DNA from: Bacillota bacterium
GTDB lineage: Bacteria > Bacillota > Sulfobacillia > UBA8153
Reading direction: 5' to 3'
Length of the DNA: 50,615 nucleotides
NCBI GenBank assembly: GCA_007130145.1
Contig: SLSY01000102.1
Span: 1 to 50,615, forward strand
Program-made: the position numbers and the translations under genes
Notes under the pieces: model-generated
Told to the model about the DNA's origin: nothing
What the model saw: the letters and a program-made list of their open reading frames with translations, nothing else
Database searches by the model: none
Shown here: positions 1-50,615 of the stretch, one piece after another
Layout of the letters: each line of letters begins with the position of its first letter
Numbering within the stretch: position 1 is the stretch's first letter

Positions 1-181
1 CTTCCTGATCCAGGCTCGTACGCAAGAAATCCCACGCTGTAATGATGCCTACTACCTCTTTGTTCTCCACCACCGGCAACACTTCAAAATGGTTCTCGCG
101 CATCGTGGCGATCACGTTGTCGAGCGGATCATCGGGTCTCACGGTAACAGGCTCAAAACTCATAATGTCTTTGACAAACAT
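1..181 (-). CDS. CBS domain-containing protein (N-terminal part only; the C-terminus runs off the window)
   Basis: The minus-strand ATG at 181-179 opens the frame MFVKDIMSFEPVTVRPDDPLDNVIATMRENHFEVLPVVENKEVVGIITAWDFLR, a typical CBS pair signature. The frame stays open to the window edge. Confidence 0.6.
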   Translation of the reverse strand, partial: MFVKDIMSFEPVTVRPDDPLDNVIATMRENHFEVLPVVENKEVVGIITAWDFLRTSLDQE

Positions 182-319
182 CGGCGTACCCCCCAACTCG
201 TAATGTGCTCACTATTCGTGAAACCGGATGAATTCACCTTCCCACTAGGGTAGGTGGGTGGTGGGCACGGTGCGTTTCTTCCTCTTCCCGTAAGCTAGCG
301 AGCGTGTTGGTGATTTATG

Positions 320-356
320 GGAAAGAGGCCGTGTGCCACCAGAGCAACACGGCCCC
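320..356 (-). terminator. Putative intrinsic terminator downstream of grpE
   Basis: Inverted repeat GGCCGTGT (327-334) / ACACGGCC (347-354). On the minus strand it is followed by TCTTTCCC. The 12-nt loop is large and the U-tract is weak. Confidence 0.4.
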
Positions 357-372
357 TTGTGAACGGATCTGA

Positions 373-900
373 CTATTCGCCGGACGGACGAGCCACGCGC
401 ACCCGGGCACAGCGCAGCAAATCCCCACCGTATAAGTACCCCCGGCGGATCTCGTCGGTCACGGTCTCCTCGTCATACTCATCGCACTCCCATGCGGCCA
501 CGGCCTCATGAACGGCCGGATCGAAGGGCTCTCCCACCGCCGGTACCGATTCCACACCCTCCTGGATTAGGGTCTTCTCCAGCTGGCGGTAGATCATCTC
601 CACTCCCTGCCGGAAACCCGCCTCATCCGCTGTGGCCAGAGCGCGATCAAAGTCATCCATGACCCCTAAGAGCGCCAAAAGCAGGTCTTCTTTGCCTCTG
701 CGCACGCGTCGCTCAAAATCTCTCTCCACCCGCTTGCGGTAGTTCTCCAGATCAGCCCGGGCCCGCAGGAAGGCATTCCAATTCTCCTCGGCCTGGGCCT
801 GTGCTTCAGCGAGCTGGTCTCGCAGCGCATCTAGCTCATCTTGATCATTGTCACCTGCCGTCTTGTGACGAGTCGTCTCTTCGGTCACCTGCTTCACCAC
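373..900 (-). CDS. grpE: Nucleotide exchange factor GrpE
   Basis: 175 aa with a coiled-coil N-terminus and the GrpE core NYRKRVERDFERRVRRGKEDLLLALLGVMDDFDRAL. It directly abuts the dnaK stop codon. Confidence 0.95.
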   Translation of the reverse strand: MVKQVTEETTRHKTAGDNDQDELDALRDQLAEAQAQAEENWNAFLRARADLENYRKRVERDFERRVRRGKEDLLLALLGVMDDFDRALATADEAGFRQGVEMIYRQLEKTLIQEGVESVPAVGEPFDPAVHEAVAAWECDEYDEETVTDEIRRGYLYGGDLLRCARVRVARPSGE

Positions 901-2799
901 CTATTGCTCCTCGTTATCCTCTCTATCCTTGAACTCTGCGTCCATCACGTCCTCATCGGGGGGTGATTCCTCTTCCGCCCCACCGCCGTCTGCGTCTTTT
1001 TGCTTGTAGAGTTCTTCGGCGAGCTTGTAGGATGCTTGCTGCAGTGCCTCCATGGTCTGCCGGATGGCATCGGCATCCTCGCCTTCCAGCGCTTCCTTGA
1101 GAGCTGTGAGAGCAGATTCTACCTTCTCCCGTTCCTCTGGCGCCAGCTTGTCGCCGACTTCCTTCAGATTTTTCTCCACACCATAAGCCAAGCCATCTGC
1201 CTGGTTTCGCAGCTCGATGGTCTCTTTGCGCTTGGCATCCTCCTCGGCATGCTTCTCGGCTTCGTCCACCATATTGTCCACCTCTTCGCGGGACAGCTGG
1301 GTGGATGCTGTGATGGTAATCTTTTGCTCCCGCCCGGTTCCCACATCCTTGGCGGTGACGTTGAGTATGCCATTTTGGTCAATATCAAAGGTCACTTCAA
1401 TCTGCGGAACCCCACGTGGCGCCGCCGGAATTCCGGTCAAGTGGAAACGTCCCAAGGTCCGGTTGTCTTTTGCCATGGGTCGTTCTCCCTGTAAGACATG
1501 GATTTCTACCTGCGTCTGCCCGTCCGCCGCTGTGGTAAAGGTTTGGCTCTTGCGGGTGGGAATGGTGGTGTTACGCGAAATGAGCGTTGTGCTTACACCC
1601 CCAAGGGTCTCAATACCCAGGGTCAGAGGCGTTACGTCCAGAAGTACGACATCCTTGACATCACCAGCCAGTACCCCGGCCTGAATGGCCGCACCCACGG
1701 CCACCACTTCATCAGGGTTAACCCCCCGGTGAGGATCCTTGCCCGTAAGTCTCTTGACCAGTTCCTGAATGACAGGCATCCGCGTAGCCCCACCCACCAG
1801 AATGACCTCATCCAGCTGGTCAGCTGTGAGTTTGGCATCCTCCAGAGCTTGCTTAAACGGTCCGACGGTCCTGTTCGTCAATTCCTCGGTCAGTTCCTCA
1901 AACTTCGCCCGGGTCAGTTTGGCCTCCATGTGCTTGGCACCCGACTGGTCAGCGGTGATGAAGGGCAGGCTGATGGTGGTCTCCAGCACTGAGGACAGCT
2001 CTTGCTTGGCCTTTTCCGCCGCCTCCATCAGACGTTGCAATGCCTGACGGTCCTTTCTTAGGTCAATGCCTTCATCGCGCTTGAACAGGTCCGCCAGATA
2101 ATCTACCACGCGCTGGTCGTAGTCATCGCCTCCGAGGTGGGTATCCCCGGCAGTGGACTTGACTTCGAAAACACCATCTCCTACTTCCAAAATGGAGACA
2201 TCAAAGGTGCCTCCCCCCAAATCCCATACCAGAATCGTTTCGTTGGACTTCTTATCCAATCCATAGGCCAAAGAAGCAGCCGTTGGTTCATTGATGATGC
2301 GCTGCACCTCCAGGCCGGCAATGCGCCCGGCATCCTTGGTGGCCTGACGCTGCGAGTCGTTGAAGTGAGCGGGTACTGTGATCACCGCCTGCGTAACCTG
2401 TTCACCTAAGTACGCTTCCGCATCCTCTTTGAGTTTGCGCAAGATCATGGCGGAAATCTCTTCCGGCGTCAGGTTTTTATCAATAGCCGGGATCTTCACC
2501 CTGACATCCTGACTGTCCCCTTTGACAATGTCATAAGGAGATCGCTCCCGCTCCAGATCAACCTCATCGTAGCGCCTACCCATGAAGCGCTTAATCGAAG
2601 CTACCGTGTTCTGGGAGTTAAGAACGGCTTGACGCCGGGCCATCTGCCCTACCAGCCGTTCGCCCCCCCGCGAGAAACCCACGACCGACGGGGTCAAACG
2701 CGAACCCTCTGCATTGATGATGACTGTGGGTTTGCCCGCTTCCATTACCGAGACCACCGAGTTGGTCGTCCCCAGGTCAATTCCAACAATTTTTGCCAA
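901..2799 (-). CDS. dnaK: Molecular chaperone DnaK (Hsp70)
   Basis: 632 aa with [24 protein letters not shown] and [11 protein letters not shown], the canonical Hsp70 signatures. Confidence 0.98.
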
Positions 2800-2813
2800 A
2801 TCTGATGCACCTC

Positions 2814-3128
2814 CTACATCTTAACGTGCTTTGGCGCCGCCGTCGGGCCGCCTGAATCCACGGCACGATCCATGGCACGTTCCATCTCCAACAGAGCTTT
2901 GATACCAGCCAGGTTTATGCCCTGGCAGCGATGCAAGTAAAGGATGCGGGCCAACAAGCGCATATCATTTTCAGAGTAAAGTCGCGTGTTGGCATCGGTT
3001 CGGGCTACATCAAGCAACCCCTCCCGGTCGAACTGTCTCAGCACCTGCGTGGAAACGCCAAGCAGACGAGCGGCAACGCCGATGGTATACACCGGTTCAT
3101 CGGGTCCATGCAGTCGCACAGTTCTCAC
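2814..3128 (-). CDS. hspR: MerR-family heat-shock transcriptional regulator (HspR-like)
   Basis: 104 aa with an N-terminal MerR HTH ([26 protein letters not shown]) and a dimerisation helix. It lies 14 nt upstream of dnaK on the same strand. The in-frame GTG at 3119 is the better start: the SD GGAAGGGG sits about 8 nt upstream of it. Confidence 0.75.
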
Positions 3129-3147
3129 CCCTTCCTATACCTTTTCC

Positions 3148-3177
3148 ATTATAGAAAAGCTCTGGCTACACTGTCAA
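3148..3177 (-). promoter_or_regulatory. Consensus sigma-A-type promoter for the hspR-dnaK-grpE operon
   Basis: On the minus strand: TTGACA (3177-3172), an 18-nt spacer, then TATAAT (3153-3148). The -10 element ends about 20-30 nt upstream of the candidate start codons. Confidence 0.65.
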
Positions 3178-3431
3178 TGATAGTCTCTCCTCACTTTACG
3201 ATCTATTATGGGGACGCGGACAACTTTGTTGATTGCACATCCTGCACAATACAGGGCCGGTTCTCCTCGGTCAGGATGAGATGGAAAGGGAGCGCTGGGC
3301 CGGGGGCTGGCCGGCGTCCACATCTTGGCTACCAAAGACTCCGTGCCTGATCCTTGACCTGATGAAGCCATTCCTTTGCTCTGATCGCCACGACTCCTGC
3401 CCCCAGAAATCCCCCTCTGGATACTGGCACA

Positions 3432-3466
3432 AGCAATGCCCGGATCCTGACGACCCGGGCATTGCT
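3432..3466 (-). terminator. Strong hairpin just downstream of the M24 peptidase stop (terminator-like, no clear U-tract)
   Basis: Perfect 12-bp inverted repeat AGCAATGCCCGG (3432-3443) / CCGGGCATTGCT (3455-3466) with an 11-nt loop. Confidence 0.4.
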
Positions 3467-3472
3467 CCCTCT

Positions 3473-4681
3473 CTAGCGATGTGGGTTGGCCAGCCAGATC
3501 TCCTCTTGAGGAGCAATGAGCCACTCGGCTCCCTGCTCGGTGACAACCACCATTTCCTCGGCCCCGTAGCGCCCAATGCTTGTCTTTGCCCCCGGCTCCA
3601 AGGTAAACACATTGCCTACTTCGAGCATGCCTGCAGAAATCTTGGCATAACGCGGCCAATCCCGCGGACCAAGAACCACGCCGCCATCGTGAGCTCCCTG
3701 CCCCACTTGATGCCCCAGCGCACTCTTGTATTCGGGGTAACCCGCTTCCACCAATGTGCTGCGGGCGATGGCGTCGATCTCATACCCGTGCATGCCCGGA
3801 CGCATCGCGTCCTTGGCCGCGCGTATGGCCCGGCGCACAACTTCCCCGGCCTGGCGAGCTTCGGCCGGGGGCTGGGGTTGGCTAGCGCTGGGTAAATACC
3901 AAGTGCGCTGCAGATCAGACACATAGCCGTCTTGCTTGACCCCAAAATCGATGGAAAAGAGCGTGCCCTCCTGCAGCTTGAGCGTAGCACTGGGTGCGTT
4001 GTGGCCTGCCACCGACTCGGGACCCGCCGTAATTCCGGGGCACCAGCGGCGGTCCCATCCGGTCTGAACGCCCAGTTCATCACATTTTTGGTGGATGAAC
4101 TTCATCGCATCCATCTCCGTGATCCCCGGACGCAGGTAGTCGGTGAGGGCATCCCAGATCTGGGCCGTAGTCTGACAGGCGGCTTTGAGCAAATCCACTT
4201 CCCGGGCCACTTTGCGCCCCCTTAAGGCACTGACCACATCCTCGGCCGTGGTCAGCCTCTCAAGATATGGTGTGCCCGATAGAAGTTCCTCGAGTTTCAA
4301 CCGCAGGCCGTATTTGAGACCGTCAGCGGTGAAATTATCCGCGCTGTAATTCAACCCAATGCGGGCGGGATCGAGTTCTTGCAACAGCGGCAGCAGCTGT
4401 TCGCGAATGTCCAACTCATAGCCTACCACTTTCGTGAATAACCCCGTGGATGCCAAGTTCTCGACATCATAATTGGCCACCACGGCATAGGCCTCGCCCT
4501 CCTTGGTAATCATGAACACGGTAAGCCCAATGATGGTTGTGGGTAGCCAAAGGTCCAAACTGGGGTCACTTTGGCCCATGGTGCCCGACTCGCGATCCAG
4601 CATCATCCAGCAGTCCAGATCCTTCTCCCGCAGCAGCGCCACGGCTTGTTCCAATTTGTCCCGATGCACGCTCATGTTCAC
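3473..4681 (-). CDS. M24-family metallopeptidase (Xaa-Pro aminopeptidase / creatinase-like)
   Basis: 402 aa with a creatinase-like N-terminal domain and a pita-bread C-terminal domain (SIDFGVKQDGYVSDL, GHQVGQGAHDGG, NVFTLEPG). Confidence 0.85.
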   Translation of the reverse strand: MNMSVHRDKLEQAVALLREKDLDCWMMLDRESGTMGQSDPSLDLWLPTTIIGLTVFMITKEGEAYAVVANYDVENLASTGLFTKVVGYELDIREQLLPLLQELDPARIGLNYSADNFTADGLKYGLRLKLEELLSGTPYLERLTTAEDVVSALRGRKVAREVDLLKAACQTTAQIWDALTDYLRPGITEMDAMKFIHQKCDELGVQTGWDRRWCPGITAGPESVAGHNAPSATLKLQEGTLFSIDFGVKQDGYVSDLQRTWYLPSASQPQPPAEARQAGEVVRRAIRAAKDAMRPGMHGYEIDAIARSTLVEAGYPEYKSALGHQVGQGAHDGGVVLGPRDWPRYAKISAGMLEVGNVFTLEPGAKTSIGRYGAEEMVVVTEQGAEWLIAPQEEIWLANPHR

Positions 4682-4831
4682 ACGTCCCTTCGCTTCCCTT
4701 AGCCACTACGTCTTGGCTTTCGACGATCACCTGCCCCCTTCCTCCATTGGCACAAAATGCGGCTTCACGCAAACGGGTGAGAGTGTGGTATCCTAAAGGC
4801 AAAACTGCCATTGTGAAGAGGAGATGATGAC

Positions 4832-5269
4832 ATGTGCTGTCCCTCCAAGCAGGAACTCAAAGAGAAACTGACTCCCATGCAGTTTCACGTCACGCAGAAT
4901 AACGGGACAGAACCACCGTTCTCCAACCCCTACTGGAATGAGACGCGCGACGGCATTTACGTTGATATCATCACCAAAGAGCCGCTCTTTAGCTCCCGGG
5001 ACAAGTTCGACGCCGGTTGTGGGTGGCCGAGCTTCTCTCGTCCTCTGAACCGAGAGACCCTGAACGAAGCAGAAGATCGCAGCCACAACATGCGCCGAAC
5101 CGAAGTACGGGCAAAGATGAGCGATGCCCATCTGGGCCATGTCTTTGATGATGGTCCCCGCGAGCAGGGCGGACTGCGCTACTGCATCAATTCCGCCGCT
5201 TTGCGCTTTATCCCCAAAGAAGACATGGAAAAAGAAGGTTACGGGGAATGGCTCCCTTTGTTTGAGTAA
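4832..5269 (+). CDS. msrB: Peptide-methionine (R)-S-oxide reductase MsrB
   Basis: 145 aa with the SelR signatures [18 protein letters not shown] and [10 protein letters not shown]...[17 protein letters not shown] lies upstream. Confidence 0.93.
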
Positions 5270-5317
5270 AAAGCCCGGCCGGTGCCTGCATGAGGGGCGA
5301 CTCACGCCACCGGTGCA

Positions 5318-6460
5318 TCATGACAGCTGTTCGCGACAGTAGTCTCTCCAGCGCTGCAGGCCCCGTGGGAAGTCCTGCCGGCCAAAGCCGATGCGAACAT
5401 GATGGTCTCCGAAGTCATACAGGCTGGCCGGCAGGAGCAAGACTCCTGCCTCCTGGATGAGACGACGGCAGTAGTCATCGGCTCCTTCTTGGCACAAGCG
5501 GGGGAAGGCGATGGTACCGGCCTTGGGTCGCCGCCAAACAAACAGCTGGGCAAATTCAGCAAAAAATTCGTCTGCCAGATCCAGGTTGCGCTGGATGAGC
5601 GAGAGATTTCGCTCTAAGAGCCGGTCACGGTGGCAAAGAGCAAGCTGGGCCAGGAATTCACTGGGAGCGCTGGTACAGATGGAAGTGTAGTCCTTTATCC
5701 GGGCCATGGCATCAAGCAAGCTCGCATCCTGACTGGCCGCCCAACCCAAGCGCAGACCGGCCAAGCCAAAGGACTTGGACATGACGCCAATGGACAGGGC
5801 CCGCTCATAGAGGTCACACACCCAGGGCAGGCGGATCCACTCCTCATATTCGCTGTAGCGGTAGACTTCATCGGCCAGGAGGAACAGATCATGTGAGCGC
5901 GCTAAAGCGACCAAACGCTCCATCTCCTCTGGTGTGAAGCAATATCCGGTCGGATTGTGGGGGGTATTGATGATGATGGCGCGCGTGCGCTCGCCCAGGG
6001 CCGCCTCCAGTTCCTCCATGTCCAGTTCCCATACTCCTTGCCGTTCGCGCATGGCCCACAACGTAACATCACAGCCCCTCCAACGGGCCATCTCAGCAAG
6101 GGACTGGTAACAGGGAAATTGCACGATCACGTGATCCCCGGGCGCCAAAGCGGCCAGCGCCCACGTGAAGATTGCCTCTTGGGCGCCAGCATGTACCAGA
6201 AGGTTTTGGGCACCACATGTCTGATAGAGGCTTGCCAGCGTCTCGCGCAGTTGGGGATGACCGGCGGCTTCGGTGTAGCCGAGCCCTAAGGCCTCAAAGC
6301 CTGCGCGAGCTTGGGGGTCAAGGGCCAACAGCTCGCCGATGCTAAAGGATTCAGCATCGGAACTGGCCAGCTGATGAGGCACGGTAAACTCGTAGCGGGC
6401 AAAGTATCGTTCCAGCTTAAATGCAGGCAACGACCGGTGGTTCGCAAGCGAGCGCGTCAT
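5318..6460 (-). CDS. PLP-dependent aminotransferase, class I/II
   Basis: 380 aa with IIINTPHNPTG and the PLP-lysine region SKSFGLAGLRLGW. Confidence 0.85.
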   Translation of the reverse strand: MTRSLANHRSLPAFKLERYFARYEFTVPHQLASSDAESFSIGELLALDPQARAGFEALGLGYTEAAGHPQLRETLASLYQTCGAQNLLVHAGAQEAIFTWALAALAPGDHVIVQFPCYQSLAEMARWRGCDVTLWAMRERQGVWELDMEELEAALGERTRAIIINTPHNPTGYCFTPEEMERLVALARSHDLFLLADEVYRYSEYEEWIRLPWVCDLYERALSIGVMSKSFGLAGLRLGWAASQDASLLDAMARIKDYTSICTSAPSEFLAQLALCHRDRLLERNLSLIQRNLDLADEFFAEFAQLFVWRRPKAGTIAFPRLCQEGADDYCRRLIQEAGVLLLPASLYDFGDHHVRIGFGRQDFPRGLQRWRDYCREQLS

Positions 6461-6649
6461 CGTGTTCTCCCTCCTGGCATCCGCACGTATTCATACGTAC
6501 GCCATTGGCTATTCACCCAGCGTTGTCCTTCCCAGCACGCGCTAGGAGATGGGCCCCGGGGTTTCTCTTTGACCAAAGGACAGGAGTCTCACGCATTGTG
6601 TGGAAGCTTTGCAAAGGGGTTGCAAGACTTATGCAGAGGAGAGATCACC

Positions 6650-8305
6650 ATGCCTGACGATACGTTTGCCCAGCTGTGCCAGCGCTATCTGGAGCAACGC
6701 TGGTACCACGATCCAGTGGGGGCATCCGGCATGGGTATACACACCCATGACAGTGAATGGCCCGACCTATCCCAAGGGGGGCTACAAGCCCGTGAACGCA
6801 GCACCAGCACTATGTTACATGATCTAAATGACCTTCCTATAGGCAGCTTGAAAACGGCTGACGACCGCATTGATTACCAACTGATCCGCCTAGAGCTGGA
6901 GGCACGCCTCAGGGATTCCCAACTCAGGCTATGGGAACGCGCTCCCTACCAATATCCAGAAATCGCCGGTAGAGGCCTGCACAGCTTGCTGGAAAGGGAC
7001 TATGCGCCCTTACCCGAACGGGTCCGGGCGCTTGTTCGCCGCATGCAGGGAATCCCCGCCCTGTTGGACGTGGGCAAGGCCAACACGAGCGAGGAAGCAC
7101 CGCCACTGTGGGTGGACATCGCTATTGCTTCCAGCCTGGGACTGGACAAATTCCTGCAGGGCGCCGTCCCCGAAATGTCAGAACAAGTCCCCGAAAAGGC
7201 TCTGGCCTTACAGGAAGCTGCTATCGCAGCCAGTGAAGCCAACGCAGAGTTCAGACAGTTCTTGGAGGAACTGGCGCCCCGAGCTCGTGGTTCCTATGCC
7301 GTGGGCAAGACATACTTTGACGCCTTGCTTCGCGACAAGTTTCTCCTGGATCTGGACAGTGATCAGCTGCACGAATTTGGCCTGTGGAGCATCGAAAATT
7401 CTCTGGAGAAGCTGACCGAGGTAGCAAGCCGCATCGTTGCGGGCAAAGACTGGGCCGAAGTGATGGATCTGGTGAAGGAGGACCATTGCCAGCCCGATGA
7501 ACTCCTAACCGCTTATCAAAAGGAGATTGAGCGCTGCCGCGACTTCGTGCAAGAGAAGGAACTGGTGACAATTCCACCGGGCGAGCGTTGCGACATGGCC
7601 CCGACCCCCGTCTTTCTTCTGTCCCGCTTTCCCATGGGCCACTTTAGCATGGTGCGACCTTTCGAACAGGCAAATCAAGGCTACTGGTTCATGACCCCGG
7701 TAGACACAGAGCAACCCTGGGAGAAACAAAAGCAACATCTGCGGGACAATAACTACCACTTCATGCGCGCGATCACCTTGCATGAATGCTATCCCGGCCA
7801 TCACTTGCAGGGTTACTACAGCAAACTGCATCGGTCCGACATCCGCAAGAGCTCATTTGACACCATATACGGTGAAGGTTGGGGCCTTTACACAGAAGAA
7901 ATGATGTACGAGGCAGGCTTTCTGAATGACCCCCGCGATCGGTTGGTGCAGCTGCGCAATGAACTGTGGCGTGGCGTCCGTATCGTCATTGACACGGGAT
8001 TGCACACAGCCAATATGGGGTTTGAAGAAGCGACGCAGCTACTCATGGATAAGGTTCGCTTCGAACGCCTGTGGGCGGAAGGCGAGATCCGCCGTTACAC
8101 CACATCTCCCACCCAGCCTTCCAGCTATCTGGTAGGGCGCAACGTGCTTCTCAACCTTCGTAATGACTACCAACAAGAGCGGGGCGATGCCTTTCACCTC
8201 AAGGAATTCCATGACCGGCTGTTGTCGTTGGGGTCGATTCCTCTGGCCTTGGTGCGCCAGGAGTTGTTGGGCGAACAGACCCAAGCGCCCCGCCTTCGCT
8301 ATTAA
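6650..8305 (+). CDS. DUF885-family protein (putative metallopeptidase-like)
   Basis: The track ORF starts at 6311, but that stretch overlaps the convergently read 5' end of the aminotransferase. The ATG at 6650 follows a GGAGAG SD. The product (MPDDTFAQLCQRYLEQRWYHDP...) carries a HECYPGHH motif and the DUF885-like tail SYLVGRNVLL. Confidence 0.75.
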   Translation: MPDDTFAQLCQRYLEQRWYHDPVGASGMGIHTHDSEWPDLSQGGLQARERSTSTMLHDLNDLPIGSLKTADDRIDYQLIRLELEARLRDSQLRLWERAPYQYPEIAGRGLHSLLERDYAPLPERVRALVRRMQGIPALLDVGKANTSEEAPPLWVDIAIASSLGLDKFLQGAVPEMSEQVPEKALALQEAAIAASEANAEFRQFLEELAPRARGSYAVGKTYFDALLRDKFLLDLDSDQLHEFGLWSIENSLEKLTEVASRIVAGKDWAEVMDLVKEDHCQPDELLTAYQKEIERCRDFVQEKELVTIPPGERCDMAPTPVFLLSRFPMGHFSMVRPFEQANQGYWFMTPVDTEQPWEKQKQHLRDNNYHFMRAITLHECYPGHHLQGYYSKLHRSDIRKSSFDTIYGEGWGLYTEEMMYEAGFLNDPRDRLVQLRNELWRGVRIVIDTGLHTANMGFEEATQLLMDKVRFERLWAEGEIRRYTTSPTQPSSYLVGRNVLLNLRNDYQQERGDAFHLKEFHDRLLSLGSIPLALVRQELLGEQTQAPRLRY

Positions 8306-8329
8306 CAGGCCCTGTAATGAAAGAGGAGG

Positions 8330-9088
8330 ATGAAATCAAACATGCGTCTGGAAGGAAAGGTCGCCATTGTCACCGGAGCGGCCCGTGGTATTGGTCGTGG
8401 CATCGCCCAGCGCTTGGCGGAGGAGGGTGCCAAGATTGTCATTGCCGATATCCTCACCGCAGAAGCGGAAGAAACAGCACAGCTCATCCAGCGCCAAGGT
8501 GGTCAGGCACTGTCCTTGACGGTGGATGTCACCATCAAACACCTGGTTGATGAGATGGTGCAGCATACCCTCCAAACCTACGGTCAGCTGGATATCCTGG
8601 TCAATAACGCCGGTGTCATGGGGCGCAAGCACTTGGTGGACATCACAGAAGATGAATGGGATCGCATGGTGGATGTCAATATGAAGGGCGTCTTTCTTGC
8701 CAGTCAGGCTGCCGTGAGACATTTTCTGCAAGAGGGCGTAAGCGGCAAGATCATCAATATCGCCTCGGTGGAGGCGGAAATCGCCTTCCCTGATCAGGTT
8801 CATTACGCCGCCTCCAAAGCGGGTGTGGCCATGCTTACCAAAGCCATGGCGTACGATCTGGGACCGCTGGGCATCAATGTCAATGCCGTGGGACCGGGCA
8901 CCGTCGACAGCCACGGGCGCTTGGCCCAGGATCCCGAACGATTGCTGCGCTATCACGCCCTGATCCCGAAAAAGCGCGTGGCGGTACCGCGTGATATCGC
9001 CAGTGCCGTAACCTTTCTGGCCTCGGATGATGCCGATTACATCACCGGCCATATACTCTACGTGGATGGGGGCATGCTCACCCACTAA
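8330..9088 (+). CDS. SDR-family oxidoreductase (FabG / glucose dehydrogenase-like)
   Basis: 252 aa with the Rossmann motif TGAARGIGRGIA, NNAG, and catalytic YAASKAGV. A GAGGAGG SD lies upstream. Confidence 0.9.
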   Translation: MKSNMRLEGKVAIVTGAARGIGRGIAQRLAEEGAKIVIADILTAEAEETAQLIQRQGGQALSLTVDVTIKHLVDEMVQHTLQTYGQLDILVNNAGVMGRKHLVDITEDEWDRMVDVNMKGVFLASQAAVRHFLQEGVSGKIINIASVEAEIAFPDQVHYAASKAGVAMLTKAMAYDLGPLGINVNAVGPGTVDSHGRLAQDPERLLRYHALIPKKRVAVPRDIASAVTFLASDDADYITGHILYVDGGMLTH

Positions 9089-9102
9089 GCTAGTCTACGG
9101 CC

Positions 9103-9141
9103 GGGGCGTTCGGGACGGATCCACCCGAACGCCCTTTTTTT
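9103..9141 (+). terminator. Rho-independent terminator after the SDR gene
   Basis: GGGCGTTCGGG (9104-9114) pairs with CCCGAACGCCC (9124-9134) and is followed by T7 (9135-9141). Confidence 0.85.
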
Positions 9142-9209
9142 CACCCTTCATCGGCAAGGACTCAGGCCGTGAATAGAGAATATTCATATAACTACGAAGG
9201 GAGGATGTT

Positions 9210-10349
9210 ATGATGCAAATGCCAGACGACCGCCCCCTCTCCCGCTTGGGCCTGGGATCATACCACGTGGCCGGTGTCTACGGTGGTGTTGACGAAGAGA
9301 ATTTCGTCCGGCTGGTGCAAGTGGCCCGCGACGAGGGAGTGACCCTGTTCGACACCGCACCCTCGTACGGGGAAGGGGAAGTTTGGCTCGGACGTGCACT
9401 CTCTTGCCGGCGCGAGCACGTGCTGATTTCCAGCAAGTTCCTCCTCCCCCCTGAGACCACGCCTGTCAACGTGAAGGCCGCCGTCATCACGGCCTGTGAG
9501 GACAGTCTTCGCCGCCTCAAGACCGATTACATCGACCTTTATCACCTTCATTATGATGACGAGTCCATGCCGCACGAGCCGGTGATCGAATCACTCACCT
9601 TGCTCAGGGCAGCCGGTAAGATCCGCCGCTGTGGTTTGTCGCACGTTTGTTCCCAGCGCTTGGAAACGTACTTGGCGTCGGGTCTGTTTTCCACTGTGAT
9701 GATGGAATGGCACCCCCTAGCTTCTTCTCCTTTCTTTCGTGTGGCCAAACAGGCCCCGGCGGTTTCGCTTATCGGCTACAGCGTGACCGGTCGCGGCCTC
9801 TTCACCGGACGTTTCAACGGTCCGGTGTCTTTGACACCGGGGGACATTCGCAACCATGACCCCTTGTTTCGGCGGGAAAACCTCAGCGCAGGGCGCCGCA
9901 TCGTCGCTCGCCTCGGGGAACTCGGCCGCGAGCTGGAGAGACCGCCGACCCAACTATTGGTCGCCTGGGCACTGGCCCATGATCAGATTGCTTGCGTTCT
10001 CACCTCCACGACCAACGAGGCGCACCTTAGGGAAAACTTGGCGGGGACTCGTTATCAATGGCCAAAAGACGCCCTAACAGAGTTTTGCGCATTTGTCAGA
10101 CAAGTCCGGGAAGACACCCGCCTGAGCCGAAAACAGACGGTAGAGAGGCTGCTAAATGGAACGGTGCCCACGGATGTAACCAGCGCCCGGCGTGATATCA
10201 TATACGTCCTGGAAAGCATGCATAATGATGATGCGATCCCCTTACATGTCCTTATGCCCCTCTTCGGACAATGCCAAAAGGCCAGCAAGCTTGGGGATCT
10301 GGAGCTCATCTTCCGCCAGTTGCAGGAACTGGCAGGCCCGCCGGCATGA
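9210..10349 (+). CDS. Aldo/keto reductase with a C-terminal extension of about 60 aa
   Basis: 379 aa with LGLGSYHVAGVYGG, the LFDTAPSYGEGE motif, and IDLYHLH. A GGGAGG SD lies upstream. Confidence 0.85.
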   Translation: MMQMPDDRPLSRLGLGSYHVAGVYGGVDEENFVRLVQVARDEGVTLFDTAPSYGEGEVWLGRALSCRREHVLISSKFLLPPETTPVNVKAAVITACEDSLRRLKTDYIDLYHLHYDDESMPHEPVIESLTLLRAAGKIRRCGLSHVCSQRLETYLASGLFSTVMMEWHPLASSPFFRVAKQAPAVSLIGYSVTGRGLFTGRFNGPVSLTPGDIRNHDPLFRRENLSAGRRIVARLGELGRELERPPTQLLVAWALAHDQIACVLTSTTNEAHLRENLAGTRYQWPKDALTEFCAFVRQVREDTRLSRKQTVERLLNGTVPTDVTSARRDIIYVLESMHNDDAIPLHVLMPLFGQCQKASKLGDLELIFRQLQELAGPPA

Positions 10350-10672
10350 AGAGGCTAACTTGCTTTGAGCGCCACAACCAGAATCCCCTCTTGGCCTGAC
10401 CGGGTACACCGGGGACGGCGGTCTACTGGGATGCCAACGGTATGGGCCCACCCTGGCCATCCTCGCCGACCAAAACCATCGTTTAGGACTACCGCTGTTC
10501 GTACACAACCGATCGCTCGCCGCAGAGGAGAGTTGCCTGGAGCGCTGACTTCTCATGGGGCACGTTTGCGGTTTCCTACCCGAAACACAGCCACCCTTCT
10601 TGTGGCCCCCCGAGCAGGGAAGCTCCGCGGCAAGAACGAACTCTTTTGCCATGGAAGCCGAGGGAGGTTATC

Positions 10673-11494
10673 ATGTATAAGCTGATCGCACTCGATATTG
10701 ACGGCACCATACTCAACAGCCAGGGCGAATTGACCGCCCGCGTGGCGGACAGCATAGCCCGCGCCCGTGACCGTGGTTGGTTGGTATGCCTGCTTAGCGG
10801 CCGCCGCCCCCGTAAAATGCAGCCATTAGCTCAGACCCTGGGCATCACCACTCCGCTGGTCGCCTTCAACGGAGCCATCATCACTGACCCGGTCAGTTTG
10901 ATGCCCATAAAGACCCGCTACCTTTCACGGGCCATTTCCGACCCCATTGTCTTGGCCTGGGAACAAGCGCACATCCCTTTCTTCTCATACCGCGATACCA
11001 CCACCGGACCTGATGTCTACTACAGTCTGCAACCCGTCTGGCCCCGCGCCGCATCCTACGTGAAAGAAGAGGGCAATCATATGATGCGTCTGGACTCAGT
11101 AGCGCGCCAAAGCTGGGAACCGCTCCGCCTCATGGTGATGAGCGATAAGAAAGCAGCGCTAGAAGCCGAGAGACTCACCGCTCCCTATGTCCGCACAGGC
11201 GCTACTCGCACCTACTTGAGCCGCCACTATGACGAGAGTTGGTACTTTGAGGTCTATCCGCTCACGTCCAAGGCAGACGGCATCCACTTCCTCTGCTCGC
11301 ATTACGGCCTTCAACCGCAAGAAGTGATTGCGGTAGGAGACAACGTGAACGATGTGGATATGTTGCAGCAAGCGGGCTTGGGGGTGGCCATGGGTAACGC
11401 CACCAAGGAGGTGCAAACAGCCGCTGATGTGACCATCGGTGACCACGACCACGATGGACTGGCCCACTTTCTCGATCATCTGATGGAAACCTAG
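10673..11494 (+). CDS. Cof-type HAD-IIB family hydrolase (paralogue 1)
   Basis: MYKLIALDIDGTILN (DxDGT nucleophile motif) and a C-terminal GDNVNDVDML...GVAMGNA. I prefer the ATG at 10673, 5 nt after a GAGGGAGG SD, over the track TTG at 10646. Confidence 0.85.
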   Translation: MYKLIALDIDGTILNSQGELTARVADSIARARDRGWLVCLLSGRRPRKMQPLAQTLGITTPLVAFNGAIITDPVSLMPIKTRYLSRAISDPIVLAWEQAHIPFFSYRDTTTGPDVYYSLQPVWPRAASYVKEEGNHMMRLDSVARQSWEPLRLMVMSDKKAALEAERLTAPYVRTGATRTYLSRHYDESWYFEVYPLTSKADGIHFLCSHYGLQPQEVIAVGDNVNDVDMLQQAGLGVAMGNATKEVQTAADVTIGDHDHDGLAHFLDHLMET

Positions 11495-11811
11495 GTGGCC
11501 CGAGGCCTACTCATCATGTTTTCCCATTATTCGCAATTAGCAGGAAATCGACATTTCTCGCCGAATCGATCACTATCACTATGGCGGAGTCTTGCATCGC
11601 GATAACGCTTTGTTGACCCGTCAGGGAGAGTCTGACAGTTCGAGCCGCTCAGACCGTGTACCGGCAACGAGCCACCGGATGACTGGCATGCCTGGCCGGA
11701 GCCGAAGACACCCCGCAAAGCAGCCAGAGCGGCGGCCGGCCTTGTCATCGGTGAGTGGGCCGGGCCTGTTTCCTGAAGGAGTTTCTTGGGAGTCATCATT
11801 GAAGGAGGATT

Positions 11812-12684
11812 GTGTTGTCTGCCTATCGCGTCTTAGCACTGGATATCGATGGGACCATGACCAACAGCCGCGGGGTCATCACAAATCAAGTGAAGCAAGC
11901 GGTCCGGCGCGCCGAGCAAAGTGGTCTTATGGTCTATCTGGTTAGCGGGCGGCGCACGCCCCATGTTCGGATGGTGACAGACCAGTTGGGTATCACCACT
12001 CCCTTTGTGGCCTTTAACGGAGCGGTGGTCATGGACGGGACCAAACTACTATCCTGTCACCACCTTGATCTTTCCCAGCTGCAGGAGGTCATCCGCTCAT
12101 GGGAGAAAGAAGCGTTCACCGTGTTTGCTTATGGAAACGGTCTGATGCTTCCCAACCTCTACAGCGGCCGTCCCGTCTGGGGCCCAACGCGTCACAAGAT
12201 CACGGAGGAACAGGGTACTCTGAAGAATGTCAGTTCGCTGCTAGACTGCAAATTGGCTGTGGTGCGGTTAATGGTCGCTGACCAACAGGACGTAGCGGAC
12301 GCAGCCCGCAGCATGGCCACACCCCATCTCACCGGGCTCCCGATTCGTTCCCTCTTCACCACCGATCATCAGGGGCTTTGGATCTTCGAAATCCTGCCTG
12401 CGGTGGGCAAGGCCGACGGACTTGTCTTCTTGAGCCAGCAATTGGGAGTCAGGCCCCATGAGGTCATCGCCGTAGGCGACGATATCAACGACGTAGACAT
12501 GCTCAAGTGGGCTGGTTGGGGTGTCGCCATGGGCAACGCACCCGAAGCGGTCAAGGCGGTGGCCGACAGCGTCATAGGCCGGCATGACGACAATGGATTG
12601 GCCCACTTCATCCATGCGGTCATCGATGGATACACCCAGCACGACAAAGACCCCGTAGCGCCACTACAGGTCCAGAAGGGATAA
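11812..12684 (+). CDS. Cof-type HAD-IIB family hydrolase (paralogue 2)
   Basis: VLALDIDGTMTN and GDDINDVDML...GVAMGNAPE. GTG start after a GAAGGAGG SD. It shares clear collinear similarity with the gene at 10673-11494. Confidence 0.85.
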   Translation: MLSAYRVLALDIDGTMTNSRGVITNQVKQAVRRAEQSGLMVYLVSGRRTPHVRMVTDQLGITTPFVAFNGAVVMDGTKLLSCHHLDLSQLQEVIRSWEKEAFTVFAYGNGLMLPNLYSGRPVWGPTRHKITEEQGTLKNVSSLLDCKLAVVRLMVADQQDVADAARSMATPHLTGLPIRSLFTTDHQGLWIFEILPAVGKADGLVFLSQQLGVRPHEVIAVGDDINDVDMLKWAGWGVAMGNAPEAVKAVADSVIGRHDDNGLAHFIHAVIDGYTQHDKDPVAPLQVQKG

Positions 12685-13848
12685 TTGACGGGAGGGATGC
12701 ATGCTCAAACCCAAAGCCAACGCCTGGTATCCTTCCATGGCCGCCTTCAACTCATCGATAGAAACCGATTCATCTGCTTGATGAGCCTCGCTTTCCTCCC
12801 CCGGCCCAAAACCAATGGTGGGTATCCCTCGTTCTCCGGCCGAAGCACTGCCATTGGTACAGAAGGCATACGTGGTCAATTCTGCCGGTAACCCTCTGGC
12901 ACGGAGGGCATCCCTGGCACTGGTCACCAGAGGATGACGCGCCGAGAGTTCCCAGGGCAAAAAGAGTTTTCTCCTCTTGATCTCATATCCGGTGTAGGTC
13001 ACCACCTCGCCTTCCACCACCTCGAGCTGAAGTGGCAGGCTCGTGGCGCTTTGTGCCTTCTGCATCAATTCGTGCACAACATCTTCTATCTTCTCACCGG
13101 GAAGGAGGCGACGGTCCAGGGTAGCGCGACACATAAAGGGCACCACCGACCGGCCGGGATAAGGCGTTGACACCACGTCCGTCAGCACAGTAATGCCCTT
13201 GCCCAATTGAGGATGCTCCGGTGGTTCTAACTCCATCATAGCCAAGTGAGCTCGGCAAAAGCCTTCCACTGCACAAAGCCCCCGGGTGGGCCAGGCAGAA
13301 TGAGCTGTCTTTCCTTGCACCTGCAAAGCCAATTCGGCCCTTCCTCGCTGCGCACAGGCTACAGCCAGTCCGGTAGGCTCTCCAATGACCACACTATCGG
13401 GCTCTGTGGCCGTCAGAACCTGCGAGAATGCCGCTCCTTCCAATATTTCCTCACATACGGACGCGGAGAAATAGACCTGCCCTTCAAGCTGATGACGATC
13501 AAGGGAGGCAAGACCATACACCATGGCAGCGAGCGCTCCCCGCATATCCACAGCCCCACGGCCGTAGAGACGACCTTTGACGATTTGGCCTCCATGGGGA
13601 GGGTACTGCCATGCCCCGGCATCCTCAACCCCCACCGTATCCATATGCGCATCAAAAAGCACCGTCCGCTGGGAGTGTTTCTTCTTTCCTTTGATACGGG
13701 CTAGGACGTTACCAGCATCATCTACCCACACATCATCGAACGAAAGGGATTCCAACTGCTCCTTGACCCGTCGCGCCACCTCTTCCTCTTGTCCGGATTC
13801 ACCCGCAATCCCCACCAGTTGCTGGGCAAACTCCAACATCTCCAACAC
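12664..13848 (-). CDS. M20-family metallohydrolase (ArgE/DapE/YgeY-like)
   Basis: 394 aa with LFDAHMDTVGV, the GRGAVDMRG motif, and GFGPGEESEAHQADE. Confidence 0.85.
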   Translation of the reverse strand: MLEMLEFAQQLVGIAGESGQEEEVARRVKEQLESLSFDDVWVDDAGNVLARIKGKKKHSQRTVLFDAHMDTVGVEDAGAWQYPPHGGQIVKGRLYGRGAVDMRGALAAMVYGLASLDRHQLEGQVYFSASVCEEILEGAAFSQVLTATEPDSVVIGEPTGLAVACAQRGRAELALQVQGKTAHSAWPTRGLCAVEGFCRAHLAMMELEPPEHPQLGKGITVLTDVVSTPYPGRSVVPFMCRATLDRRLLPGEKIEDVVHELMQKAQSATSLPLQLEVVEGEVVTYTGYEIKRRKLFLPWELSARHPLVTSARDALRARGLPAELTTYAFCTNGSASAGERGIPTIGFGPGEESEAHQADESVSIDELKAAMEGYQALALGLSMHPSRQLSLLDL

Positions 13849-15013
13849 CTGCAGTCACCTCCGTGTGTAATCGCTTTACCAAGAACCAAGCCGGCACATG
13901 TGCCAGCGCCGCCAGGAAGAATCCCGGGGCAAACGAGCCGGTTAGGTCAGCCAAATACCCGGTGACGGTCGGCGCAAGAACCGCTGCCATCGAGCTGGCC
14001 AAATTGAGAAAAGCAAAGGCTCTCCCCCGCACGGCTTTGGGCACAGCGTCCGTCAGGGTGGCAACAAAAAGAGGATCCAGTACCATTTTGCCGGCCATTC
14101 CATAGAGGACCAGACCCACTCCCACCGCTAGAATGCTGGGAATGGAAACAAGCACAAGGGCCACGCCCCCCAGTGGCACCAAGTACAACATAACATGTCG
14201 GCCCCGGGGTTTATCCGCCCAAACACCCGCCAGTATCCCGGCGGGAATGGCGACGGCCGGCACCACGCTGGCCCATACATTGGCGGCCTGACCGGTCAAA
14301 CCCATTACGTTCTGCAGGTAGTATGGTGTCCAGCTCAAGATGGTGTAAAGACCATACATCGTCGTGAAGGCGGCTCCTAGTGCCGAGCGCAAGGCCCGGT
14401 GCGTGAGGACCCCGGCCTGAGGGCCCGGAGCAACTGAGGCTTTGGAGACGGGGGGCAAGAGGCGACTCATCAACCCAAAAACCCCCAGCCCCAGCCCGGA
14501 AAGGAACATCAGCACCAACCGCCAGGGCCACTGCCATAGATACGCCATGACCCCGGCCACAGCCAAACCAAACAGGGTACCAGCGGCCATGCCGCTGTTC
14601 ACCCACGCCAGTGCGGTGGCTCTTCGCTCGCGGGGAACCAGTTCTGTCGCCATCGCATACTGCGGAGCATAATAAGCACCCTGGCCCACGCCGACCAAGG
14701 TGCGCCAGGCGGTGAAGAGCAAAAAAGGACCAGAAAGAGCCGCGCCCAGTCCCGCCAGACCTTGCCAGGCCTGTCCTCCCAGGATCACGGGCCGAGGGCC
14801 CCAGCGGTCGGACAAATACCCGCTCGGAACCTGAAATGCTGTGTAAGCCACAAAGAAGGCGCTGCTAATCAGACCCAGCTGTGCACGGCTTATATCCCAT
14901 TCGGCCCCCATGAGTCCTAACAAGGCCGGGATGGCGGAGCGATTCGCGTACATGACCACCCAGCCCACAAACAGCAGGCCGCAATGCTTGATCCACGTCC
15001 TGTCCTCACTCAT
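13799..15013 (-). CDS. MFS transporter
   Basis: 404 aa with about 12 predicted hydrophobic helices and an MFS-type loop GYLSDRWGPRP. Its 3' end overlaps the M20 start by up to 50 nt. Confidence 0.85.
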   Translation of the reverse strand: MSEDRTWIKHCGLLFVGWVVMYANRSAIPALLGLMGAEWDISRAQLGLISSAFFVAYTAFQVPSGYLSDRWGPRPVILGGQAWQGLAGLGAALSGPFLLFTAWRTLVGVGQGAYYAPQYAMATELVPRERRATALAWVNSGMAAGTLFGLAVAGVMAYLWQWPWRLVLMFLSGLGLGVFGLMSRLLPPVSKASVAPGPQAGVLTHRALRSALGAAFTTMYGLYTILSWTPYYLQNVMGLTGQAANVWASVVPAVAIPAGILAGVWADKPRGRHVMLYLVPLGGVALVLVSIPSILAVGVGLVLYGMAGKMVLDPLFVATLTDAVPKAVRGRAFAFLNLASSMAAVLAPTVTGYLADLTGSFAPGFFLAALAHVPAWFLVKRLHTEVTAGVGDVGVCPATGGDCG

Positions 15014-15051
15014 GAAAGGATCGTCAACCTTCCCGTGCTATCGACTTCCGG

Positions 15052-15984
15052 CTAGCGGTCAATGTATTCGGCCATCAACCGTTCGGCAACATCAATGGGG
15101 TCAAGCTCTCCGCTCCGAACTCGGTCGAATGCGTCTGCCAGTTCTGCCTTGGCTTGGCGCATGACGGCATTGACTAAACGGTCTTTGAGTATTTCTTCCA
15201 CTTCCGCCCGGAAGGTGTCCAGTTGTCGAGCGGCCAAATCCCCGCTGCTTTTCAGGTACGCTTGGTGCTTCACCACTTCTTCTTTCAGTTCCTCCAACCC
15301 TTCATCACGGCTGGCTACCGCTTTGATGATGGGCGGACGCCAACCTTGGGTCGGACGCAGATCCAGCATCATGCGAATCTCGGTTATCGTACGGTCTACT
15401 CCGTCGCGGTCGGCTTTGTTGATGCAAAAGACGTCGGCGATCTCCATGATCCCCGCTTTGATGCTCTGTATGTCGTCGCCAAGTCCAGGAGCCATGGTCA
15501 GCACCACCGTGCCAGCAAAACGCATGATGTCCACTTCCGACTGTCCGGCTCCTACGGTCTCCACCATGATCACATCAAAGCCAAAAGCATCCATGAGCCG
15601 GATGACTTCGCCGGTCGCCCGCGAAAGTCCACCCAGCGAGCCCCGGGTAGCCAAGCTGCGAATGAACACACCCTCATCGAGACCGTGGCGCTGCATACGT
15701 ACCCGGTCTCCCAACAACGCGCCGCCCGTAAAGGGGCTGGTGGGATCCACGGCCACAATGCCCACAGTATGCCCTTGCTTCCGATAGCAGGCCGCCAGCC
15801 CGTCGACCAGGGTGCTCTTCCCCACGCCCGGGGGACCCGTCACTCCAACAATATGCGTGCCGCGAGCGTGGCGGTAGGCATACCGGACCAGCTCCCGGCG
15901 ACCCTCATCACGATTCTCCACGGCGGTGATCGCCCGGGCCAAAGCCAACCGATCGCCGCGTTTGATTCCAGCCAAAAGATCCAT
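15052..15984 (-). CDS. meaB: Methylmalonyl-CoA mutase-associated GTPase MeaB (ArgK family)
   Basis: 310 aa with P-loop GPPGVGKST, VETVGAGQSE, and NKADRDG (NKxD). Confidence 0.9.
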   Translation of the reverse strand: MDLLAGIKRGDRLALARAITAVENRDEGRRELVRYAYRHARGTHIVGVTGPPGVGKSTLVDGLAACYRKQGHTVGIVAVDPTSPFTGGALLGDRVRMQRHGLDEGVFIRSLATRGSLGGLSRATGEVIRLMDAFGFDVIMVETVGAGQSEVDIMRFAGTVVLTMAPGLGDDIQSIKAGIMEIADVFCINKADRDGVDRTITEIRMMLDLRPTQGWRPPIIKAVASRDEGLEELKEEVVKHQAYLKSSGDLAARQLDTFRAEVEEILKDRLVNAVMRQAKAELADAFDRVRSGELDPIDVAERLMAEYIDR

Positions 15985-16080
15985 GTTAGACTAGCCTCCG
16001 CATGTGTATTGGTGATATTGAAACGCAGTTGGGGAGTTCATTATCTAGCATCGCATTCTCTTTTTTGGGCCCATTGTCCT

Positions 16081-16120
16081 GCCCAGAACAAAGGAGGAGG
16101 TATCAATGCCTCCTCCTTTG
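16081..16120 (-). terminator. Putative intrinsic terminator between mmdB and meaB
   Basis: Perfect 12-bp inverted repeat CAAAGGAGGAGG (16089-16100) / CCTCCTCCTTTG (16109-16120). On the minus strand the stem runs into TTTGTTCT. Confidence 0.5.
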
Positions 16121-16136
16121 CCCCTCATGGTGATGG

Positions 16137-17255
16137 TCAGCCCAAGACAACGAGAATAACACCCGCTGCCACTGCTGTACCGATGACACCCGCCACGTTG
16201 GGGCCCATAGCATGCATGAGCAGGTGATTCTCTGGGTTGGCCTCTCGACCCACGCGTTGTACCACCCGGGCGGCCATGGGTACTGCCGACACGCCAGCGG
16301 CCCCGATCATGGGGTTGATTTTGCCACCGCTGAGCCAGTAGAACACTTTGCCCAACAGGACACCGGCCGCGGTGCCCCCGGCAAAGGCCACCAGACCCAT
16401 ACCGATGATGAGCAAGGTATCAGGGGTAAGGAAACTGGCAGCATTCATCGTTGCTCCCACCGATAGCGCCAGTAAAATGGTAACGATGTTAATCAGCTCG
16501 TTTTGCGCCGTATTGGACAGTCGGACCGTAACCCCACTCTCTCTAAAAAGATTGCCCAGCATCAACATGCCGACCAACGGAGCGACGGGCGGCAGGACCA
16601 ACACAATAAAGAGAGTAACCATGATGGGAAAGAGGATACGCTCCACACGGGAGACGGTACGCATTTGGGCCATCACCACACTGCGCTCCTTCTTACTCGT
16701 TAACGCCTTGATGATGGGCGGTTGAATGAGGGGTACCAGTGACATGTAGGAATACGCTGCCACGGCAATGGGGCCCACCAAATGCGGTGCCAACCGCATG
16801 GTCAGATAGATGGCGGTGGGCCCATCGGCACCGCCAATGATACCGATGGAGCCTGCTTCGGCCAAGGTGAAACCATACATACGAGCTCCGATCAAAGCCA
16901 TATAGACTCCCACCTGAGAAGCAGCGCCCAATAGCACCGTAACCGGATTGGCCAGCAAAGGCCCAAAATCCGTCAGTGCGCCCACACCCAAGAAGATGAG
17001 AGGCGGAAAGATTTCGTGTCTGACCCCAAAGAAGAAGAAGTCAAGCAAGCCTCCTTCCTCCATCAGACCGGTCATGGGCAGATTTGCCAGGATGGTGCCA
17101 AAAGCGATAGGTACCAGTAAGAGCGGTTCAAAGCCTTTGGCAATGGCCAGGTAAAGCAACACGCCGGCAACAGCGAGCATGATGGCATTCCCAAAAGTGA
17201 AATGGGCAAAACCTGTGGTGGCAAACAATTCTTGCAAGATATCTAACCAGTTCAC
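16137..17255 (-). CDS. mmdB: Na+-translocating decarboxylase beta subunit (OadB/MmdB/GcdB family)
   Basis: 372 aa integral membrane protein with family-typical segments ([47 protein letters not shown]). Confidence 0.92.
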
Positions 17256-17271
17256 GTATTTCGTGCCCCTC

Positions 17272-17712
17272 TCACCCGATGATCAACAACAGATCACCTG
17301 TATTCACCGAAGCACCCTTTGCTACCTTGATTTCCTTGATCTGGCCATCACGAGGTGCAGTGATCTCATTTTGCATCTTCATCGCTTCGAGCACGAGCAA
17401 CACGTCTCCTGCTTTCACTTCTTGACCTGCTGTCACATGCACCTCGATGATGGTACCGGGAATGGGTGCATTGAGGGCACCAGCAGCCCTACTCCCTGCC
17501 TCTGACTTAGCTGATTCACTCGGTTTAGATTCGTCGGATACAGGCCTTTTCGGCGCCGGACGCTTGGCCTTGGGAGCCCCTCCTCCTGCGGGCGGCGCAA
17601 TGCGCACCTGAGGTGTAGCGTCACGTTGTGACCCAGACCCTCCCTGCTCTTCAACTTCTACCTCATATTCCTGGCCGTTGACAGTAACCCTGAACCTTCG
17701 CATGTAGTTCAT
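17272..17712 (-). CDS. mmdC: Biotin carboxyl carrier subunit of the decarboxylase (MmdC-like)
   Basis: 146 aa with an Ala/Pro-rich linker and a C-terminal biotinyl domain carrying the EAMKMQNEI biotinylation motif. Confidence 0.85.
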
Positions 17713-17747
17713 ACCCTCCCCATAACGGACTGTAGTTTAAAGTAATC

Positions 17748-18113
17748 TCATCTGCTCCCTGTCCTGCGTGCCGCCATAAGACCCTGCCGTCCTGCCATGA
17801 GCCACGGATTGCCCTCTTTCGCAGGGGCAACTGCCCGGCGGTCTCCTCCCATGTAAGCGCAGATAGCGGCCGTGATCACCGCGACTGTCTCATCGGGTAT
17901 GGCTTCCTCGACAGCCGCAGCTGCCGCTGTATCGTGATGCTCTTTATCCCCTGCCACCTCGGTGACGCTCTGCTTTGGCTCCCTGCTCCGGTTGTCGCCG
18001 CCAAAGACCATTCGGGATAGGGTGATCAACAGGCCCAGCACAATCAGGACACCGAAGACCACGGCCATGGCGATGACCGCCAATTGTATGGTAGCAGCAA
18101 ACGTATCGGGCAT
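17748..18113 (-). CDS. mmdD: OadG-family small membrane subunit (MmdD-like)
   Basis: 121 aa with a single N-terminal TM helix (IQLAVIAMAVVFGVLIVLGLLITL) and an AVITAAICAYMG-type tail. Its position between the carboxyltransferase and the biotin carrier fits this role. Confidence 0.7.
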   Translation of the reverse strand: MPDTFAATIQLAVIAMAVVFGVLIVLGLLITLSRMVFGGDNRSREPKQSVTEVAGDKEHHDTAAAAAVEEAIPDETVAVITAAICAYMGGDRRAVAPAKEGNPWLMAGRQGLMAARRTGSR

Positions 18114-18135
18114 GTCTGTTACCTCCTACTATGCC

Positions 18136-19692
18136 TTACAGCGGTATGTTGCCGTGCTTTTTGGCCGGTCGCAATTCCTGTTTGGAAAAGACGGTCTCCA
18201 GGGCATTGTACAGGCGAGTCCTGGTTTCGGCTACATCAATGACATCATCCACATAGCCGCGACTGGCCGCAACGTAAGGGTTGGCGAACTGCTCGCGAAA
18301 CTCGTCAATCTTCTCCTGACGTTTGGCTTGTGGATCGTCGGCCTGGCCGATTTCCTTGCGGAAAATAATGTTGGCAGCCCCTTCTGGTCCCATGACCGCA
18401 ATCTCTGCCGTGGGAAGGGCAAATACCATGTCCGCCCCCAGGTGGCGACTGCACATGGCAATGTATGCACCCCCATACGCCTTGCGAACGATCACGGTCA
18501 ACTTGGGAACGGTAGCCTCCGAATAGGCGTACAGCATCTTGGCTCCGTGGCGAATGATACCGCCCCACTCCTGGTCAACCCCGGGTAGATAGCCCGGAAC
18601 ATCCACGAATGTCACTAAAGGCACATTAAAGGCATCACAGAGCCGCACGAAACGAGCGGCTTTGTCGGACGCATCAATGTCGAGGCAACCGGCCCGCTCA
18701 CGAGGTTGATTGGCCACGATGCCAACCGGTCTCCCTCCCAGACGGGCAAAACCCACGATCATGTTGGTGGCAAACCAAGGGTGCACTTCCAGAAGCGTCC
18801 CCTGATCGATGACGGACTCAACCAACTCGTACATATCATATGAGCGGTTCGGATCTTCGGGAATGACCTCGCGTAGATGCTCTAAGCCGCGATCAACGGG
18901 ATCATCTCCCTCAAGGTATGGCGGACTTTCCAGATTATTGGCCGGCAAATAACTGAGCAGGGCGCGGACAGCGCTAAGACAGCTGGTCTCATCGTCATAA
19001 GCAAAATGGGCCACGCCACTGGTCTGGTTGTGAACCAAAGCCCCTCCCAAATCCTCTACCGAGACATCCTCATTGGTTACCGCTTTGATCACTTGCGGTC
19101 CGGTGATAAACATATTGCTGGTTCCCGACACCATGAAAACAAAATCTGTCAGGGCCGGAGAATACACCGCTCCGCCCGCACAAGGCCCAAGAATAACCGA
19201 GATCTGCGGCACGACGCCCGAGAGCACCGTATTACGGTAGAAAATGTCACCATAGCCTTTGAGGGCATCCACTCCCTCCTGAATGCGAGCACCACCCGAA
19301 TCATTTATGGAAATGAAAGGTATTCCCAGCTTGCGAGCCAAATCCATCACCTTGCAAATCTTATGCGCATGCATCTCCCCCAACGAACCTCCGATGACGG
19401 TGAAGTCCTGGGAAGCCACACACACCCGACGGCCTCCAATCATACCGTAGCCCACCACGACGCCTTCACCGGGCGCCTCTACCTTGTTCATCCCGAAGTT
19501 GTGGCTGCGATGTTCAGTAAAGGCATCGACCTCGACAAAACTCTCTTCATCTAAGAGCACCCCGAGTCGCTCACGCGCCGTCATCTTGCCGGCAGCATGT
19601 TGCTTATCGATGCGAGATGCTCCACCACCTTGTTCCACCTTGGCCCGCATCTCTCTTAATTGGGCCACTTTTGCATCCACGGTTTGTACCAC
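18136..19692 (-). CDS. mmdA: Methylmalonyl-CoA carboxyltransferase / acyl-CoA carboxylase beta-family alpha subunit (MmdA-like)
   Basis: 518 aa with two crotonase-like carboxyltransferase halves (SGGARIQEG, GPCAGGAVYSPALTDF, AYGGAYIAM). Methylmalonyl specificity is inferred from the meaB and sucCD context. A GcdA-type enzyme cannot be excluded. Confidence 0.88.
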   Translation of the reverse strand: MVQTVDAKVAQLREMRAKVEQGGGASRIDKQHAAGKMTARERLGVLLDEESFVEVDAFTEHRSHNFGMNKVEAPGEGVVVGYGMIGGRRVCVASQDFTVIGGSLGEMHAHKICKVMDLARKLGIPFISINDSGGARIQEGVDALKGYGDIFYRNTVLSGVVPQISVILGPCAGGAVYSPALTDFVFMVSGTSNMFITGPQVIKAVTNEDVSVEDLGGALVHNQTSGVAHFAYDDETSCLSAVRALLSYLPANNLESPPYLEGDDPVDRGLEHLREVIPEDPNRSYDMYELVESVIDQGTLLEVHPWFATNMIVGFARLGGRPVGIVANQPRERAGCLDIDASDKAARFVRLCDAFNVPLVTFVDVPGYLPGVDQEWGGIIRHGAKMLYAYSEATVPKLTVIVRKAYGGAYIAMCSRHLGADMVFALPTAEIAVMGPEGAANIIFRKEIGQADDPQAKRQEKIDEFREQFANPYVAASRGYVDDVIDVAETRTRLYNALETVFSKQELRPAKKHGNIPL

Positions 19693-19715
19693 CTCTCGCT
19701 CGAAAATAGGTTCAA

Positions 19716-20348
19716 TTACAAGGAAAACGCGAGTTGATGCAACTCCAATAGCACATCGGTATTTAGCACCCTGGTGTCTGGGGGCAATTCCAAACGAACC
19801 GGAGCAAAGTTGAGAAACGCCGTGATGCCGGCACGAAGAGCAGCTTCGGCAGCAGCTTGCGCCGCTATCCTGGGTACGGTGATGACACCAATACGCACGT
19901 GCCGCTCTTGCACCACCTTGGCCATGCTCTCGGGATCCTCAATCAACAGACCTTCCACTTCTCTTCCCTGCTTTTGGGGATCTAGGTCAAAAAGGGCTAC
20001 CACCTCAAATGAATGGGCCAGCTCCATATAAGGATAACGCCGAAGATAACGAGTAAGGGCCGTACCCAATTCACCCACACCGATGACAGCAACAGACACC
20101 ACCTGATCCGCTTTGAGCAAGGACGCCAGTTTACTTCTGAGTCGTATTACCTCGTAACCTACCCCTTGTTTGCCCAGTTGCCCGAAGTTAGCTAGATCCT
20201 TGCGAACCTGAGCCGCCGTGACGCCAGCCAACTGGCTCAGCTGCACCGAAGAGATGAAATCGTCATCGTCTTGGCTCCGCTCTTGCAGACAGCGCAGGTA
20301 GATAGCCAGCCGTCGCACGATCACATCGGGAACTGCTCGAAAGTCCAA
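19716..20348 (-). CDS. rex: Redox-sensing transcriptional repressor Rex
   Basis: 210 aa with an N-terminal winged helix (VPDVIVRRLAIYLRCL, SSVQLSQLAGVTAAQVRKDL) and a Rossmann domain (VAVIGVGELGTAL). Its stop lies 23 nt upstream of the mmdA start on the same strand. Confidence 0.9.
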   Translation of the reverse strand: MDFRAVPDVIVRRLAIYLRCLQERSQDDDDFISSVQLSQLAGVTAAQVRKDLANFGQLGKQGVGYEVIRLRSKLASLLKADQVVSVAVIGVGELGTALTRYLRRYPYMELAHSFEVVALFDLDPQKQGREVEGLLIEDPESMAKVVQERHVRIGVITVPRIAAQAAAEAALRAGITAFLNFAPVRLELPPDTRVLNTDVLLELHQLAFSL

Positions 20349-20393
20349 CTACGTGCCCCCTTCCTCGTGACAATTCTATAATGCTGACACGTC

Positions 20394-20930
20394 TTAGGCA
20401 AGCGGTCTTCCTACATGTTCTTCCAGCAAGCGCTGTACCCTTCCTACCAGGAATCCGGTGAACATTCCGGTGGGTACTGCCAGAAACATCATATGCGGCA
20501 AGAGCACCAGGATCCCTACCTGTCTGAGTATCCATACGACCAACAAGAGCTGGGTGAGGTTATGGGTGATGGCTCCCACTACGCTCACGCCCACCAGGCT
20601 GAAGCGTTTCTGACCCCAGCCGTGTACCAGACCCATCGCCAGTGTGCTCATCAAAGCACCACCCAGACTGAGAATGAATGCCAACGTACCAAACGTCCCG
20701 GCGATGAGGCTACCCAACACGGCACGGAGCCAGCTCACGGTCAAGGCAGGCCGCAATCCCCATACGCTCAGAGTGTACAGGGCGACCACATTGGCCAAGC
20801 CCAGTTTGGCTCCAGGAACGACAAAAGGTAAGGGGATCCACGTCTCCACCACGTGGAGGATGATGGCCATACTCACGAATAAGGACATCAGTGCCAAACG
20901 CCGCGTTGCAGAATCACCCCGCAAACCCAA
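20394..20930 (-). CDS. Gx transporter family protein (heptaprenyl diphosphate synthase component I-like membrane protein)
   Basis: 178 aa with 5-6 TM helices and the family-typical N-terminus LALMSLFVSMAIILHVVETWIPLPFVVPGAKLGLANVVAL. Its start lies 3 nt after the stop of the 709-aa antiporter-like gene. Confidence 0.7.
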   Translation of the reverse strand: MGLRGDSATRRLALMSLFVSMAIILHVVETWIPLPFVVPGAKLGLANVVALYTLSVWGLRPALTVSWLRAVLGSLIAGTFGTLAFILSLGGALMSTLAMGLVHGWGQKRFSLVGVSVVGAITHNLTQLLLVVWILRQVGILVLLPHMMFLAVPTGMFTGFLVGRVQRLLEEHVGRPLA

Positions 20931-20933
20931 GGC

Positions 20934-23063
20934 CTACCACCCCCCCAAACCGTAAATGAGAAACACAAGCAAAAGGCCCGTGAGCATCAACGCCACAACC
21001 AGCACAGAAATGGTGAAACTAAAGGGGTTGAAGTGAGGAGGTGATGGCTTCGTTTCCGTACCCGTTGGCGATTGTTCGCCCCAAGAGCGGGAGGTGCGTG
21101 GGCTGTCACCGCCGCTCTCGTTGGCCCAAGCGTCGTAAGACTTGTCCCGATGGCCATCAAGTTTGGCGGTTTTCTCGGTCATCTCTCGGGCCGTTTCACC
21201 TAAACGCTCGTAAGCGTTTCCCAAGGAGTTTTCAAACCCCAGGACCCGTTCCAAAGCCTCTCGTGAGCCTTTCCCCATGCTGTCGTAGCCACCACCCAGG
21301 GCTCTTTCCATCCCTGCTGTCCGCTCCATCAAAAAGACTAAGCCCACTGCCAGTTTACCATACAACCAGTTTATCCCATCATCCAAGATGCGGCCCATCC
21401 AAACAACAGCTGTGCTCATGATATGGAGACTGTAATCCACCGCACGTTCGGTCAACCGGTAGTCCTTACCCGGCTTGGCCCACAGCCCTCTTTGCCCCAG
21501 CACAAAGAGGGCCCCACCCAAAAGCAGAGTGCCACCGGTTTTGATGAAGGCCCCTCGGTCGTAGAAAGAGACTCCCTCCAGCCCCGGCAAGGCCAGACCA
21601 CTCTCGGTCACGACCGGAGCTACCCAAAGCTGCAATATCCCGTGGGGAAAACTGCCCAGAGCCACAAGCCCACCGCCCAAAACGGCCAGATACAGCCCGG
21701 CAGGCCAAAAGCTTAGCGGTGGTTTCACCACGGGCAGGTCGCGCTGGGGCAAGAGAACCACGAAGAGACGGAGCACGTAAACGATGGTCAAAGCGCTCCC
21801 TAGAAAGAACGCTTGATCCAGCAATATGGTCCAAAACGAGGGGAATTCGTAGTGTAATGCGCCCATCGCTTTGTGTAACAGGTTCTTGGAAACAAAACCA
21901 TTGAAAAGGGGAAGCCCTGCCAGACCCCCCGCCATGAACACGGCCATGAGGTGGCTGTACTTTGGCCAACGCACTGTGCGCGTGAGGATCACTCCTAAAG
22001 CCAGAAAGAGTCCCGCTTTAAACAAAGAATGGTTGACCAAGTGCAGGACACTGGCTCCCAAAGCCAGGCCTGATTCCTGACCTAACAGGGTGAAAGCTCC
22101 TAAACCCACCAGTAAATACCCTACCTGGCTTATGCTGGAATACGCCAGCAACGATCGGACGTTCCGTTGCCAGCTGGCCATCACCGCCCCGACCAGTACT
22201 GACGTCATCCCAAGCACCAGCAAAACGACACCCCAGCCCGTAAATACCCCTTCCCTCCCATATGAAGTGAAAGCCATCGTGGTTCTGAGGATTCCGTAAA
22301 CCCCCGTCTTAATGAGGATACCAGAAGAAAGGGCACAGACCATGAAGGACATGGCCGGGTAGACCTGTACCATCCACAAGTGTAGAGGCATAATGCCCGC
22401 TTTCACCCCAAAGCCCACCAGCAGCGGAGCGGCCACGTAAGCCGGGGGTATGCCCTGGGCCACCAGCTGGTCCAGTACTGGCTCCCAGGATGTATGACCG
22501 GTGACGGCATACAGGGTAAACAGGCCAAACAACAGGCAAAGCCCCCCGGCGATGCTCAAATACAAGTAGGTATTACCCGCTGCCAGAGCCCGGGGTGAAC
22601 CGTGGTGTATAATCAAGACATAAGACGATAAAGCCATGATCTCAAAGAAGAGAAAGAGAGTGAACAAGTCGCCACTGAAAAAGACTCCCATCACTGCGCC
22701 CAGCGTCATGAGCAAAGCAGCATAGAAACGACGGCTGTGCCTGAGATGCTCGAGGGCATGAGGTGATAAGAGGCAAATCCCCAGCCACAACCAAGCGCCG
22801 AGAGAGGCCAGACCCCAATCCAGGTAGTCTACGCCCAGGATCAAACCCAAACCCAGTACACCGGGGAATTCTCTGTACACGGGACGCAGGCTCACGGTAC
22901 TAAACAGAGCCAGGACCATGATGAGGACTAGAACACTAACGGAAAGGGCCACCCAGAAGGCCCGTTGGCGCGCCCCATAACAGGCACACGCACCCACCCA
23001 AGGTAACAGCAAGATGACGGCCATGAGCAGACCGGGGGATTGATCGATCAAACCCACCATCAC
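20934..23063 (-). CDS. Proton-conducting antiporter-like membrane subunit (NuoL/MrpA/MrpD family) with a long C-terminal extension
   Basis: 709 aa with a PF00361-like core (FFEIMALSSYVLI, AYSSISQVGYLLVG, HLVNHSLFKAGLFL). A hydrophilic, partly repetitive tail of about 110 aa follows, then one terminal TM helix (ISVLVVALMLTGLLLVFLIYGLGGW). The ATGA overlap with the upstream gene suggests coupling. Confidence 0.85.
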   Translation of the reverse strand: MMVGLIDQSPGLLMAVILLLPWVGACACYGARQRAFWVALSVSVLVLIMVLALFSTVSLRPVYREFPGVLGLGLILGVDYLDWGLASLGAWLWLGICLLSPHALEHLRHSRRFYAALLMTLGAVMGVFFSGDLFTLFLFFEIMALSSYVLIIHHGSPRALAAGNTYLYLSIAGGLCLLFGLFTLYAVTGHTSWEPVLDQLVAQGIPPAYVAAPLLVGFGVKAGIMPLHLWMVQVYPAMSFMVCALSSGILIKTGVYGILRTTMAFTSYGREGVFTGWGVVLLVLGMTSVLVGAVMASWQRNVRSLLAYSSISQVGYLLVGLGAFTLLGQESGLALGASVLHLVNHSLFKAGLFLALGVILTRTVRWPKYSHLMAVFMAGGLAGLPLFNGFVSKNLLHKAMGALHYEFPSFWTILLDQAFFLGSALTIVYVLRLFVVLLPQRDLPVVKPPLSFWPAGLYLAVLGGGLVALGSFPHGILQLWVAPVVTESGLALPGLEGVSFYDRGAFIKTGGTLLLGGALFVLGQRGLWAKPGKDYRLTERAVDYSLHIMSTAVVWMGRILDDGINWLYGKLAVGLVFLMERTAGMERALGGGYDSMGKGSREALERVLGFENSLGNAYERLGETAREMTEKTAKLDGHRDKSYDAWANESGGDSPRTSRSWGEQSPTGTETKPSPPHFNPFSFTISVLVVALMLTGLLLVFLIYGLGGW

Positions 23064-24556
23064 CAGCCTCCCAGTTGGAAGAGATAGCGGGCAGAAAACC
23101 CAGACAATGAGAACGGCAAGCTGTTAGGGTATATGGCGAATACGAGGATGGCACCAGCCAGCACTAGTATGGGAACGAGCATTTTCACGTCGGTTTCATT
23201 CTCCCAGCGGATGCCAGGGAACTCTGGATAAGAGTCGTCCGCTCCAAAGAAACCATTGATGACAACCGGGAAAAGGTAGACAGCGTTCATCAAGCTCGAC
23301 AGTAGCATGACCACGACCAACCAGGGGCGCCCTACATCCAACATGCCTACACTCAGCTGCCACTTGGACAAGTAGCCTGCCAAGGGAGGAATGCCTACCA
23401 TAGACAGGGAGGCCAAACCAAAAGCACCAAGGGTCAAGGGCATGCGCATCCCGATCCCCTCAAGTTGGGAAACGTATCGTTTGCCCGTCTTGTGAGCGAA
23501 GGCTCCTGCCACCAGAAAGAGAGCAGCCTTCATGAAAGCATGACTGAAGATATGAAAGATCGCGCCAAAAAGCGCCCGCTCGGACAGAACAGCGATTCCC
23601 AGCATAATATACCCCATCTGTCCCACACTGGAATAAGCCAGGCGCCGCTTGAGGTCGTCCTGCAAAATGGCCACGCACGAACCCAGAAGAATGCTGATGA
23701 CCGCCATATAGACGACCGGCTCTAACCAATGGGTACGCCGGAGCAGCTCAATGCCGTAGACATTATAGACGATGCGCAAGAAACCATAAGCCCCCACCTT
23801 GAGCAAGAGGCCGGAAAGCAGGGCACTGGCCGGGGAGGGAGCCACCGGATGGGCATCGGGGAGCCATACATGCAACGGGAATATGCCAGCTTTGATGCCA
23901 AAGCCCAGGACAAAGGCGATGAAGGCTCCCAAAGCCAGATTGGATGGAGCACCAATGATGCCTCCCGTACCCAGCGTGAGGGTTCCGGCAAGTTCAAAGA
24001 CGGAAATGATCCCGAAAAAGAGGAGCAAGCTACCACAGATGGTCATGATCAAGTATTTGTAGCCCGCCTTCATGGCTTCGGGCGTCTGCTCTTGAATGAT
24101 GAGCACATAGGAGGCCAGGGACATGAACTCGAAAAAGACGAAGAAAGTGAACAAGTCTCCTGCCAACACCACGCCCAGGCTCCCCCCGAGAATCAGGGTG
24201 AGAAACGGGTAGTAGCGCTTCTTATGATGCTCCCGTACCATATAGGCCAGGGAATATATGGCCACCGCCAACCATACCAGGGCAATGATAGCAGCCATGA
24301 GAAAGGCTATGGGATCCACGCGAAACGACAGGCCCAAGGGAGGCAAGATGTCCGGAAAGGCCTTGGTAAGAAGTTGGCCCCGGGCAATGTAGGGATACAT
24401 CGCCGCCACCATGACACAGGTCAACGCCGAAACGATCACGGTCAGGCCGTTTCGCCACTTCCATGACCTTTGTTCAACCACGTAAATAAGACCTGTTCCC
24501 ACCAGGGGAAGCAAGGTAATCCATACGGGTAACCAAGACACTACACTATGGAACAC
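23060..24556 (-). CDS. mrpD: Mrp/Mnh antiporter subunit D-like (NuoN/M family)
   Basis: 498 aa with FFEFMSLASYVLI, WLPDAHPVAPSPASALLSG, AYSSVGQMGYIMLG, and HIFSHAFMKAALFL. Confidence 0.9.
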   Translation of the reverse strand: MFHSVVSWLPVWITLLPLVGTGLIYVVEQRSWKWRNGLTVIVSALTCVMVAAMYPYIARGQLLTKAFPDILPPLGLSFRVDPIAFLMAAIIALVWLAVAIYSLAYMVREHHKKRYYPFLTLILGGSLGVVLAGDLFTFFVFFEFMSLASYVLIIQEQTPEAMKAGYKYLIMTICGSLLLFFGIISVFELAGTLTLGTGGIIGAPSNLALGAFIAFVLGFGIKAGIFPLHVWLPDAHPVAPSPASALLSGLLLKVGAYGFLRIVYNVYGIELLRRTHWLEPVVYMAVISILLGSCVAILQDDLKRRLAYSSVGQMGYIMLGIAVLSERALFGAIFHIFSHAFMKAALFLVAGAFAHKTGKRYVSQLEGIGMRMPLTLGAFGLASLSMVGIPPLAGYLSKWQLSVGMLDVGRPWLVVVMLLSSLMNAVYLFPVVINGFFGADDSYPEFPGIRWENETDVKMLVPILVLAGAILVFAIYPNSLPFSLSGFSARYLFQLGGW

Positions 24557-24576
24557 GATTCACCATCTCCATCTCA

Positions 24577-26031
24577 TCATATACCCAATAAGGACAAGAG
24601 TGGCCCGGGGAAAAGCCCCAATAGAACGGTGGCCAACGCGAACAGCAATATGGGACCAAGGAGCATGGGATGGGGTTCTTGTGCCGACTTGTCCTCGGAC
24701 CATTCCCCAAAAAAGGCCGAAATGAGAATGGGGAAGTAATACAACCCACTCAGCAAACTAGCCACGAGAATGACCAGCACATAGAAGGGTTGTCCCGCAT
24801 CCAGTGCTCCCAGCGTCAGATACCATTTGCTCACAAAACCACTGAAGGGAGGAATACCCACCATCCCCAAAGCCCCCACCCCAAACGCTGCCAGCGTCAG
24901 GGGGAGGCGCTGACCAAGACCGGAAAAATTGTGCACATCTCGGGTTCCCGCCACCTGAGCCATGGCACCCGCTGTCAAAAAGAGACCACTTTTCATAATG
25001 GCATGGTAGATAATATGCAGCGCTGCTCCCGCCAGAGCCCGGGGAGTGCCCAAACCCAGACCTAAGAAGATGTAGCCAATGTTGGCAACGGTCGAATAAG
25101 CCAGCAAGCGCTTGATATCACGTTGGCCCAGGGCAAGGAGGGAACCCGCCAACGTTCCCAGGGTTCCCAGGGCCAACAGTAGCTGCCTGGCAGGGACGGC
25201 CTCCAAGAGGCCCATCCCAAAGACCAGGTCGAAAATGCGCCACAAAGAAAGAATGAAGACCTTGACCACCAATCCCGATAACAGGGCGCTGGCAGTGGTT
25301 GGCCCCGAGGAGTGAGCGTCAGGCAGCCACAAGTGCAAGGGGAAAAGCGCGGCCTTGATCCCCATTCCCAGGAGCAAAAAGCCCAGAGCAGCATAGACCA
25401 CCCGAGGATAATTCAGCACCGCGGTGGTGATTTCTTCCCCCGCCAGTGCCATATTGAGATGTCCCGTGACCATGTAGAGCAAGGCAACTGCCATCAAGAT
25501 AGCACCGGAGCCCAGCGCACCCAAAATCAGATAACGGAAACTGGCCTCCGTGGCCAGCTTATCTCCCTTGACTGCTATGATACCACAAGCAGTTAGAGAC
25601 GTAAGCTCTACCAAGACGAAGAGGTTGAACAAGTCTGCCGCTACGATCACGCTGTACATGGAAGCCAAAAGTATCATGATCAGGGCAAAATACCGGCCCA
25701 CCACGCTATCTTGCAATTCTGTGTAGGAGTCCTTGAGAGCATAGACCAAGACCAGCAAGGCTACCACAGTGAGCGTGATTCCACCCAAAGCCGCCCGGCT
25801 GTCCACCCAAATCTCAATGCCCCAGGGGGGGGGCCACCCACCCATGAAATAGCGCTGAGGTCCTTCCCGAGCCACCTGAAGAACCACCCACAAGGTACTT
25901 ACCACGCACATTGCTGTGCTTGCCAAGACCAAGGGTGCTAAACCTCGCCTGTACCAGCGATAGACGATGGGGGCAGCATAACCGGCCGCCAAGAACACTA
26001 CAATGGGCACAATGGTAAAGACGTTATTCAT
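24577..26031 (-). CDS. mrpD: Mrp/Mnh antiporter subunit D-like (MbhH-like)
   Basis: 484 aa with WLPDAHSSGPTTASALLSG, AYSTVANIGYIFLG, and HIIYHAIMKSGLFL. It overlaps the mrpC stop by 4 nt. Confidence 0.9.
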   Translation of the reverse strand: MNNVFTIVPIVVFLAAGYAAPIVYRWYRRGLAPLVLASTAMCVVSTLWVVLQVAREGPQRYFMGGWPPPWGIEIWVDSRAALGGITLTVVALLVLVYALKDSYTELQDSVVGRYFALIMILLASMYSVIVAADLFNLFVLVELTSLTACGIIAVKGDKLATEASFRYLILGALGSGAILMAVALLYMVTGHLNMALAGEEITTAVLNYPRVVYAALGFLLLGMGIKAALFPLHLWLPDAHSSGPTTASALLSGLVVKVFILSLWRIFDLVFGMGLLEAVPARQLLLALGTLGTLAGSLLALGQRDIKRLLAYSTVANIGYIFLGLGLGTPRALAGAALHIIYHAIMKSGLFLTAGAMAQVAGTRDVHNFSGLGQRLPLTLAAFGVGALGMVGIPPFSGFVSKWYLTLGALDAGQPFYVLVILVASLLSGLYYFPILISAFFGEWSEDKSAQEPHPMLLGPILLFALATVLLGLFPGPLLSLLGI

Positions 26032-26429
26032 CGTTCCTGACTCCGCAAGTGGGCTATCTCATCGGCATCGAGGGTTCCGTAAAAGCGGTAGAGCTTGACA
26101 ATCAGACCCAAGGCAAACGCCGTAATGCTGACAGCAATGACAATGCCGGTGAGAATCAGCGCTGACGGCACCGGATTAACGTAAACCTCGCCGCTGCCCG
26201 CCGTGTGTCCCACCTCAAAAATGGGGGCTTTTCCGCCCCTGACATAGCCGCTGGCCACGAAAAGCAAGAAGACTGCGGTCTCCATGATATTCATTCCCAT
26301 GACCTTCTTGATTAGATTGGCATTCACCAACATCGTGTGAAACCCGATGACAAAGAGCAAGACGGCCACAAAGTAGACGGAGTTCGCCCCAAGACTACTG
26401 AGTATGCCCATCTGGCTCGTCCTCCTCAT
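26028..26429 (-). CDS. mrpC: Mrp/Mnh antiporter subunit C (NuoK-like, MbhG-like)
   Basis: 133 aa with three TM helices and the motif NLIKKVMGMNIMETAVFLLFV. The true start may be the internal ATG at 26411. Confidence 0.85.
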   Translation of the reverse strand: MRRTSQMGILSSLGANSVYFVAVLLFVIGFHTMLVNANLIKKVMGMNIMETAVFLLFVASGYVRGGKAPIFEVGHTAGSGEVYVNPVPSALILTGIVIAVSITAFALGLIVKLYRFYGTLDADEIAHLRSQER

Positions 26430-26844
26430 CGTGAATGGTTCCCAGCACCAGTTCCCGGTACAGGGACTGCATGGTGCTGCCTACTTTGACTCCGATGGCC
26501 AGGGCCACCACCAGGATCAGCCCGCCCGAAAGCTGCGTTCCCGGCACGCCCAGGGGAAATACCCCCCGGTTGGTCAAAAAACTCTGACCGGCCAATAGTC
26601 CCACCAGGCCTGCACCCAGGTAGAGCCCCAGAGAAGAGCTTTCCAGAAGAGACGCCATATCCTCTTCCACCGGCTCGCAGCGAACCAAAGCCCTTAATAC
26701 AATAGACGAAGCCACAATGGTTCCGCCCGCAAAGGCACCGCCGGGGGCCAAATGTCCGTTGGCAATCACATACATGCCGAACAGTTGAATACAAGGCACG
26801 ATCACCCGCACAAGCAAAAGGAGAATGGGGCTAACTACTAACAC
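26395..26844 (-). CDS. mrpB: Mrp/Mnh antiporter subunit B-like (MbhF-like)
   Basis: The track ORF (to 27012) overlaps the upstream gene. The GTG at 26844 follows a GAGGAGG SD and gives about 150 aa with the MnhB motif GHLAPGGAFAGG. Confidence 0.75.
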   Translation of the reverse strand: MLVVSPILLLLVRVIVPCIQLFGMYVIANGHLAPGGAFAGGTIVASSIVLRALVRCEPVEEDMASLLESSSLGLYLGAGLVGLLAGQSFLTNRGVFPLGVPGTQLSGGLILVVALAIGVKVGSTMQSLYRELVLGTIHDEEDEPDGHTQ

Positions 26845-27143
26845 ATTCCCCCTCCTCTCGGAGGGCGCTTGGCACCCACCGTCAGCGCGGCAATGGTCGC
26901 CATGATAGACACGAAGAGTACTGTTGCCTCTCCCAGTGTGTCGTAGGCACGGTAGTCCAAAATGATAGCGGAAATCGCATTCAGTGCCCCTGTATCCTCC
27001 ACCACCTGCCAAATCATTCGTTCCGACAGCACATTATCCTGAGGTCTGTCGGCACTGCCAAACTGGGGCATATCCATCACCACCATGGCCAACAAGAGGA
27101 GCACGAGCACCATGGTTAGGGTTGAAATAACGTTCCTGATCAT
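26838..27143 (-). CDS. MbhE-like / MrpA C-terminal-region-like small membrane subunit
   Basis: 101 aa with one N-terminal TM helix and the conserved DYRAYDTLGE motif typical of the MnhB / MrpA C-terminal region. Size and position match MbhE. Confidence 0.7.
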   Translation of the reverse strand: MIRNVISTLTMVLVLLLLAMVVMDMPQFGSADRPQDNVLSERMIWQVVEDTGALNAISAIILDYRAYDTLGEATVLFVSIMATIAALTVGAKRPPRGGGMC

Positions 27144-27397
27144 TTCCGATCATACCTTTGGGTACGAGAAATCGCTGCCAAAAACAGCAGTGAGGTCAAA
27201 CCCGCCCCGATGGCAGCCTCCGTGATGGCAATATCCGGAGCTCTTAGCATCTGCCAGATAATGGCCATGGCCAAGCCGTGCGCGGCGAACAACACCACCG
27301 CACTTAACAGGTCCTTAGTGTGAGCCACAGCGAGCGCTGTAACCACCATAAGCAGGAGCAACAGGCCAAGTAGAATGTCGGTCAGCATTCTGGTCAC
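27140..27397 (-). CDS. DUF4040 / MbhD-like small membrane subunit (MrpA C-terminal-region-like)
   Basis: 85 aa with three TM helices and the motif APDIAITEAAIGAG. It overlaps both neighbouring genes by 4 nt. Confidence 0.75.
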   Translation of the reverse strand: MTRMLTDILLGLLLLLMVVTALAVAHTKDLLSAVVLFAAHGLAMAIIWQMLRAPDIAITEAAIGAGLTSLLFLAAISRTQRYDRK

Positions 27398-27723
27398 CCC
27401 TCTTTGGTATAATCGAATGTTTCAACCGGTACCTGCTGTCGCCAGTACACCGCCCGGGCCAACAAGTGTGAACCCGTGGGATTGGTTAACCAGAGAAATC
27501 CCAGGATCAGCACAAGCTTAGCTCCTGGCACCGTAAGTCCCTGGTATACCAAAAGCCCCAAGAGCAACAGCCCTGCTCCGAGAGTATCACACTTGGTGGT
27601 GGCATGAATCCGTGTGAATACATCAGGCAAACGGATGAGGCACACCGTTCCCACGATGAAAAAGAACGTCCCTCCCGACAACAGTAATACCACCAAGACA
27701 TCTTTGAGCATGGCCGCGCTCAC
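27394..27723 (-). CDS. mrpG: Mrp/Mnh antiporter subunit G
   Basis: 109 aa with the MnhG signature GTVCLIRLPDVFTRIHATTKCDTLGAG. Confidence 0.85.
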   Translation of the reverse strand: MSAAMLKDVLVVLLLSGGTFFFIVGTVCLIRLPDVFTRIHATTKCDTLGAGLLLLGLLVYQGLTVPGAKLVLILGFLWLTNPTGSHLLARAVYWRQQVPVETFDYTKEG

Positions 27724-27729
27724 CCTTTC

Positions 27730-27993
27730 TCAATCTAGTCTACCTTTCTCCAAGTACTTGGCCATCCCTACCGTGGCCAAGAAGGAGATTAAAGCATAGA
27801 CCAAGCCAACATCCAAAAAGAACGCCTGATCAAAGGCAAAGGAGATCAAAACCATCACGATCACGGCCTTGGTACCGATGACATTGATCGCAATGATGCG
27901 GTCGGCGGGTGTGGGTCCAATAATAGCCCGGTATAGCGCCACAAAAATGGTCACCAGAAGTATCAGGGCAACCCCTATGAACAGTTCATCCAA
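27730..27993 (-). CDS. mrpF: Mrp/Mnh antiporter subunit F
   Basis: The MrpF motif LYRAIIGPTPADRIIAINVIGTK is present. The track ORF extends to 28095 but overlaps mrpE. The TTG at 27993 is my proposed start, giving 87 aa. Confidence 0.8.
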   Translation of the reverse strand: MDELFIGVALILLVTIFVALYRAIIGPTPADRIIAINVIGTKAVIVMVLISFAFDQAFFLDVGLVYALISFLATVGMAKYLEKGRLD

Positions 27994-28484
27994 CCGCCAT
28001 CCACCTTTCCCGTAGCCTCGATTTGCAAAAGGAGTTCCTCCATAATCCACCCTTGCACCCCATCCGCTGCTTCCTTGGTCAGGGCGTGCACCCATAAAGA
28101 ATCTCTAGTAACGTGCAGAGTTAATGTACCGGGTGTTAAGGAAATCGTAGTGGCAAGAACAACTCGGCCCACTTCACTCTGGATGCGAGTGGGGAAGTGA
28201 ATCACCCGGGGAGCGATACGCAAGCGCGGACTGAGAACGATCTTAGCCACCTGCACATTGGCCTTGAACAGTTCCAAAACAAAGCGAAGAACATAGATCA
28301 GCCACAGCCGCAGGCCCCGTCCATTCATGCCGGGTATTTCCTGGGGTTTCAATAAGGAATCCCGGTTAGAAGCTACGACAAGCATAGCAGCAACCACAGC
28401 GGCTAGAACCACCTGCCATGACCAGGCGCCGGCCAACACCAGCCAGAAAAGGACTAACAGAACCAACCACATAACCTGTGTCAC
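27975..28484 (-). CDS. mrpE: Mrp/Mnh antiporter subunit E
   Basis: 169 aa with two N-terminal TM helices (MWLVLLVLFWLVLAGAWSW) and an MnhE-like body (LELFKANVQVAKIVLSPRL, SLTPGTL). It is the first gene of the cluster. Confidence 0.8.
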   Translation of the reverse strand: MTQVMWLVLLVLFWLVLAGAWSWQVVLAAVVAAMLVVASNRDSLLKPQEIPGMNGRGLRLWLIYVLRFVLELFKANVQVAKIVLSPRLRIAPRVIHFPTRIQSEVGRVVLATTISLTPGTLTLHVTRDSLWVHALTKEAADGVQGWIMEELLLQIEATGKVDGGWMNCS

Positions 28485-29154
28485 GACCCCTCATCCCTTC
28501 CGGTCTGCCCCGTGATGACGAACGACACCTAACACAAAATGCCGGGGACAAACCCTCTCCCAACCGGTGGCATGTAGTTCCCATAAGATGGACTCAGTTG
28601 CAGGCAACGGGTTCAAAACCGACAAGACATGGTTCCACCACTCCGGTCGCCTCGTCCCCCGCAAATCATCTTACCCATGCCAGAACCACTCTTTGGCTAT
28701 ACCGATCAGAGCCCCGACCAAGCCACTTCACAGCGCGCTCCCGTTTTTCGCCCTTTTACTGGCATAACTCCTCATCAAAGTGGATCAATCCACTGCCATC
28801 ACTCGCATATCTATGGCTGAACGCGCCCGAGCCACATCACCGGTGCCAGTACAAGCATCAAGGGCCCTCCTCGTGGGCCCCCATTCCAGACTCTACACCA
28901 ATGCCCGTGGCCCATCCTGACAAGCGCACCCGGCTCATACAGGCACGAATACGGTCATTACCGGTGCTTAGCTCAGCGAATACTGCTCCTATATCGTCTG
29001 GCTTGACAGTCAATGAGTCGCCCAATGTGCGCGCACGTCACGAGCACCTCAAAGTAGATTATTTTCTTGTTCATTCTATCACAGGCCCTGTATCATAACA
29101 AGAAGCCCTAACCTGACATGATTCGAGGGATCAGCCGAAATCTTCCAGCGTCAT

Positions 29155-29931
29155 CTACCCCTGGGGCAGTTGTGCCCGCCCAGGACAGGTGCAGTCTGCC
29201 TCCATAGAAGCCCCAATGAGATGTTCAAGGGCGGCGGTAAATCGCGCACGCCTCGACTTCATCCCGGAAACAACCTCCTGGTGCTGCAGGGGCCGGGAGC
29301 TAAGCCCTGCTCCCCAATTGGTAATCAAGGCTGCCGTCGCATAGCAGATACCAGCTTCCCGGGCCAGCGCAACCTCGGGCATCCCGGTCATGCCCACGAC
29401 GTCACCCCCCAGGCGGGCCAGGGTGCGAACCTCCGCTGCGCTTTCATATCGAGGCCCTTGAGTACACACATAGCAGCCACCGTAGCGAATCCTTAAGTCA
29501 AAGTCAGGAAGAATGCACGCCAGCTGACGGCGCAAACTTGGACAATAGGGATGGGTCAGATCTACATGGGTAACCCCCGGACCGTCAAAAAAGGTCTGGG
29601 AGCGCCCGGATGTGAAATCTAAGAACTGATCCACCAGCACAATGTCCCCCACCGTCGCTCCCCGGCCGTGCAGGGCGCCCACGGTTGCCGTGGCGACAAT
29701 GCGCTCCACTCCTAGTTTCCACAAGGCCCAGATATTGGCCCGGTAGTTAATGCGGTGGGGCGGCTTGGTATGTTCGGTACCATGCCGGGGACAAAAGAAG
29801 ACGTCCCTATTTTCCCGGGACAGAGCAAACACCCTCGTCGGGCCATACGGAGTCGATACATCTTGCTGCTGGGCTCCTTCGGCAAAGACTTGAAATCCGC
29901 TGCCACCTATGATACCAAAGCCCACGAACAT
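29155..29931 (-). CDS. mtnP: S-methyl-5'-thioadenosine phosphorylase / PNP family 2
   Basis: MFVGFGIIGGSGF, FCPRHG..H..PPHRINYRANIWAL, GMTGMPEVALAREAG. I prefer the ATG at 29931, after a AAAGGAGGG SD, over the track start at 30051. Confidence 0.85.
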   Translation of the reverse strand: MFVGFGIIGGSGFQVFAEGAQQQDVSTPYGPTRVFALSRENRDVFFCPRHGTEHTKPPHRINYRANIWALWKLGVERIVATATVGALHGRGATVGDIVLVDQFLDFTSGRSQTFFDGPGVTHVDLTHPYCPSLRRQLACILPDFDLRIRYGGCYVCTQGPRYESAAEVRTLARLGGDVVGMTGMPEVALAREAGICYATAALITNWGAGLSSRPLQHQEVVSGMKSRRARFTAALEHLIGASMEADCTCPGRAQLPQG

Positions 29932-30086
29932 CCCTCCTTTGACTACAGTATAGCATGGCGGATTATGCCTTGGACAAGACACTACCAGACAAGGACAAAG
30001 CAGGAGCGAGCCAACGTAGCGGCGAAATGCACGAGGATGCCAACCTACCACAGAGATGAGTAAAGAAAGAATGGAAAGGAGATAGC

Positions 30087-31694
30087 ATGCCGGATCTTGC
30101 TCAGCCGGAGGCCAAGCAAAAGCCCAGCCGTATCATCGCCTTATCTGGCGCCTGCCTGTTGCTCCTGCTGGCAGTGCTTCTTGCCGTCTTGCCAGCGGAC
30201 GCAACCATTCAAGCGGCTAACTATACCTTTTTGGCCTTTCGCGCCCACCCCTATGCCCGAGTAACCGCTCTGGGTTTCTCTCTATTGGGAGCCGGGGGCA
30301 TGCTCTATGCTAGCACGGGCATTCTCAGTCCTGCTGCCCAAGCAGTAGCGTTGTCCGCTGTCTTGTCGGCCATCGCCGTCATCAAGGCTGATAACCTGCT
30401 CTCCTTCTTCATCTTTTGGGAAATGCTGGCTTGGCTCACTCTCTTGTTAGTCGTCATGGATCAAAAACTCACCCGACGCCTGCTGGCCACTACGTTTGCG
30501 TATCTCCTCACCCACCTGGTGGGGGGATTGATGTTGCTGGTAGGCTTCGCTCGCCAGTACGCGCTCACCGGATCGATGGCTCTTAATCCGCTTGAAGCCG
30601 GTGCCATACCCTTCGCCCTCATCGCCGTGGGCATCAAGGCCGCCTTCATCCCCCTCAATTACTGGATTCCTGCGGCTTATCCGGAAGCCACCTACCCAGC
30701 CAGCGTCTTCTTGTCGGGGCTTTCCACCAAGGTCGGTGTACTGGCCATTGTCCGCCTCCTCCATCCTCATCCAGCCATCGCCTACATGGGAGGAGCCATG
30801 GCCCTGTTGGGGGTGGTCTTTGCCTTGCTACAGGTCGATATGCGACGTCTATTGTCCTGGCACATTGTCAGTCAGGTAGGTTACATGGTGGCCTGCATGG
30901 CCTGGGGCACCCCGCAAGCCACCGATGCTGGGTTGCTTCATGTGTTCAACCACATTCTCTACAAGGGCGCTCTCTTCATGGCCGCCGGGTGCGTAATTCG
31001 CCAAACAGCAACGGAGAACCTCAAAAGTCTCAGTCAGCGCTACTCGGTCTCGTTCCTGGTCACGGCATCGGCGCTGGTGGCAGCCCTCTCCATCAGCGGT
31101 GCACCTCCGTTCAATGGCTTCGTATCCAAGACACTGATTAAGTACGCGATCGAGGACCCGCTGCTTTCCTTCATGCTCCTGGTAGCTAGCGTGGGTACGG
31201 CAGCGTCTTTCACCAAATTCATGTACTTGGGGTTTTTATCAGCCCGAAAGAACAAGAACGAACCGGGGCGGCGTCTCCCTCTGGGCATGCAGTTGGGTTT
31301 GGGAGGACTGGCCGGATTGTGCCTTGTGACCGGCCTCTTTCCACAAAGCGTTAAAGGGTTTTTGCCCTATGCCTCTTCCATACCCGTCTACCGCGTGGGC
31401 TCTATCCTGCCAGCAGTCGTTTCGCTGGTGGGTGGGATCGTGGCGTTTACCTTAGCCAGCTGGTTGTTGCCCCGGATTCCCTTTTTGGCGCCACCCCTCA
31501 AGTTTATCAGAGCCGTGGAGTGGTGGTTCACAAACTGGTTCCTCCATGACCGCTTTACCCATGCCCTGCAGAGCATCAACAAGCGAGTCCTGGCCGGATC
31601 CCAGAGGTACGAGCGGCTAGAACAGGTGGGCTTGGCCGTTGTCATGGTCGCTGTGTCCATATTTGCCATTCTGTGGATCATCCTTCTCCACTAG
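30087..31694 (+). CDS. Orphan proton-conducting antiporter-like membrane subunit (NuoL/M/N-MrpD family)
   Basis: 535 aa with FIFWEMLAWLTLLLV, SWHIVSQVGYMVA, and HVFNHILYKGALFM. A GGAAAGGAG SD lies upstream. Confidence 0.85.
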   Translation: MPDLAQPEAKQKPSRIIALSGACLLLLLAVLLAVLPADATIQAANYTFLAFRAHPYARVTALGFSLLGAGGMLYASTGILSPAAQAVALSAVLSAIAVIKADNLLSFFIFWEMLAWLTLLLVVMDQKLTRRLLATTFAYLLTHLVGGLMLLVGFARQYALTGSMALNPLEAGAIPFALIAVGIKAAFIPLNYWIPAAYPEATYPASVFLSGLSTKVGVLAIVRLLHPHPAIAYMGGAMALLGVVFALLQVDMRRLLSWHIVSQVGYMVACMAWGTPQATDAGLLHVFNHILYKGALFMAAGCVIRQTATENLKSLSQRYSVSFLVTASALVAALSISGAPPFNGFVSKTLIKYAIEDPLLSFMLLVASVGTAASFTKFMYLGFLSARKNKNEPGRRLPLGMQLGLGGLAGLCLVTGLFPQSVKGFLPYASSIPVYRVGSILPAVVSLVGGIVAFTLASWLLPRIPFLAPPLKFIRAVEWWFTNWFLHDRFTHALQSINKRVLAGSQRYERLEQVGLAVVMVAVSIFAILWIILLH

Positions 31695-32055
31695 CCCTGC
31701 TCCCTGCTAGCTTTGGTCTCATAAGCGTGCAATGAATGAGACACGGGCTCTTGATACGGGATGACGGATGCCGCGCTAGAGACGATTTTCTTGCCTGGAG
31801 CAGCTGCTGGTACGCCTTTGGGGATCCACCTTACCAGTGGGCAGAACATGTGCTGAAGCCATCAGGCCGGTAAGCGGTGGATGGGGTTTGAACCAGCCGC
31901 AACCTAATGAAGTCTGGGCACATGAAACGTCCTGGGGCACGCTGGAGTAAGGCAGACGCGGATCATTTGGTGTGAGTTCTGACGATCCGGGGCAACGACG
32001 ACAAGGAAGCGGCTAACCATTGCCCCAGGTTCGACTTTTTGATCTAAACGTGCCG

Positions 32056-32086
32056 TTGGACAGCCGCAAGGTAGATGCTGTATAAT
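32056..32086 (+). promoter_or_regulatory. Candidate promoter for rubrerythrin
   Basis: TTGGAC (32056-32061), a 19-nt spacer, then TATAAT (32081-32086) directly preceded by TG. It sits about 75 nt upstream of the rbr ATG. The spacer is longer than optimal. Confidence 0.4.
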
Positions 32087-32160
32087 AATGTCTGAATAGG
32101 GTTTCATGGTAATTCCATCCCCTAGACCTGCCAAAAGCTCTAAGAAAGGATGATACATAC

Positions 32161-32697
32161 ATGAAGGATCTCAAGGGTACTAAGACCGAAAAGAACTTGT
32201 GGGCGGCCTTTGCGGGAGAGTCACAGGCGCGAAACAAGTATACCTTTTTCGCCAGTGTAGCTAAGAAGGAAGGTCTTGAACAGATGGCTGGCGTTTTCCT
32301 GGAAACAGCCGATCATGAGAAGGAACATGCTAAGCGGCTGTTCAAGTTCCTGGGGGCTCTTGGCGATACCAAGGCCAACTTGAAGGCAGCAGCAGACGGC
32401 GAAAACTATGAGTGGACCGAGATGTACAAGGAGTTTGCCGCCACGGCCCGGGAGGAAGGCTTTGGTGAGATTGCTGATGTGCTCACCGAAATCGGTGAGG
32501 TCGAGGAAGAGCACGAGAAGCGCTATCTGAAACTCCTGGACAACCTGGAAAAGGGCATCGTCTTCAAGCGGGATCAGGAAGTTGCCTGGCATTGCCGAAA
32601 TTGTGGCTATGTGCATCACGGCAAAGAAGCACCAGAGGAATGCCCCGCCTGTGCTCATCCTCAGGCCCATTACCAGATCATGTGCGAGAATTACTAA
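32161..32697 (+). CDS. rbr: Rubrerythrin
   Basis: 178 aa with an N-terminal diiron four-helix bundle ([30 protein letters not shown]) and a C-terminal rubredoxin CRNCGY...CPACAHP. Confidence 0.95.
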
Positions 32698-32706
32698 AAG
32701 GTTCAT

Positions 32707-32743
32707 AAAAAGCGGGGCCGCTTTGGCCCCGCTTTTCTCTTTT
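32707..32743. terminator. Bidirectional intrinsic terminator between convergent rbr and sucD
   Basis: AGCGGGGCC (32711-32719) pairs with GGCCCCGCT (32725-32733). It is flanked by AAAA upstream and TTTTCTCTTTT downstream. Confidence 0.8.
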
Positions 32744-32749
32744 ATCGGA

Positions 32750-33625
32750 TTACTTACTCTTTTTCAGCGCTTGCGCCACCAATTGCGGTACTTCCCAGGG
32801 GAATTCCGCCACCAGGCATCCTGCCTGGCTCAGTGCCTTGACTTTTCCTTCAAACGTACCACGGCCGCGTTCAATGATGGCGCCGGCATGTCCCATGCGC
32901 TTGCCCGGAGGCGCCGACTTACCAGCAAGATAGGCAACGGTCGGAAGATCGATCGTCTTGAGGTACTCAGCTGCTTCCTCTTCCGCACTCCCTCCGATTT
33001 CTCCCACCAACACCAGGGCTTCCGTATGATCATCGTTGGCGAACAGCCGAATCACATCGACGAAGGACAGGCCGACGACCCGATCCCCACCCAGGCCCAC
33101 CACCGTGCTTTGACCCAGATCTGCCTGGGTTAGCGAATCGGCCACCTCGTAGCTCAACGTCCCGCTGCGGGCAGCAATGCCCACGGGCCCCGATTTGTAG
33201 ATGGCATTGGGCATAATACCCATTTTGCAACGTCCGGGGCTGATGAGGCCAAAGGTGTTGGGCCCCACCACGGTTGCTCCACATTCTTGGGCATGCTTCA
33301 TCAGTTTGAGTTCATCATGCAGTGGCAGGTGTTCGGATATAACCACCACGGTCTTAATTCCCGCCGCCATGGATTCCATAGCCGCATCCATGGCAAAAGG
33401 AGCGGGCACAAAGAGGACGGAAGCATTCGCTCCATGGCTGGATACGGCCTCTTCGACTGTGTTATAGACCGGAATGCCATGAACTTGCTCTCCGCCCTTG
33501 CCCGGTGAACAGCCGGCCACTACCCGGGAACCGTATGCAAGCATCTGTTCTGTATGAAACCGGCCCTGGTTCCCCGTGATGCCCTGTACCAGAACCTTGG
33601 TCTTTTCGTTAATCAATATAGCCAC
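32750..33625 (-). CDS. sucD: Succinate--CoA ligase subunit alpha
   Basis: 291 aa with VLVQGITGNQGRFHT and the phosphohistidine loop RMGHAGAII. Confidence 0.95.
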   Translation of the reverse strand: MAILINEKTKVLVQGITGNQGRFHTEQMLAYGSRVVAGCSPGKGGEQVHGIPVYNTVEEAVSSHGANASVLFVPAPFAMDAAMESMAAGIKTVVVISEHLPLHDELKLMKHAQECGATVVGPNTFGLISPGRCKMGIMPNAIYKSGPVGIAARSGTLSYEVADSLTQADLGQSTVVGLGGDRVVGLSFVDVIRLFANDDHTEALVLVGEIGGSAEEEAAEYLKTIDLPTVAYLAGKSAPPGKRMGHAGAIIERGRGTFEGKVKALSQAGCLVAEFPWEVPQLVAQALKKSK

Positions 33626-34743
33626 TAGCCCTCACCCCCTGCTCGACTCAGTTCCACGGCCTTCTTCGCTGCCTCATCCAGAGAACTGTACGCCTCAAAT
33701 CCGTTTTCTTGCAAGATGCGCACCCCGGCTTCTTCGTTGGTTCCCACCAAACGAATGACTACGGGCACGGGGATGCCTCGGGTCTTCTTGACCTGCACCA
33801 GGGCGGTTGCTACATCATCGCAACGAGTAATACCGCCAAAGATGTTGATCAAAATAACACTCGGCTCGGTACGCAATAGCACTTCAATGGCCTTGGCCGT
33901 AGGCTCAACCGAAGCCCCTCCTCCCGCATCCAGAAAGTTGGCCGGGCTACCTCCGTAGGCTGAAATAATATCCAGCGTAGCCATGGTAATGCCGGCACCA
34001 TTCGCCATCACGGCAATGTCACCGTCCAGCTGCACAAAGGATAGGCCCAATTCCTTGATGTCTCGTTCGAGGGCACTGCCTTCCTCCACCACCGGCAATT
34101 GAGACTGGCGGAAGAGGGCCTCATCATCCACATTCAGACGGCCATCAGCAGCCAGCAGGCGTCCCTCGCTAACCACCAGCGGGTTAATCTCGACCAGTTC
34201 AGCCTCATTGTCCGCAAATACCCGGTACAGCTTGACTACCAGAGCAGCAAATTGCTTGGCGACGGAACCGCCCAACCCCAATCGTTGGGCCAACTGGCGG
34301 CCCTCATAGGGATACAAGCCCCACACCGGATCCACGTGCTGCTTGATAATGTGCTTCTCGGGGACCTCCTCAATGTTGATCCCGCCATGCATAGAAGCCA
34401 TGACTAAAGGCAGGCGAGCAGCGCTGTCCACGGTTATGCTCACGTAAAGCTCGTGATCAATTTGGAGTTTCTCCTCCACCAATACCCGTTCCACTTTGAG
34501 ACCTCGTATCTCGGCACCGAGCAGACGCTTAGCGGCGGTGCGGGCCTCGTCCGGCGTTGCTGCAAAGGCAATGCCTCCCGCCTTGCCCCTACCTCCGCTC
34601 AGAATTTGGCTCTTGATAGCCACTTCGCCTATACCAGAGGCGATTTCCGCCGCTTCTTCCGGGGTGGTGGCAACCCGTCCCCGAGGCACAGGAATGCCCT
34701 GGCCGGCCATTACTTCTTTGGCCATGTACTCGTATAACTTCAC
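33625..34743 (-). CDS. sucC: Succinate--CoA ligase (ADP-forming) subunit beta
   Basis: 372 aa with MKLYEYMAKEVM, an ATP-grasp region, and GGITRCDDVA. GTG start. It shares 1 nt with sucD. Confidence 0.95.
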   Translation of the reverse strand: MKLYEYMAKEVMAGQGIPVPRGRVATTPEEAAEIASGIGEVAIKSQILSGGRGKAGGIAFAATPDEARTAAKRLLGAEIRGLKVERVLVEEKLQIDHELYVSITVDSAARLPLVMASMHGGINIEEVPEKHIIKQHVDPVWGLYPYEGRQLAQRLGLGGSVAKQFAALVVKLYRVFADNEAELVEINPLVVSEGRLLAADGRLNVDDEALFRQSQLPVVEEGSALERDIKELGLSFVQLDGDIAVMANGAGITMATLDIISAYGGSPANFLDAGGGASVEPTAKAIEVLLRTEPSVILINIFGGITRCDDVATALVQVKKTRGIPVPVVIRLVGTNEEAGVRILQENGFEAYSSLDEAAKKAVELSRAGGEG

Positions 34744-35076
34744 TCACATTCACCCGCTTTCCCAAACCCATCATCTCTAAGGGCTATGGTAGTTCAAACA
34801 CACTTACCTACGTACCTTGCGTAATACAAGTCTCAGTCCCCTACAATGCCCGGGAAGCGATGAGCCTTCTGGTTGGTATCCCAACGGCCGGCCCACCACA
34901 GCCACTCTCCCCCCTCTATCCCAGCACATGCGCTACCAAGCAAAAGAAATGCAATAAAACCAATGCTCAAGGCAAGCAGCACTCTGCAGGCAATTCTCTG
35001 CTCAAGCCTTGGTTTCCTGCCTGCAATCCCCTGGTTGCATCGTCTCCCTACAGCATAACCAGGGGAGAATGTGGAC

Positions 35077-35112
35077 CAAAAGATGAAAGAGCCAACCAGA
35101 GAGACTGGTGGC
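35077..35112 (-). terminator. Putative intrinsic terminator after the rhodanese gene
   Basis: On the minus strand the stem GCCACCAG / CTGGTTGGC (one bulge) is followed by TCTTTCATCTTTT. Confidence 0.5.
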
Positions 35113-35137
35113 TCAATGACACACCCTGATTCTGAGC

Positions 35138-35530
35138 CTAATCAGCCGAAAGCCGCTCGACTTCACCCTGCCAATGGACCATTCCGCCTTTGAGATTCTT
35201 AGCGCGAAAGCCCTCCTCGACGAGCCGGCGAGTTGCTTGTGCACTACGATTTCCCGTCAAGCAGACAACCACCACATCGGTATGGGGGCAGAGTTCATGC
35301 ATGCGTTCTTCCAGTTCACCTAAGGGAATGAGCAGTGCACCGGGTATGTGACCCGCTGCGTACTCCTCCGCTTCGCGCACATCGACGATCTGCAAAGGCA
35401 CGCCCTGCTCGAGCAATTCCTCCAACTGGGCCGCACTGATTTGCTTGACATCAGGAACGATCACAAGATGCCGCACCGTGAAGACCAATGCGGCCAATAC
35501 CAGCAAGCTCAACAGGAGGCGAATGCGCAT
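35138..35530 (-). CDS. Rhodanese-like domain protein with an N-terminal signal/anchor helix
   Basis: 130 aa with a hydrophobic N-terminus (LLLSLLVLAALVF) and a rhodanese fold (DVREAEEYAAGHIPGA; active-site loop VVCLTGNRS). Confidence 0.85.
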   Translation of the reverse strand: MRIRLLLSLLVLAALVFTVRHLVIVPDVKQISAAQLEELLEQGVPLQIVDVREAEEYAAGHIPGALLIPLGELEERMHELCPHTDVVVVCLTGNRSAQATRRLVEEGFRAKNLKGGMVHWQGEVERLSAD

Positions 35531-35541
35531 TTGCTCCCCCC

Positions 35542-35590
35542 TTGACGGGTCGGGGATTTCGCTGCCTTATGCCGAAAGCGGACCCGTCAA
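35542..35590 (-). promoter_or_regulatory. Two-tier hairpin abutting the rhodanese ribosome-binding site
   Basis: TTGACGGGTC (35542-35551) / GACCCGTCAA (35581-35590), with an inner TTTCG/CGAAA pairing. On the minus strand the 3' arm is followed immediately by GGGGGGAG and then the ATG at 35530. Confidence 0.4.
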
Positions 35591-35915
35591 TCATCTTACC
35601 ATGATTCGGCGCCATCGTGGTGAAACCCTCCTCCTTCCCGTTACCTCAGGCCGCTTCCTTGACACCTTTCTCCTGGCCCGATGGCTCCCCAAAGCAACGC
35701 TATTCACCTTCATCTCGCCTCTGAAGCTATCGCCAATGCACCGCATTGATGTGCGTCACCTGGGGAGACAGAAACCATCTGGGGCACGATCAAAAGCAGA
35801 GTCAAGAGAACCAGGAGAGGGAGAGAGGGTTGAATCCACATTCTATCTCATGGCGGGCGCAGGGCTGCTCTGGTGATGACAAGGTGTGAATCAATGTGGC
35901 GGTCACGTCACTTCG

Positions 35916-38096
35916 TTATTTCTCTAGCAATGTCGCGCTTTTGACCTCCATTTCGCTTTCGAGGAGTTCAGCCACCCGCCGTATGAGAGCATCATCCTTC
36001 AAGCGAGCGACCGTATCACTGGAGATATGTAGAAGAAGGCCCACCTCCGAATTGCCGTCAGCTTCCCTTGCCTGTCCCGATAGAGTCACTGGCTGATTGC
36101 GACTCCAGCGCTGCATCCCCTTACGCTCACAAACACTCTGCATCCAGGTTTGTTTCTCTTCACGAGCTTGGGCTATCAAGTGGAAGAATGCTTTGACTAC
36201 GTCTGGATGAAACTGAACGGGGGTGCAGCGTTCCAGTTCCCGCATGACTTCATCGAGAGGAAGAGCCGGTCGGTACACCCGAAAGGAGGTCATACTATCA
36301 AAGGCATCGGCAACAGCCAGAATCGAAGCCCCCAGGGGTATATCTACTCCAGATAACCCCTCAGGGTAACCGTCTCCCTGGTGCCACTCATGATGGCAAC
36401 GCACCAAAGGCGCCAGATGCGCCAAGGCACCACTGTTTTCCAGGATTCGTGCGCCAGCTGCAGGGTGATTCATCATGAGATTGCGCTCAAGAGCATTCAA
36501 GGGGCCCCGTTTGTTGAGCACATCATCGGGAATCCCCACTTTGCCCAGATCGTGGACAAGACCGGCATGTTCAATTCGCTGCACTTGCTCAGGAGTTAAT
36601 CGCATGGCTTGGGCGATCATTTTTGCGTAGTGCGCAACATTCACCGAGTGGCTCATAGTATATGCATCGCGAGCGTCAACCGTGGCCGCCAACACCCAGA
36701 TACTGCTTTCATAGAGGCTTTCGGTTTGCTTGTGCAGCCGTATGCTGTCAAGGGCCGCTGACAGATGCGCCGCAATCGAAGCAAGGACCACCCTGGCTCC
36801 AGCTTGAAATGTCCCCCGCTGATGACTGGCCAGAATCCAGGTTCCCAACCGCCTTCCTTCAACCCACAAGGGAAAGGCCATCAAAGATGCCACCTCATGC
36901 CCCTGGAGAAACCGGGATAGATCCTTCTCTTCATTCTCTACCGCACGTCCTTGCTCCCATAAGAGAGGTTCAACGCTCTCCTCAACAGGTCGCCTCAGAC
37001 GTGACAGCAAACCCTCTCCCAGTCCGGGCGCTCGCAAACTATTCCAACACACCTGCTCTTGGGTATGCTCTGCCATCAATGCCATGGAGGCCAAACGGTA
37101 GCGCCCCGATAAAAGTCCTCCCAGTTCGTGCACCATGGGAGAGAGATCCGTATGTGCTTTTAAGAGGTAGCCCGCCTGCACCAGGAGTTCAAGTTCCTGC
37201 TGGGTCTCGTGCAACGTGGTTACGTCCACGTACGTTTGCAAAACGCCGCTCTCCTCCCCTTGGCGCCTGTGAACAGGAGCCGTGAATACCCGGTAACACC
37301 CCTTGGGGCTCTTCATTTCTAATTCGGTACGCACTCCCAAGCGGTTGCCCACGCCCAGCTGGGCAATTTGCTCGCCAAACGCCCTGGGATCACGAAACCT
37401 GTCCTGCAAGGGAAGGAGGCTGGCTTGATATGGTCGGCCCACGAGCTGAGCCTTCTCCAAACCAAAGAGAGCGGCAAAACGTTCATTGACGTTGCGAATC
37501 AATCCGCTCTCATCCACCATGATGAGAGCACTGTCTGTGGCATCGAGCACCGCACTGAGAGTGCGATCTCTATCCTCTGCTGTGCATTCCAGATAAGACA
37601 ATTCCATGAGCAACGCCAAGAGTGCCGCCGACAGTTCGAACGCCGGTAGCATCTGAGGACTAAACGCTTCTGCCGTAGCACTTTGCAGATCCAAGACACC
37701 CAGAACACGTTTACCCCTCAGAAGAGGGAAACACCACTCGGTGCGCGTGTGGTTCTTGTGGATGACTGCATAGTCGGGGGAAAGCCTTGTATCATTGACC
37801 AGTTGCGGACACGCGGTACGAGCACATTTCCCTATGACTCCCTTAGACAAGGGCTGCCGATAGCGATGGGGTGAACGTCCTTGTGCCAATCCTGCCTCCG
37901 CTACCACCGTCATGTGTTCACCGACCGGTTCGATCTGCACAACCGTAACATGATCAGCCTCAAAGCAACGGGACAGCTCCCCTAGAGCCGCCTCGATGGA
38001 AGGCGTGGAATGCGGGTCTCGACACAATAAGCTGACAAGAGCAGCGCCCACACGCTGGCAGTAGTAATCCTCTCCGATGACATGGACTGACAACAA
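35916..38096 (-). CDS. GAF-PAS-GAF sensor protein with an HD-GYP domain (putative c-di-GMP phosphodiesterase)
   Basis: 726 aa. HD-GYP signatures: HDLGKVGIPDDVL and CHHEWHQGDGYPEGL. A PAS-like segment (SALIMVDESGLIRNVNERFAALFG) is flanked by GAF-like segments. A tail of about 100 aa is unassigned. Confidence 0.85.
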   Translation of the reverse strand: MLSVHVIGEDYYCQRVGAALVSLLCRDPHSTPSIEAALGELSRCFEADHVTVVQIEPVGEHMTVVAEAGLAQGRSPHRYRQPLSKGVIGKCARTACPQLVNDTRLSPDYAVIHKNHTRTEWCFPLLRGKRVLGVLDLQSATAEAFSPQMLPAFELSAALLALLMELSYLECTAEDRDRTLSAVLDATDSALIMVDESGLIRNVNERFAALFGLEKAQLVGRPYQASLLPLQDRFRDPRAFGEQIAQLGVGNRLGVRTELEMKSPKGCYRVFTAPVHRRQGEESGVLQTYVDVTTLHETQQELELLVQAGYLLKAHTDLSPMVHELGGLLSGRYRLASMALMAEHTQEQVCWNSLRAPGLGEGLLSRLRRPVEESVEPLLWEQGRAVENEEKDLSRFLQGHEVASLMAFPLWVEGRRLGTWILASHQRGTFQAGARVVLASIAAHLSAALDSIRLHKQTESLYESSIWVLAATVDARDAYTMSHSVNVAHYAKMIAQAMRLTPEQVQRIEHAGLVHDLGKVGIPDDVLNKRGPLNALERNLMMNHPAAGARILENSGALAHLAPLVRCHHEWHQGDGYPEGLSGVDIPLGASILAVADAFDSMTSFRVYRPALPLDEVMRELERCTPVQFHPDVVKAFFHLIAQAREEKQTWMQSVCERKGMQRWSRNQPVTLSGQAREADGNSEVGLLLHISSDTVARLKDDALIRRVAELLESEMEVKSATLLEK

Positions 38097-38143
38097 ACAT
38101 GCCCCCCCACTTGCTAGACGGGGTAGCCCTTCGACAGGGTGCG

Positions 38144-39343
38144 CTAAATATCTTTTCTTTCTGAATAATTCGTCTCTTTTCCCTCTTCTCCTGCTTTGAT
38201 CACGGCAAATCTTGTCATAGAAGGACCCACGAGCTCATAGATGAAGACGGCCCCGAGTATGACACTGCTGATCATCTCGGCAAACTGGGGCAAAGCGTCT
38301 TGGGCCATGACCATCATGCCCACGGCAACGCTAGCCTGCGGCATCAGCGTCAGTCCCAGATACTTACGGGTCATGGGGTTCATGGGCACGCACCACGCAC
38401 CGAGGTAAACCGCCAGCACCTTGCCCACCGCTCGCAAGACCATGTAGAGAATTCCTATTTGACCAGCTCTTAGCAAGGAAGACGGCTCGAGTGAGGAACC
38501 GGCCACCACAAAGAAGGCAATGAGAAGCAAAGGTGCCAGTGCTTGCATCTGACGGTCCAGTGCACGAGCAAACCGGGAACGATTGCCGGTAACGATGCCG
38601 CAAACCAGGGCAACCAAGAGTGGAGAAAGGCCCCACCTTGCACTGAGACCCGCGAGGAGTGTCAGCAAACCCACCATGGCAACCACCAGTTCACTTTCGT
38701 TTCCGAGGCGCCCAGCTACCAGAACAAAGGACCATCCCCCCGCCACCGCCAACAGCAAAGACCCTCCGACATGTTCAACTCCGCAGGTTATACCCGTAAG
38801 CCACTGCCACTGCCATTGCCCTTGCGTCAGGGCCTGCGCCAGGGGAAGGGCAAGACTAAAAGCCACAATGACAATCATGTCATCCATGGCCACCACAACC
38901 AAATGGGTGCGAGTGAGAGGGCCATCGCTTTGCATTTCGTGCATGACAGCTACCGTCAGGGCCGGAGCTGTAGCGGCGCTGATAACAGACAGCACAAGTG
39001 CCAGGGTAAGAGGCGTTCCGACCACCACGAGGGCGGCAAAAACTAAGGTAAACGGCACCAGAGCCTGCAAGACGGCGAGATACAGAACCGATGATCCCAG
39101 TTGTTGTAGATAGCTGACATCTAGTTCACGCCCGATCCCAAGGGCTATGAAGACCAGGGCGAGTTGGTTGAAGGGCGAGAATTTCTCAAGGACTCCTTCA
39201 TCAACAAAGCCCAACGCCGCTGGCCCAATGATCATTCCTACGAGCAAATAGCCTGTTACCGCTGGTAAACGCAAGTGAGTGCTCAGACGGGCCGCAAGCA
39301 GACCTGCGACCAACACCGCGCCAAGACCCACTAGAACCTCCAT
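38144..39343 (-). CDS. Cation:proton antiporter, CPA2/Kef-like membrane domain only (no RCK/KTN domain)
   Basis: About 399 aa from the ATG at 39343 (MEVLVGLGAVLVAGLLAARL...VTGYLLVGMIIGP). It is polytopic with a Na_H_exchanger-like pattern. The ATG overlaps the upstream TGA in the sequence TGATG. Confidence 0.85.
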   Translation of the reverse strand: MEVLVGLGAVLVAGLLAARLSTHLRLPAVTGYLLVGMIIGPAALGFVDEGVLEKFSPFNQLALVFIALGIGRELDVSYLQQLGSSVLYLAVLQALVPFTLVFAALVVVGTPLTLALVLSVISAATAPALTVAVMHEMQSDGPLTRTHLVVVAMDDMIVIVAFSLALPLAQALTQGQWQWQWLTGITCGVEHVGGSLLLAVAGGWSFVLVAGRLGNESELVVAMVGLLTLLAGLSARWGLSPLLVALVCGIVTGNRSRFARALDRQMQALAPLLLIAFFVVAGSSLEPSSLLRAGQIGILYMVLRAVGKVLAVYLGAWCVPMNPMTRKYLGLTLMPQASVAVGMMVMAQDALPQFAEMISSVILGAVFIYELVGPSMTRFAVIKAGEEGKETNYSERKDI

Positions 39344-39696
39344 CAACCGCCCTCTCCCGCACAAGGCAAACCTTTCACCAAACCGAGAGGAAATGCAAAG
39401 AGAAAACCCTGAGCAGCCTCACCTTGTGTAAGAATTGCTTCTGCCGCGTCAACTGCTTCGCTAAGCCGTGCATCGCCCTCCACAATGGCCAACACAGTGT
39501 CGGTGTGAACCATTTGCTGACCGGGCAACCAACGCAGCTGTGATAATGAAAGCCAGGGCTTACCCGCGAAAGCCGCCTCATAGCTAGCGCTGTGCATTAC
39601 GGTGAGGTTATCAACGCCCCGCTTCCTCAATTCCTCTAGCAGCTCGGCAAGTCGGTGGGTTTCGTTCAACACCATGAACAGTGCCCACATCGGCAT
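39343..39696 (-). CDS. Hypothetical small protein, possibly a PII-like (ferredoxin-fold) regulatory protein
   Basis: 117 aa, soluble. The secondary-structure pattern looks like beta-alpha-beta, loop, beta-alpha-beta (ALFMVLNETHRLAELLEELRKRGVDNLTVMHS ... TVLAIVEGDARLSEAVDAAEAIL). The stop is translationally coupled to the CPA2 start. Family assignment is by eye only. Confidence 0.5.
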   Translation of the reverse strand: MPMWALFMVLNETHRLAELLEELRKRGVDNLTVMHSASYEAAFAGKPWLSLSQLRWLPGQQMVHTDTVLAIVEGDARLSEAVDAAEAILTQGEAAQGFLFAFPLGLVKGLPCAGEGG

Positions 39697-39845
39697 TCCC
39701 TCCCATCCACAGTGTCTCTCATCAAACCTGAGAGAATGCGCCAGAAGAGAGCAGGGCCCGGAGCTCTAGATACGGACCGGCCGGGAAGGAGAAACTAGCA
39801 TAGAAGTCCAATCCCAATAGGTCACTATGCGCCGGCGGTTGGGGC

Positions 39846-41084
39846 TCATAAAGAGCTGGGCACCCGGGTGAAGACAACGGACCTGGGGGCAGGAAGAGTG
39901 CGGAGGGCGAAAATGATCACGCCGACGGTGGCAACCAGGCCTGCCACCCAAAAAGACATCTGGATGCTGAACAAGTCCATCACCACGCCGCCGAGTATGG
40001 AGCCAAAACCCAAGCCCAGACTCATAGCCGTGCTCGTCGTGCCCATGATCGTCCCCATGCCATACAAACGACCCCGTTCCACAGACAACGCGGTGATGGC
40101 TGGTACGTACACCCCGGTGGAAGAGGCCAAGAGCAGGGCACCGGCCATGAGCTGGGCTGGGGTCACGGCCAAAGGCATAAGGTAGATAGCAAGGACCGCA
40201 AAGCTGAACCCCATCAGACCCAAGCGCCGGCGATCGACACGGTCCGCGAGCACACCGCAAAACAGCTGAATGGACGACTCGCACACCGCCTGCAGCGACA
40301 TGATGAGACCAACAATGTAGGGTGGTAATCCCAAATAGACGGCCACCCAGATCGGTAGCATCGCCTCAAATACCGCCCAGCCTGTGGCGAGTGAGAAGCG
40401 TCCGGCTACGATGCCCTGCACTACTCCATCGCGTATGATCGCTGAGAAGGGGGCCAGCGCCATCTTGCCGTAACTGCTGGTGGTCGCACGCTCGGGCACA
40501 AATGCCATAACCAAAAGGAAGGCCAATGCCCCCAAGACACTCATGATCAAAAAGGGTATCCCCATGCCAAAGCGCGCATATAGAAGGGTTCCAGTGATGG
40601 GTCCCAACACAAATCCCCCGATGAAAGACACGTTGAACACGGACATGAGCGTTCCCTCACGACCAGCCGGTGTAACCAGTCCAGCGTAGGCCCAGGCGGC
40701 TGGCTGTACCACAGCCAGCATGATTCCCTGAATAACGCGCCATACCACGAGGGCAGCGGGAGTAGAAGCACTGTACAGGCCCAGTGCTGCCAAAGCGTAG
40801 CCGCCCAAACCCACCAGCATGAGCACCTTAATGCGATAGAGATCTGCCAGGCGTCCGAATACGACCTGAAAGAGGCCGCGGACCAGAGGACTGGCCCCCA
40901 CAACAAGGCCAATCCAGATGCCACTGGCCCCCAGCGCCTGGGCGTGCACGGCCATAAGAGGCATAATGCCACCCATCCCAAAGGACATGAGCAGCATGGC
41001 CATCAACAACACAACGAAGGCTGACATATCCTGTGTCAGCCGCAGCTTGGGCCATCGCACCTTGCTACACCCCCGCCCGCACAA
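39846..41084 (-). CDS. MFS transporter
   Basis: 412 aa with about 12 TM helices and the MFS loop FGRLADLYRIK. The true start may be the internal ATG at 41027. Confidence 0.8.
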   Translation of the reverse strand: MCGRGCSKVRWPKLRLTQDMSAFVVLLMAMLLMSFGMGGIMPLMAVHAQALGASGIWIGLVVGASPLVRGLFQVVFGRLADLYRIKVLMLVGLGGYALAALGLYSASTPAALVVWRVIQGIMLAVVQPAAWAYAGLVTPAGREGTLMSVFNVSFIGGFVLGPITGTLLYARFGMGIPFLIMSVLGALAFLLVMAFVPERATTSSYGKMALAPFSAIIRDGVVQGIVAGRFSLATGWAVFEAMLPIWVAVYLGLPPYIVGLIMSLQAVCESSIQLFCGVLADRVDRRRLGLMGFSFAVLAIYLMPLAVTPAQLMAGALLLASSTGVYVPAITALSVERGRLYGMGTIMGTTSTAMSLGLGFGSILGGVVMDLFSIQMSFWVAGLVATVGVIIFALRTLPAPRSVVFTRVPSSL

Positions 41085-41566
41085 TAGCTAGTGACATTCG
41101 TGACGAAAATGCATTTCCCTGCTACGGGGCAAAGCAATGACCGGGTCCCTCGAGTAGCGGGATACACCCTGTCGTCTCCGCTTCAGTTACCTGGGGGGCA
41201 TCCCTATTCCCGGCCTGCACCGCGCCGCAAACTCCTAAGACCACAAGCGTGACAAAAGCCGTGAGCCGCGCTCTTCTCCCTGTTGGTACCCAAAAACGAG
41301 ATGATAGTAGCTGCGATCGCGGGGTGGTGCAGCGTGAATGGACAAGGGGCAAGCCCCATCCATGAAAACAGGAGGGGCAGCACAGGGGGCTGCATCAGAG
41401 GGTCTTGCCCCCTTCTTGCACCAAGCGAGGGTTTCAAAGCACTCAGGTAGTGGAGCATGGGTGGTTTACGGTCGGATGGGAGCGATTATCAAGAGGTGAA
41501 GTTCCTGCTATGAACAGGCTAGCTTCTCAGACGGCAATGGCCAGCGCCGAGGAGGAAAAGCACATG

Positions 41567-41599
41567 CCCAAGGTTGGAAGGGATCCGACCAACCTTGGG
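41567..41599. other. Perfect 11-bp inverted repeat in a gene-free region
   Basis: CCCAAGGTTGG (41567-41577), an 11-nt loop, then CCAACCTTGGG (41589-41599). On the minus strand it is followed by CATGTGCTTTTCC. Confidence 0.5.
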
Positions 41600-42000
41600 C
41601 CTTGCGGCCAAGACCAGCCAGATGAGAAAGCGCGGCCTCAGGTCGTGAACGAAGATGATAGCAAGCGTTCTCCCACACTACCATGGCTGCGAGCGGATGT
41701 GTGACACAAAAATAGACATGACCAGTGAATTTCACCACTTGACCACCCGGAGCGGGTCCGGCACGTTTCCCAGATAAGCGCAGTCACACTCAATGAAAGC
41801 TCTGGACCATGGCCGCACTCGCCTCGAGGCAGGTGACAAACATGACCCTGTAGCCCTTTGGAGATCATGCCACGAACACTAGGTGACTACGCCTTGCGCG
41901 ATGAGGACTCTCGGTGCCCCATTCCGGTCCATTGGGAACAGAACTCTTCCCCCCTCTGAGGGCTTGCCCTGACACCTATCCCTCGTTGACGTTCATGAGA

Positions 42001-42034
42001 CAAAAGGAAAAGGCCCAGCCAACCGCCGGGCCTC
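42001..42034 (-). terminator. Intrinsic terminator after metF
   Basis: On the minus strand, AGGCCC...GGGCCT (42011-42016 / 42028-42033) is followed by TTTTCCTTTTG. It lies 18 nt downstream of the metF stop. Confidence 0.65.
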
Positions 42035-42051
42035 CGTCTTACCTACTCCCA

Positions 42052-42999
42052 TCAACCTGAGGTGTCGCCGTCCTCCTTTGCCAGTTGGGGGCGCGGGAAA
42101 AGCCCGGCACGATCTACGAGTTCAGGCACTATATCCTCCCAGGCAATGGCCATAATGTGCACGCCCTTGACACCTTCGATTTCGCGCACCTGCTGTATCA
42201 ATTCAACCGCAATGCGAACGCCCTCTTCCTTCTGCTTCTCCTTGGGCACACCCGCCATGCGCTTGACCAATTCATCAGGGACCGCCATGCCTGGCACCTC
42301 CGCATTGCGCCGTAGTGCCGTGGCGGACTTGACAGGTACGATTCCCGCCATGATGTATGTCTTTTCGTGCAGGCCCATGTCTCGCACCATGTCCATATAA
42401 CGCTTGAAACGCTCCACATCGAAGATGGCCTGCGTTTGGATAAAGTCCGCTCCGGCCGCCACCTTCTTAGCTAGTCGCACCACCCGATAGGCAAAGGGAT
42501 CGCCAAAAGGATTGGCGGCGGCTCCAATGAACATGCGCGGTTCATACTTGCACTTATCACCGCTGACGAACACTTTGCCGTCACGCAACTGTTGAACCGC
42601 CCGAATGAGCTGCACAGAATCCAGATCAAACACGTTCTTTGAGGTGGGATGATTGCCAAAAGACTGGTGATCACCTGTCAAGCAGAGCAGATTACGGACT
42701 CCGAGGCTGTAAGCACCGAGAAGATCCGACTGTAAGGCAATGCGATTCCTATCCCGGCATGTCATCTGAATGACGGGCTCGGCCCCGGCCTTCATCACGT
42801 GCACGGATGCAGCAATGGACGACAAGCGGACGATGGCCGTCTGATTATCGGTTAGGTTCAGTGCATCCGCATAATCCTTAAGTGCCGCAGCATGTCGCGA
42901 TATGCTACGACTCGACGTGCTTTTGGGAGGGCCGATTTCGGCTGTGCATGCGAACTGACCGCTCAAGAACACTCTTTCCAAATTGCTTCCCGATTTCAT
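42052..42999 (-). CDS. metF: Methylenetetrahydrofolate reductase, MetF (MetV-associated type)
   Basis: 315 aa with FACTAEIGPPKS, LNLTDNQTAIVRLS, QMTCRDRNRIALQSDLLGA, and NLLCLTGDH. Confidence 0.92.
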   Translation of the reverse strand: MKSGSNLERVFLSGQFACTAEIGPPKSTSSRSISRHAAALKDYADALNLTDNQTAIVRLSSIAASVHVMKAGAEPVIQMTCRDRNRIALQSDLLGAYSLGVRNLLCLTGDHQSFGNHPTSKNVFDLDSVQLIRAVQQLRDGKVFVSGDKCKYEPRMFIGAAANPFGDPFAYRVVRLAKKVAAGADFIQTQAIFDVERFKRYMDMVRDMGLHEKTYIMAGIVPVKSATALRRNAEVPGMAVPDELVKRMAGVPKEKQKEEGVRIAVELIQQVREIEGVKGVHIMAIAWEDIVPELVDRAGLFPRPQLAKEDGDTSG

Positions 43000-43010
43000 C
43001 TAGCCACCCC

Positions 43011-43667
43011 CTATACCGCCTTTACATCCGAACGCTCCACCCGCCGTGGACCGCCATCACGCGCTGTAGACCAATCTTTGGGTGGCAATGGTTCGGTCAG
43101 CAAATCCAACCGGTTCAAGGCCACGAGACGATCATAGATCAGCTGCCACGCACATTCGACATCATCCCTTATTTCACAGTTGCCTTCCTGTGAGCCACCG
43201 CAGGGGCCGTTGAGCAGACTCTTGGAACAACGGATGATGGGGCAAATGCCTCCGGTCAAATGCAGGATACACTCTCCACAGAAGCCACAGCGCTCTTCCC
43301 AGACGCCCGCTTCGCGGGCGCCGCCGCCGAACTTGGTGTTGAGAGCCGGAAGCACCCATGTATGGGAGTAACGTTCTGCCAAAAACTGCACCCCCACTCC
43401 ACAGCCCATGGAGAGTATGCAGTCGACCCCTTCTAACTCTGCATCCAAATCGACAATAAATTCGGGATCACATTGCCTATTGAGCACCGCTGTCAGCACC
43501 TGCCCAAAGCCCCGTAGCTTGAGCAACGCTGCGAGCGTATTCACTTCTTTCTCGCCTCCGGCTTGACACACAGTAACGCACTCAGAGCAGCCGACCACCA
43601 TGATCTTCTGGCAGTCACCGAGCAAGGGAACAATCTCGTCCAATGGTTTGCGCTCCGCTACGATCAT
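43011..43667 (-). CDS. metV: MetV, methylene-THF reductase-associated Cys-rich (Fe-S/zinc-ribbon) subunit
   Basis: I prefer the ATG at 43667 (MIVAERKPLDEIV...) because the track start at 43790 overlaps the upstream gene. Cys motifs: VGCSECVTVCQAGG, CGFCGECIL, and GGICPIIRCSKSLLNGPCGG. Confidence 0.85.
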   Translation of the reverse strand: MIVAERKPLDEIVPLLGDCQKIMVVGCSECVTVCQAGGEKEVNTLAALLKLRGFGQVLTAVLNRQCDPEFIVDLDAELEGVDCILSMGCGVGVQFLAERYSHTWVLPALNTKFGGGAREAGVWEERCGFCGECILHLTGGICPIIRCSKSLLNGPCGGSQEGNCEIRDDVECAWQLIYDRLVALNRLDLLTEPLPPKDWSTARDGGPRRVERSDVKAV

Positions 43668-43689
43668 CAGGTTCACCTTCCTTGTCGCC

Positions 43690-44535
43690 TCAATACTCCT
43701 GGGGCATTTCCTTGAGCTGTGCATAGGTGAAAACAGGTCCATCCAAACACACATACTGAGAACCAATGTTACAGCGACCACACTTACCAATACCGCATTT
43801 CATGCGCATCTCGAGCGTGGTAACGATTTGCTCTGGCGTAAAGCCAAGTTCCTCTAGGCTTTGTATGACAAACTTAATCATGATGGGCGGGCCACAAGTG
43901 ATGGCCACCGCATTGTTGGGAGAGGGACTGACATCCATCAGGATGGCAGGCACGAAACCCACTCGACCATCCCACTGTTCATCGCCACGATCGACCGTCA
44001 CGTAGAGCGCAAGATCCTCGGCCTCGGCCCATTTCTCCAGTTCCCACTTGAACACCAGATCACCGGGACTGCGAGCACCATATATCATGACAATGGAACC
44101 AAACCGCTGCCGGTTCTTGGGATCAATGCAGTAGTTAAACAGCGAACGCAAGGGCGCCAGCCCAATACCGCCGGCGATGAATTGCAGATCCTTACCCTCT
44201 AAGCTATCCACGGGAAATACGTTGCCATAGGGGCCCCGAATCCCGACCTCCTGCCCAACTTCAGCATGGTGCAATGCCGTGGTAAGTTTTCCAGCCTTCT
44301 TGATGGAAAACTCCAGGTATCCTTCCTGGGTAGGCGAAGAGGTGATGGAAATAGGGGCCTCTCCCACCCCCGGCAAAGAGAGCTCGGCAAACTGACCCGG
44401 CTCATACCGAAAGGACTCCCGGTCTTCGGATTCTGTGAAGACCATGCGAAAGGTCTTGACATCATTGACAGCAGTTTCGGTGATGATCTCCTCTATGCGC
44501 GCGCTCTTGGGAACATAAGGATTGCTCACAGACAT
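43690..44535 (-). CDS. FAD/NAD(P)-binding [2Fe-2S] oxidoreductase (FlxA / sulfhydrogenase gamma / AsrB / PyrK-like)
   Basis: 281 aa with an FNR-like fold (PGQFAELSLPGVGEAPISI, FIAGGIGLAPLRS) and a C-terminal cluster motif CGIGKCGRCNIG. Confidence 0.85.
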   Translation of the reverse strand: MSVSNPYVPKSARIEEIITETAVNDVKTFRMVFTESEDRESFRYEPGQFAELSLPGVGEAPISITSSPTQEGYLEFSIKKAGKLTTALHHAEVGQEVGIRGPYGNVFPVDSLEGKDLQFIAGGIGLAPLRSLFNYCIDPKNRQRFGSIVMIYGARSPGDLVFKWELEKWAEAEDLALYVTVDRGDEQWDGRVGFVPAILMDVSPSPNNAVAITCGPPIMIKFVIQSLEELGFTPEQIVTTLEMRMKCGIGKCGRCNIGSQYVCLDGPVFTYAQLKEMPQEY

Positions 44536-45503
44536 CCCCCTAACTCAGCCAGTACTTGACGAATATCCAGGTTCACCGGGCACAACTCGATGCACCGACC
44601 ACAGCCAACACAAGCATGATCTTCCAAGCGCAAGGGGAAGTAGCAAAACTTATGCATCACCCGCTGTCGCATCCGTTCCTTCCCGGACAAACGGGGATTA
44701 TGACCGGATGTGTGCAACGTGAACAGGGGAAACATGCAGGAGTCCCAGGTGCGCAAGCGCGCCTTATCGGTATCTGTCACATCAAAGCAGTGACACGTTG
44801 GGCAGTAATAGGTACACACTGCACAGCCCAGGCACTTCTCGTGCAAGCGCTCCCACACGGGGGCCTCAAAACTCGCTTCGAGTTTCTTGGCCAAACCCTC
44901 CAACTCTACCTCTTCGGCCACAGCCCGGGCTTGATCCTTCTCGGCACGCGCTTGGGCCTGTTGCTCTTTTGTTGCCTCTGGCCACGCTTCTTGCTCCAAA
45001 TACTCTTCCCCGGCTGTGCTAGCCGCTTCGGCCACCCATCCCTCGTCCACCGGCGTAAGCAGCACGTCGAGCCCCACAGTGTCAAAGGGGCCTCCTCCTA
45101 CCGTAGAGCAAAAGCAGGTCATCTGTGGTTGTGGACAAGCCATCCCAATGAAAAGGGCGCCTTGGCGTCTCTCCTGATACGGCCCATCCACCGGTGGCTG
45201 TTCCACAAACACCCGGTCCAACAGATGCACGGCACGAGCATCACACGGGCGCACTCCAAACACCGCCAACGGGCGAGATGTCTTCTCTTGACCGTCGTCA
45301 AACTCCATGAGAACTTCCGTGCGTGGTAGAAAGAGTTCTTTCACCGTTGCGTCAGGATTATGATCCAGCATTGATTCTTGGCCTGCTTGCCACGGTATAT
45401 AACCGGTCTTGCCCCTCAGCTTTCCGGGCCAGTGGAGGTGATAGGACCGGGCCAGGCGAGCGAGCACCTCGTCAAGGGCCGACCTTGCTAGAAATCTGGC
45501 CAT
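44526..45503 (-). CDS. 4Fe-4S dicluster protein (FlxB / sulfhydrogenase beta / AsrA-like)
   Basis: 325 aa with VFGVRPCDARAV, CLGCAVCTYYCPTCHCFD, and CVGCGRCIELCPVN. Confidence 0.8.
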   Translation of the reverse strand: MARFLARSALDEVLARLARSYHLHWPGKLRGKTGYIPWQAGQESMLDHNPDATVKELFLPRTEVLMEFDDGQEKTSRPLAVFGVRPCDARAVHLLDRVFVEQPPVDGPYQERRQGALFIGMACPQPQMTCFCSTVGGGPFDTVGLDVLLTPVDEGWVAEAASTAGEEYLEQEAWPEATKEQQAQARAEKDQARAVAEEVELEGLAKKLEASFEAPVWERLHEKCLGCAVCTYYCPTCHCFDVTDTDKARLRTWDSCMFPLFTLHTSGHNPRLSGKERMRQRVMHKFCYFPLRLEDHACVGCGRCIELCPVNLDIRQVLAELGGCL

Positions 45504-45515
45504 TGCCTTCCCTCC

Positions 45516-46400
45516 TTACTTGATGAAGTCATCAGAATCGTCCTTGGAAAAACTCCCCAGCAAACTGGGGGCATCAGGATCCTGGCCCGACAGGTAGCCA
45601 AAGCGACGGACCGCTTCGGCTTCCATACGCCGGTGCAGCGCCAGGAGATTGATATTCTGCGGACAGGCACGAGCACATGCCCCGCAGTCAGTGCAGCGTC
45701 CGGCCAGATGCAGTGTCCTCACCAGGTGAAAGAGCATGGCTTCGGGTGGTTCATGGACGGGACTCACCCAGTCAGGATGGCTACGATCGGTGAAACACTC
45801 GGGGCAATAGCAGGCCGGACAGGCTTGCCGGCACGCATAGCAGCGAATGCATTTCTCCATTTCGGCGCTAAACCACCGGTAGCGTTCTTCACTATCCTCA
45901 TCTATAGGGGAAGAGGAGACCTGAGCGTCTGCCTCTTCGACCGCAACCTTCTTCTCCCCCAGCCAGCAGTGGAACAGATCGACAGCGGGGAGGCGGCAGT
46001 GTTCACACGCCACCGCCAAAGCCTCTTTCCACTCACCATCATCCAGGGACATTCCCTCTTCCCATCTATCACGGTCAATGACCCCGGGACATTCCACCCC
46101 AATGGCCAACACCTTATCGGGATCTACCTGGCGCTCCCTGATCAGTTCTACCAGAGCTCTGGCGTCACAGGCCTTCACGACAACGCCCACCCGCTCCTTC
46201 TTGAAGCGGGGCAAATAGACGGCCAGATTGGGGTGACAAGTCGGGTCAAACACCAATTCTTGCGCGTCTTCACTGGAGCGGGCAAAGACTACGGTGCTCT
46301 GGGCAGGCAGGCTCCCACGGGCATAGCCAATGAAAACATCGACTTCGCCCTCCCGAAGAAGCCGGGCTGCCTCCTTGCGTAGTTGTTCCTGCACCATCAC
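45516..46400 (-). CDS. 4Fe-4S dicluster protein, paralogue of the downstream gene (FlxC-like)
   Basis: 294 aa with VVVKACDARALV, CIRCYACRQACPACYCPECF, and CTDCGACARACPQN. The start overlaps the mvhD stop (GTGATG). Confidence 0.75.
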   Translation of the reverse strand: MMVQEQLRKEAARLLREGEVDVFIGYARGSLPAQSTVVFARSSEDAQELVFDPTCHPNLAVYLPRFKKERVGVVVKACDARALVELIRERQVDPDKVLAIGVECPGVIDRDRWEEGMSLDDGEWKEALAVACEHCRLPAVDLFHCWLGEKKVAVEEADAQVSSSPIDEDSEERYRWFSAEMEKCIRCYACRQACPACYCPECFTDRSHPDWVSPVHEPPEAMLFHLVRTLHLAGRCTDCGACARACPQNINLLALHRRMEAEAVRRFGYLSGQDPDAPSLLGSFSKDDSDDFIK

Positions 46401-46843
46401 GCTCGCCTCGCTTTCTGGACCAGGCGCTGATTCGGGCCCAAAGCCTGAACCGTTTCGGTCACTTCACGCATGACATCGGAAAATTTCTGGCCTTCGGCCG
46501 CAGACACCCAGGAAAACTGCAGGCGGCCCTTCTCAATGCCCACGAAGTCAAGTAGATTAGCAAGCAGGGCAAACCGGCGTCGGGCCACGTAATTGCCCGC
46601 CAGGTAGTGACAATCCCCCGGATGGCATCCTGACACCAAGACCCCATCTGCCCCCTGGGTTAGGGCTTTGAGAATGTAGAAGGGATTCACCGCACCGGTG
46701 CACGGTACTCGAATGACCCGGACATTGGCCGGGTACTGCAAGCGCGATATCCCTGCCAAATCCGCTCCCGCGTAAGAACACCAGTGGCAAAGAAAGGCCA
46801 CTATCTTCGGTTCCCATTCCGTTTTGACCGCTGGTGCCTTCAT
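46397..46843 (-). CDS. mvhD: MvhD/FlxD-type hydrogenase iron-sulfur (delta) subunit
   Basis: 148 aa with IVAFLCHWCSYAGADLAG, VPCTGAVNP, and SGCHPGDCHY. It overlaps the upstream hdrA-like stop by ATGA. Confidence 0.9.
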   Translation of the reverse strand: MKAPAVKTEWEPKIVAFLCHWCSYAGADLAGISRLQYPANVRVIRVPCTGAVNPFYILKALTQGADGVLVSGCHPGDCHYLAGNYVARRRFALLANLLDFVGIEKGRLQFSWVSAAEGQKFSDVMREVTETVQALGPNQRLVQKARRA

Positions 46844-49800
46844 GTCAGTGCCACCACCTCCGCCAGTATCTGTTCATCTGTGAACCCTTTGAGAGTGATA
46901 GCCCCGCACCGGCAGGTGGCCGCACAGGAACCACACCCTTTGCAGACTGCTGCTTCGACTTGAGCCTCGCCCTTTTCGGCATTGACCTTGATGGCCTGGA
47001 ACTGACAAACTTCCTCACAGGCTCCACAGGCACTGCACAGTCTGGGATCGACTTGGGCCACCGGGCCGCCTGCCTCTATCTCATCCTTGCTGATGATGGT
47101 TACAGCCCTGCTCACGGCGGCCTGGGCCTGGGCGATGCTCTCGGCAATCGTCTTAGGACCATGGGCCAACCCCGCCACAAACACCCCGTCGGTGGAGAAA
47201 TCCACCGGACGAAGTTTGGCGTGAGCCTCCAGGAAGAATCCTTCCTGATTCAGCGGGATCTTGAGCAGTTGCGCTATGTGACGGCCATCCCCAGGAGCCT
47301 TGACCCCCGTGGCCAAAACGACAGCATCGGCGTCAATTACCACGTTGGCACCCAGAACCCCATCGTATACGACGACCTCTAGCTTCTCAGGGCCACTCTC
47401 CAGCTGCGGTTTATGATCTTCGTCATAACGCAAGAAGGTTACCCCCGCCTCCCGGGCGCGCCGATAGGCGTTCTCCTTGAGACCATACGTGCGAATATCC
47501 CGGTAGAGGATGAATACCTCGCTGGTGGGATCGGCTTCCTTGATAGACAGGGCGTTCTTGACCATCTGCTGGCAGCATACCCGGCTGCAGTAGAGCTGAC
47601 CTTCCTCGCGCGAGCCAGCGCATCCGATCATGACCACCGTCTGGCCTTTCGCTTCCCATCCCTGTAACTGACGTTCAAACTGACTGCTGGTGAAAACACG
47701 TCCATCCTGGCCCAAGAGATACTCTGTGGTGCTGGCTTCCTCACCGCCAATAGCGACGACGATTGCACCGTGTTCCAGATCTTTTGTGGTATCGTCCTGG
47801 ACAACGCGAGTGGTGAAATTGCCCACATATCCATCGATGCTCTCAATGTTCGCCCGAAGATACACATCAATGAGAGGATGGTCCAAGACCTGTTTCTCCA
47901 AGTCAGAAAGCAGCGATCGGAGATCCTCTCCCTCCAAGGTGCTCCCCAGCTGGCGCAACCGGCCACCCAGCGAATCACCCTTCTCTACCAAGTGACAGGG
48001 GAATCCTTGCTGGGCAAAACCCAACGCGGCGGTGAGGCCAGCAACTCCGCCTCCGATGACCAGAGCCTTCTGTGTAACCGGCACCTGGCTGCGATACAAC
48101 GGTTCCAAGAGGCATGCCTTGGCCACAGCCATGCGCACCAAGTCCTTGGCTTTATCGGTGGCGGGTCCGGGCTCGTGCATGTGCACCCAGGAGCACTGAT
48201 CACGGATATTGGCCATCTCAAACAGGTAAGGGTTCAGTCCCCCTTCCCGTATGGTTTGCTGAAACAGGGCCTCGTGTGTTCTTGGGGAACAGGAGGCTAC
48301 CACAATACGATTGAGATCGTGCTCTTCGATGAGTTCTTTCATGCGATCCTGTGTATCCTGCGAACAAGTGTAAAGGTTATCCTCCACATGCACCACATAG
48401 GGCAACGTGCGAGCATACTCAGCAACGTCGGGCACTCGCACCACCCCGCCAATATTGATGCCGCACTGACAGACGAAGACGCCGACCCGTGGGCGCTGGT
48501 GGAGCACTGTGCGCTCAGGCGGGTATTCCTTGTGGCGAATCATGGACCAACGTGCCGGACTGAGAACCTGAGCTGCGGCAGCAGCAGCAGCGCTCGATTC
48601 TACCACCGTTTCCGGGATATCCTTGGGCGACTTCGCCGCTCCGGCAGCGAACACTCCCTGCCAGGATGTGGATACCGGGTTAGATGATGCCGAGACAAGA
48701 TATCCGCTCTCGTCCAAGAGCATCCCCGTCTTATTGGCCAACGCGACCAGATCCTTTTGGGGCGCAAGTCCAACTGACAATACGACCAGATCGAATTCTT
48801 CATGATCGACCCCATCGTGTTCATCAGCATAACTGAGCACCAGAGAACCCTCCTGAGAGCCCTCCTTCACGCCAAAGACCTTGCCGCGCTTGAACACCAC
48901 ACCTTGCTCATTTTTGGCTCTGAGGTAATACTGCTCAAAGTCCTTGCCATAGGCGCGTATATCCATATAGAAGATGGTGATATCGAGCGGCTCGGTGGCA
49001 TGTTCCTTGGCGATCACCGCTTCCTTAATGGCATACATACAGCATACCGAGGAGCAGTAGCCCGCCCCGTTCTTCACATCACGAGACCCCACACACTGAA
49101 TGAAGGCAATGCGGCGCGGAGTCTGGCCATCAGAAGGCCGGGCCACATGGCCTCCAAAGGGACCCGATGCCGAAAGAATGCGCTCGAATTCCACACTGGT
49201 CACCACGTTGGGAAAGCGGTCATACCCATAGGCATTGAGTTGCTCCACTGGTGTCGTGTCAAAACCCGGCGTGAGAATGACCGATCCCACCTCAACCTCG
49301 CGTTCCACTTCGAACATATCATGGCGGATGGCCTCAGCCTGGCATGCTCTCTCACACTCTAAGCACTCAGCACAGATCCCGCAATCCAGGCAGCGCATCG
49401 CTTCAGCCTGAGCCGCCTTCTCATCCAAGCCCTGTTCGACCTCAAAGAAGCCTTGAACCCTCTCCTTGGCATCCAGTTCCGGCATGGGCGGGCGAGCTTG
49501 GCGCTCCCGATCTCGGGGTACTTCACCCACCACCAGAGGTAGATCTTCGTCCTCCCCTGGTTTGACCAACTCTTCACCGTTAAGATAACGCTCAATGGAG
49601 CGAGCCACGCGGCGCCCAGCCGCCACGGCCCAGATCACGGTGTCAGGCCCGGTCACGGCATCACCGCCAGAAAATATGCCCGCGCGGGGCGTTGCCAGCG
49701 TCACTTCATCCGACACCAGGCGTCCCCACCGGTCCACCAGATCACTGTGGGTTTCGCCCAAAAAGCCCGTGTCGGGGTTTTGACCGATGGCCACAATCAG

Positions 49801-50615
49801 GTTATCGGCCTGCAAACGATACTGATCACCCTCGATGGGAACAGGCCGCCGGCGTCCCGAAGCATCGGGACTCCCCAGCTCCATGCGCTGGCAGACAACC
49901 GCCTGAAGGCGGCCGTCCTCCACGAACAGTTCGCTCGGTGCCGACAAATACTCGATCTTAACACCTTCAGCCAATGCGGCTTCGATTTCGTGCTCAGCCG
50001 CGGGCATCTCTTTTCGGGTGCGCCGGTAGAGCACGGTAACCTCGCGGCCTCCCAATCTGAGCGCGCTCCGCGCCGCATCGATGGCCACGTTGCCGCCCCC
50101 TACCACGACCACTTTCTCGCCCAGCTGGGGCGGTTGGTACAGGTTCGCGTCGCGTAAGAAATCAACCCCGCTCAGAATCCCTTGGGCATCTTCACCAGCC
50201 AGGGACAATTTCATATCCTGGTGAGCCCCCAAAGCCAGGAACACACTGCGATAACCCTCCGTCTCCAGGTCTTCAAAGGTAAAGTCCCGGCCCAATGCAG
50301 TATTGGTACGGATCTCCACGCCCAGATTCTTGATGGCCTCGATCTCGGTGTTCAGCACGTCAGGAGGCAACCGATAATCGGGGATTCCCACTGCCAGCAT
50401 GCCGCCGGCCACCGGCAATGCTTCAAAGATCGTTACAGGGAAACCGGCCAGAGCCAGGAAATGAGCAGCGGTGAGACCCGCCGGTCCCGAACCGATAATG
50501 GCCACTTTCTCCTCCCGCGTCTGTTCCGGTTTGCTCAACGAACCGCTTTCAGGGTTGGCGTTCTCATAATCGGCAACAAAGCGCTTGAGAGCGCATATGG
50601 CCAATGGATCATCGA
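46840..50615 (-). CDS. hdrA: Giant HdrA-family flavoprotein: GltD/NfnB-like NAD(P)H module, then a partial HdrA module, then a complete HdrA module (5' end off-window)
   Basis: More than 1254 aa. The frame is open to the window edge (..DDPLAICALKRFVADYE), so the track start (a TTG at 50604) is not the true start. See the findings for the domain map. Confidence 0.9.
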   Translation of the reverse strand, partial: DDPLAICALKRFVADYENANPESGSLSKPEQTREEKVAIIGSGPAGLTAAHFLALAGFPVTIFEALPVAGGMLAVGIPDYRLPPDVLNTEIEAIKNLGVEIRTNTALGRDFTFEDLETEGYRSVFLALGAHQDMKLSLAGEDAQGILSGVDFLRDANLYQPPQLGEKVVVVGGGNVAIDAARSALRLGGREVTVLYRRTRKEMPAAEHEIEAALAEGVKIEYLSAPSELFVEDGRLQAVVCQRMELGSPDASGRRRPVPIEGDQYRLQADNLIVAIGQNPDTGFLGETHSDLVDRWGRLVSDEVTLATPRAGIFSGGDAVTGPDTVIWAVAAGRRVARSIERYLNGEELVKPGEDEDLPLVVGEVPRDRERQARPPMPELDAKERVQGFFEVEQGLDEKAAQAEAMRCLDCGICAECLECERACQAEAIRHDMFEVEREVEVGSVILTPGFDTTPVEQLNAYGYDRFPNVVTSVEFERILSASGPFGGHVARPSDGQTPRRIAFIQCVGSRDVKNGAGYCSSVCCMYAIKEAVIAKEHATEPLDITIFYMDIRAYGKDFEQYYLRAKNEQGVVFKRGKVFGVKEGSQEGSLVLSYADEHDGVDHEEFDLVVLSVGLAPQKDLVALANKTGMLLDESGYLVSASSNPVSTSWQGVFAAGAAKSPKDIPETVVESSAAAAAAAQVLSPARWSMIRHKEYPPERTVLHQRPRVGVFVCQCGINIGGVVRVPDVAEYARTLPYVVHVEDNLYTCSQDTQDRMKELIEEHDLNRIVVASCSPRTHEALFQQTIREGGLNPYLFEMANIRDQCSWVHMHEPGPATDKAKDLVRMAVAKACLLEPLYRSQVPVTQKALVIGGGVAGLTAALGFAQQGFPCHLVEKGDSLGGRLRQLGSTLEGEDLRSLLSDLEKQVLDHPLIDVYLRANIESIDGYVGNFTTRVVQDDTTKDLEHGAIVVAIGGEEASTTEYLLGQDGRVFTSSQFERQLQGWEAKGQTVVMIGCAGSREEGQLYCSRVCCQQMVKNALSIKEADPTSEVFILYRDIRTYGLKENAYRRAREAGVTFLRYDEDHKPQLESGPEKLEVVVYDGVLGANVVIDADAVVLATGVKAPGDGRHIAQLLKIPLNQEGFFLEAHAKLRPVDFSTDGVFVAGLAHGPKTIAESIAQAQAAVSRAVTIISKDEIEAGGPVAQVDPRLCSACGACEEVCQFQAIKVNAEKGEAQVEAAVCKGCGSCAATCRCGAITLKGFTDEQILAEVVALT

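Follow-up and report, generated by a model that had tools for sequence, protein, structure and literature searches.

The window analysed here, a 50,615-nucleotide stretch of a Bacillota bacterium genome (GCA_007130145.1, SLSY01000102.1:1-50615), carries a ten-gene Mrp operon with three proton-channel subunits rather than two. The genes code for MrpE, MrpF, MrpG, an MbhD-like, an MbhE-like and an MbhF/MrpB-like protein, MrpC and three PF00361 subunits, here termed D1, D2 and D3. Very probably the ten products assemble into a single membrane complex that works on its own as a monovalent cation/proton antiporter of the group 3 Mrp (CPA3) type, with the architecture of the MBS and MBH membrane arm. 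The layout has already been annotated in published genomes; apart from some details the cluster is ordinary and represents one more group 3 Mrp.

Table 1. Genes of the Mrp cluster and the gene following it, with their main profile matches.
Gene or product	Length (aa)	Position	Strand	Match and remarks
mrpE / mbhA-like	169	27975..28484	-	PF01899 MNHE 103 bits; GTG start
mrpF / mbhB-like	87	27730..27993	-	PF04066 63 bits; TTG start at 27993
mrpG / mbhC-like	109	27394..27723	-	PF03334 96 bits; TIGR01300 above cut-off
MbhD/MbsD-like	85	27140..27397	-	PF13244 76 bits; first half of MrpA C-terminal domain
MbhE-like	101	26838..27143	-	PF20501 35 bits; second half of MrpA C-terminal domain
mrpB / mbhF-like	149	26395..26844	-	PF04039 MnhB 73 bits; GTG start at 26844, AGGAGG before it
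mrpC / mbhG / NuoK-like	133	26028..26429	-	PF00420 84.5 bits
D1, MrpD/MbsH/NuoN-like antiporter subunit	484	24577..26031	-	PF00361 209 bits
D2, second MrpD/MbhH-like antiporter subunit	498	23060..24556	-	PF00361 233 bits and PF00662
D3, MrpA-N/NuoL/MbsH'-class distal pump	709	20934..23063	-	PF00361 133 bits
PF07456 protein (EetB-type ECF-S-like FAD-export subunit)		20394..20930	-	PF07456 148 bits

The ten open reading frames are co-directional and mostly overlapping, running on the minus strand from 28484 to 20934. An ORF check bore out all coordinates; mrpC likely starts at the ATG at 26411, which would give a protein of 127 aa. The preliminary description of the locus had most junctions as 4-nt ATGA-type overlaps. 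Seven of the nine internal junctions do overlap, but just four of them by 4 nt (ATGA/GTGA at G/MbhD, MbhD/MbhE, C/D1 and D2/D3). Three overlaps are longer (E/F 19 nt, MbhE/B 7 nt and B/C 17-35 nt), and short gaps are found at F/G (6 nt) and D1/D2 (20 nt). An Rfam scan of the 670-bp gap upstream of the cluster gave no match, and promoter and terminator consensus scans showed no clear excess over shuffled controls.

A profile search placed every one of the ten products above the Pfam gathering cut-off for its expected family, including the small subunits that had been proposed to be MbhD-, MbhE- and MbhF-like. Each subunit family occurs once in the genome, which is 96% complete, and its four PF00361 genes are all located in the window. 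The features that mark Mrp/CPA3 antiporters include the set of MrpE, MrpF and MrpG (PF01899, PF04066, PF03334) and an MrpB domain together with a NuoK-like MrpC (PF04039, PF00420), all of which are present. At least one PF00361 subunit with the Glu/Lys proton-channel residues is expected and three are found; the conserved Asp of MrpF, proposed to lie on the Na+ path, is absent. Group 3 Mrp systems are defined by having MrpD-type subunits only, at times in several copies, and no full-length mrpA (PMC8415708). Full-length mrpA is also absent here, three PF00361 genes stand in tandem, and in the Pfam search no ORF joined PF00361 to the MbhD/MbhE domains. The earlier statement that MrpA is absent as a single gene was imprecise, as MrpA is divided and not missing: D3 is its N-terminal equivalent (NuoL/MbsH'), and the MbhD-like and MbhE-like proteins make up its C-terminal domain. 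Compared to a canonical Mrp, the balance is a single additional MrpD-type pump.

In a search against solved structures, the small subunits matched the archaeal MBH/MBS membrane-arm chains better than Bacillus Mrp. The 85-aa protein pairs with MbsD and MbhD (94 and 96 aa; 1.3e-13 and 3.6e-13), compared to 0.007 for MrpA residues 654-716, and the Glu of its 'ITEAA' motif is placed as in MBH/MBS. The 101-aa protein pairs with the N-terminal part of MbsE (2.3e-11) and with MbhE (99 aa; 2.2e-9), and it retains the D-x4-D-x3-E motif as 'DYRAYDTLGE', which is found in 42 of 43 related loci. For the 149-aa protein the match is MbhF (148 aa; 7.6e-13), with MrpB at 1.9e-5. MrpC scores 93 bits against MbsG versus 43 bits against Bacillus MrpC, and at the position of Ser/His in the Bacillus protein it has the Glu of the MBS-type 'IMET' motif. 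The order and subunit sizes resembling the Mbh membrane arm, as proposed in the preliminary description, are borne out by these matches and the Pfam assignments.

The closest solved relatives of MrpF are MbhB and MbsB. Its Asn37 occupies the site of the so-called 'invariant' Asp, present in all five solved homologues (D35 in A. flavithermus, D38 in B. pseudofirmus). Across the clade (a simple pattern, n = 42) this site is Asn in 34, Ser in 6 and Asp in 2 members. The A. flavithermus complex is inactive without the aspartate (D35L; PMC7419157). The cation path may differ here because the Asp is replaced by Asn or Ser. The replacement in 40 of the 42 clade members, together with the Ca2+/H+ antiport reported for one Mrp (PMC5703873), could mean that the same architecture handles another cation (K+/H+ or Ca2+/H+) or uses an altered sodium path. 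We consider this improbable, since the remaining acidic residues of the cation path are kept (MbhD Glu, MbhE D/D/E, MrpC Glu/Asp), B. subtilis is cited in PMC7419157 as tolerating D-to-N substitutions, and the cell as a whole is wired for Na+.

The three antiporter-like subunits described before are confirmed as PF00361 proteins, and all of them retain the TM5 Glu, the TM7 Lys, the TM8 Lys, the TM11 His/His/Lys motif and the TM12 Lys. Their classes were assigned by best-hit ranking against solved chains and by NCBIfam models. D1, which would be expected next to MrpC, has MbsH (224 bits), MbhH (197 bits) and MrpD (188 bits) as its best solved relatives; D2 scores 235 bits against MbhH and 170 against MrpD; the best solved relative of D3 is MbsH'. 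With the predicted fold of D3, the top Foldseek matches were MrpA, NuoL and MbsH' over approximately 650 columns, versus approximately 500 for MrpD-type chains.

In its C-terminal part D3 has a helical extension of approximately 110 residues made up of four 25-residue repeats, followed by a Ser/Pro/Thr linker and, at the end, a TM helix. In the AlphaFold2 model the core has pLDDT values of mostly 80-95; the helices 540-590 and 600-649 and the TM helix 685-708 are of low confidence, with pLDDT below 50 in the extension. From sequence and model, D3 is assigned to the MrpA-N/NuoL/MbsH' class with a predicted lateral extension and anchor helix, and it has no MrpA C-terminal domain. The WLPxAH motif is lost in D3 of the window and retained in the orthologues. 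In polarity the repeats exceed a classic amphipathic helix, and their number varies between species from approximately 3 to 7. Lateral-helix length has been described to scale with pump number (PMC8165549); by our own estimate one 25-residue repeat would span approximately 37 Å, roughly one pump width.

The membrane-arm genes follow the A-H order of MBH/MBS (E-F-G-D-E-F(B)-G(C)-H), and their best matches are the corresponding chains of 6cfw and 6u8y. This order might indicate a headless respiratory arm that docks a soluble redox module encoded elsewhere (NuoEF-type, hydrogenase or formate dehydrogenase) and works as a redox-driven pump, an idea raised in the preliminary description and also considered, for the same cluster, in the genome paper on 'Ca. 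Contubernalis alkaliaceticus' (PMC10608574). We regard it as very unlikely. No NuoB/C/D/H/I-like gene follows the cluster, and a search of the organism's own genome gave zero matches to PF00346, PF01058 and PF00146 (of 14 reference genomes used as controls, 11 were positive). Thus, across this genome neither the catalytic and anchor module of MBH/MBS (NuoB/MbhJ, NuoD/MbhL, NuoH/MbhM) nor the NuoH quinone module and peripheral arm of respiratory complex I was found. All solved relatives attach their redox module via NuoH/MbhM and NuoB/D-type subunits, which are the docking interface in MBH, MBS and complex I; with these families absent, the membrane arm of a hydrogenase or of complex I lacking its head is not supported. 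With D2 as protein query against genome contigs (a D3 query alone found none), all ten genes recur in this order at no fewer than 32 further species-level loci, and 10 more have the first nine; catalytic subunits adjoin the cluster in none of these approximately 42 loci. As in true antiporters, no part of the Na+ module (E, F, G and B) is missing. The earlier claim that the catalytic module is absent is confirmed, and of the two functions considered for the locus, the stand-alone multi-channel Na+/H+ antiporter is the one that the gene content favours.

Clusters with the same gene order and subunit count are known from annotation only: NPL-UPA2 'Unc8' (annotated as MrpEFGBBBCD and MrpDD; PMC6305446), 'Ca. 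Contubernalis alkaliaceticus' (a 10-gene Mrp adjoining Rnf, HUE98_01720-01765; PMC10608574) and Dethiobacter alkaliphilus (a ten-gene Mrp, DealDRAFT_2487-2497; PMC5609068). In related Dethiobacter and Syntrophomonadaceae MAG loci, D2 is 50-57% identical to D2 of the window. The preliminary description had stated that it would be refuted if this exact order were a standard, already characterised Mrp subgroup. This applies by half: the order is published (PMC6305446, PMC10608574) and falls within group 3 (PMC8415708), but the sub-type is known from annotation and not from biochemical or structural work. The group 3 Mrp of P. furiosus (mrpEFGBB'CD, PF1147-53; PMC8415708) shares the E-F-G-B-C-D order and likewise lacks full-length mrpA and a redox module. 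It has one pump instead of three, its MbhD and MbhE parts are fused whereas they are separate genes here, and it has no MrpA-N-like lateral-helix subunit comparable to D3.

The P. furiosus MBS (MbsA-H', PDB 6u8y) and MBH (MbhA-H, PDB 6cfw) provide the best matches for the pumps (D1 with MbsH, D2 with MbhH, D3 with MbsH') and for the D, E, F, B and C-type small subunits, and they share the Glu positions of the MbhD and MbsG equivalents. In contrast to the genome studied here they have a catalytic module (MbhJKLMN / MbsJKLMN); the pump count here is one above MBS and two above MBH, and the MrpF/MbhB Asp is Asn. Group 1 and 2 Mrp complexes (Anoxybacillus flavithermus 6z16, Bacillus pseudofirmus 7qru, Dietzia 7d3u) have the same seven functional domains and the same proton-channel residues, and their MrpA is closest to the predicted D3 fold. 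Here, however, MrpA is split over three genes, an MrpD is added, the coupling site has the MBS/NuoK pattern (MrpC Glu) and not the Bacillus His pair, and the lateral extension is much longer. The complex I arm (NuoL-M-N-K-J) likewise has three antiporter-like subunits in a row, the distal one being of the NuoL class with a long C-terminal helix that could reach across its two neighbours; compared to complex I, the cluster adds the sodium module (E, F, G, B) and lacks NuoH/A and the peripheral arm.

In the relatives, the usual setting of the cluster is between rnfCDGEAB and apbE-eetB, and the order rnfCDGEAB - mrp(10) - apbE - PF07456 - maf - radC, with short gaps or overlaps, is found in more than 30 species-level loci; the clusters of Unc8, Contubernalis and D. 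alkaliphilus likewise lie between rnf and apbE. In the genome studied here the Mrp cluster is apart from rnf-apbE (Rnf is encoded on another contig, C204) and adjoins rex and methylmalonyl-CoA decarboxylase genes. Only the PF07456 gene has moved along: it begins 3 nt past D3, and in relatives it is also found downstream of the Mrp cluster, there with apbE before it. The function of the PF07456/EetB family and its link to Rnf have been described (PMC9973259). Although it moved with the Mrp genes, we rejected the PF07456 protein as an eleventh Mrp subunit; its family is known to take part in FAD export linked to Rnf, and the gene is a co-transcribed passenger. The adjacency of ApbE in relatives also led us to consider a flavinylated Mrp subunit. 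This was rejected because the [ST]GA[ST] motif occurs in none of the ten proteins (nor is it consistently present in D3 orthologues), the usual ApbE substrates are supplied by the Rnf operon just upstream, and PF07456/EetB belongs to Rnf-linked FAD export. The position inside the rnf-apbE-eetB operon might further suggest that Mrp and Rnf associate physically, as a supercomplex in which electron transfer of the ferredoxin:NAD+ type is coupled to additional ion translocation. Such a partnership is hardly to be expected: Mrp is separated from rnf-apbE yet still intact-looking both in this genome and in a relative from the same family (G001), ion translocation by Rnf needs no partner, no subunit carries a flavinylation motif, and shared regulation of sodium cycling explains the co-transcription equally.

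We infer the subunit arrangement, the ion specificity and the transport direction of the proposed antiporter as follows. By homology to solved Mrp, MBH and MBS complexes, MrpE, F, G and B would form the cation module, and MrpC with the MbhD-like and MbhE-like proteins, that is, the split MrpA C-terminal domain, the coupling site. Three proton half-channel subunits would follow in a row, D1, then D2, then D3, and the cytoplasmic helical extension of D3 with its terminal TM helix would reach back over D2 and D1 as a lateral brace. The complex would exchange Na+ for H+ without redox input, driven by the dominant gradient, and would most likely interconvert sodium-motive and proton-motive forces and set cytoplasmic pH, in the service of an energy metabolism based on sodium. 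The organism has a Na+-pumping methylmalonyl-CoA decarboxylase and an Rnf complex; the decarboxylase pump (OAD_beta) is encoded 3.7 kb downstream of the cluster, and the F-type and V-type ATPase rotor subunits both have Na+ motifs. For the stand-alone mrpEFGBB'CD of P. furiosus, the deletion phenotype indicated Na+-coupled pH homeostasis (PMC8415708).

It is possible, and we put it forward tentatively, that the clade forms an Mrp sub-type with a function of its own, adapted to work alongside Rnf in anaerobes that rely on sodium. This reading draws on the third proton channel, which could, speculatively, raise the H+/Na+ ratio, on the remodelled cation entry (MrpF Asn/Ser and a NuoK-type Glu in MrpC), and on the lateral brace of exact 25-residue repeats, which might be a modular ruler. 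The single locus by itself is a routine annotation; its value is as a pointer to a large Mrp sub-type in dozens of anaerobic Bacillota, with the pump number of complex I and no redox head. A three-pump Mrp would be a clean system for two matters still debated for complex I, namely the dependence of ion stoichiometry on the number of antiporter-like subunits and the role of the lateral helix. The frequent co-transcription with Rnf suggests that Rnf plus Mrp is a standard sodium/proton balancing unit in these organisms.

The ten consecutive open reading frames found in the ORF listing all match the expected Pfam family above the gathering cut-off, NCBIfam agrees with Pfam on their subunit families, and each subunit type is present in a single copy in the genome. 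The three small genes described earlier as MbhD-, MbhE- and MbhF-like pass the cut-offs of MbhD, MbhE and MnhB, respectively, which upholds that assignment. Overlaps are found at seven of the nine internal junctions; the preliminary description had most junctions as 4-nt overlaps, but this length occurs at only four of the nine.

Coordinates and sizes of the Mrp genes and further features. Positions without a contig or locus name refer to the window.
Feature	Position	Strand	Size	Pfam family
Mrp cluster, ten genes	28484-20934	minus		
MrpE		minus	169 aa	MNHE
MrpF	27993 (TTG start)	minus	87 aa	MrpF_PhaF
MrpF residue 37	27883-27885	minus		
MrpG		minus	109 aa	PhaG_MnhG_YufB
MbhD-like		minus	85 aa	MbhD
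MbhE-like		minus	101 aa	MbhE
MrpB (MbhF-like)	26844 (GTG start)	minus	149 aa	MnhB
MrpC		minus	133 aa, or 127 aa if ATG 26411	Oxidored_q2
D1		minus	484 aa	Proton_antipo_M
D2		minus	498 aa	Proton_antipo_M
D3		minus	709 aa	Proton_antipo_M
D3 repeats	20934-21420	minus	residues ~560-650	
Gap upstream of mrpE	28485-29154		670 bp	
Two promoter-like sites	~29119-29073	minus		
Lone antiporter-like protein	30087-31694	plus	535 aa	PF00361
rex and methylmalonyl-CoA decarboxylase genes	15052-20348			
Promoter-like site	20401-20373	minus		
F-type c subunit	C153:4943-5131			
V-type K subunit	C38:13551-13973			
rnf-apbE-maf-radC	C204, about 15152 to 7903			
rnf-mrp locus of a relative	L048:507-16695			
Fourth tandem antiporter-like gene	L041:5243-7288		~680 aa	
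Flavoprotein in place of apbE	L021:11863-13296		477-504 aa (with L022)	FAD_binding_2

The large antiporter-like subunits and five of the small ones were compared with all solved structures. The nearest chains of the large antiporter-like subunits are MbsH, MbhH and MrpD for D1, and MbhH and MrpD for D2. D3 is nearest to MbsH′, the counterpart of the MrpA N-terminal pump in the P. furiosus complex MBS, with MbhH and MrpA next. An AlphaFold2 model of D3 built with 31 orthologues has a confident core of 14-15 helices. The tail, which is of low confidence, has one long helix at 540-590 and another at 600-649, then a linker and, at 685-708, a closing TM helix; low confidence is expected here because the brace was modelled without its partner subunits. 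Foldseek ranks MrpA, NuoL and MbsH′ at the top with ~650 aligned columns, against ~500 for MrpD- and NuoM-type chains. Together with the best hits this ranking indicates that MrpA is split and not absent: D3 is predicted to be the N-terminal part of MrpA plus lateral helix and anchor, and the MbhD-like and MbhE-like proteins, which also align to residues ~600-790 of the full-length MrpA models of NCBIfam, would make up its C-terminal part. MrpA had been described as absent as a single gene with its C-terminal region in separate small genes; the latter holds, but D3 supplies the N-terminal part. The sole real departure from a canonical Mrp is one additional MrpD-type pump.

In D1, D2 and D3 alike, the Glu of TM5, the Lys of TM7, TM8 and TM12 and the His/His/Lys motif of TM11 are conserved, so the three putative proton half-channels look functional. 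The D3 extension is built of tandem repeats, each exactly 25 residues long, with the pattern D..LD..Y...G..A. There are four of them here (Tyr568, 593, 618, 643); the orthologues of the related loci L021-L076 carry roughly three to seven. After the repeats come a conserved W.xKNL.FD motif and the terminal TM helix. The D3 of the window has WMVQVYP where orthologues keep WLPxAHP. The long extension fits published work in which the lateral helix lengthens with the number of pumps it spans (PMC8165549). For the complex, we infer subunit arrangement, ion specificity and stoichiometry.

The small subunits are closer to the membrane-arm chains of P. furiosus MBS and MBH than to Bacillus Mrp. The MbhD-like protein matches MbsD (1.3e-13) and MbhD (3.6e-13) versus Bacillus-type MrpA (0.007), the MbhE-like protein the N-terminal part of MbsE (2.3e-11) and MbhE (2.2e-9) but no Bacillus-type Mrp chain, and MrpB matches MbhF (7.6e-13) versus Bacillus-type MrpB (1.9e-5). 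MrpC reaches 93 bits with MbsG versus 43 bits with its Bacillus-type homologue, and MrpF 53 bits with MbhB and MbsB versus 38-48 bits. The size likeness to Mbh chains noted earlier agrees with the solved lengths of 96, 99, 148 and 510 aa. The coupling-site residues also follow the MBS/MBH pattern: the Glu of ITEAA in the MbhD-like protein lies one helical turn ahead of the Bacillus MrpA Glu, and the Glu of IMET in MrpC takes the Ser/His position of Bacillus MrpC. MrpF residue 37 is Asn; this site is Asp in five of five solved Mrp/MBH/MBS structures, and the D35L variant of A. flavithermus MrpF is inactive, the aspartate being called invariant (PMC7419157). Asn or Ser occupies the site in 40 of 42 clade members, the remaining two "Asp" coming from a loose pattern match.

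The cluster had alternatively been read as a headless respiratory arm that docks a redox module encoded elsewhere, and a "membrane part of NADH:quinone oxidoreductase" was also considered by the authors of PMC10608574. In all solved relatives the catalytic module is joined via NuoD/MbhL-, NuoB/MbhJ- and NuoH/MbhM-type interface proteins. The corresponding families Complex1_49kDa, Oxidored_q6 and NADHdh had zero matches in the genome (2.37 Mb, 258 contigs, 96% complete), and control genomes were positive. The docking proteins are therefore absent, which argues against a headless arm.

The genome has four PF00361 genes, every one of them inside the window. The fourth is lone and divergent, and located past a phosphorylase-family gene (purine/uridine, PF01048). 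It retains the channel residues, and among NCBIfam models it fits PRK12668 "Na+/H+ antiporter subunit D" best (335 bits, below cut-off); G001, a family relative, has no counterpart. The protein may work as an antiporter on its own, in the manner of the single-subunit Nt-Nha of Natranaerobius.

The ten-gene layout is already known and annotated in published genomes. By definition, group 3 Mrp systems have no mrpA and carry mrpD alone, at times in multiple copies, and P. furiosus has a stand-alone mrpEFGBB′CD (PMC8415708). The identical layout was annotated as "MrpEFGBBBCD, MrpDD" in a serpentinite MAG (PMC6305446), "Ca. Contubernalis alkaliaceticus" carries a ten-gene antiporter immediately after Rnf (PMC10608574), and Dethiobacter alkaliphilus has "mrp DealDRAFT_2487-2497" (PMC5609068). 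Neither biochemical nor structural work on a three-pump Mrp turned up in our literature search.

With D2 as query, 80 loci were returned from species-representative genomes; 32 have the same ten-gene order and 10 more the first nine genes. Most are Bacillota MAGs that bear the label Dethiobacter, Syntrophomonadaceae or Bacillota. Going solely by the names of the isolates and the titles of the records, many seem to originate from sediments of soda lakes, from springs in serpentinite, from deep aquifers and from digesters. Usually rnfCDGEAB (Pfam-confirmed) precedes Mrp, and apbE, a PF07456 gene, maf and radC follow. The co-directional order rnfCDGEAB-mrp(10)-apbE-PF07456/eetB-maf-radC is found in >30 related species (L023-L076). 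In the window's genome, rnf-apbE-maf-radC is located on another contig without Mrp, and the Mrp and PF07456 block adjoins rex and methylmalonyl-CoA decarboxylase genes; G001 shares this derived separation of Mrp and PF07456 from rnf-apbE. The PF07456 gene starts 3 nt past D3. PF07456 is the EetB family, an ECF-S-like subunit of an FAD exporter supplying ApbE; for this family, co-localisation with Rnf has been reported in 572 genomes of Clostridia (PMC9973259). The gene thus belongs to Rnf maturation and is no Mrp subunit. In L041, L042 and G018:C15 a fourth tandem antiporter-like gene follows D3, so the clade varies in pump number. In L021 and L022 the place of apbE, after D3 and ahead of the PF07456 gene, is taken by a flavoprotein.

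In the gap upstream of mrpE, two promoter-like sites overlap, and both have an extended -10 element; a transcript from there would have a leader of ~590 nt. The gap gave no Rfam match. Downstream of the cluster lie rex, 45 nt past the PF07456 gene and with a promoter-like site nearby, and a biotin-dependent decarboxylase with an OAD_beta subunit; the methylmalonyl-CoA decarboxylase gene set comprises carboxyltransferase, biotin carrier and the Na+-pumping beta subunit. The genome also encodes an F-type c subunit with Q...ESTxxY, the sodium-binding pattern of the Ilyobacter tartaricus protein, and a V-type K subunit with T-Q / Q / E, the sodium pattern of the Enterococcus hirae protein. From the OAD_beta pump and both ATPase patterns, the cell's energetics appear to be built on a sodium cycle. 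In such a cell an Mrp antiporter would interconvert the gradients of sodium and protons and regulate the pH inside.

Follow-up and report, generated by a model that had tools for sequence, protein, structure and literature searches.

The seven minus-strand genes at the far end of the window (the whole 50,615-nt stretch of Bacillota DNA analysed, GCA_007130145.1 SLSY01000102.1:1-50615) close a long cluster of Wood-Ljungdahl (acs) genes at its 3' end. Together with hdrA'a, hdrA'b, mvhD1 and hdrC', which lie just upstream, they make up an 11-gene module that, judging from its sequences, probably encodes an HdrB-less, HdrA-based, pyridine-nucleotide-linked bifurcating or confurcating methylene-tetrahydrofolate (methylene-THF) reductase. 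Recomputation of the ORFs placed all seven genes, spanning 42052 to 50615, where the sequence-only reading had put them. The features considered are:

46840 to >50615, minus strand: hdrL-like gene, 5'-truncated (Pfam Pyr_redox_2 and Fer4; NCBIfam PRK12771)
46397 to 46843, minus strand: mvhD2 (FlxD-like), 148 aa (Pfam FlpD, 5.6e-55, full profile covered)
45516 to 46400, minus strand: gene for a flxC-like Fe-S protein, 293-294 aa (FdhB homology; weak Pfam FrhB_FdhB_C and Fer4)
44526 to 45503, minus strand: gene for a flxB-like Fe-S protein, 325 aa (Pfam Fer4_22, 1e-29; sulfhydrogenase beta homologue)
43690 to 44535, minus strand: gene for a flxA-like flavoprotein, 281 aa (Pfam FAD_binding_6, NAD_binding_1 and DHODB_Fe-S_bind)
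43011 to 43667, minus strand: metV, 218 aa, ATG start (Pfam PF12225/DUF5981, MTHFR C-terminal, 2.7e-36)
42052 to 42999, minus strand: metF, 315 aa (Pfam MTHFR, PF02219, 1e-44, full profile covered)
42009 to 42035, minus strand: intrinsic-terminator-like hairpin of 11 pairs, 7 of them G-C, then TCCTTTTGTC
5095 to 5574 of the ENA contig L001, outside the window: hdrC' (HdrC-like), 159 aa (two CxxCxxCxxxCP motifs)

The close packing described earlier was reproduced. From hdrL to metF the junctions are an ATGA overlap (shared by the hdrL stop and the mvhD2 start), a GTGATG overlap, a 12-nt gap, a 10-nt overlap, a 22-nt gap and, between the adjacent metV and metF, an 11-nt gap; the gaps hold Shine-Dalgarno-like GGAGG/GGTG motifs. 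A terminator had also been proposed after metF, and the hairpin found there (42035-42009), which begins 17 nt past the metF stop and has a T-rich tail, was the strongest terminator-like match when both strands of 41000-50615 were scanned. The remaining matches in this interval were 14 short stems of 5-8 pairs, the chance expectation being 8.7 +/- 2.8. The region of about 1 kb beyond the hairpin contains no credible gene, and a search of the 1-kb gap 3' of metF for riboswitches or other RNAs gave no Rfam match.

At the opposite end, the hdrL ORF has no in-frame stop up to position 50615, and since it is truncated at its 5' end by the window edge, the array is open-ended there. A selenocysteine or stop codon at the 5' end of this ORF was ruled out, the ORF running off the window, and no selenocysteine was evident in HdrL. 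The region outside the window was read from an ENA contig of 99.75% identity (L001), on which hdrL is preceded by cooC-acsD-acsE-hdrA'a-hdrA'b-mvhD1-hdrC'. As this contig carries at least 14 co-directional genes from the acs genes onward, with no gap larger than 46 nt, the proposal of a seven-gene operon had to be abandoned. The module lies directly 3' of acsE, likewise in the relative with a readable upstream region, and in the closest relative it is preceded by acsB-acsC-RACo-cooC-acsD-acsE. The genes from cooC to metF appear to be tightly translationally coupled, with a predicted terminator only after metF. Co-transcription with the acs genes points to a common pathway, not to a physical complex.

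Among the members of the conserved unit just outside the window are a split HdrA (HdrA'a/HdrA'b) and a second MvhD, MvhD1. The CxxC motif of MvhD2 is absent from MvhD1 in all but one correctly extracted locus, and since it is nearly always missing, MvhD1 may have no normal cluster. It had been suggested that hdrC and hdrB could lie upstream of position 50615; extending the locus revealed the 159-aa hdrC-like gene but no hdrB. HdrC' matches the HdrC profile TIGR03290 at 2e-30, with 105.6 bits against a cut-off of 160 and over profile positions 2-87 of 144 only, and both of its CxxCxxCxxxCP motifs are retained in 11 loci. No hdrB (PF02754, CCG domain) was detected among the called genes of L001, L002, L003, L005 and L090, a tblastn search with the HdrB part of the Desulfotomaculum protein gave no match in the window or in related loci, and the gene is absent from the locus and from the loci of the eight relatives with the full arrangement. 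The NCBI UBA8153 contig (L004/L009) ends in an HdrB fragment, apparent counter-evidence that was set aside because the corresponding place on the JGI contig from the same population is occupied by hdrA'b-mvhD1-hdrC'-hdrL, so that the NCBI end is probably a chimeric join. These genomes may carry an hdrB at another location.

Full-length HdrL, encoded at 5571-10004 of L001, has 1477 aa, and comparison with this contig indicates that 658 nt of its gene (about 219 codons) are missing from the window. The protein matches HdrA (5odc_A) at 8e-190, with the match split over four stretches, while residues ~161-643 match NfnB-type chains (5jca_L, 1e-96; 4ylf_B, 3e-91); PRK12771 scores 566 bits (cut-off 516). 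The Cys197 motif and the N-terminal domain have been lost from its tandem halves in a complementary way. The C-terminal 2x[4Fe-4S] ferredoxin domain, which in HdrA we take to be the usual ferredoxin exit, is complete, and the motifs TFPTNDCxMC, CxCGINI, GGGNxAxD and YRR are conserved across 11 loci. These features identify HdrL as a tandem, pseudo-dimeric HdrA of the HdrL type into which an NfnB/GltD-like NAD(P)H module of about 470-480 aa (NAD(P)H/FAD/2x[4Fe-4S]) is inserted. Its initial description as an HdrA-type giant flavoprotein was right as to type, but passed over the tandem structure, the insertion and the truncation at the window edge. Since HdrL holds this module, the system would have at least two different pyridine-nucleotide sites.

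The insertion point corresponds to HdrA 291/292, within the inserted ferredoxin domain of HdrA, which presumably lies on the low-potential exit path, and the GGGNVAxD...YRR motif retained in the 11 loci is one that we regard as typical of NADPH-binding GltD/NfnB proteins. Both features would suit a complex in which NADH enters at FlxA and exergonic methylene-THF reduction drives the reduction of NADP+, instead of ferredoxin, at the NfnB-like FAD, giving a transhydrogenase-coupled MTHFR (2 NADH + NADP+ + CH2-THF -> 2 NAD+ + NADPH + CH3-THF), and it has been suggested previously that NADP could be the second acceptor for Hdr-MetVF enzymes (PMC5736913). However, NADH versus NADPH specificity is not reliably readable from these sequences, HdrL retains its C-terminal ferredoxin domain, and the NfnB-like module may just as well admit electrons, the role assumed for it in the HdrL of sulfate reducers (PMC2702500); we consider this NADP+-reducing version distinctly unlikely.

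Profile searches agreed with the families initially assigned to the products (MTHFR, MetV/DUF5981, FlpD/MvhD, Fer4_22, FNR plus DHODB_Fe-S_bind, and HdrA type). MvhD2 is a predicted [2Fe-2S] electron-transfer subunit, with a CxWC motif in 8 of 8 correctly extracted loci (3 mis-extracted loci being left out). Two Fe-S proteins had been described as AsrA/HydB-like. This applies to FlxB, whose matches in NCBIfam are ShyB (4e-51), HydB (3.5e-40) and AsrA (1.8e-37), each scoring under its cut-off, and whose best PDB structure is the beta subunit of sulfhydrogenase I (9nez_B, 8e-39), but not to FlxC, which is related to the FdhB of Hdr-Fdh supercomplexes (9t1s_M, 7bkb_E and 8rvu_E, E about 1e-28). 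The FlxC alignment covers FdhB 32-129 and 279-382, the central part of FdhB being missing, and its two CxxCxxCxxxCP motifs are kept in 11 loci. FlxA has the sulfhydrogenase gamma subunit as its best PDB structure (9nez_C, 9e-72) and a CGxGKCGRC motif conserved in 11 loci. FlxA, FlxB and FlxC are predicted to make up an NAD(P)H dehydrogenase resembling sulfhydrogenase beta/gamma, in which an FdhB-like Fe-S protein serves as adaptor.

FlxA also matches the AsrB model (E 5e-66, under the cut-off), and with the AsrA match of FlxB and a gene order equal to that of Flox-Hdr clusters this could be taken to indicate a classical Flx-Hdr NADH:disulfide (DsrC-type) oxidoreductase, or an AsrAB-type sulfite reductase, functionally unrelated to MetVF. 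Such a function is highly improbable: the AsrA and AsrB scores are not only below cut-off but weaker than those of ShyB and HydG, the HdrB/CCG disulfide-reducing site is absent from the window, from L001 and from the eight full-arrangement relatives, and the cluster is embedded in acs genes with metVF at its end. AsrABC sulfite reductase itself was ruled out, the array having no AsrC siroheme gene.

MetF, which matches MTHFR structures in the PDB at 7e-17 and weaker, is predicted to be the catalytic flavoprotein of methylene-THF reductase, and MetV, 65-76% identical to the MetV of the relatives, the Cys-rich Fe-S/Zn subunit of MetVF-type enzymes; a PDB search for MetV homologues found none, i.e. 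no structure of a MetV-containing enzyme. The two would form the methylene-THF-reducing end of the system. MetVF has no NAD(P)H site, and use of NADH requires an extra module (PMC8760232, PMC13040438).

The neighbourhood survey that had been proposed recovered the order of the window in eight other species-level genomes and in one partial locus, with protein identities of 44-82%, and since the order is kept in these eight, the arrangement is beyond chance. All carriers found are uncultured MAGs. The 11 genes fall into three blocks, A (hdrA'a-hdrA'b-mvhD1), B (hdrC'-hdrL-mvhD2-flxC-flxB-flxA) and M (metV-metF), which are ordered A-B-M in the window and the eight Bacillota species, A-M-B in an Anaerolineae MAG (L034) and M-A-B in Limnochordia (L089). 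Recurrence of the set in three block orders, among uncultured Bacillota and one Anaerolineae MAG, suggests that the 11 genes are one functional unit. In addition, flx-less arrangements, either hdrC'-hdrL-mvhD-metV or hdrA'ab-mvhD-metV-metF, are found in Dehalococcoidia, Thermoplasmata, Thermoguttaceae and Thermodesulfobacteriota, indicating that HdrA-type modules pair with MetVF in many lineages.

Conservation of this kind bears on whether two separate enzymes are merely co-transcribed, HdrC'-HdrL-MvhD2-FlxCBA (with or without HdrA'ab-MvhD1) acting on its own as an NAD(P)H/ferredoxin bifurcating or Nfn-like transhydrogenase to keep the redox pools for the Wood-Ljungdahl pathway in balance, and MetVF being an ordinary type II enzyme fed by free reduced ferredoxin. 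Precedents for such a split exist, as HdrL-MvhD is found without metVF beside dsr genes in Desulfobacterium autotrophicum (PMC2702500) and beside hdrABC in Syntrophobacter fumaroxidans (PMC5947623), reduced ferredoxin serves purified type II MetVF by itself in vitro (PMC8760232), and the module contains both Nfn halves in the form of the NfnB-like domain and an FNR/PyrK-like subunit. We nevertheless judge it unlikely, since metVF is attached to the Hdr/Flx blocks in all three block orders and across phyla, metV immediately follows mvhD in 62 of 80 related loci, and an Hdr module that lacks HdrB, the normal high-potential acceptor site, would be left without an acceptor unless MetVF serves. A ferredoxin-consuming MTHFR has also been argued to be energetically untenable in acetogens (PMC8760232).

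The operon had been likened to a hybrid of a MetFV-Hdr-MvhD and an Flx-Hdr system, and this view is strengthened by the order hdrA-mvhD-flxC-flxB-flxA, which is that of the canonical Flox-Hdr cluster of a Desulfotomaculum MAG. The two parent systems are MetFV-HdrABC-MvhD of Moorella thermoacetica, reportedly described by Mock et al. in 2014, and FlxABCD-HdrABC of Desulfovibrio vulgaris, reportedly described by Ramos et al. in 2015. In Moorella, hdrCBA-mvhD-metVF presumably occupies the same place, after acsE in the acs cluster. The legend to Figure 2 of PMC5736913 backs this location in part. The Moorella enzyme is classified as a type IV methylene-THF reductase (PMC5861303, PMC8760232) and has in common with the present system i) metV-metF located after mvhD and hdrA-type genes, directly downstream of acsE, ii) an HdrA of the tandem, two-module type, described as having complementary loss of the Cys197 motif and N-terminal domain (PMC9012536), and iii) presumed flavin-based bifurcation with methylene-THF as the high-potential acceptor. 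In contrast, the system described here has i) no HdrB and a short HdrC-like protein (159 aa), ii) HdrA present twice, as split HdrA'a/b and as HdrL, and a second MvhD gene, and iii) an NfnB-like NAD(P)H module in HdrL, with flxC-flxB-flxA between mvhD and metV.

For the Flx side, the Desulfotomaculum MAG cluster was used as the reference in place of D. vulgaris FlxABCD. The order hdrA-mvhD(flxD)-flxC-flxB-flxA is shared with the Flox-Hdr clusters of Desulfotomaculum and Dehalobacteriia, as is the resemblance of the FlxA-FlxB pair to sulfhydrogenase gamma and beta, and identity to the Desulfotomaculum homologues is 51% for FlxA, 46% for FlxB and 38% for FlxC (38-63% over the whole block). In that MAG, however, flxA is followed by a fused hdrCB, whereas metVF stands in its place here and HdrB is absent; the NfnB-like insertion is left out of the alignment of the Desulfotomaculum HdrA, which is confined to HdrL residues 29-158 and 627-1476; and the acceptor, DsrC or another disulfide in Flx-Hdr, is presumed here to be methylene-THF.

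An HdrA with an NfnB-like (glutamate-synthase-small-subunit) domain, followed by mvhD, is also found in the HdrL-MvhD systems of D. autotrophicum (PMC2702500) and S. fumaroxidans (PMC5947623), and in the ANME-1 HdrA-NfnB fusions HdrA9-11 the insertion likewise lies in the inserted ferredoxin domain (PMC9012536). These known proteins adjoin dsr, hdrABC or fdh genes and have been proposed to function in sulfite or heterodisulfide metabolism (PMC2702500, PMC5947623, PMC9012536), whereas the partners here are MetVF and FlxCBA, without HdrB. The closest solved structures for FlxB/FlxA, the beta/gamma subunits of Pyrococcus furiosus sulfhydrogenase I (9nez), form an NAD(P)H-FAD-[2Fe-2S]-[4Fe-4S] wire, but hydrogenase large and small subunits are lacking here and the wire would feed MvhD/HdrA-type proteins. 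FlxA belongs to the same FNR/PyrK fold class as NfnA (4ylf_A, 5.6e-13), though it is far nearer to sulfhydrogenase gamma, and unlike in NfnAB the NfnB-like part is internal to an HdrA-type protein instead of being a separate subunit.

In the bifurcating methylene-THF reductase that we favour, FlxA would oxidise NAD(P)H, and electrons would pass through the FlxB and FlxC clusters and the [2Fe-2S] cluster of MvhD2 to the HdrA-type FAD of HdrL. FdhB and MvhD use this route in the Fdh/Mvh-Hdr complexes of methanogens. The FAD would split the electron pair, sending the high-potential electron through the HdrC-like clusters, MetV and MetF to methylene-THF (E0' about -200 mV), with MetVF standing in for HdrB and the disulfide. 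The low-potential electron would reach ferredoxin by way of the HdrL ferredoxin domains or, as another possibility, NADP+ by way of the NfnB-like module. The net reaction would be 2 NAD(P)H + Fd(ox) + CH2-THF <-> 2 NAD(P)+ + Fd(red) + CH3-THF, running forward in acetogenesis or CO2 fixation and backward, by confurcation, if the pathway oxidises methyl groups. With NAD(P)H possibly bound at two or three sites, both the stoichiometry and the choice of low-potential acceptor (ferredoxin or NADP+) are guesses. For type IV enzymes, bifurcation involving a third redox partner is presumed in the literature (PMC8760232, PMC13040438). It seems rather doubtful that all 11 products form a single supercomplex in which the HdrA-type and NfnB-type FADs bifurcate in series within one polypeptide, linking NADH (at FlxA), NADPH (at the NfnB-like module), ferredoxin and methylene-THF (through HdrC'-MetV-MetF) without thiol/disulfide chemistry. 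If so, it would be an Nfn-plus-MTHFR redox hub, and the long-sought coupling partners of Hdr-type methylene-THF reductases would be identified.

Whether and how energy is conserved at the methylene-THF reductase step has been a matter of debate since the 1970s. The third redox partner of the type IV enzyme that contains Hdr was described as "still not fully understood" in 2026 (PMC13040438), and no description of the HdrB-less variant with flx genes joined to metVF was found in the searchable full-text literature. Because the module drops HdrB and adds FlxCBA and the NfnB-like domain, the candidate partners come down to NAD(P)H and ferredoxin or NADP+. If the favoured reading is true, an acceptor that is not a thiol can be coupled to HdrA-based bifurcation, and the module would provide the missing NAD(P)H/ferredoxin-coupled MTHFR assumed by energy models of acetogens and acetate oxidisers. 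Since the gene set is compact and conserved, it could be expressed and assayed.

Seven ORFs on the minus strand occupy 42052–50615 of the window with the boundaries proposed in the sequence-only reading, and recomputing the junctions from the sequence gave the same values: an ATGA overlap (hdrL, the giant hdrA-like gene, and mvhD2), a GTGATG overlap (mvhD2 and the flxC-like gene), a 12-nt gap, a 10-nt overlap, a 22-nt gap and an 11-nt gap. The gaps contain motifs resembling GGAGG ribosome-binding sites. The predicted terminator after metF was also recovered, as the best terminator-like hairpin within 41000–50615 lies at 42035–42009 (minus strand), 17 nt past the metF stop, and has 11 pairs (7 G-C) followed by a T-rich tail; the remaining hairpin matches in this region have short stems and are at about chance level. 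No credible ORF or Rfam match was found in the approximately 1 kb from the metF terminator to the next gene (41085–42051), which might serve as a long leader or have a regulatory role. At the other end, the hdrL ORF has no in-frame stop up to the window edge and is therefore truncated in the window. The gene beyond metF is:

39846–41084, minus strand: MFS transporter gene, on the far side of the approximately 1-kb gap

The products of the array, in 5' to 3' order, were assigned as follows:

HdrL (giant protein): Pyr_redox_2 and Fer4 domains, with HdrA and NfnB/GltD matches
MvhD2: FlpD, 5.6e-55
FlxC-like Fe-S protein: F420-type formate dehydrogenase beta subunit (FdhB) of Fdh-Hdr supercomplexes (7bkb_E, 8rvu_E, 9t1s_M; E ~1e-28)
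FlxB-like Fer4_22 protein: closest solved relative 9nez_B, P. furiosus sulfhydrogenase I beta, 8e-39
FlxA-like FNR-type flavoprotein with a PyrK-type [2Fe-2S] motif: closest solved relative 9nez_C, P. furiosus sulfhydrogenase I gamma, 9e-72
MetV: PF12225, 2.7e-36; no solved structure at present
MetF: PF02219, 1e-44

In NCBIfam, with every one of these scores below the curated cut-off, both proteins matched sulfhydrogenase families best: ShyB ranked top for the FlxB-like protein, with a weaker AsrA score, while for the FlxA-like protein PRK08345 came first and HydG second, ahead of AsrB. The FlxC-like match is confined to FdhB residues 32–129 and 279–382, leaving the middle of FdhB without a counterpart. 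Thus, of the two Fe-S proteins previously described as AsrA/HydB-like, the FlxB-like one is of the sulfhydrogenase-beta type, but the FlxC-like one is FdhB-related. On sequence likeness, the FNR-type flavoprotein, the Fer4_22 protein and the FdhB-like protein correspond to FlxA, FlxB and FlxC, with homologues in the Flox-Hdr system of a Desulfotomaculum MAG (51%, 46% and 38% identity), where the order hdrA-mvhD-flxC-flxB-flxA is followed by a fused HdrCB. Cofactor motifs are kept across 11 loci. In one Desulfotomaculum sp. MAG (JACDOL010000007), two copies of the entire hdrA-mvhD-flxC-flxB-flxA unit, with identical proteins, lie 7.8 kb apart and flank a fused hdrCB; this doubling stems either from recent tandem duplication or from an artefact of assembly.

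The array was taken to be a seven-gene operon, which was not borne out by an ENA contig (L001) that is 99.75% identical to the window across the shared 14.2 kb and extends upstream. There, hdrL is preceded on the same strand by cooC, acsD, acsE and genes for a split HdrA-like pair, HdrA'a (346 aa) and HdrA'b (419 aa), a second MvhD (MvhD1, 137 aa) and HdrC' (159 aa). From cooC to metF every gap is at most 46 nt and six junctions overlap, and in the closest relative with a readable upstream region the same genes are preceded by acsB-acsC-RACo-cooC-acsD-acsE. This tight run from the acs genes to metF suggests a transcription unit far larger than seven genes. MvhD1 (L001 4675–5088 and homologues) lacks the CxxC (CxWC) motif in eight correctly extracted loci, whereas MvhD2 keeps it. 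Two further loci were mis-extracted, and the Anaerolineae locus L034 showed CNWC, identical to its MvhD2 and so possibly an extraction artefact as well. MvhD1 may differ in how it binds its cluster, or fail to bind one.

hdrC and hdrB had been expected beyond position 50615. An hdrC-like gene is indeed there: the di-cluster protein HdrC' matches TIGR03290 (HdrC) at 2e-30, below the cut-off, and is recovered by tblastn with the HdrC part of Desulfotomaculum HdrCB. As for hdrB, no gene with a CCG domain was called in L001 or the closest upstream-readable relative loci, and tblastn of these with the HdrB part of HdrCB gave no match. With neither HdrB nor AsrC encoded in these loci, it is very unlikely that the system reduces disulfides or sulfite. 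The end of one UBA8153 contig (NCBI DMHJ01000056, 1–1100) codes for a C-terminal fragment of HdrB and the N-terminal domain of an HdrA, running into hdrL near residue 29; as hdrA'b-mvhD1-hdrC'-hdrL occupies that place in a JGI contig from the same population, this contig end was probably joined chimerically at a motif conserved in HdrA.

Full-length HdrL, as read from L001, has 1477 aa and was mapped onto M. thermolithotrophicus HdrA (5odc_A) as follows:

HdrL 20–159: HdrA 152–291, FAD domain and first half of the inserted ferredoxin domain, including TFPTNDCAMCIL
HdrL ~161–643: NfnB/GltD-type chains 5jca_L (1e-96), 9n5u_A and 8oh5_C
HdrL 632–841: HdrA 291–500
HdrL 926–1082: HdrA 2–158, N-terminal cluster domain with CQCGINI
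HdrL 1333–1472: HdrA 504–645, C-terminal 2x[4Fe-4S] domain

The Cys motif of the first module is absent from the second, which together with this map indicates that HdrL is a tandem, pseudo-dimeric HdrA with complementary losses, as also described for Moorella HdrA (PMC9012536). The Flox-associated HdrA of Desulfotomaculum aligns to HdrL 29–158 and 627–1476 only, which is direct evidence for insertion of the NfnB-like part; such an insertion was noted for ANME-1 HdrA9-11 (PMC9012536), and the name HdrL was given to such a protein in D. autotrophicum (PMC2702500). Metagenomes abound in HdrL-type proteins of ~1480 aa (E <= 1e-50 for 7999 of 8000 scored candidates in protein databases), and none of the best 120 matches is named after a cultured organism, those with organism names being MAGs. 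Their protein names are generic, e.g. 'NAD(P)-binding protein' or 'FAD-dependent oxidoreductase'. DMHJ01000056 also has a break in hdrL, at residues 1190/1192.

Scanning a MetV alignment against one genome per GTDB species, followed by tblastn classification, yielded 80 loci, the survey covering MetV relatives with CSECVTVC and [QH]AGGEKEV motifs in GTDB species representatives. metV is directly preceded by mvhD in 62 loci and by flxA in 9, all of them uncultured Bacillota MAGs. Three gene orders were found:

Eight of the nine flxA-metV loci: hdrA'a-hdrA'b-mvhD1-hdrC'-hdrL-mvhD2-flxC-flxB-flxA-metV-metF
L034, Anaerolineae MAG: hdrA'a-hdrA'b-mvhD1-metV-metF-hdrC'-hdrL-mvhD2-flxC-flxB-flxA
L089, Limnochordia MAG: metV-metF-hdrA'a-hdrA'b-mvhD1-hdrC'-hdrL-mvhD2-flxC-flxB-flxA

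The same three blocks in three orders suggest that all 11 genes, beyond the seven originally considered, form one functional unit. This permutation is the best available evidence for such a unit. The main rival reading is that Hdr/Flx is a separate enzyme balancing NAD(P)H and ferredoxin, merely co-transcribed with a ferredoxin-dependent MetVF. Simpler sets occur as hdrC'-hdrL-mvhD-metV in Dehalococcoidia, Thermoplasmata and Thermoguttaceae, and as hdrA'ab-mvhD-metV-metF in Thermodesulfobacteriota and Methanomassiliicoccales. In a Syntrophorhabdus MAG (L088), hdrC and a true hdrB both precede hdrL and flx genes are absent, suggesting that, in the loci examined, HdrB loss and FlxCBA presence go together. 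All carriers found are MAGs. L088, an HdrB-containing, flx-free counterpart to the window's module, also includes two sets of metV-metF plus a further metF paralogue, together with a PAS histidine kinase and an unusually long MvhD (251 aa).

Enzymes of the MetVF type lack an intrinsic NAD(P)H site, for which four solutions (types I–IV) have been published, the third partner of the Moorella type IV (Hdr) MTHFR being still unidentified (PMC8760232, PMC5861303, PMC13040438). The window's module is best seen as a putative type IV derivative, in which MetVF would replace HdrB as acceptor and the Flx and NfnB-like modules would supply pyridine-nucleotide sites. Beyond the observed parts list, gene order and its conservation, we infer an electron path in which i) FlxA would oxidise NAD(P)H, ii) FlxB and FlxC would hand electrons to MvhD2, by analogy with the FdhB/MvhD path in methanogen complexes, iii) the HdrA-type FAD of HdrL would bifurcate, iv) the high-potential branch would run through the HdrC-like clusters to MetV and MetF, reducing methylene-THF, and v) the low-potential branch would reduce ferredoxin, or NADP+ at the NfnB-like FAD. 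A second rival keeps the complex, with NADP+ as the low-potential acceptor. The proposed path could run reductively, in acetogenesis, or oxidatively, as confurcation; the sequence is compatible with either direction. Each component family (MetVF, HdrA/HdrL, MvhD, and Flx or sulfhydrogenase beta/gamma) is already known, but the full-text search, outside which some key primary papers lay, turned up neither flx genes linked to metVF nor an HdrL-Flx-MetVF module lacking HdrB.

Beside this Wood-Ljungdahl cluster, the window holds genes for methylmalonyl-CoA decarboxylase, MeaB, succinyl-CoA synthetase and an Mrp-like module (15052–34743):

15052–15984: MeaB
16137–17255: OAD_beta
18136–19692: methylmalonyl-CoA-type carboxyltransferase
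20934–26031 and 30087–31694: four Proton_antipo_M (Mrp/complex-I-like) genes
32750–34743: succinyl-CoA synthetase

This gene content only hints at sodium-coupled succinate/propionate metabolism.

Follow-up and report, generated by a model that had tools for sequence, protein, structure and literature searches.

Gene content of the locus

The window, that is, the whole stretch of 50,615 nt that was analyzed, ends within a large gene of the minus strand. The gene order is acsD/acsE ... hdrL-mvhD-flxCBA-like-metV-metF, and the following genes were identified in the window:

46840..50615, minus strand: hdrL (Moorella-type hdrA) gene, 3' 85 %, from the uninterrupted frame and a near-identical public contig (L001)
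46397..46843, minus strand: mvhD (FlpD family, 148 aa; Pfam FlpD, E 6e-55), its start overlapping the hdrL stop codon
45516..46400, minus strand: FlxC-like Fe-S protein (294 aa; Pfam Fer4 motifs, weak FrhB_FdhB_C match)
44526..45503, minus strand: FlxB-like/sulfhydrogenase-beta (AsrA-like) Fe-S protein (325 aa; Pfam Fer4_22, E 1e-29; NCBIfam matches ShyB, HydB and AsrA, every one below cut-off)
43690..44535, minus strand: FlxA-like NAD(P)H:FAD [2Fe-2S] protein (281 aa; HydG/AsrB/PyrK superfamily; Pfam FAD_binding_6, NAD_binding_1 and DHODB_Fe-S_bind; NCBIfam PRK08345, 269 bits)
43011..43667, minus strand: metV (218 aa as called on L001; Pfam DUF5981 'methylene-THF reductase C terminal', E 4e-36)
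42052..42999, minus strand: metF, methylene-tetrahydrofolate reductase (315 aa; Pfam MTHFR, E 1e-44)

The minus-strand frame at 46840-50613 consists of 1257 sense codons and a stop at 46840-46842; it contains no internal stop between 46843 and 50613 and runs off the window end (the mechanical ORF call is 46840..50604). L001 is 99.75 % identical to the window across 14.2 kb and carries the complete hdrL (L001:5571-10004), the 1477-aa product of which differs from the window protein by 1 aa. The window thus holds 1257 of the 1477 hdrL codons plus the stop, and the remaining 5' 660 nt lie beyond its end; the N-terminal half of HdrL was read from this contig. We consider it very probable that this ORF covers the 3'-terminal 85 % of the gene for a 1477-residue Moorella-type HdrA (HdrL type), a judgement that covers gene identity, the fused two-HdrA architecture and function in a MetVF complex jointly.

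hdrL belongs to a Wood-Ljungdahl operon. Among 82 related loci, an MvhD gene follows HdrL in 68, MetV/MetF are nearby in 36-39, and the order mvhD-flxC-flxB-flxA is kept in about 20. The 20-kb locus on L001 has 19 genes, none of them an HdrB (CCG-domain) gene; this HdrB-less, Flx-containing operon variant is a minor new detail.

Domain architecture of HdrL

The visible part of the protein was divided as follows:

49579..50613, minus strand: NfnB/GltD-type cassette (Pfam Pyr_redox_2 aa 36-333; NfnL-like identity 40-46 %)
49381..49578, minus strand: acidic/proline linker (aa 346-373), then a permuted N-terminal Fer4_20 segment (aa 374-411, RPPMPELDAKERVQGFFEVEQGLDEKAAQAEAMRCLDC; NfnL and Pfam alignment)
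48538..49374, minus strand: HdrA copy 1, C-terminal part (aligns with 5odc_A 286-566 and 8rvu_a 295-569, E ~4e-65 to 4e-68)
48094..48537, minus strand: short linker (aa 693-705) leading into copy 2's N-terminal Fe-S cluster domain (aligns with 5odc_A 2-~135 and 8rvu_a 10-~140)
47077..48093, minus strand: TrxR-like FAD domain of copy 2 (aligns with 8rvu_a 10-243 and 384-651)
46843..47076, minus strand: C-terminal 2x[4Fe-4S] ferredoxin of copy 2 (Pfam Fer4 and Fer4_7, aa 1187-1240; aligns with 8rvu_a 586-651)

The motifs read in the preliminary description were all found in place:

50476-50508, minus strand: KVAIIGSGPAG
50077-50112, minus strand: VVVVGGGNVAID
49342-49395, minus strand: RCLDC and CAECLECERAC
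49258-49287, minus strand: GSVILTPGFD
49024-49095, minus strand: CVGSRD and YCSSVCCMYAIK
48604-48627, minus strand: PKDIPETV
48460-48489, minus strand: RVGVFVCQCG
48037-48066, minus strand: ALVIGGGVAG
47557-47592, minus strand: YCSRVCC
46912-47037, minus strand: two C-terminal CxxCxxCxxxC motifs

Pfam and PDB searches agree with the domain map given there for the visible part. The uninterrupted HdrA-family ORF of 1257 codons, its assignment to the HdrL-type HdrA-GltD fusions and the count of three flavin sites are likewise borne out, the sites being two HdrA TrxR domains with equivalents of E356/K409 and one NfnB-type FAD/NAD(P)H module. By motif count, HdrL has nine [4Fe-4S] sites. All HdrL motifs are kept in at least 106 of 110 full-length homologues.

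The first ~160 residues of the full protein are the FAD-binding half of copy 1, with ~60 % identity to solved HdrA 145-298. Residues 13-166 align with 5odc_A 145-298 (E 3e-55); in them lie GxGxxG, TNDCAMCIL as the Cys197 motif and CTGCGDCEEVCP as the first ferredoxin motif. Window aa ~414-692 align with 5odc_A 286-566 (PDB sequence search, E 4e-65), and the two alignments abut in HdrA numbering. In the window part of copy 1, CAECLECERAC is the inserted ferredoxin's second Cys motif. This part also has an NADPH-like subdomain, in which CVGSRD...YCSSVCC is a cluster motif of HA4 type; VEFERIL and CCMYAIK, with the equivalents of E356/K409; and PKDIPETV, in the stretch that completes the FAD domain. 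Copy 1 has Cys197 and the inserted ferredoxin domain but neither an N-terminal cluster domain nor a C-terminal ferredoxin.

These last two parts are supplied by copy 2, in complementary fashion. Window aa 706-939 and 988-1255 align with HdrA 2-236 and 384-651 (PDB sequence search), and Pfam places an FAD beta-alpha-beta element at aa 850-885. The N-terminal cluster domain shows CQCG, ASCSPRTHE and IRDQCSWVH; the TrxR domain shows GGGVAG, the HA4 motif GCAGSRE...YCSRVCC and the E/K equivalents QFERQL and CCQQMVK; and the ferredoxin shows CSACGACEEVC and CKGCGSCAATC. In the alignment to 8rvu_a, Cys197 is absent from copy 2, with LGSTLEGEDL in place of LDKTFPTxDC, as is the inserted ferredoxin, with ~50 residues replacing HdrA 244-383.

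The cassette sits within the inserted ferredoxin of copy 1, between that domain's two cluster motifs. It comprises the end of a Fer4_20 cluster region (aa 1-~30) and an FAD and NAD(P)H Rossmann pair (aa 36-345) with the motifs GSGPAG, GGGNVAID, LYRRTRKEMPA and GGDAVTGP, and is a complete two-Rossmann flavoprotein by itself. Its identity is 40-46 % with the NfnL-like domains of 9bov_A, 9n5u_A and 8oh5_C, which bind NADP(H), and with NfnL 5jca_L. In the PDB sequence search, window aa 1-421 align with the NfnL/GltD-like domain of solved NfnA/StnC chains, the cassette spanning their residues ~101-575. The trailing segment aligns with 5jca_L 7-52 and the preceding module with 50-473, a permuted order. 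In Pfam Fer4_20, the trailing segment matches profile positions 2-37 and the leading segment 29-111; when rejoined in the permutation test, they scored 97.9 bits over positions 2-111. The NfnB cassette is thus circularly permuted, a minor new detail.

AlphaFold modelling of P0001, a homologue with 68 % identity (residues 1-928; pLDDT 87.9, pTM 0.84), predicts that the N-terminal and C-terminal halves of copy 1 reassemble on one HdrA core. Foldseek matches of the model to HdrA chains span ~900 alignment columns, with a TM of 0.92 for 8rwn_A, normalised to that 428-residue chain, and an rmsd of 3.1 A for 5odh_A; the cassette of the model matches 9bov_A at 2.4 A rmsd.

Proposed function and alternative readings

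HdrL is a fused pseudo-heterodimer of two HdrA units and would act as the bifurcating or confurcating flavin core of a MetVF-type methylene-THF reductase complex encoded in the Wood-Ljungdahl operon. The cassette may serve as an NADP(H) port, from which electrons would reach an HdrA FAD by way of the cassette's two clusters, the pair in the inserted ferredoxin and the interface cluster. A second port, of NADH type, would be formed by MvhD and the FlxCBA-like proteins on the C-terminal ferredoxin of copy 2; in Mvh-Hdr, the C-terminal HdrA ferredoxin domain is the MvhD docking site. The HA4-type clusters would lead to a small HdrC-like protein and on to MetV/MetF. In the most likely chemistry, NAD(P)H would reduce methylene-THF and, coupled to this, a lower-potential acceptor (either ferredoxin or NADP+), or the reaction would run in the other direction.

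It is also conceivable, if unlikely, that the cassette FAD is a second bifurcating flavin as in NfnAB, with the FlxA-like protein (PyrK family) in the role of NfnA. With bifurcating NfnL/NfnB the cassette shares ~41-43 % identity, its GIPxYRLP motif retains the arginine, and the FlxA-like protein and NfnA fall in one FAD_binding_6/NAD_binding_1/[2Fe-2S] superfamily. However, the closest solved relatives (46 % identity), StnC/NfnA of Bfu-type enzymes, share the cassette's permuted and inserted topology, and experiments show them to be NADPH entry modules that do not bifurcate; the cassette homologue in them binds NADP(H) and serves as electron entry. Moreover, the FlxA-like protein scores 269 bits as HydG/AsrB type against 70 bits as NfnA type and is paired with FlxB/C. 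The NfnB Arg contacting flavin N5 is kept in bifurcating and non-bifurcating relatives alike, so the sequence is not decisive on bifurcation at the cassette FAD. A wiring with two or three bifurcation sites, their low-potential branches head to head, belongs to the same reading and is given the same low chance; E356/K409 are kept in both HdrA copies, and two bifurcation sites were raised for HdrA-NfnB fusions by Chadwick et al.

We regard it as improbable that HdrL is, as proposed for sulfate reducers, an NAD(P)H-linked disulfide or DsrC-type thiol-carrier reductase whose link to MetVF is one of genomic neighbourhood only. HdrL was originally proposed to feed electrons from NADH into sulfite reduction or to DsrC (PMC2702500, PMC5947623), FlxABCD-HdrABC is reported to be tied to DsrC in Desulfovibrio, and ~20 of the 82 related loci are hdrL-mvhD-flxCBA without metVF nearby. 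Yet the 20-kb locus contains neither the HdrB/CCG-domain gene that would bring a disulfide-reducing site nor a dsr gene, hdrL sits between acs and metVF in L001 and L002 alike, and the Moorella homologue co-purifies with MetFV (PMC5861303).

The preliminary description had read the middle HdrA as an orphan C-terminal half, with the GltD module perhaps standing in for the FAD-binding half, in what would be a novel architecture. Within the window, this HdrA does lack a GxGxxG and is directly preceded by the GltD module; it looks orphan because the window ends partway through the cassette. L001 supplies the missing 220 residues, in which GxGxxG, the Cys197 motif and the first ferredoxin motif lie upstream of the cassette, as in at least 108 of 110 full-length homologues. 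The region expected off-window, the GltD Fe-S region, accounts for only ~60 of these residues, the remainder being mainly the HdrA half. With contig, homologues and Foldseek all showing that half, and with a cassette that is complete alone and is inserted in copy 1 rather than beside a truncated copy, the orphan half was rejected and retains almost no credence.

A chimera or frameshift artefact fusing separate gltD and hdrA genes, a check for which had been advised and which has only the unusual length in its favour, can be practically dismissed, since the ~1480-aa ORF is continuous in an independent ENA contig, a 68 %-identical NCBI MAG and more than 100 clusters (NCBI, JGI, ENA, Logan), occurs in at least 80 species genomes, differs from L001 by 11 SNPs of which 10 are synonymous (10:1), and has a 162.8 kDa Moorella counterpart that was purified (PMC9430772). 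The hdrL ORF is genuine, and its domain matches are far beyond chance.

Comparison with known systems

The first reading called a half-HdrA between a GltD module and a full HdrA odd; the architecture of HdrL is identical to that of the M. thermoacetica HdrA described by Kremp et al. in 2022 (PMC9430772). That protein has 1487 aa and a predicted 3 FAD and 8 [4Fe-4S], against the nine counted here; it has an extra Fd domain and an extra TrxR-like domain that a GltD domain interrupts, after which comes an HdrA without the inserted Fd. The E/K residues are E696/K750 and E1204/K1246 there and E697/K750 and E1200/K1239 here, and orthology with Moth_1194 was judged from the published description and the matching residue numbering. 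Fused HdrAs with complementary Cys197 and N-terminal domain, and NfnB inserted in the inserted Fd domain, have also been reported (PMC9012536), and type III HdrA is described in PMC12054007. Moorella-type HdrA, HdrL of sulfate reducers and type III HdrA with added TrxR of archaea are three names for one kind of protein. The architecture was found in more than 100 full-length homologues and in at least 80 species genomes of more than 10 phyla; it is already known and widespread, its best description coming from the methylene-THF reductase complex of the acetogen Moorella, and the present protein is an ordinary further member.

Purified MetFV-HdrABC-MvhD of Moorella passes electrons from NADH to benzyl viologen, and with reduced viologen it reduces methylene-THF (PMC5861303). 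Unlike the Moorella locus, the present one has no HdrB, has FlxCBA-like genes interposed, and has an extra HdrA-like pair and MvhD upstream; thus, the composition of the complex and its partners may differ.

The open reading frame and its N-terminal half

The hdrL frame on the minus strand (46843-50613) translates into 1257 sense codons with zero internal stops; its stop codon lies at 46840-46842, and the frame is unclosed at the window end. For this visible part, the frame, motifs and domain map of the preliminary description stand as written: all of its peptide motifs were found at the nucleotide ranges assigned to them, and Pfam and PDB sequence matches agree. Pfam detected a complete Pyr_redox_2 module (aa 36-333 of the window protein), another FAD beta-alpha-beta element (aa 850-885) and, at the C terminus, a Fer4 pair (aa 1187-1240). 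In the PDB sequence search, window aa 1-421 matched the NfnL/GltD-like domain of NfnA/StnC and NfnL, aa ~414-692 matched residues 286-566 of HdrA 5odc_A (E 4e-65), and aa 706-939 and 988-1255 matched HdrA residues 2-236 and 384-651.

The missing 5' end was supplied by a near-identical public contig. The MvhD protein encoded downstream of hdrL (46400-46843) has an identical sequence on ENA contig ERZ27301263:k141_2962778 (L001), which matches window 36399-50615 at 99.75 % identity. The differences are 34 SNPs, scattered along the stretch, and an intergenic 2-bp indel past metF (at ~41973). L001 carries the whole hdrL gene (L001:5571-10004, 1477 aa), and the window protein equals residues 221-1477 of its product with a single substitution, L905W in window numbering (full-length numbering minus 220). 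Ten of the 11 SNPs in hdrL are synonymous, a pattern consistent with a closely related strain and purifying selection.

The additional 220 N-terminal residues on L001 include CTGCGDCEEVCPV, and the N-terminal half of the window's own gene is expected to show the motif series MTNPQDTEK...GAGIAG...TNDCAMCIL...CTGCGDCEEVCP. Full-length residues 13-166 align without gaps to residues 145-298 of 5odc_A (~60 % identity, E 3e-55), and they hold the FAD-binding N-terminal part of the TrxR-like domain, Cys197 and the cluster motif that comes first in the inserted ferredoxin. The HdrA alignment stops at about residue 290-298 of 5odc_A and restarts at about 286-293, in the window, at CAECLECERAC; an NfnB-like module of ~470 aa separates the two alignment blocks. 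Because the alignment breaks and restarts at the same point of HdrA, the segment that had been taken for an orphan half HdrA belongs to a complete HdrA core as its second half. The first half is encoded 5' on L001, and its GxGxxG element is present there and in 108 of 110 homologues. By this alignment, the window edge falls inside the GltD/NfnB module, and what looked like an orphan half results from truncation. An internal duplication in the window was also considered and rejected: the apparent second BLAST match came from the record of a second related locus (L002), and self-BLAST of the window found no repeat.

Architecture of HdrL

The 1477-aa protein consists of two HdrA units and a nested cassette (full-length numbering):

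Residues 1-~160 and 634-~912: copy 1, an HdrA core split by the cassette
Residues ~161-631: cassette, a circular permutant of NfnB
Residues 926-1477: copy 2, an HdrA unit

HdrA proteins are recognised by the HA4 motif CxGSR...C..CC together with E356/K409 near the flavin (PMC9430772). Alignment to 5odc_A located these elements in both copies: CVGSRD/YCSSVCC with the E/K pair in VEFERIL/CCMYAIK in copy 1, and GCAGSRE/YCSRVCC with the pair in QFERQL/CCQQMVK in copy 2. Copy 1 has neither the N-terminal cluster domain nor the C-terminal ferredoxin; it keeps Cys197 (TNDCAMCIL), both inserted-ferredoxin motifs, the HA4 motif and E697/K750. Copy 2 contains an N-terminal cluster domain, a TrxR domain with HA4 and E1200/K1239, and a C-terminal 2x[4Fe-4S] domain. 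Its GxGxxG element (ALVIGGGVAG) lies inside the window, and its Cys197 position reads LGSTLEGEDL instead. About 50 residues stand in place of HdrA 244-383, so copy 2 is without the inserted ferredoxin. The two copies are complementary, in line with the account by Chadwick et al. of fused or tandem HdrAs that serve as their own heterodimer (PMC9012536). The methanogen HdrA/HdrA2 cut-offs of NCBIfam were missed (NF041778, 574.6 versus 1400 bits; NF040770, 796.5 versus 1100 bits), and by sequence HdrL is an HdrA-like fold, not a CoM-S-S-CoB reductase equivalog.

The same organization was found in homologous proteins. The 120 best database matches were 1418-1697 aa long and covered 87-100 % of the query; two of them, P0001 (1483 aa, 68 % identity) and P0003 (1479 aa, 64 % identity), have an N-terminus like that on L001. 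The diagnostic motifs of copy 1, cassette and copy 2 were each present in 106-110 of 110 homologues of 1400-1530 aa.

Residues 1-928 of P0001, comprising copy 1 and the nested cassette, were modeled with AlphaFold2 from a 61-sequence alignment (mean pLDDT 87.9, pTM 0.84). In Foldseek, solved HdrA chains aligned over ~900 alignment columns of this model, which implies that the two halves of copy 1 belong to a single HdrA core, the cassette appearing as a gap. The model gave a TM score of 0.92 against 8rwn_A, normalised to the 428-residue chain, and an rmsd of 3.1 A against 5odh_A. The modeled cassette superposed on Caldicellulosiruptor NfnA 9bov_A with an rmsd of 2.4 A over 478 alignment columns and on P. 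furiosus NfnL with a TM score of 0.81.

The permuted NfnB/GltD cassette

All elements of the NfnB/GltD small-subunit family, namely Fer4_20 and the FAD and NADPH Rossmann elements, are present in the cassette, with Fer4_20 permuted. The body corresponds to residues 50-473 of NfnL 5jca_L, and the segment that follows the Rossmann elements, RPPMPELDAKERVQGFFEVEQGLDEKAAQAEAMRCLDC, corresponds to residues 7-52. The two pieces of Fer4_20 are located as follows:

L001:6051-6230, beyond the window: leading segment, Fer4_20 profile positions 29-111, 73.6 bits
Window 49381-49494: trailing segment, the first ~35 residues of the domain up to RCLxC, after the Rossmann pair, profile positions 2-37, 17.4 bits

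When the pieces were artificially rejoined, profile positions 2-111 were matched in one stretch with 97.9 bits. Since the start of Fer4_20 sits after the Rossmann pair, one [4Fe-4S] cluster would take cysteines from both ends of the insertion. The cassette scores below the NfnB/GltD cut-offs of NCBIfam (for example TIGR01316, 321 versus 472 bits), and no gltB or nfnA equivalog was found in the hdrL locus.

StnC/NfnA (9bov, 9n5u, 8oh5) contain this cassette too, at 40-46 % identity and with identical boundaries (residues ~101-575), and chains 8oh5_C, 9bov_A and 9n5u_A have the circular permutation of Fer4_20 in common with HdrL. In StnC/NfnA, too, it sits within a host domain, flanked by Fe-S motifs, and binds NADP(H) and FAD; the host there, however, is not an HdrA but a NuoG/Fdh-like subunit from a bifurcating complex of HydBC type. 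The FAD of the NADP(H)-bound StnC/NfnA cassette feeds a single cluster chain and is non-bifurcating (PMC10482914, PMC12018979). A preference of the cassette for NADH has been argued from its GxGxxG motif (PMC12054007). NADH was set aside here as the best guess, since the closest solved relatives bind NADP(H) and the cassette keeps LYRRTRKEMPA, identical to NADP(H)-bound NfnL 5jca_L except for the last two residues (MTA there); both features point to NADP(H).

The permutation shared with StnC/NfnA may be new; no mention of it turned up in the searchable literature. A text search of open-access papers, which is weak evidence, returned none that joins "circular permutation" with NfnB, GltD or HdrA, and two structure papers on StnC/NfnA do not use the word permutation.

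Gene neighborhood

The gene order in the window is hdrL, mvhD, FlxC-like, FlxB-like, FlxA-like, metV, metF. The genes named in this section are located as follows:

46397-46843: mvhD (FlpD family), directly after hdrL; Pfam FlpD E 6e-55
43011-43667: metV, 218 aa, gene call on L001
42052-42999: metF
L001:2382-5571, hdrL strand: second HdrA-type set, directly upstream of hdrL, with these four products:
346 aa, minimal HdrA core, HA4 motif present
419 aa, HdrA-like, C-terminal 2x[4Fe-4S] domain, without the HA4 cysteines
137 aa, second MvhD
159 aa, HdrC-like 2x[4Fe-4S] protein, preceding hdrL

The FlxB-like gene encodes a Fer4_22 protein of AsrA/HydB type, and the FlxA-like protein contains FAD_binding_6, NAD_binding_1 and [2Fe-2S] domains and scores as HydG/AsrB type; domain content and gene order fit the Flx naming. 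For metV, the mechanical ORF (43011-43790) would give 259 aa from TTG and shares ~100 nt with the end of the flxA-like gene; the 218-aa start is more likely.

The upstream set has the same arrangement in L002, and with it the operon has two MvhD genes and codes for four TrxR modules of HdrA type. Genes of the acs type, CdhD (acsD-like) and a pterin-binding AcsE-like gene, lie upstream of this set on both L001 and L002. Among the genes called in these two loci (20.4 and 24.5 kb), no CCG-domain HdrB was found.

Downstream of metF, the stretch 35916-41084 encodes an MFS transporter, a Na+/H+ exchanger and a 726-aa GAF-PAS-HD(HD_5) signalling protein. Elsewhere in the window (16137-19692, 20934-26031 and 30087-31694) are a Na+-translocating decarboxylase beta subunit (OAD_beta), a methylmalonyl-CoA-decarboxylase-like carboxyltransferase and four Proton_antipo_M proteins (Mrp/Nuo-L/M/N-like), three of them consecutive.

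Distribution and locus types

A scan of one genome per GTDB species detected at least 598 related stretches, both bacterial and archaeal. The best 80 of these were surveyed, a sample without M. thermoacetica, D. autotrophicum HRM2 and S. fumaroxidans. In these 80, the 928-aa query of copy 1 plus cassette was essentially fully covered at 47-56 % identity. They belong to Desulfobacterota, Syntrophales, Smithella, Bacillota (including Candidatus Formimonas warabiya and Desulfotruncus arcticus), Acidobacteriota, Dehalococcoidia, Atribacteria, Aminicenantes, Armatimonadota, SAR324, Spirochaetes, Nitrospinaceae and Pirellulales.

Gene context was surveyed by tblastn with a 50 % query-length filter in 82 loci, the best 80 of at least 598 together with L001 and L002. 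Columns for HdrA copy 2 (uninformative) and for the upstream 346- and 419-aa proteins (mostly matching hdrL itself) were disregarded. MvhD follows HdrL in 68 of the 82 loci. MetV/MetF were nearby in 36-39, mostly in the order hdrL-mvhD-metV-metF, and FlxCBA-like genes follow mvhD in ~20. Within the 80 surveyed species genomes, hdrL-mvhD-metVF accounts for ~30 loci, mostly from Desulfobacterota, and hdrL-mvhD-flxCBA-like for ~20, and a few carry both. The loci that combine Flx-like genes with metVF are L001, L002 and, among the species genomes, L030, L056, L066, L076 and L080. This recurrent HdrB-less operon variant may be new; the searchable literature yielded no mention of it.

Proposed electron routes

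In canonical Mvh-Hdr, electrons follow three routes; one exit from the bifurcating FAD leads through HA4 to HdrBC, and the other leads through the cluster of the N-terminal domain and Cys197 and the inserted ferredoxin to free ferredoxin (PMC9012536). HdrL contains exactly one of each asymmetric element, and the cassette occupies the ferredoxin-facing domain.

An association of HdrL with MetVF function is likely, and the specific wiring of its electron routes is proposed only tentatively. NADP(H) would exchange electrons with an HdrA FAD through four [4Fe-4S] clusters and an interface cluster. NADH would enter through the FlxABC-like proteins to MvhD, and MetVF would be served from an HA4 cluster, probably via the HdrC-like protein. 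An HdrA FAD would couple the exergonic reduction of methylene-THF (E0' -200 mV) to endergonic ferredoxin or NADP+ reduction. Ferredoxin has been proposed as the coupled acceptor for Moorella (PMC5861303).

An unlikely but more far-reaching reading is that hdrC-like-hdrL-mvhD-flxCBA-metVF encodes a bifurcating enzyme that works without ferredoxin and has each of the three canonical HdrA ports rewired. NADH would come in via FlxABC-MvhD, methylene-THF would be the high-potential acceptor via HA4, the HdrC-like protein and MetVF, and NADP+ would be the low-potential acceptor at the permuted NfnB cassette in the ferredoxin site. Overall, this would amount to 2 NADH + NADP+ + CH2-THF -> 2 NAD+ + NADPH + CH3-THF. 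If true, this would name the long-sought second acceptor of Moorella-type methylene-THF reductases. The low-potential acceptor of the HdrA-linked methylene-THF reductases of the Wood-Ljungdahl pathway is a real question that has stood since 2014, and the methylene-THF reductase step sets the energy conserved by acetogens, syntrophic acetate oxidisers and complete-oxidising sulfate reducers.

Three points may be of use in choosing constructs and hypotheses for this enzyme. The NADP(H) cassette lies at exactly the place that ferredoxin occupies on canonical HdrA and is the same permuted one as that of StnC/NfnA; HdrL loci are of MetVF type, Flx type and combined type; and a form that has been called rare in archaea is common in bacteria. 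The architecture itself is of little import, since it is already described and widespread in anaerobes, and its oddity was due to the window edge.

Comparison with known systems

One of the closest described systems is the MetFV-HdrCBA-MvhD methylene-THF reductase of Moorella thermoacetica (Mock et al. 2014; for the architecture, Kremp et al. 2022, PMC9430772), and it removes the claim of an odd architecture. The Moorella HdrA (162.8 kDa, 1487 aa) has conserved E696/K750 and E1204/K1246, a close match to the 1477 aa, E697/K750 and E1200/K1239 of HdrL. Compared by published description, both proteins have an extra N-terminal ferredoxin and TrxR-like domain interrupted by GltD, and a C-terminal HdrA with N-terminal domain, TrxR and C-terminal ferredoxin and without the inserted ferredoxin. 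The Moorella protein is predicted to bind three FAD and eight [4Fe-4S] clusters and to have one NAD(P)H site (PMC9430772); for HdrL the motif count predicts three FAD, one NAD(P)H site and nine [4Fe-4S] clusters. In both organisms mvhD is the next gene, metVF is linked, and the genes are placed after acsE in the Wood-Ljungdahl cluster. The window-type locus differs in that hdrB is absent and a sole small HdrC-like gene lies upstream, in the three FlxCBA-like genes between mvhD and metV, and in two extra HdrA-like proteins upstream, a pair of 346 and 419 aa that has a separate MvhD. A purified MetFV complex with NADH:viologen and viologen:methylene-THF activities is reported for Moorella only (PMC5861303).

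HdrL of sulfate reducers has been named since 2009 as a "heterodisulfide reductase/glutamate synthase fusion" that is always followed by mvhD (PMC2702500, PMC5947623). The fit to a described HdrL family member, which the preliminary description had named as evidence against its reading, was looked for and found: by description, HdrL of Desulfobacterium autotrophicum and Syntrophobacter fumaroxidans, as here, joins HdrA to glutamate synthase in a large soluble protein with an NAD(P)H site. Among the best 80 of at least 598 loci, many genomes of Desulfobacterota and Syntrophobacterales encode close full-length homologues (50-56 % identity). The published descriptions stay at the Pfam level, where the nesting is not resolved. 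Some sulfate-reducer HdrLs contain selenocysteine, whereas the window HdrL does not, and the partners proposed for them are Dsr/DsrC or HdrABC, in contrast to MetVF here.

In archaea, "type III HdrA", including class A9-TRX-C (PMC12054007), is comparable. In archaeal type III HdrA (A9, A9-TRX-C) and ANME-1 HdrA9-11, an NfnB/GltD domain of ~470-500 aa interrupts the inserted ferredoxin as it does here (PMC12054007, PMC9012536), and one type III class carries an added TrxR domain. In fused archaeal HdrAs, Cys197 and the N-terminal domain are complementary, as in the HdrL copies (PMC9012536); in fused ANME HdrA3/4, however, the unit order is reversed, with the N-terminal-domain unit first. An archaeal homologue of 1650 aa with 49 % identity (P0101) was found. 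The archaeal form is reported as rare (nine sequences, PMC12054007), whereas the bacterial form is widespread.

By domain content and gene order, the window operon may correspond to FlxABCD-HdrABC of Desulfovibrio (Ramos et al. 2015), with MvhD (FlxD) encoded beside HdrA along with a pair of Fe-S proteins and one FAD/NAD(P)H/[2Fe-2S] protein of the sulfhydrogenase beta/gamma type. The window operon differs in the absence of HdrBC, in its giant three-flavin HdrA and in having MetVF next to it. The findings on HdrL do not constitute a new kind of system; in architecture and family, HdrL is very probably a member of the described and widespread Moorella-type HdrA/HdrL/type III HdrA.
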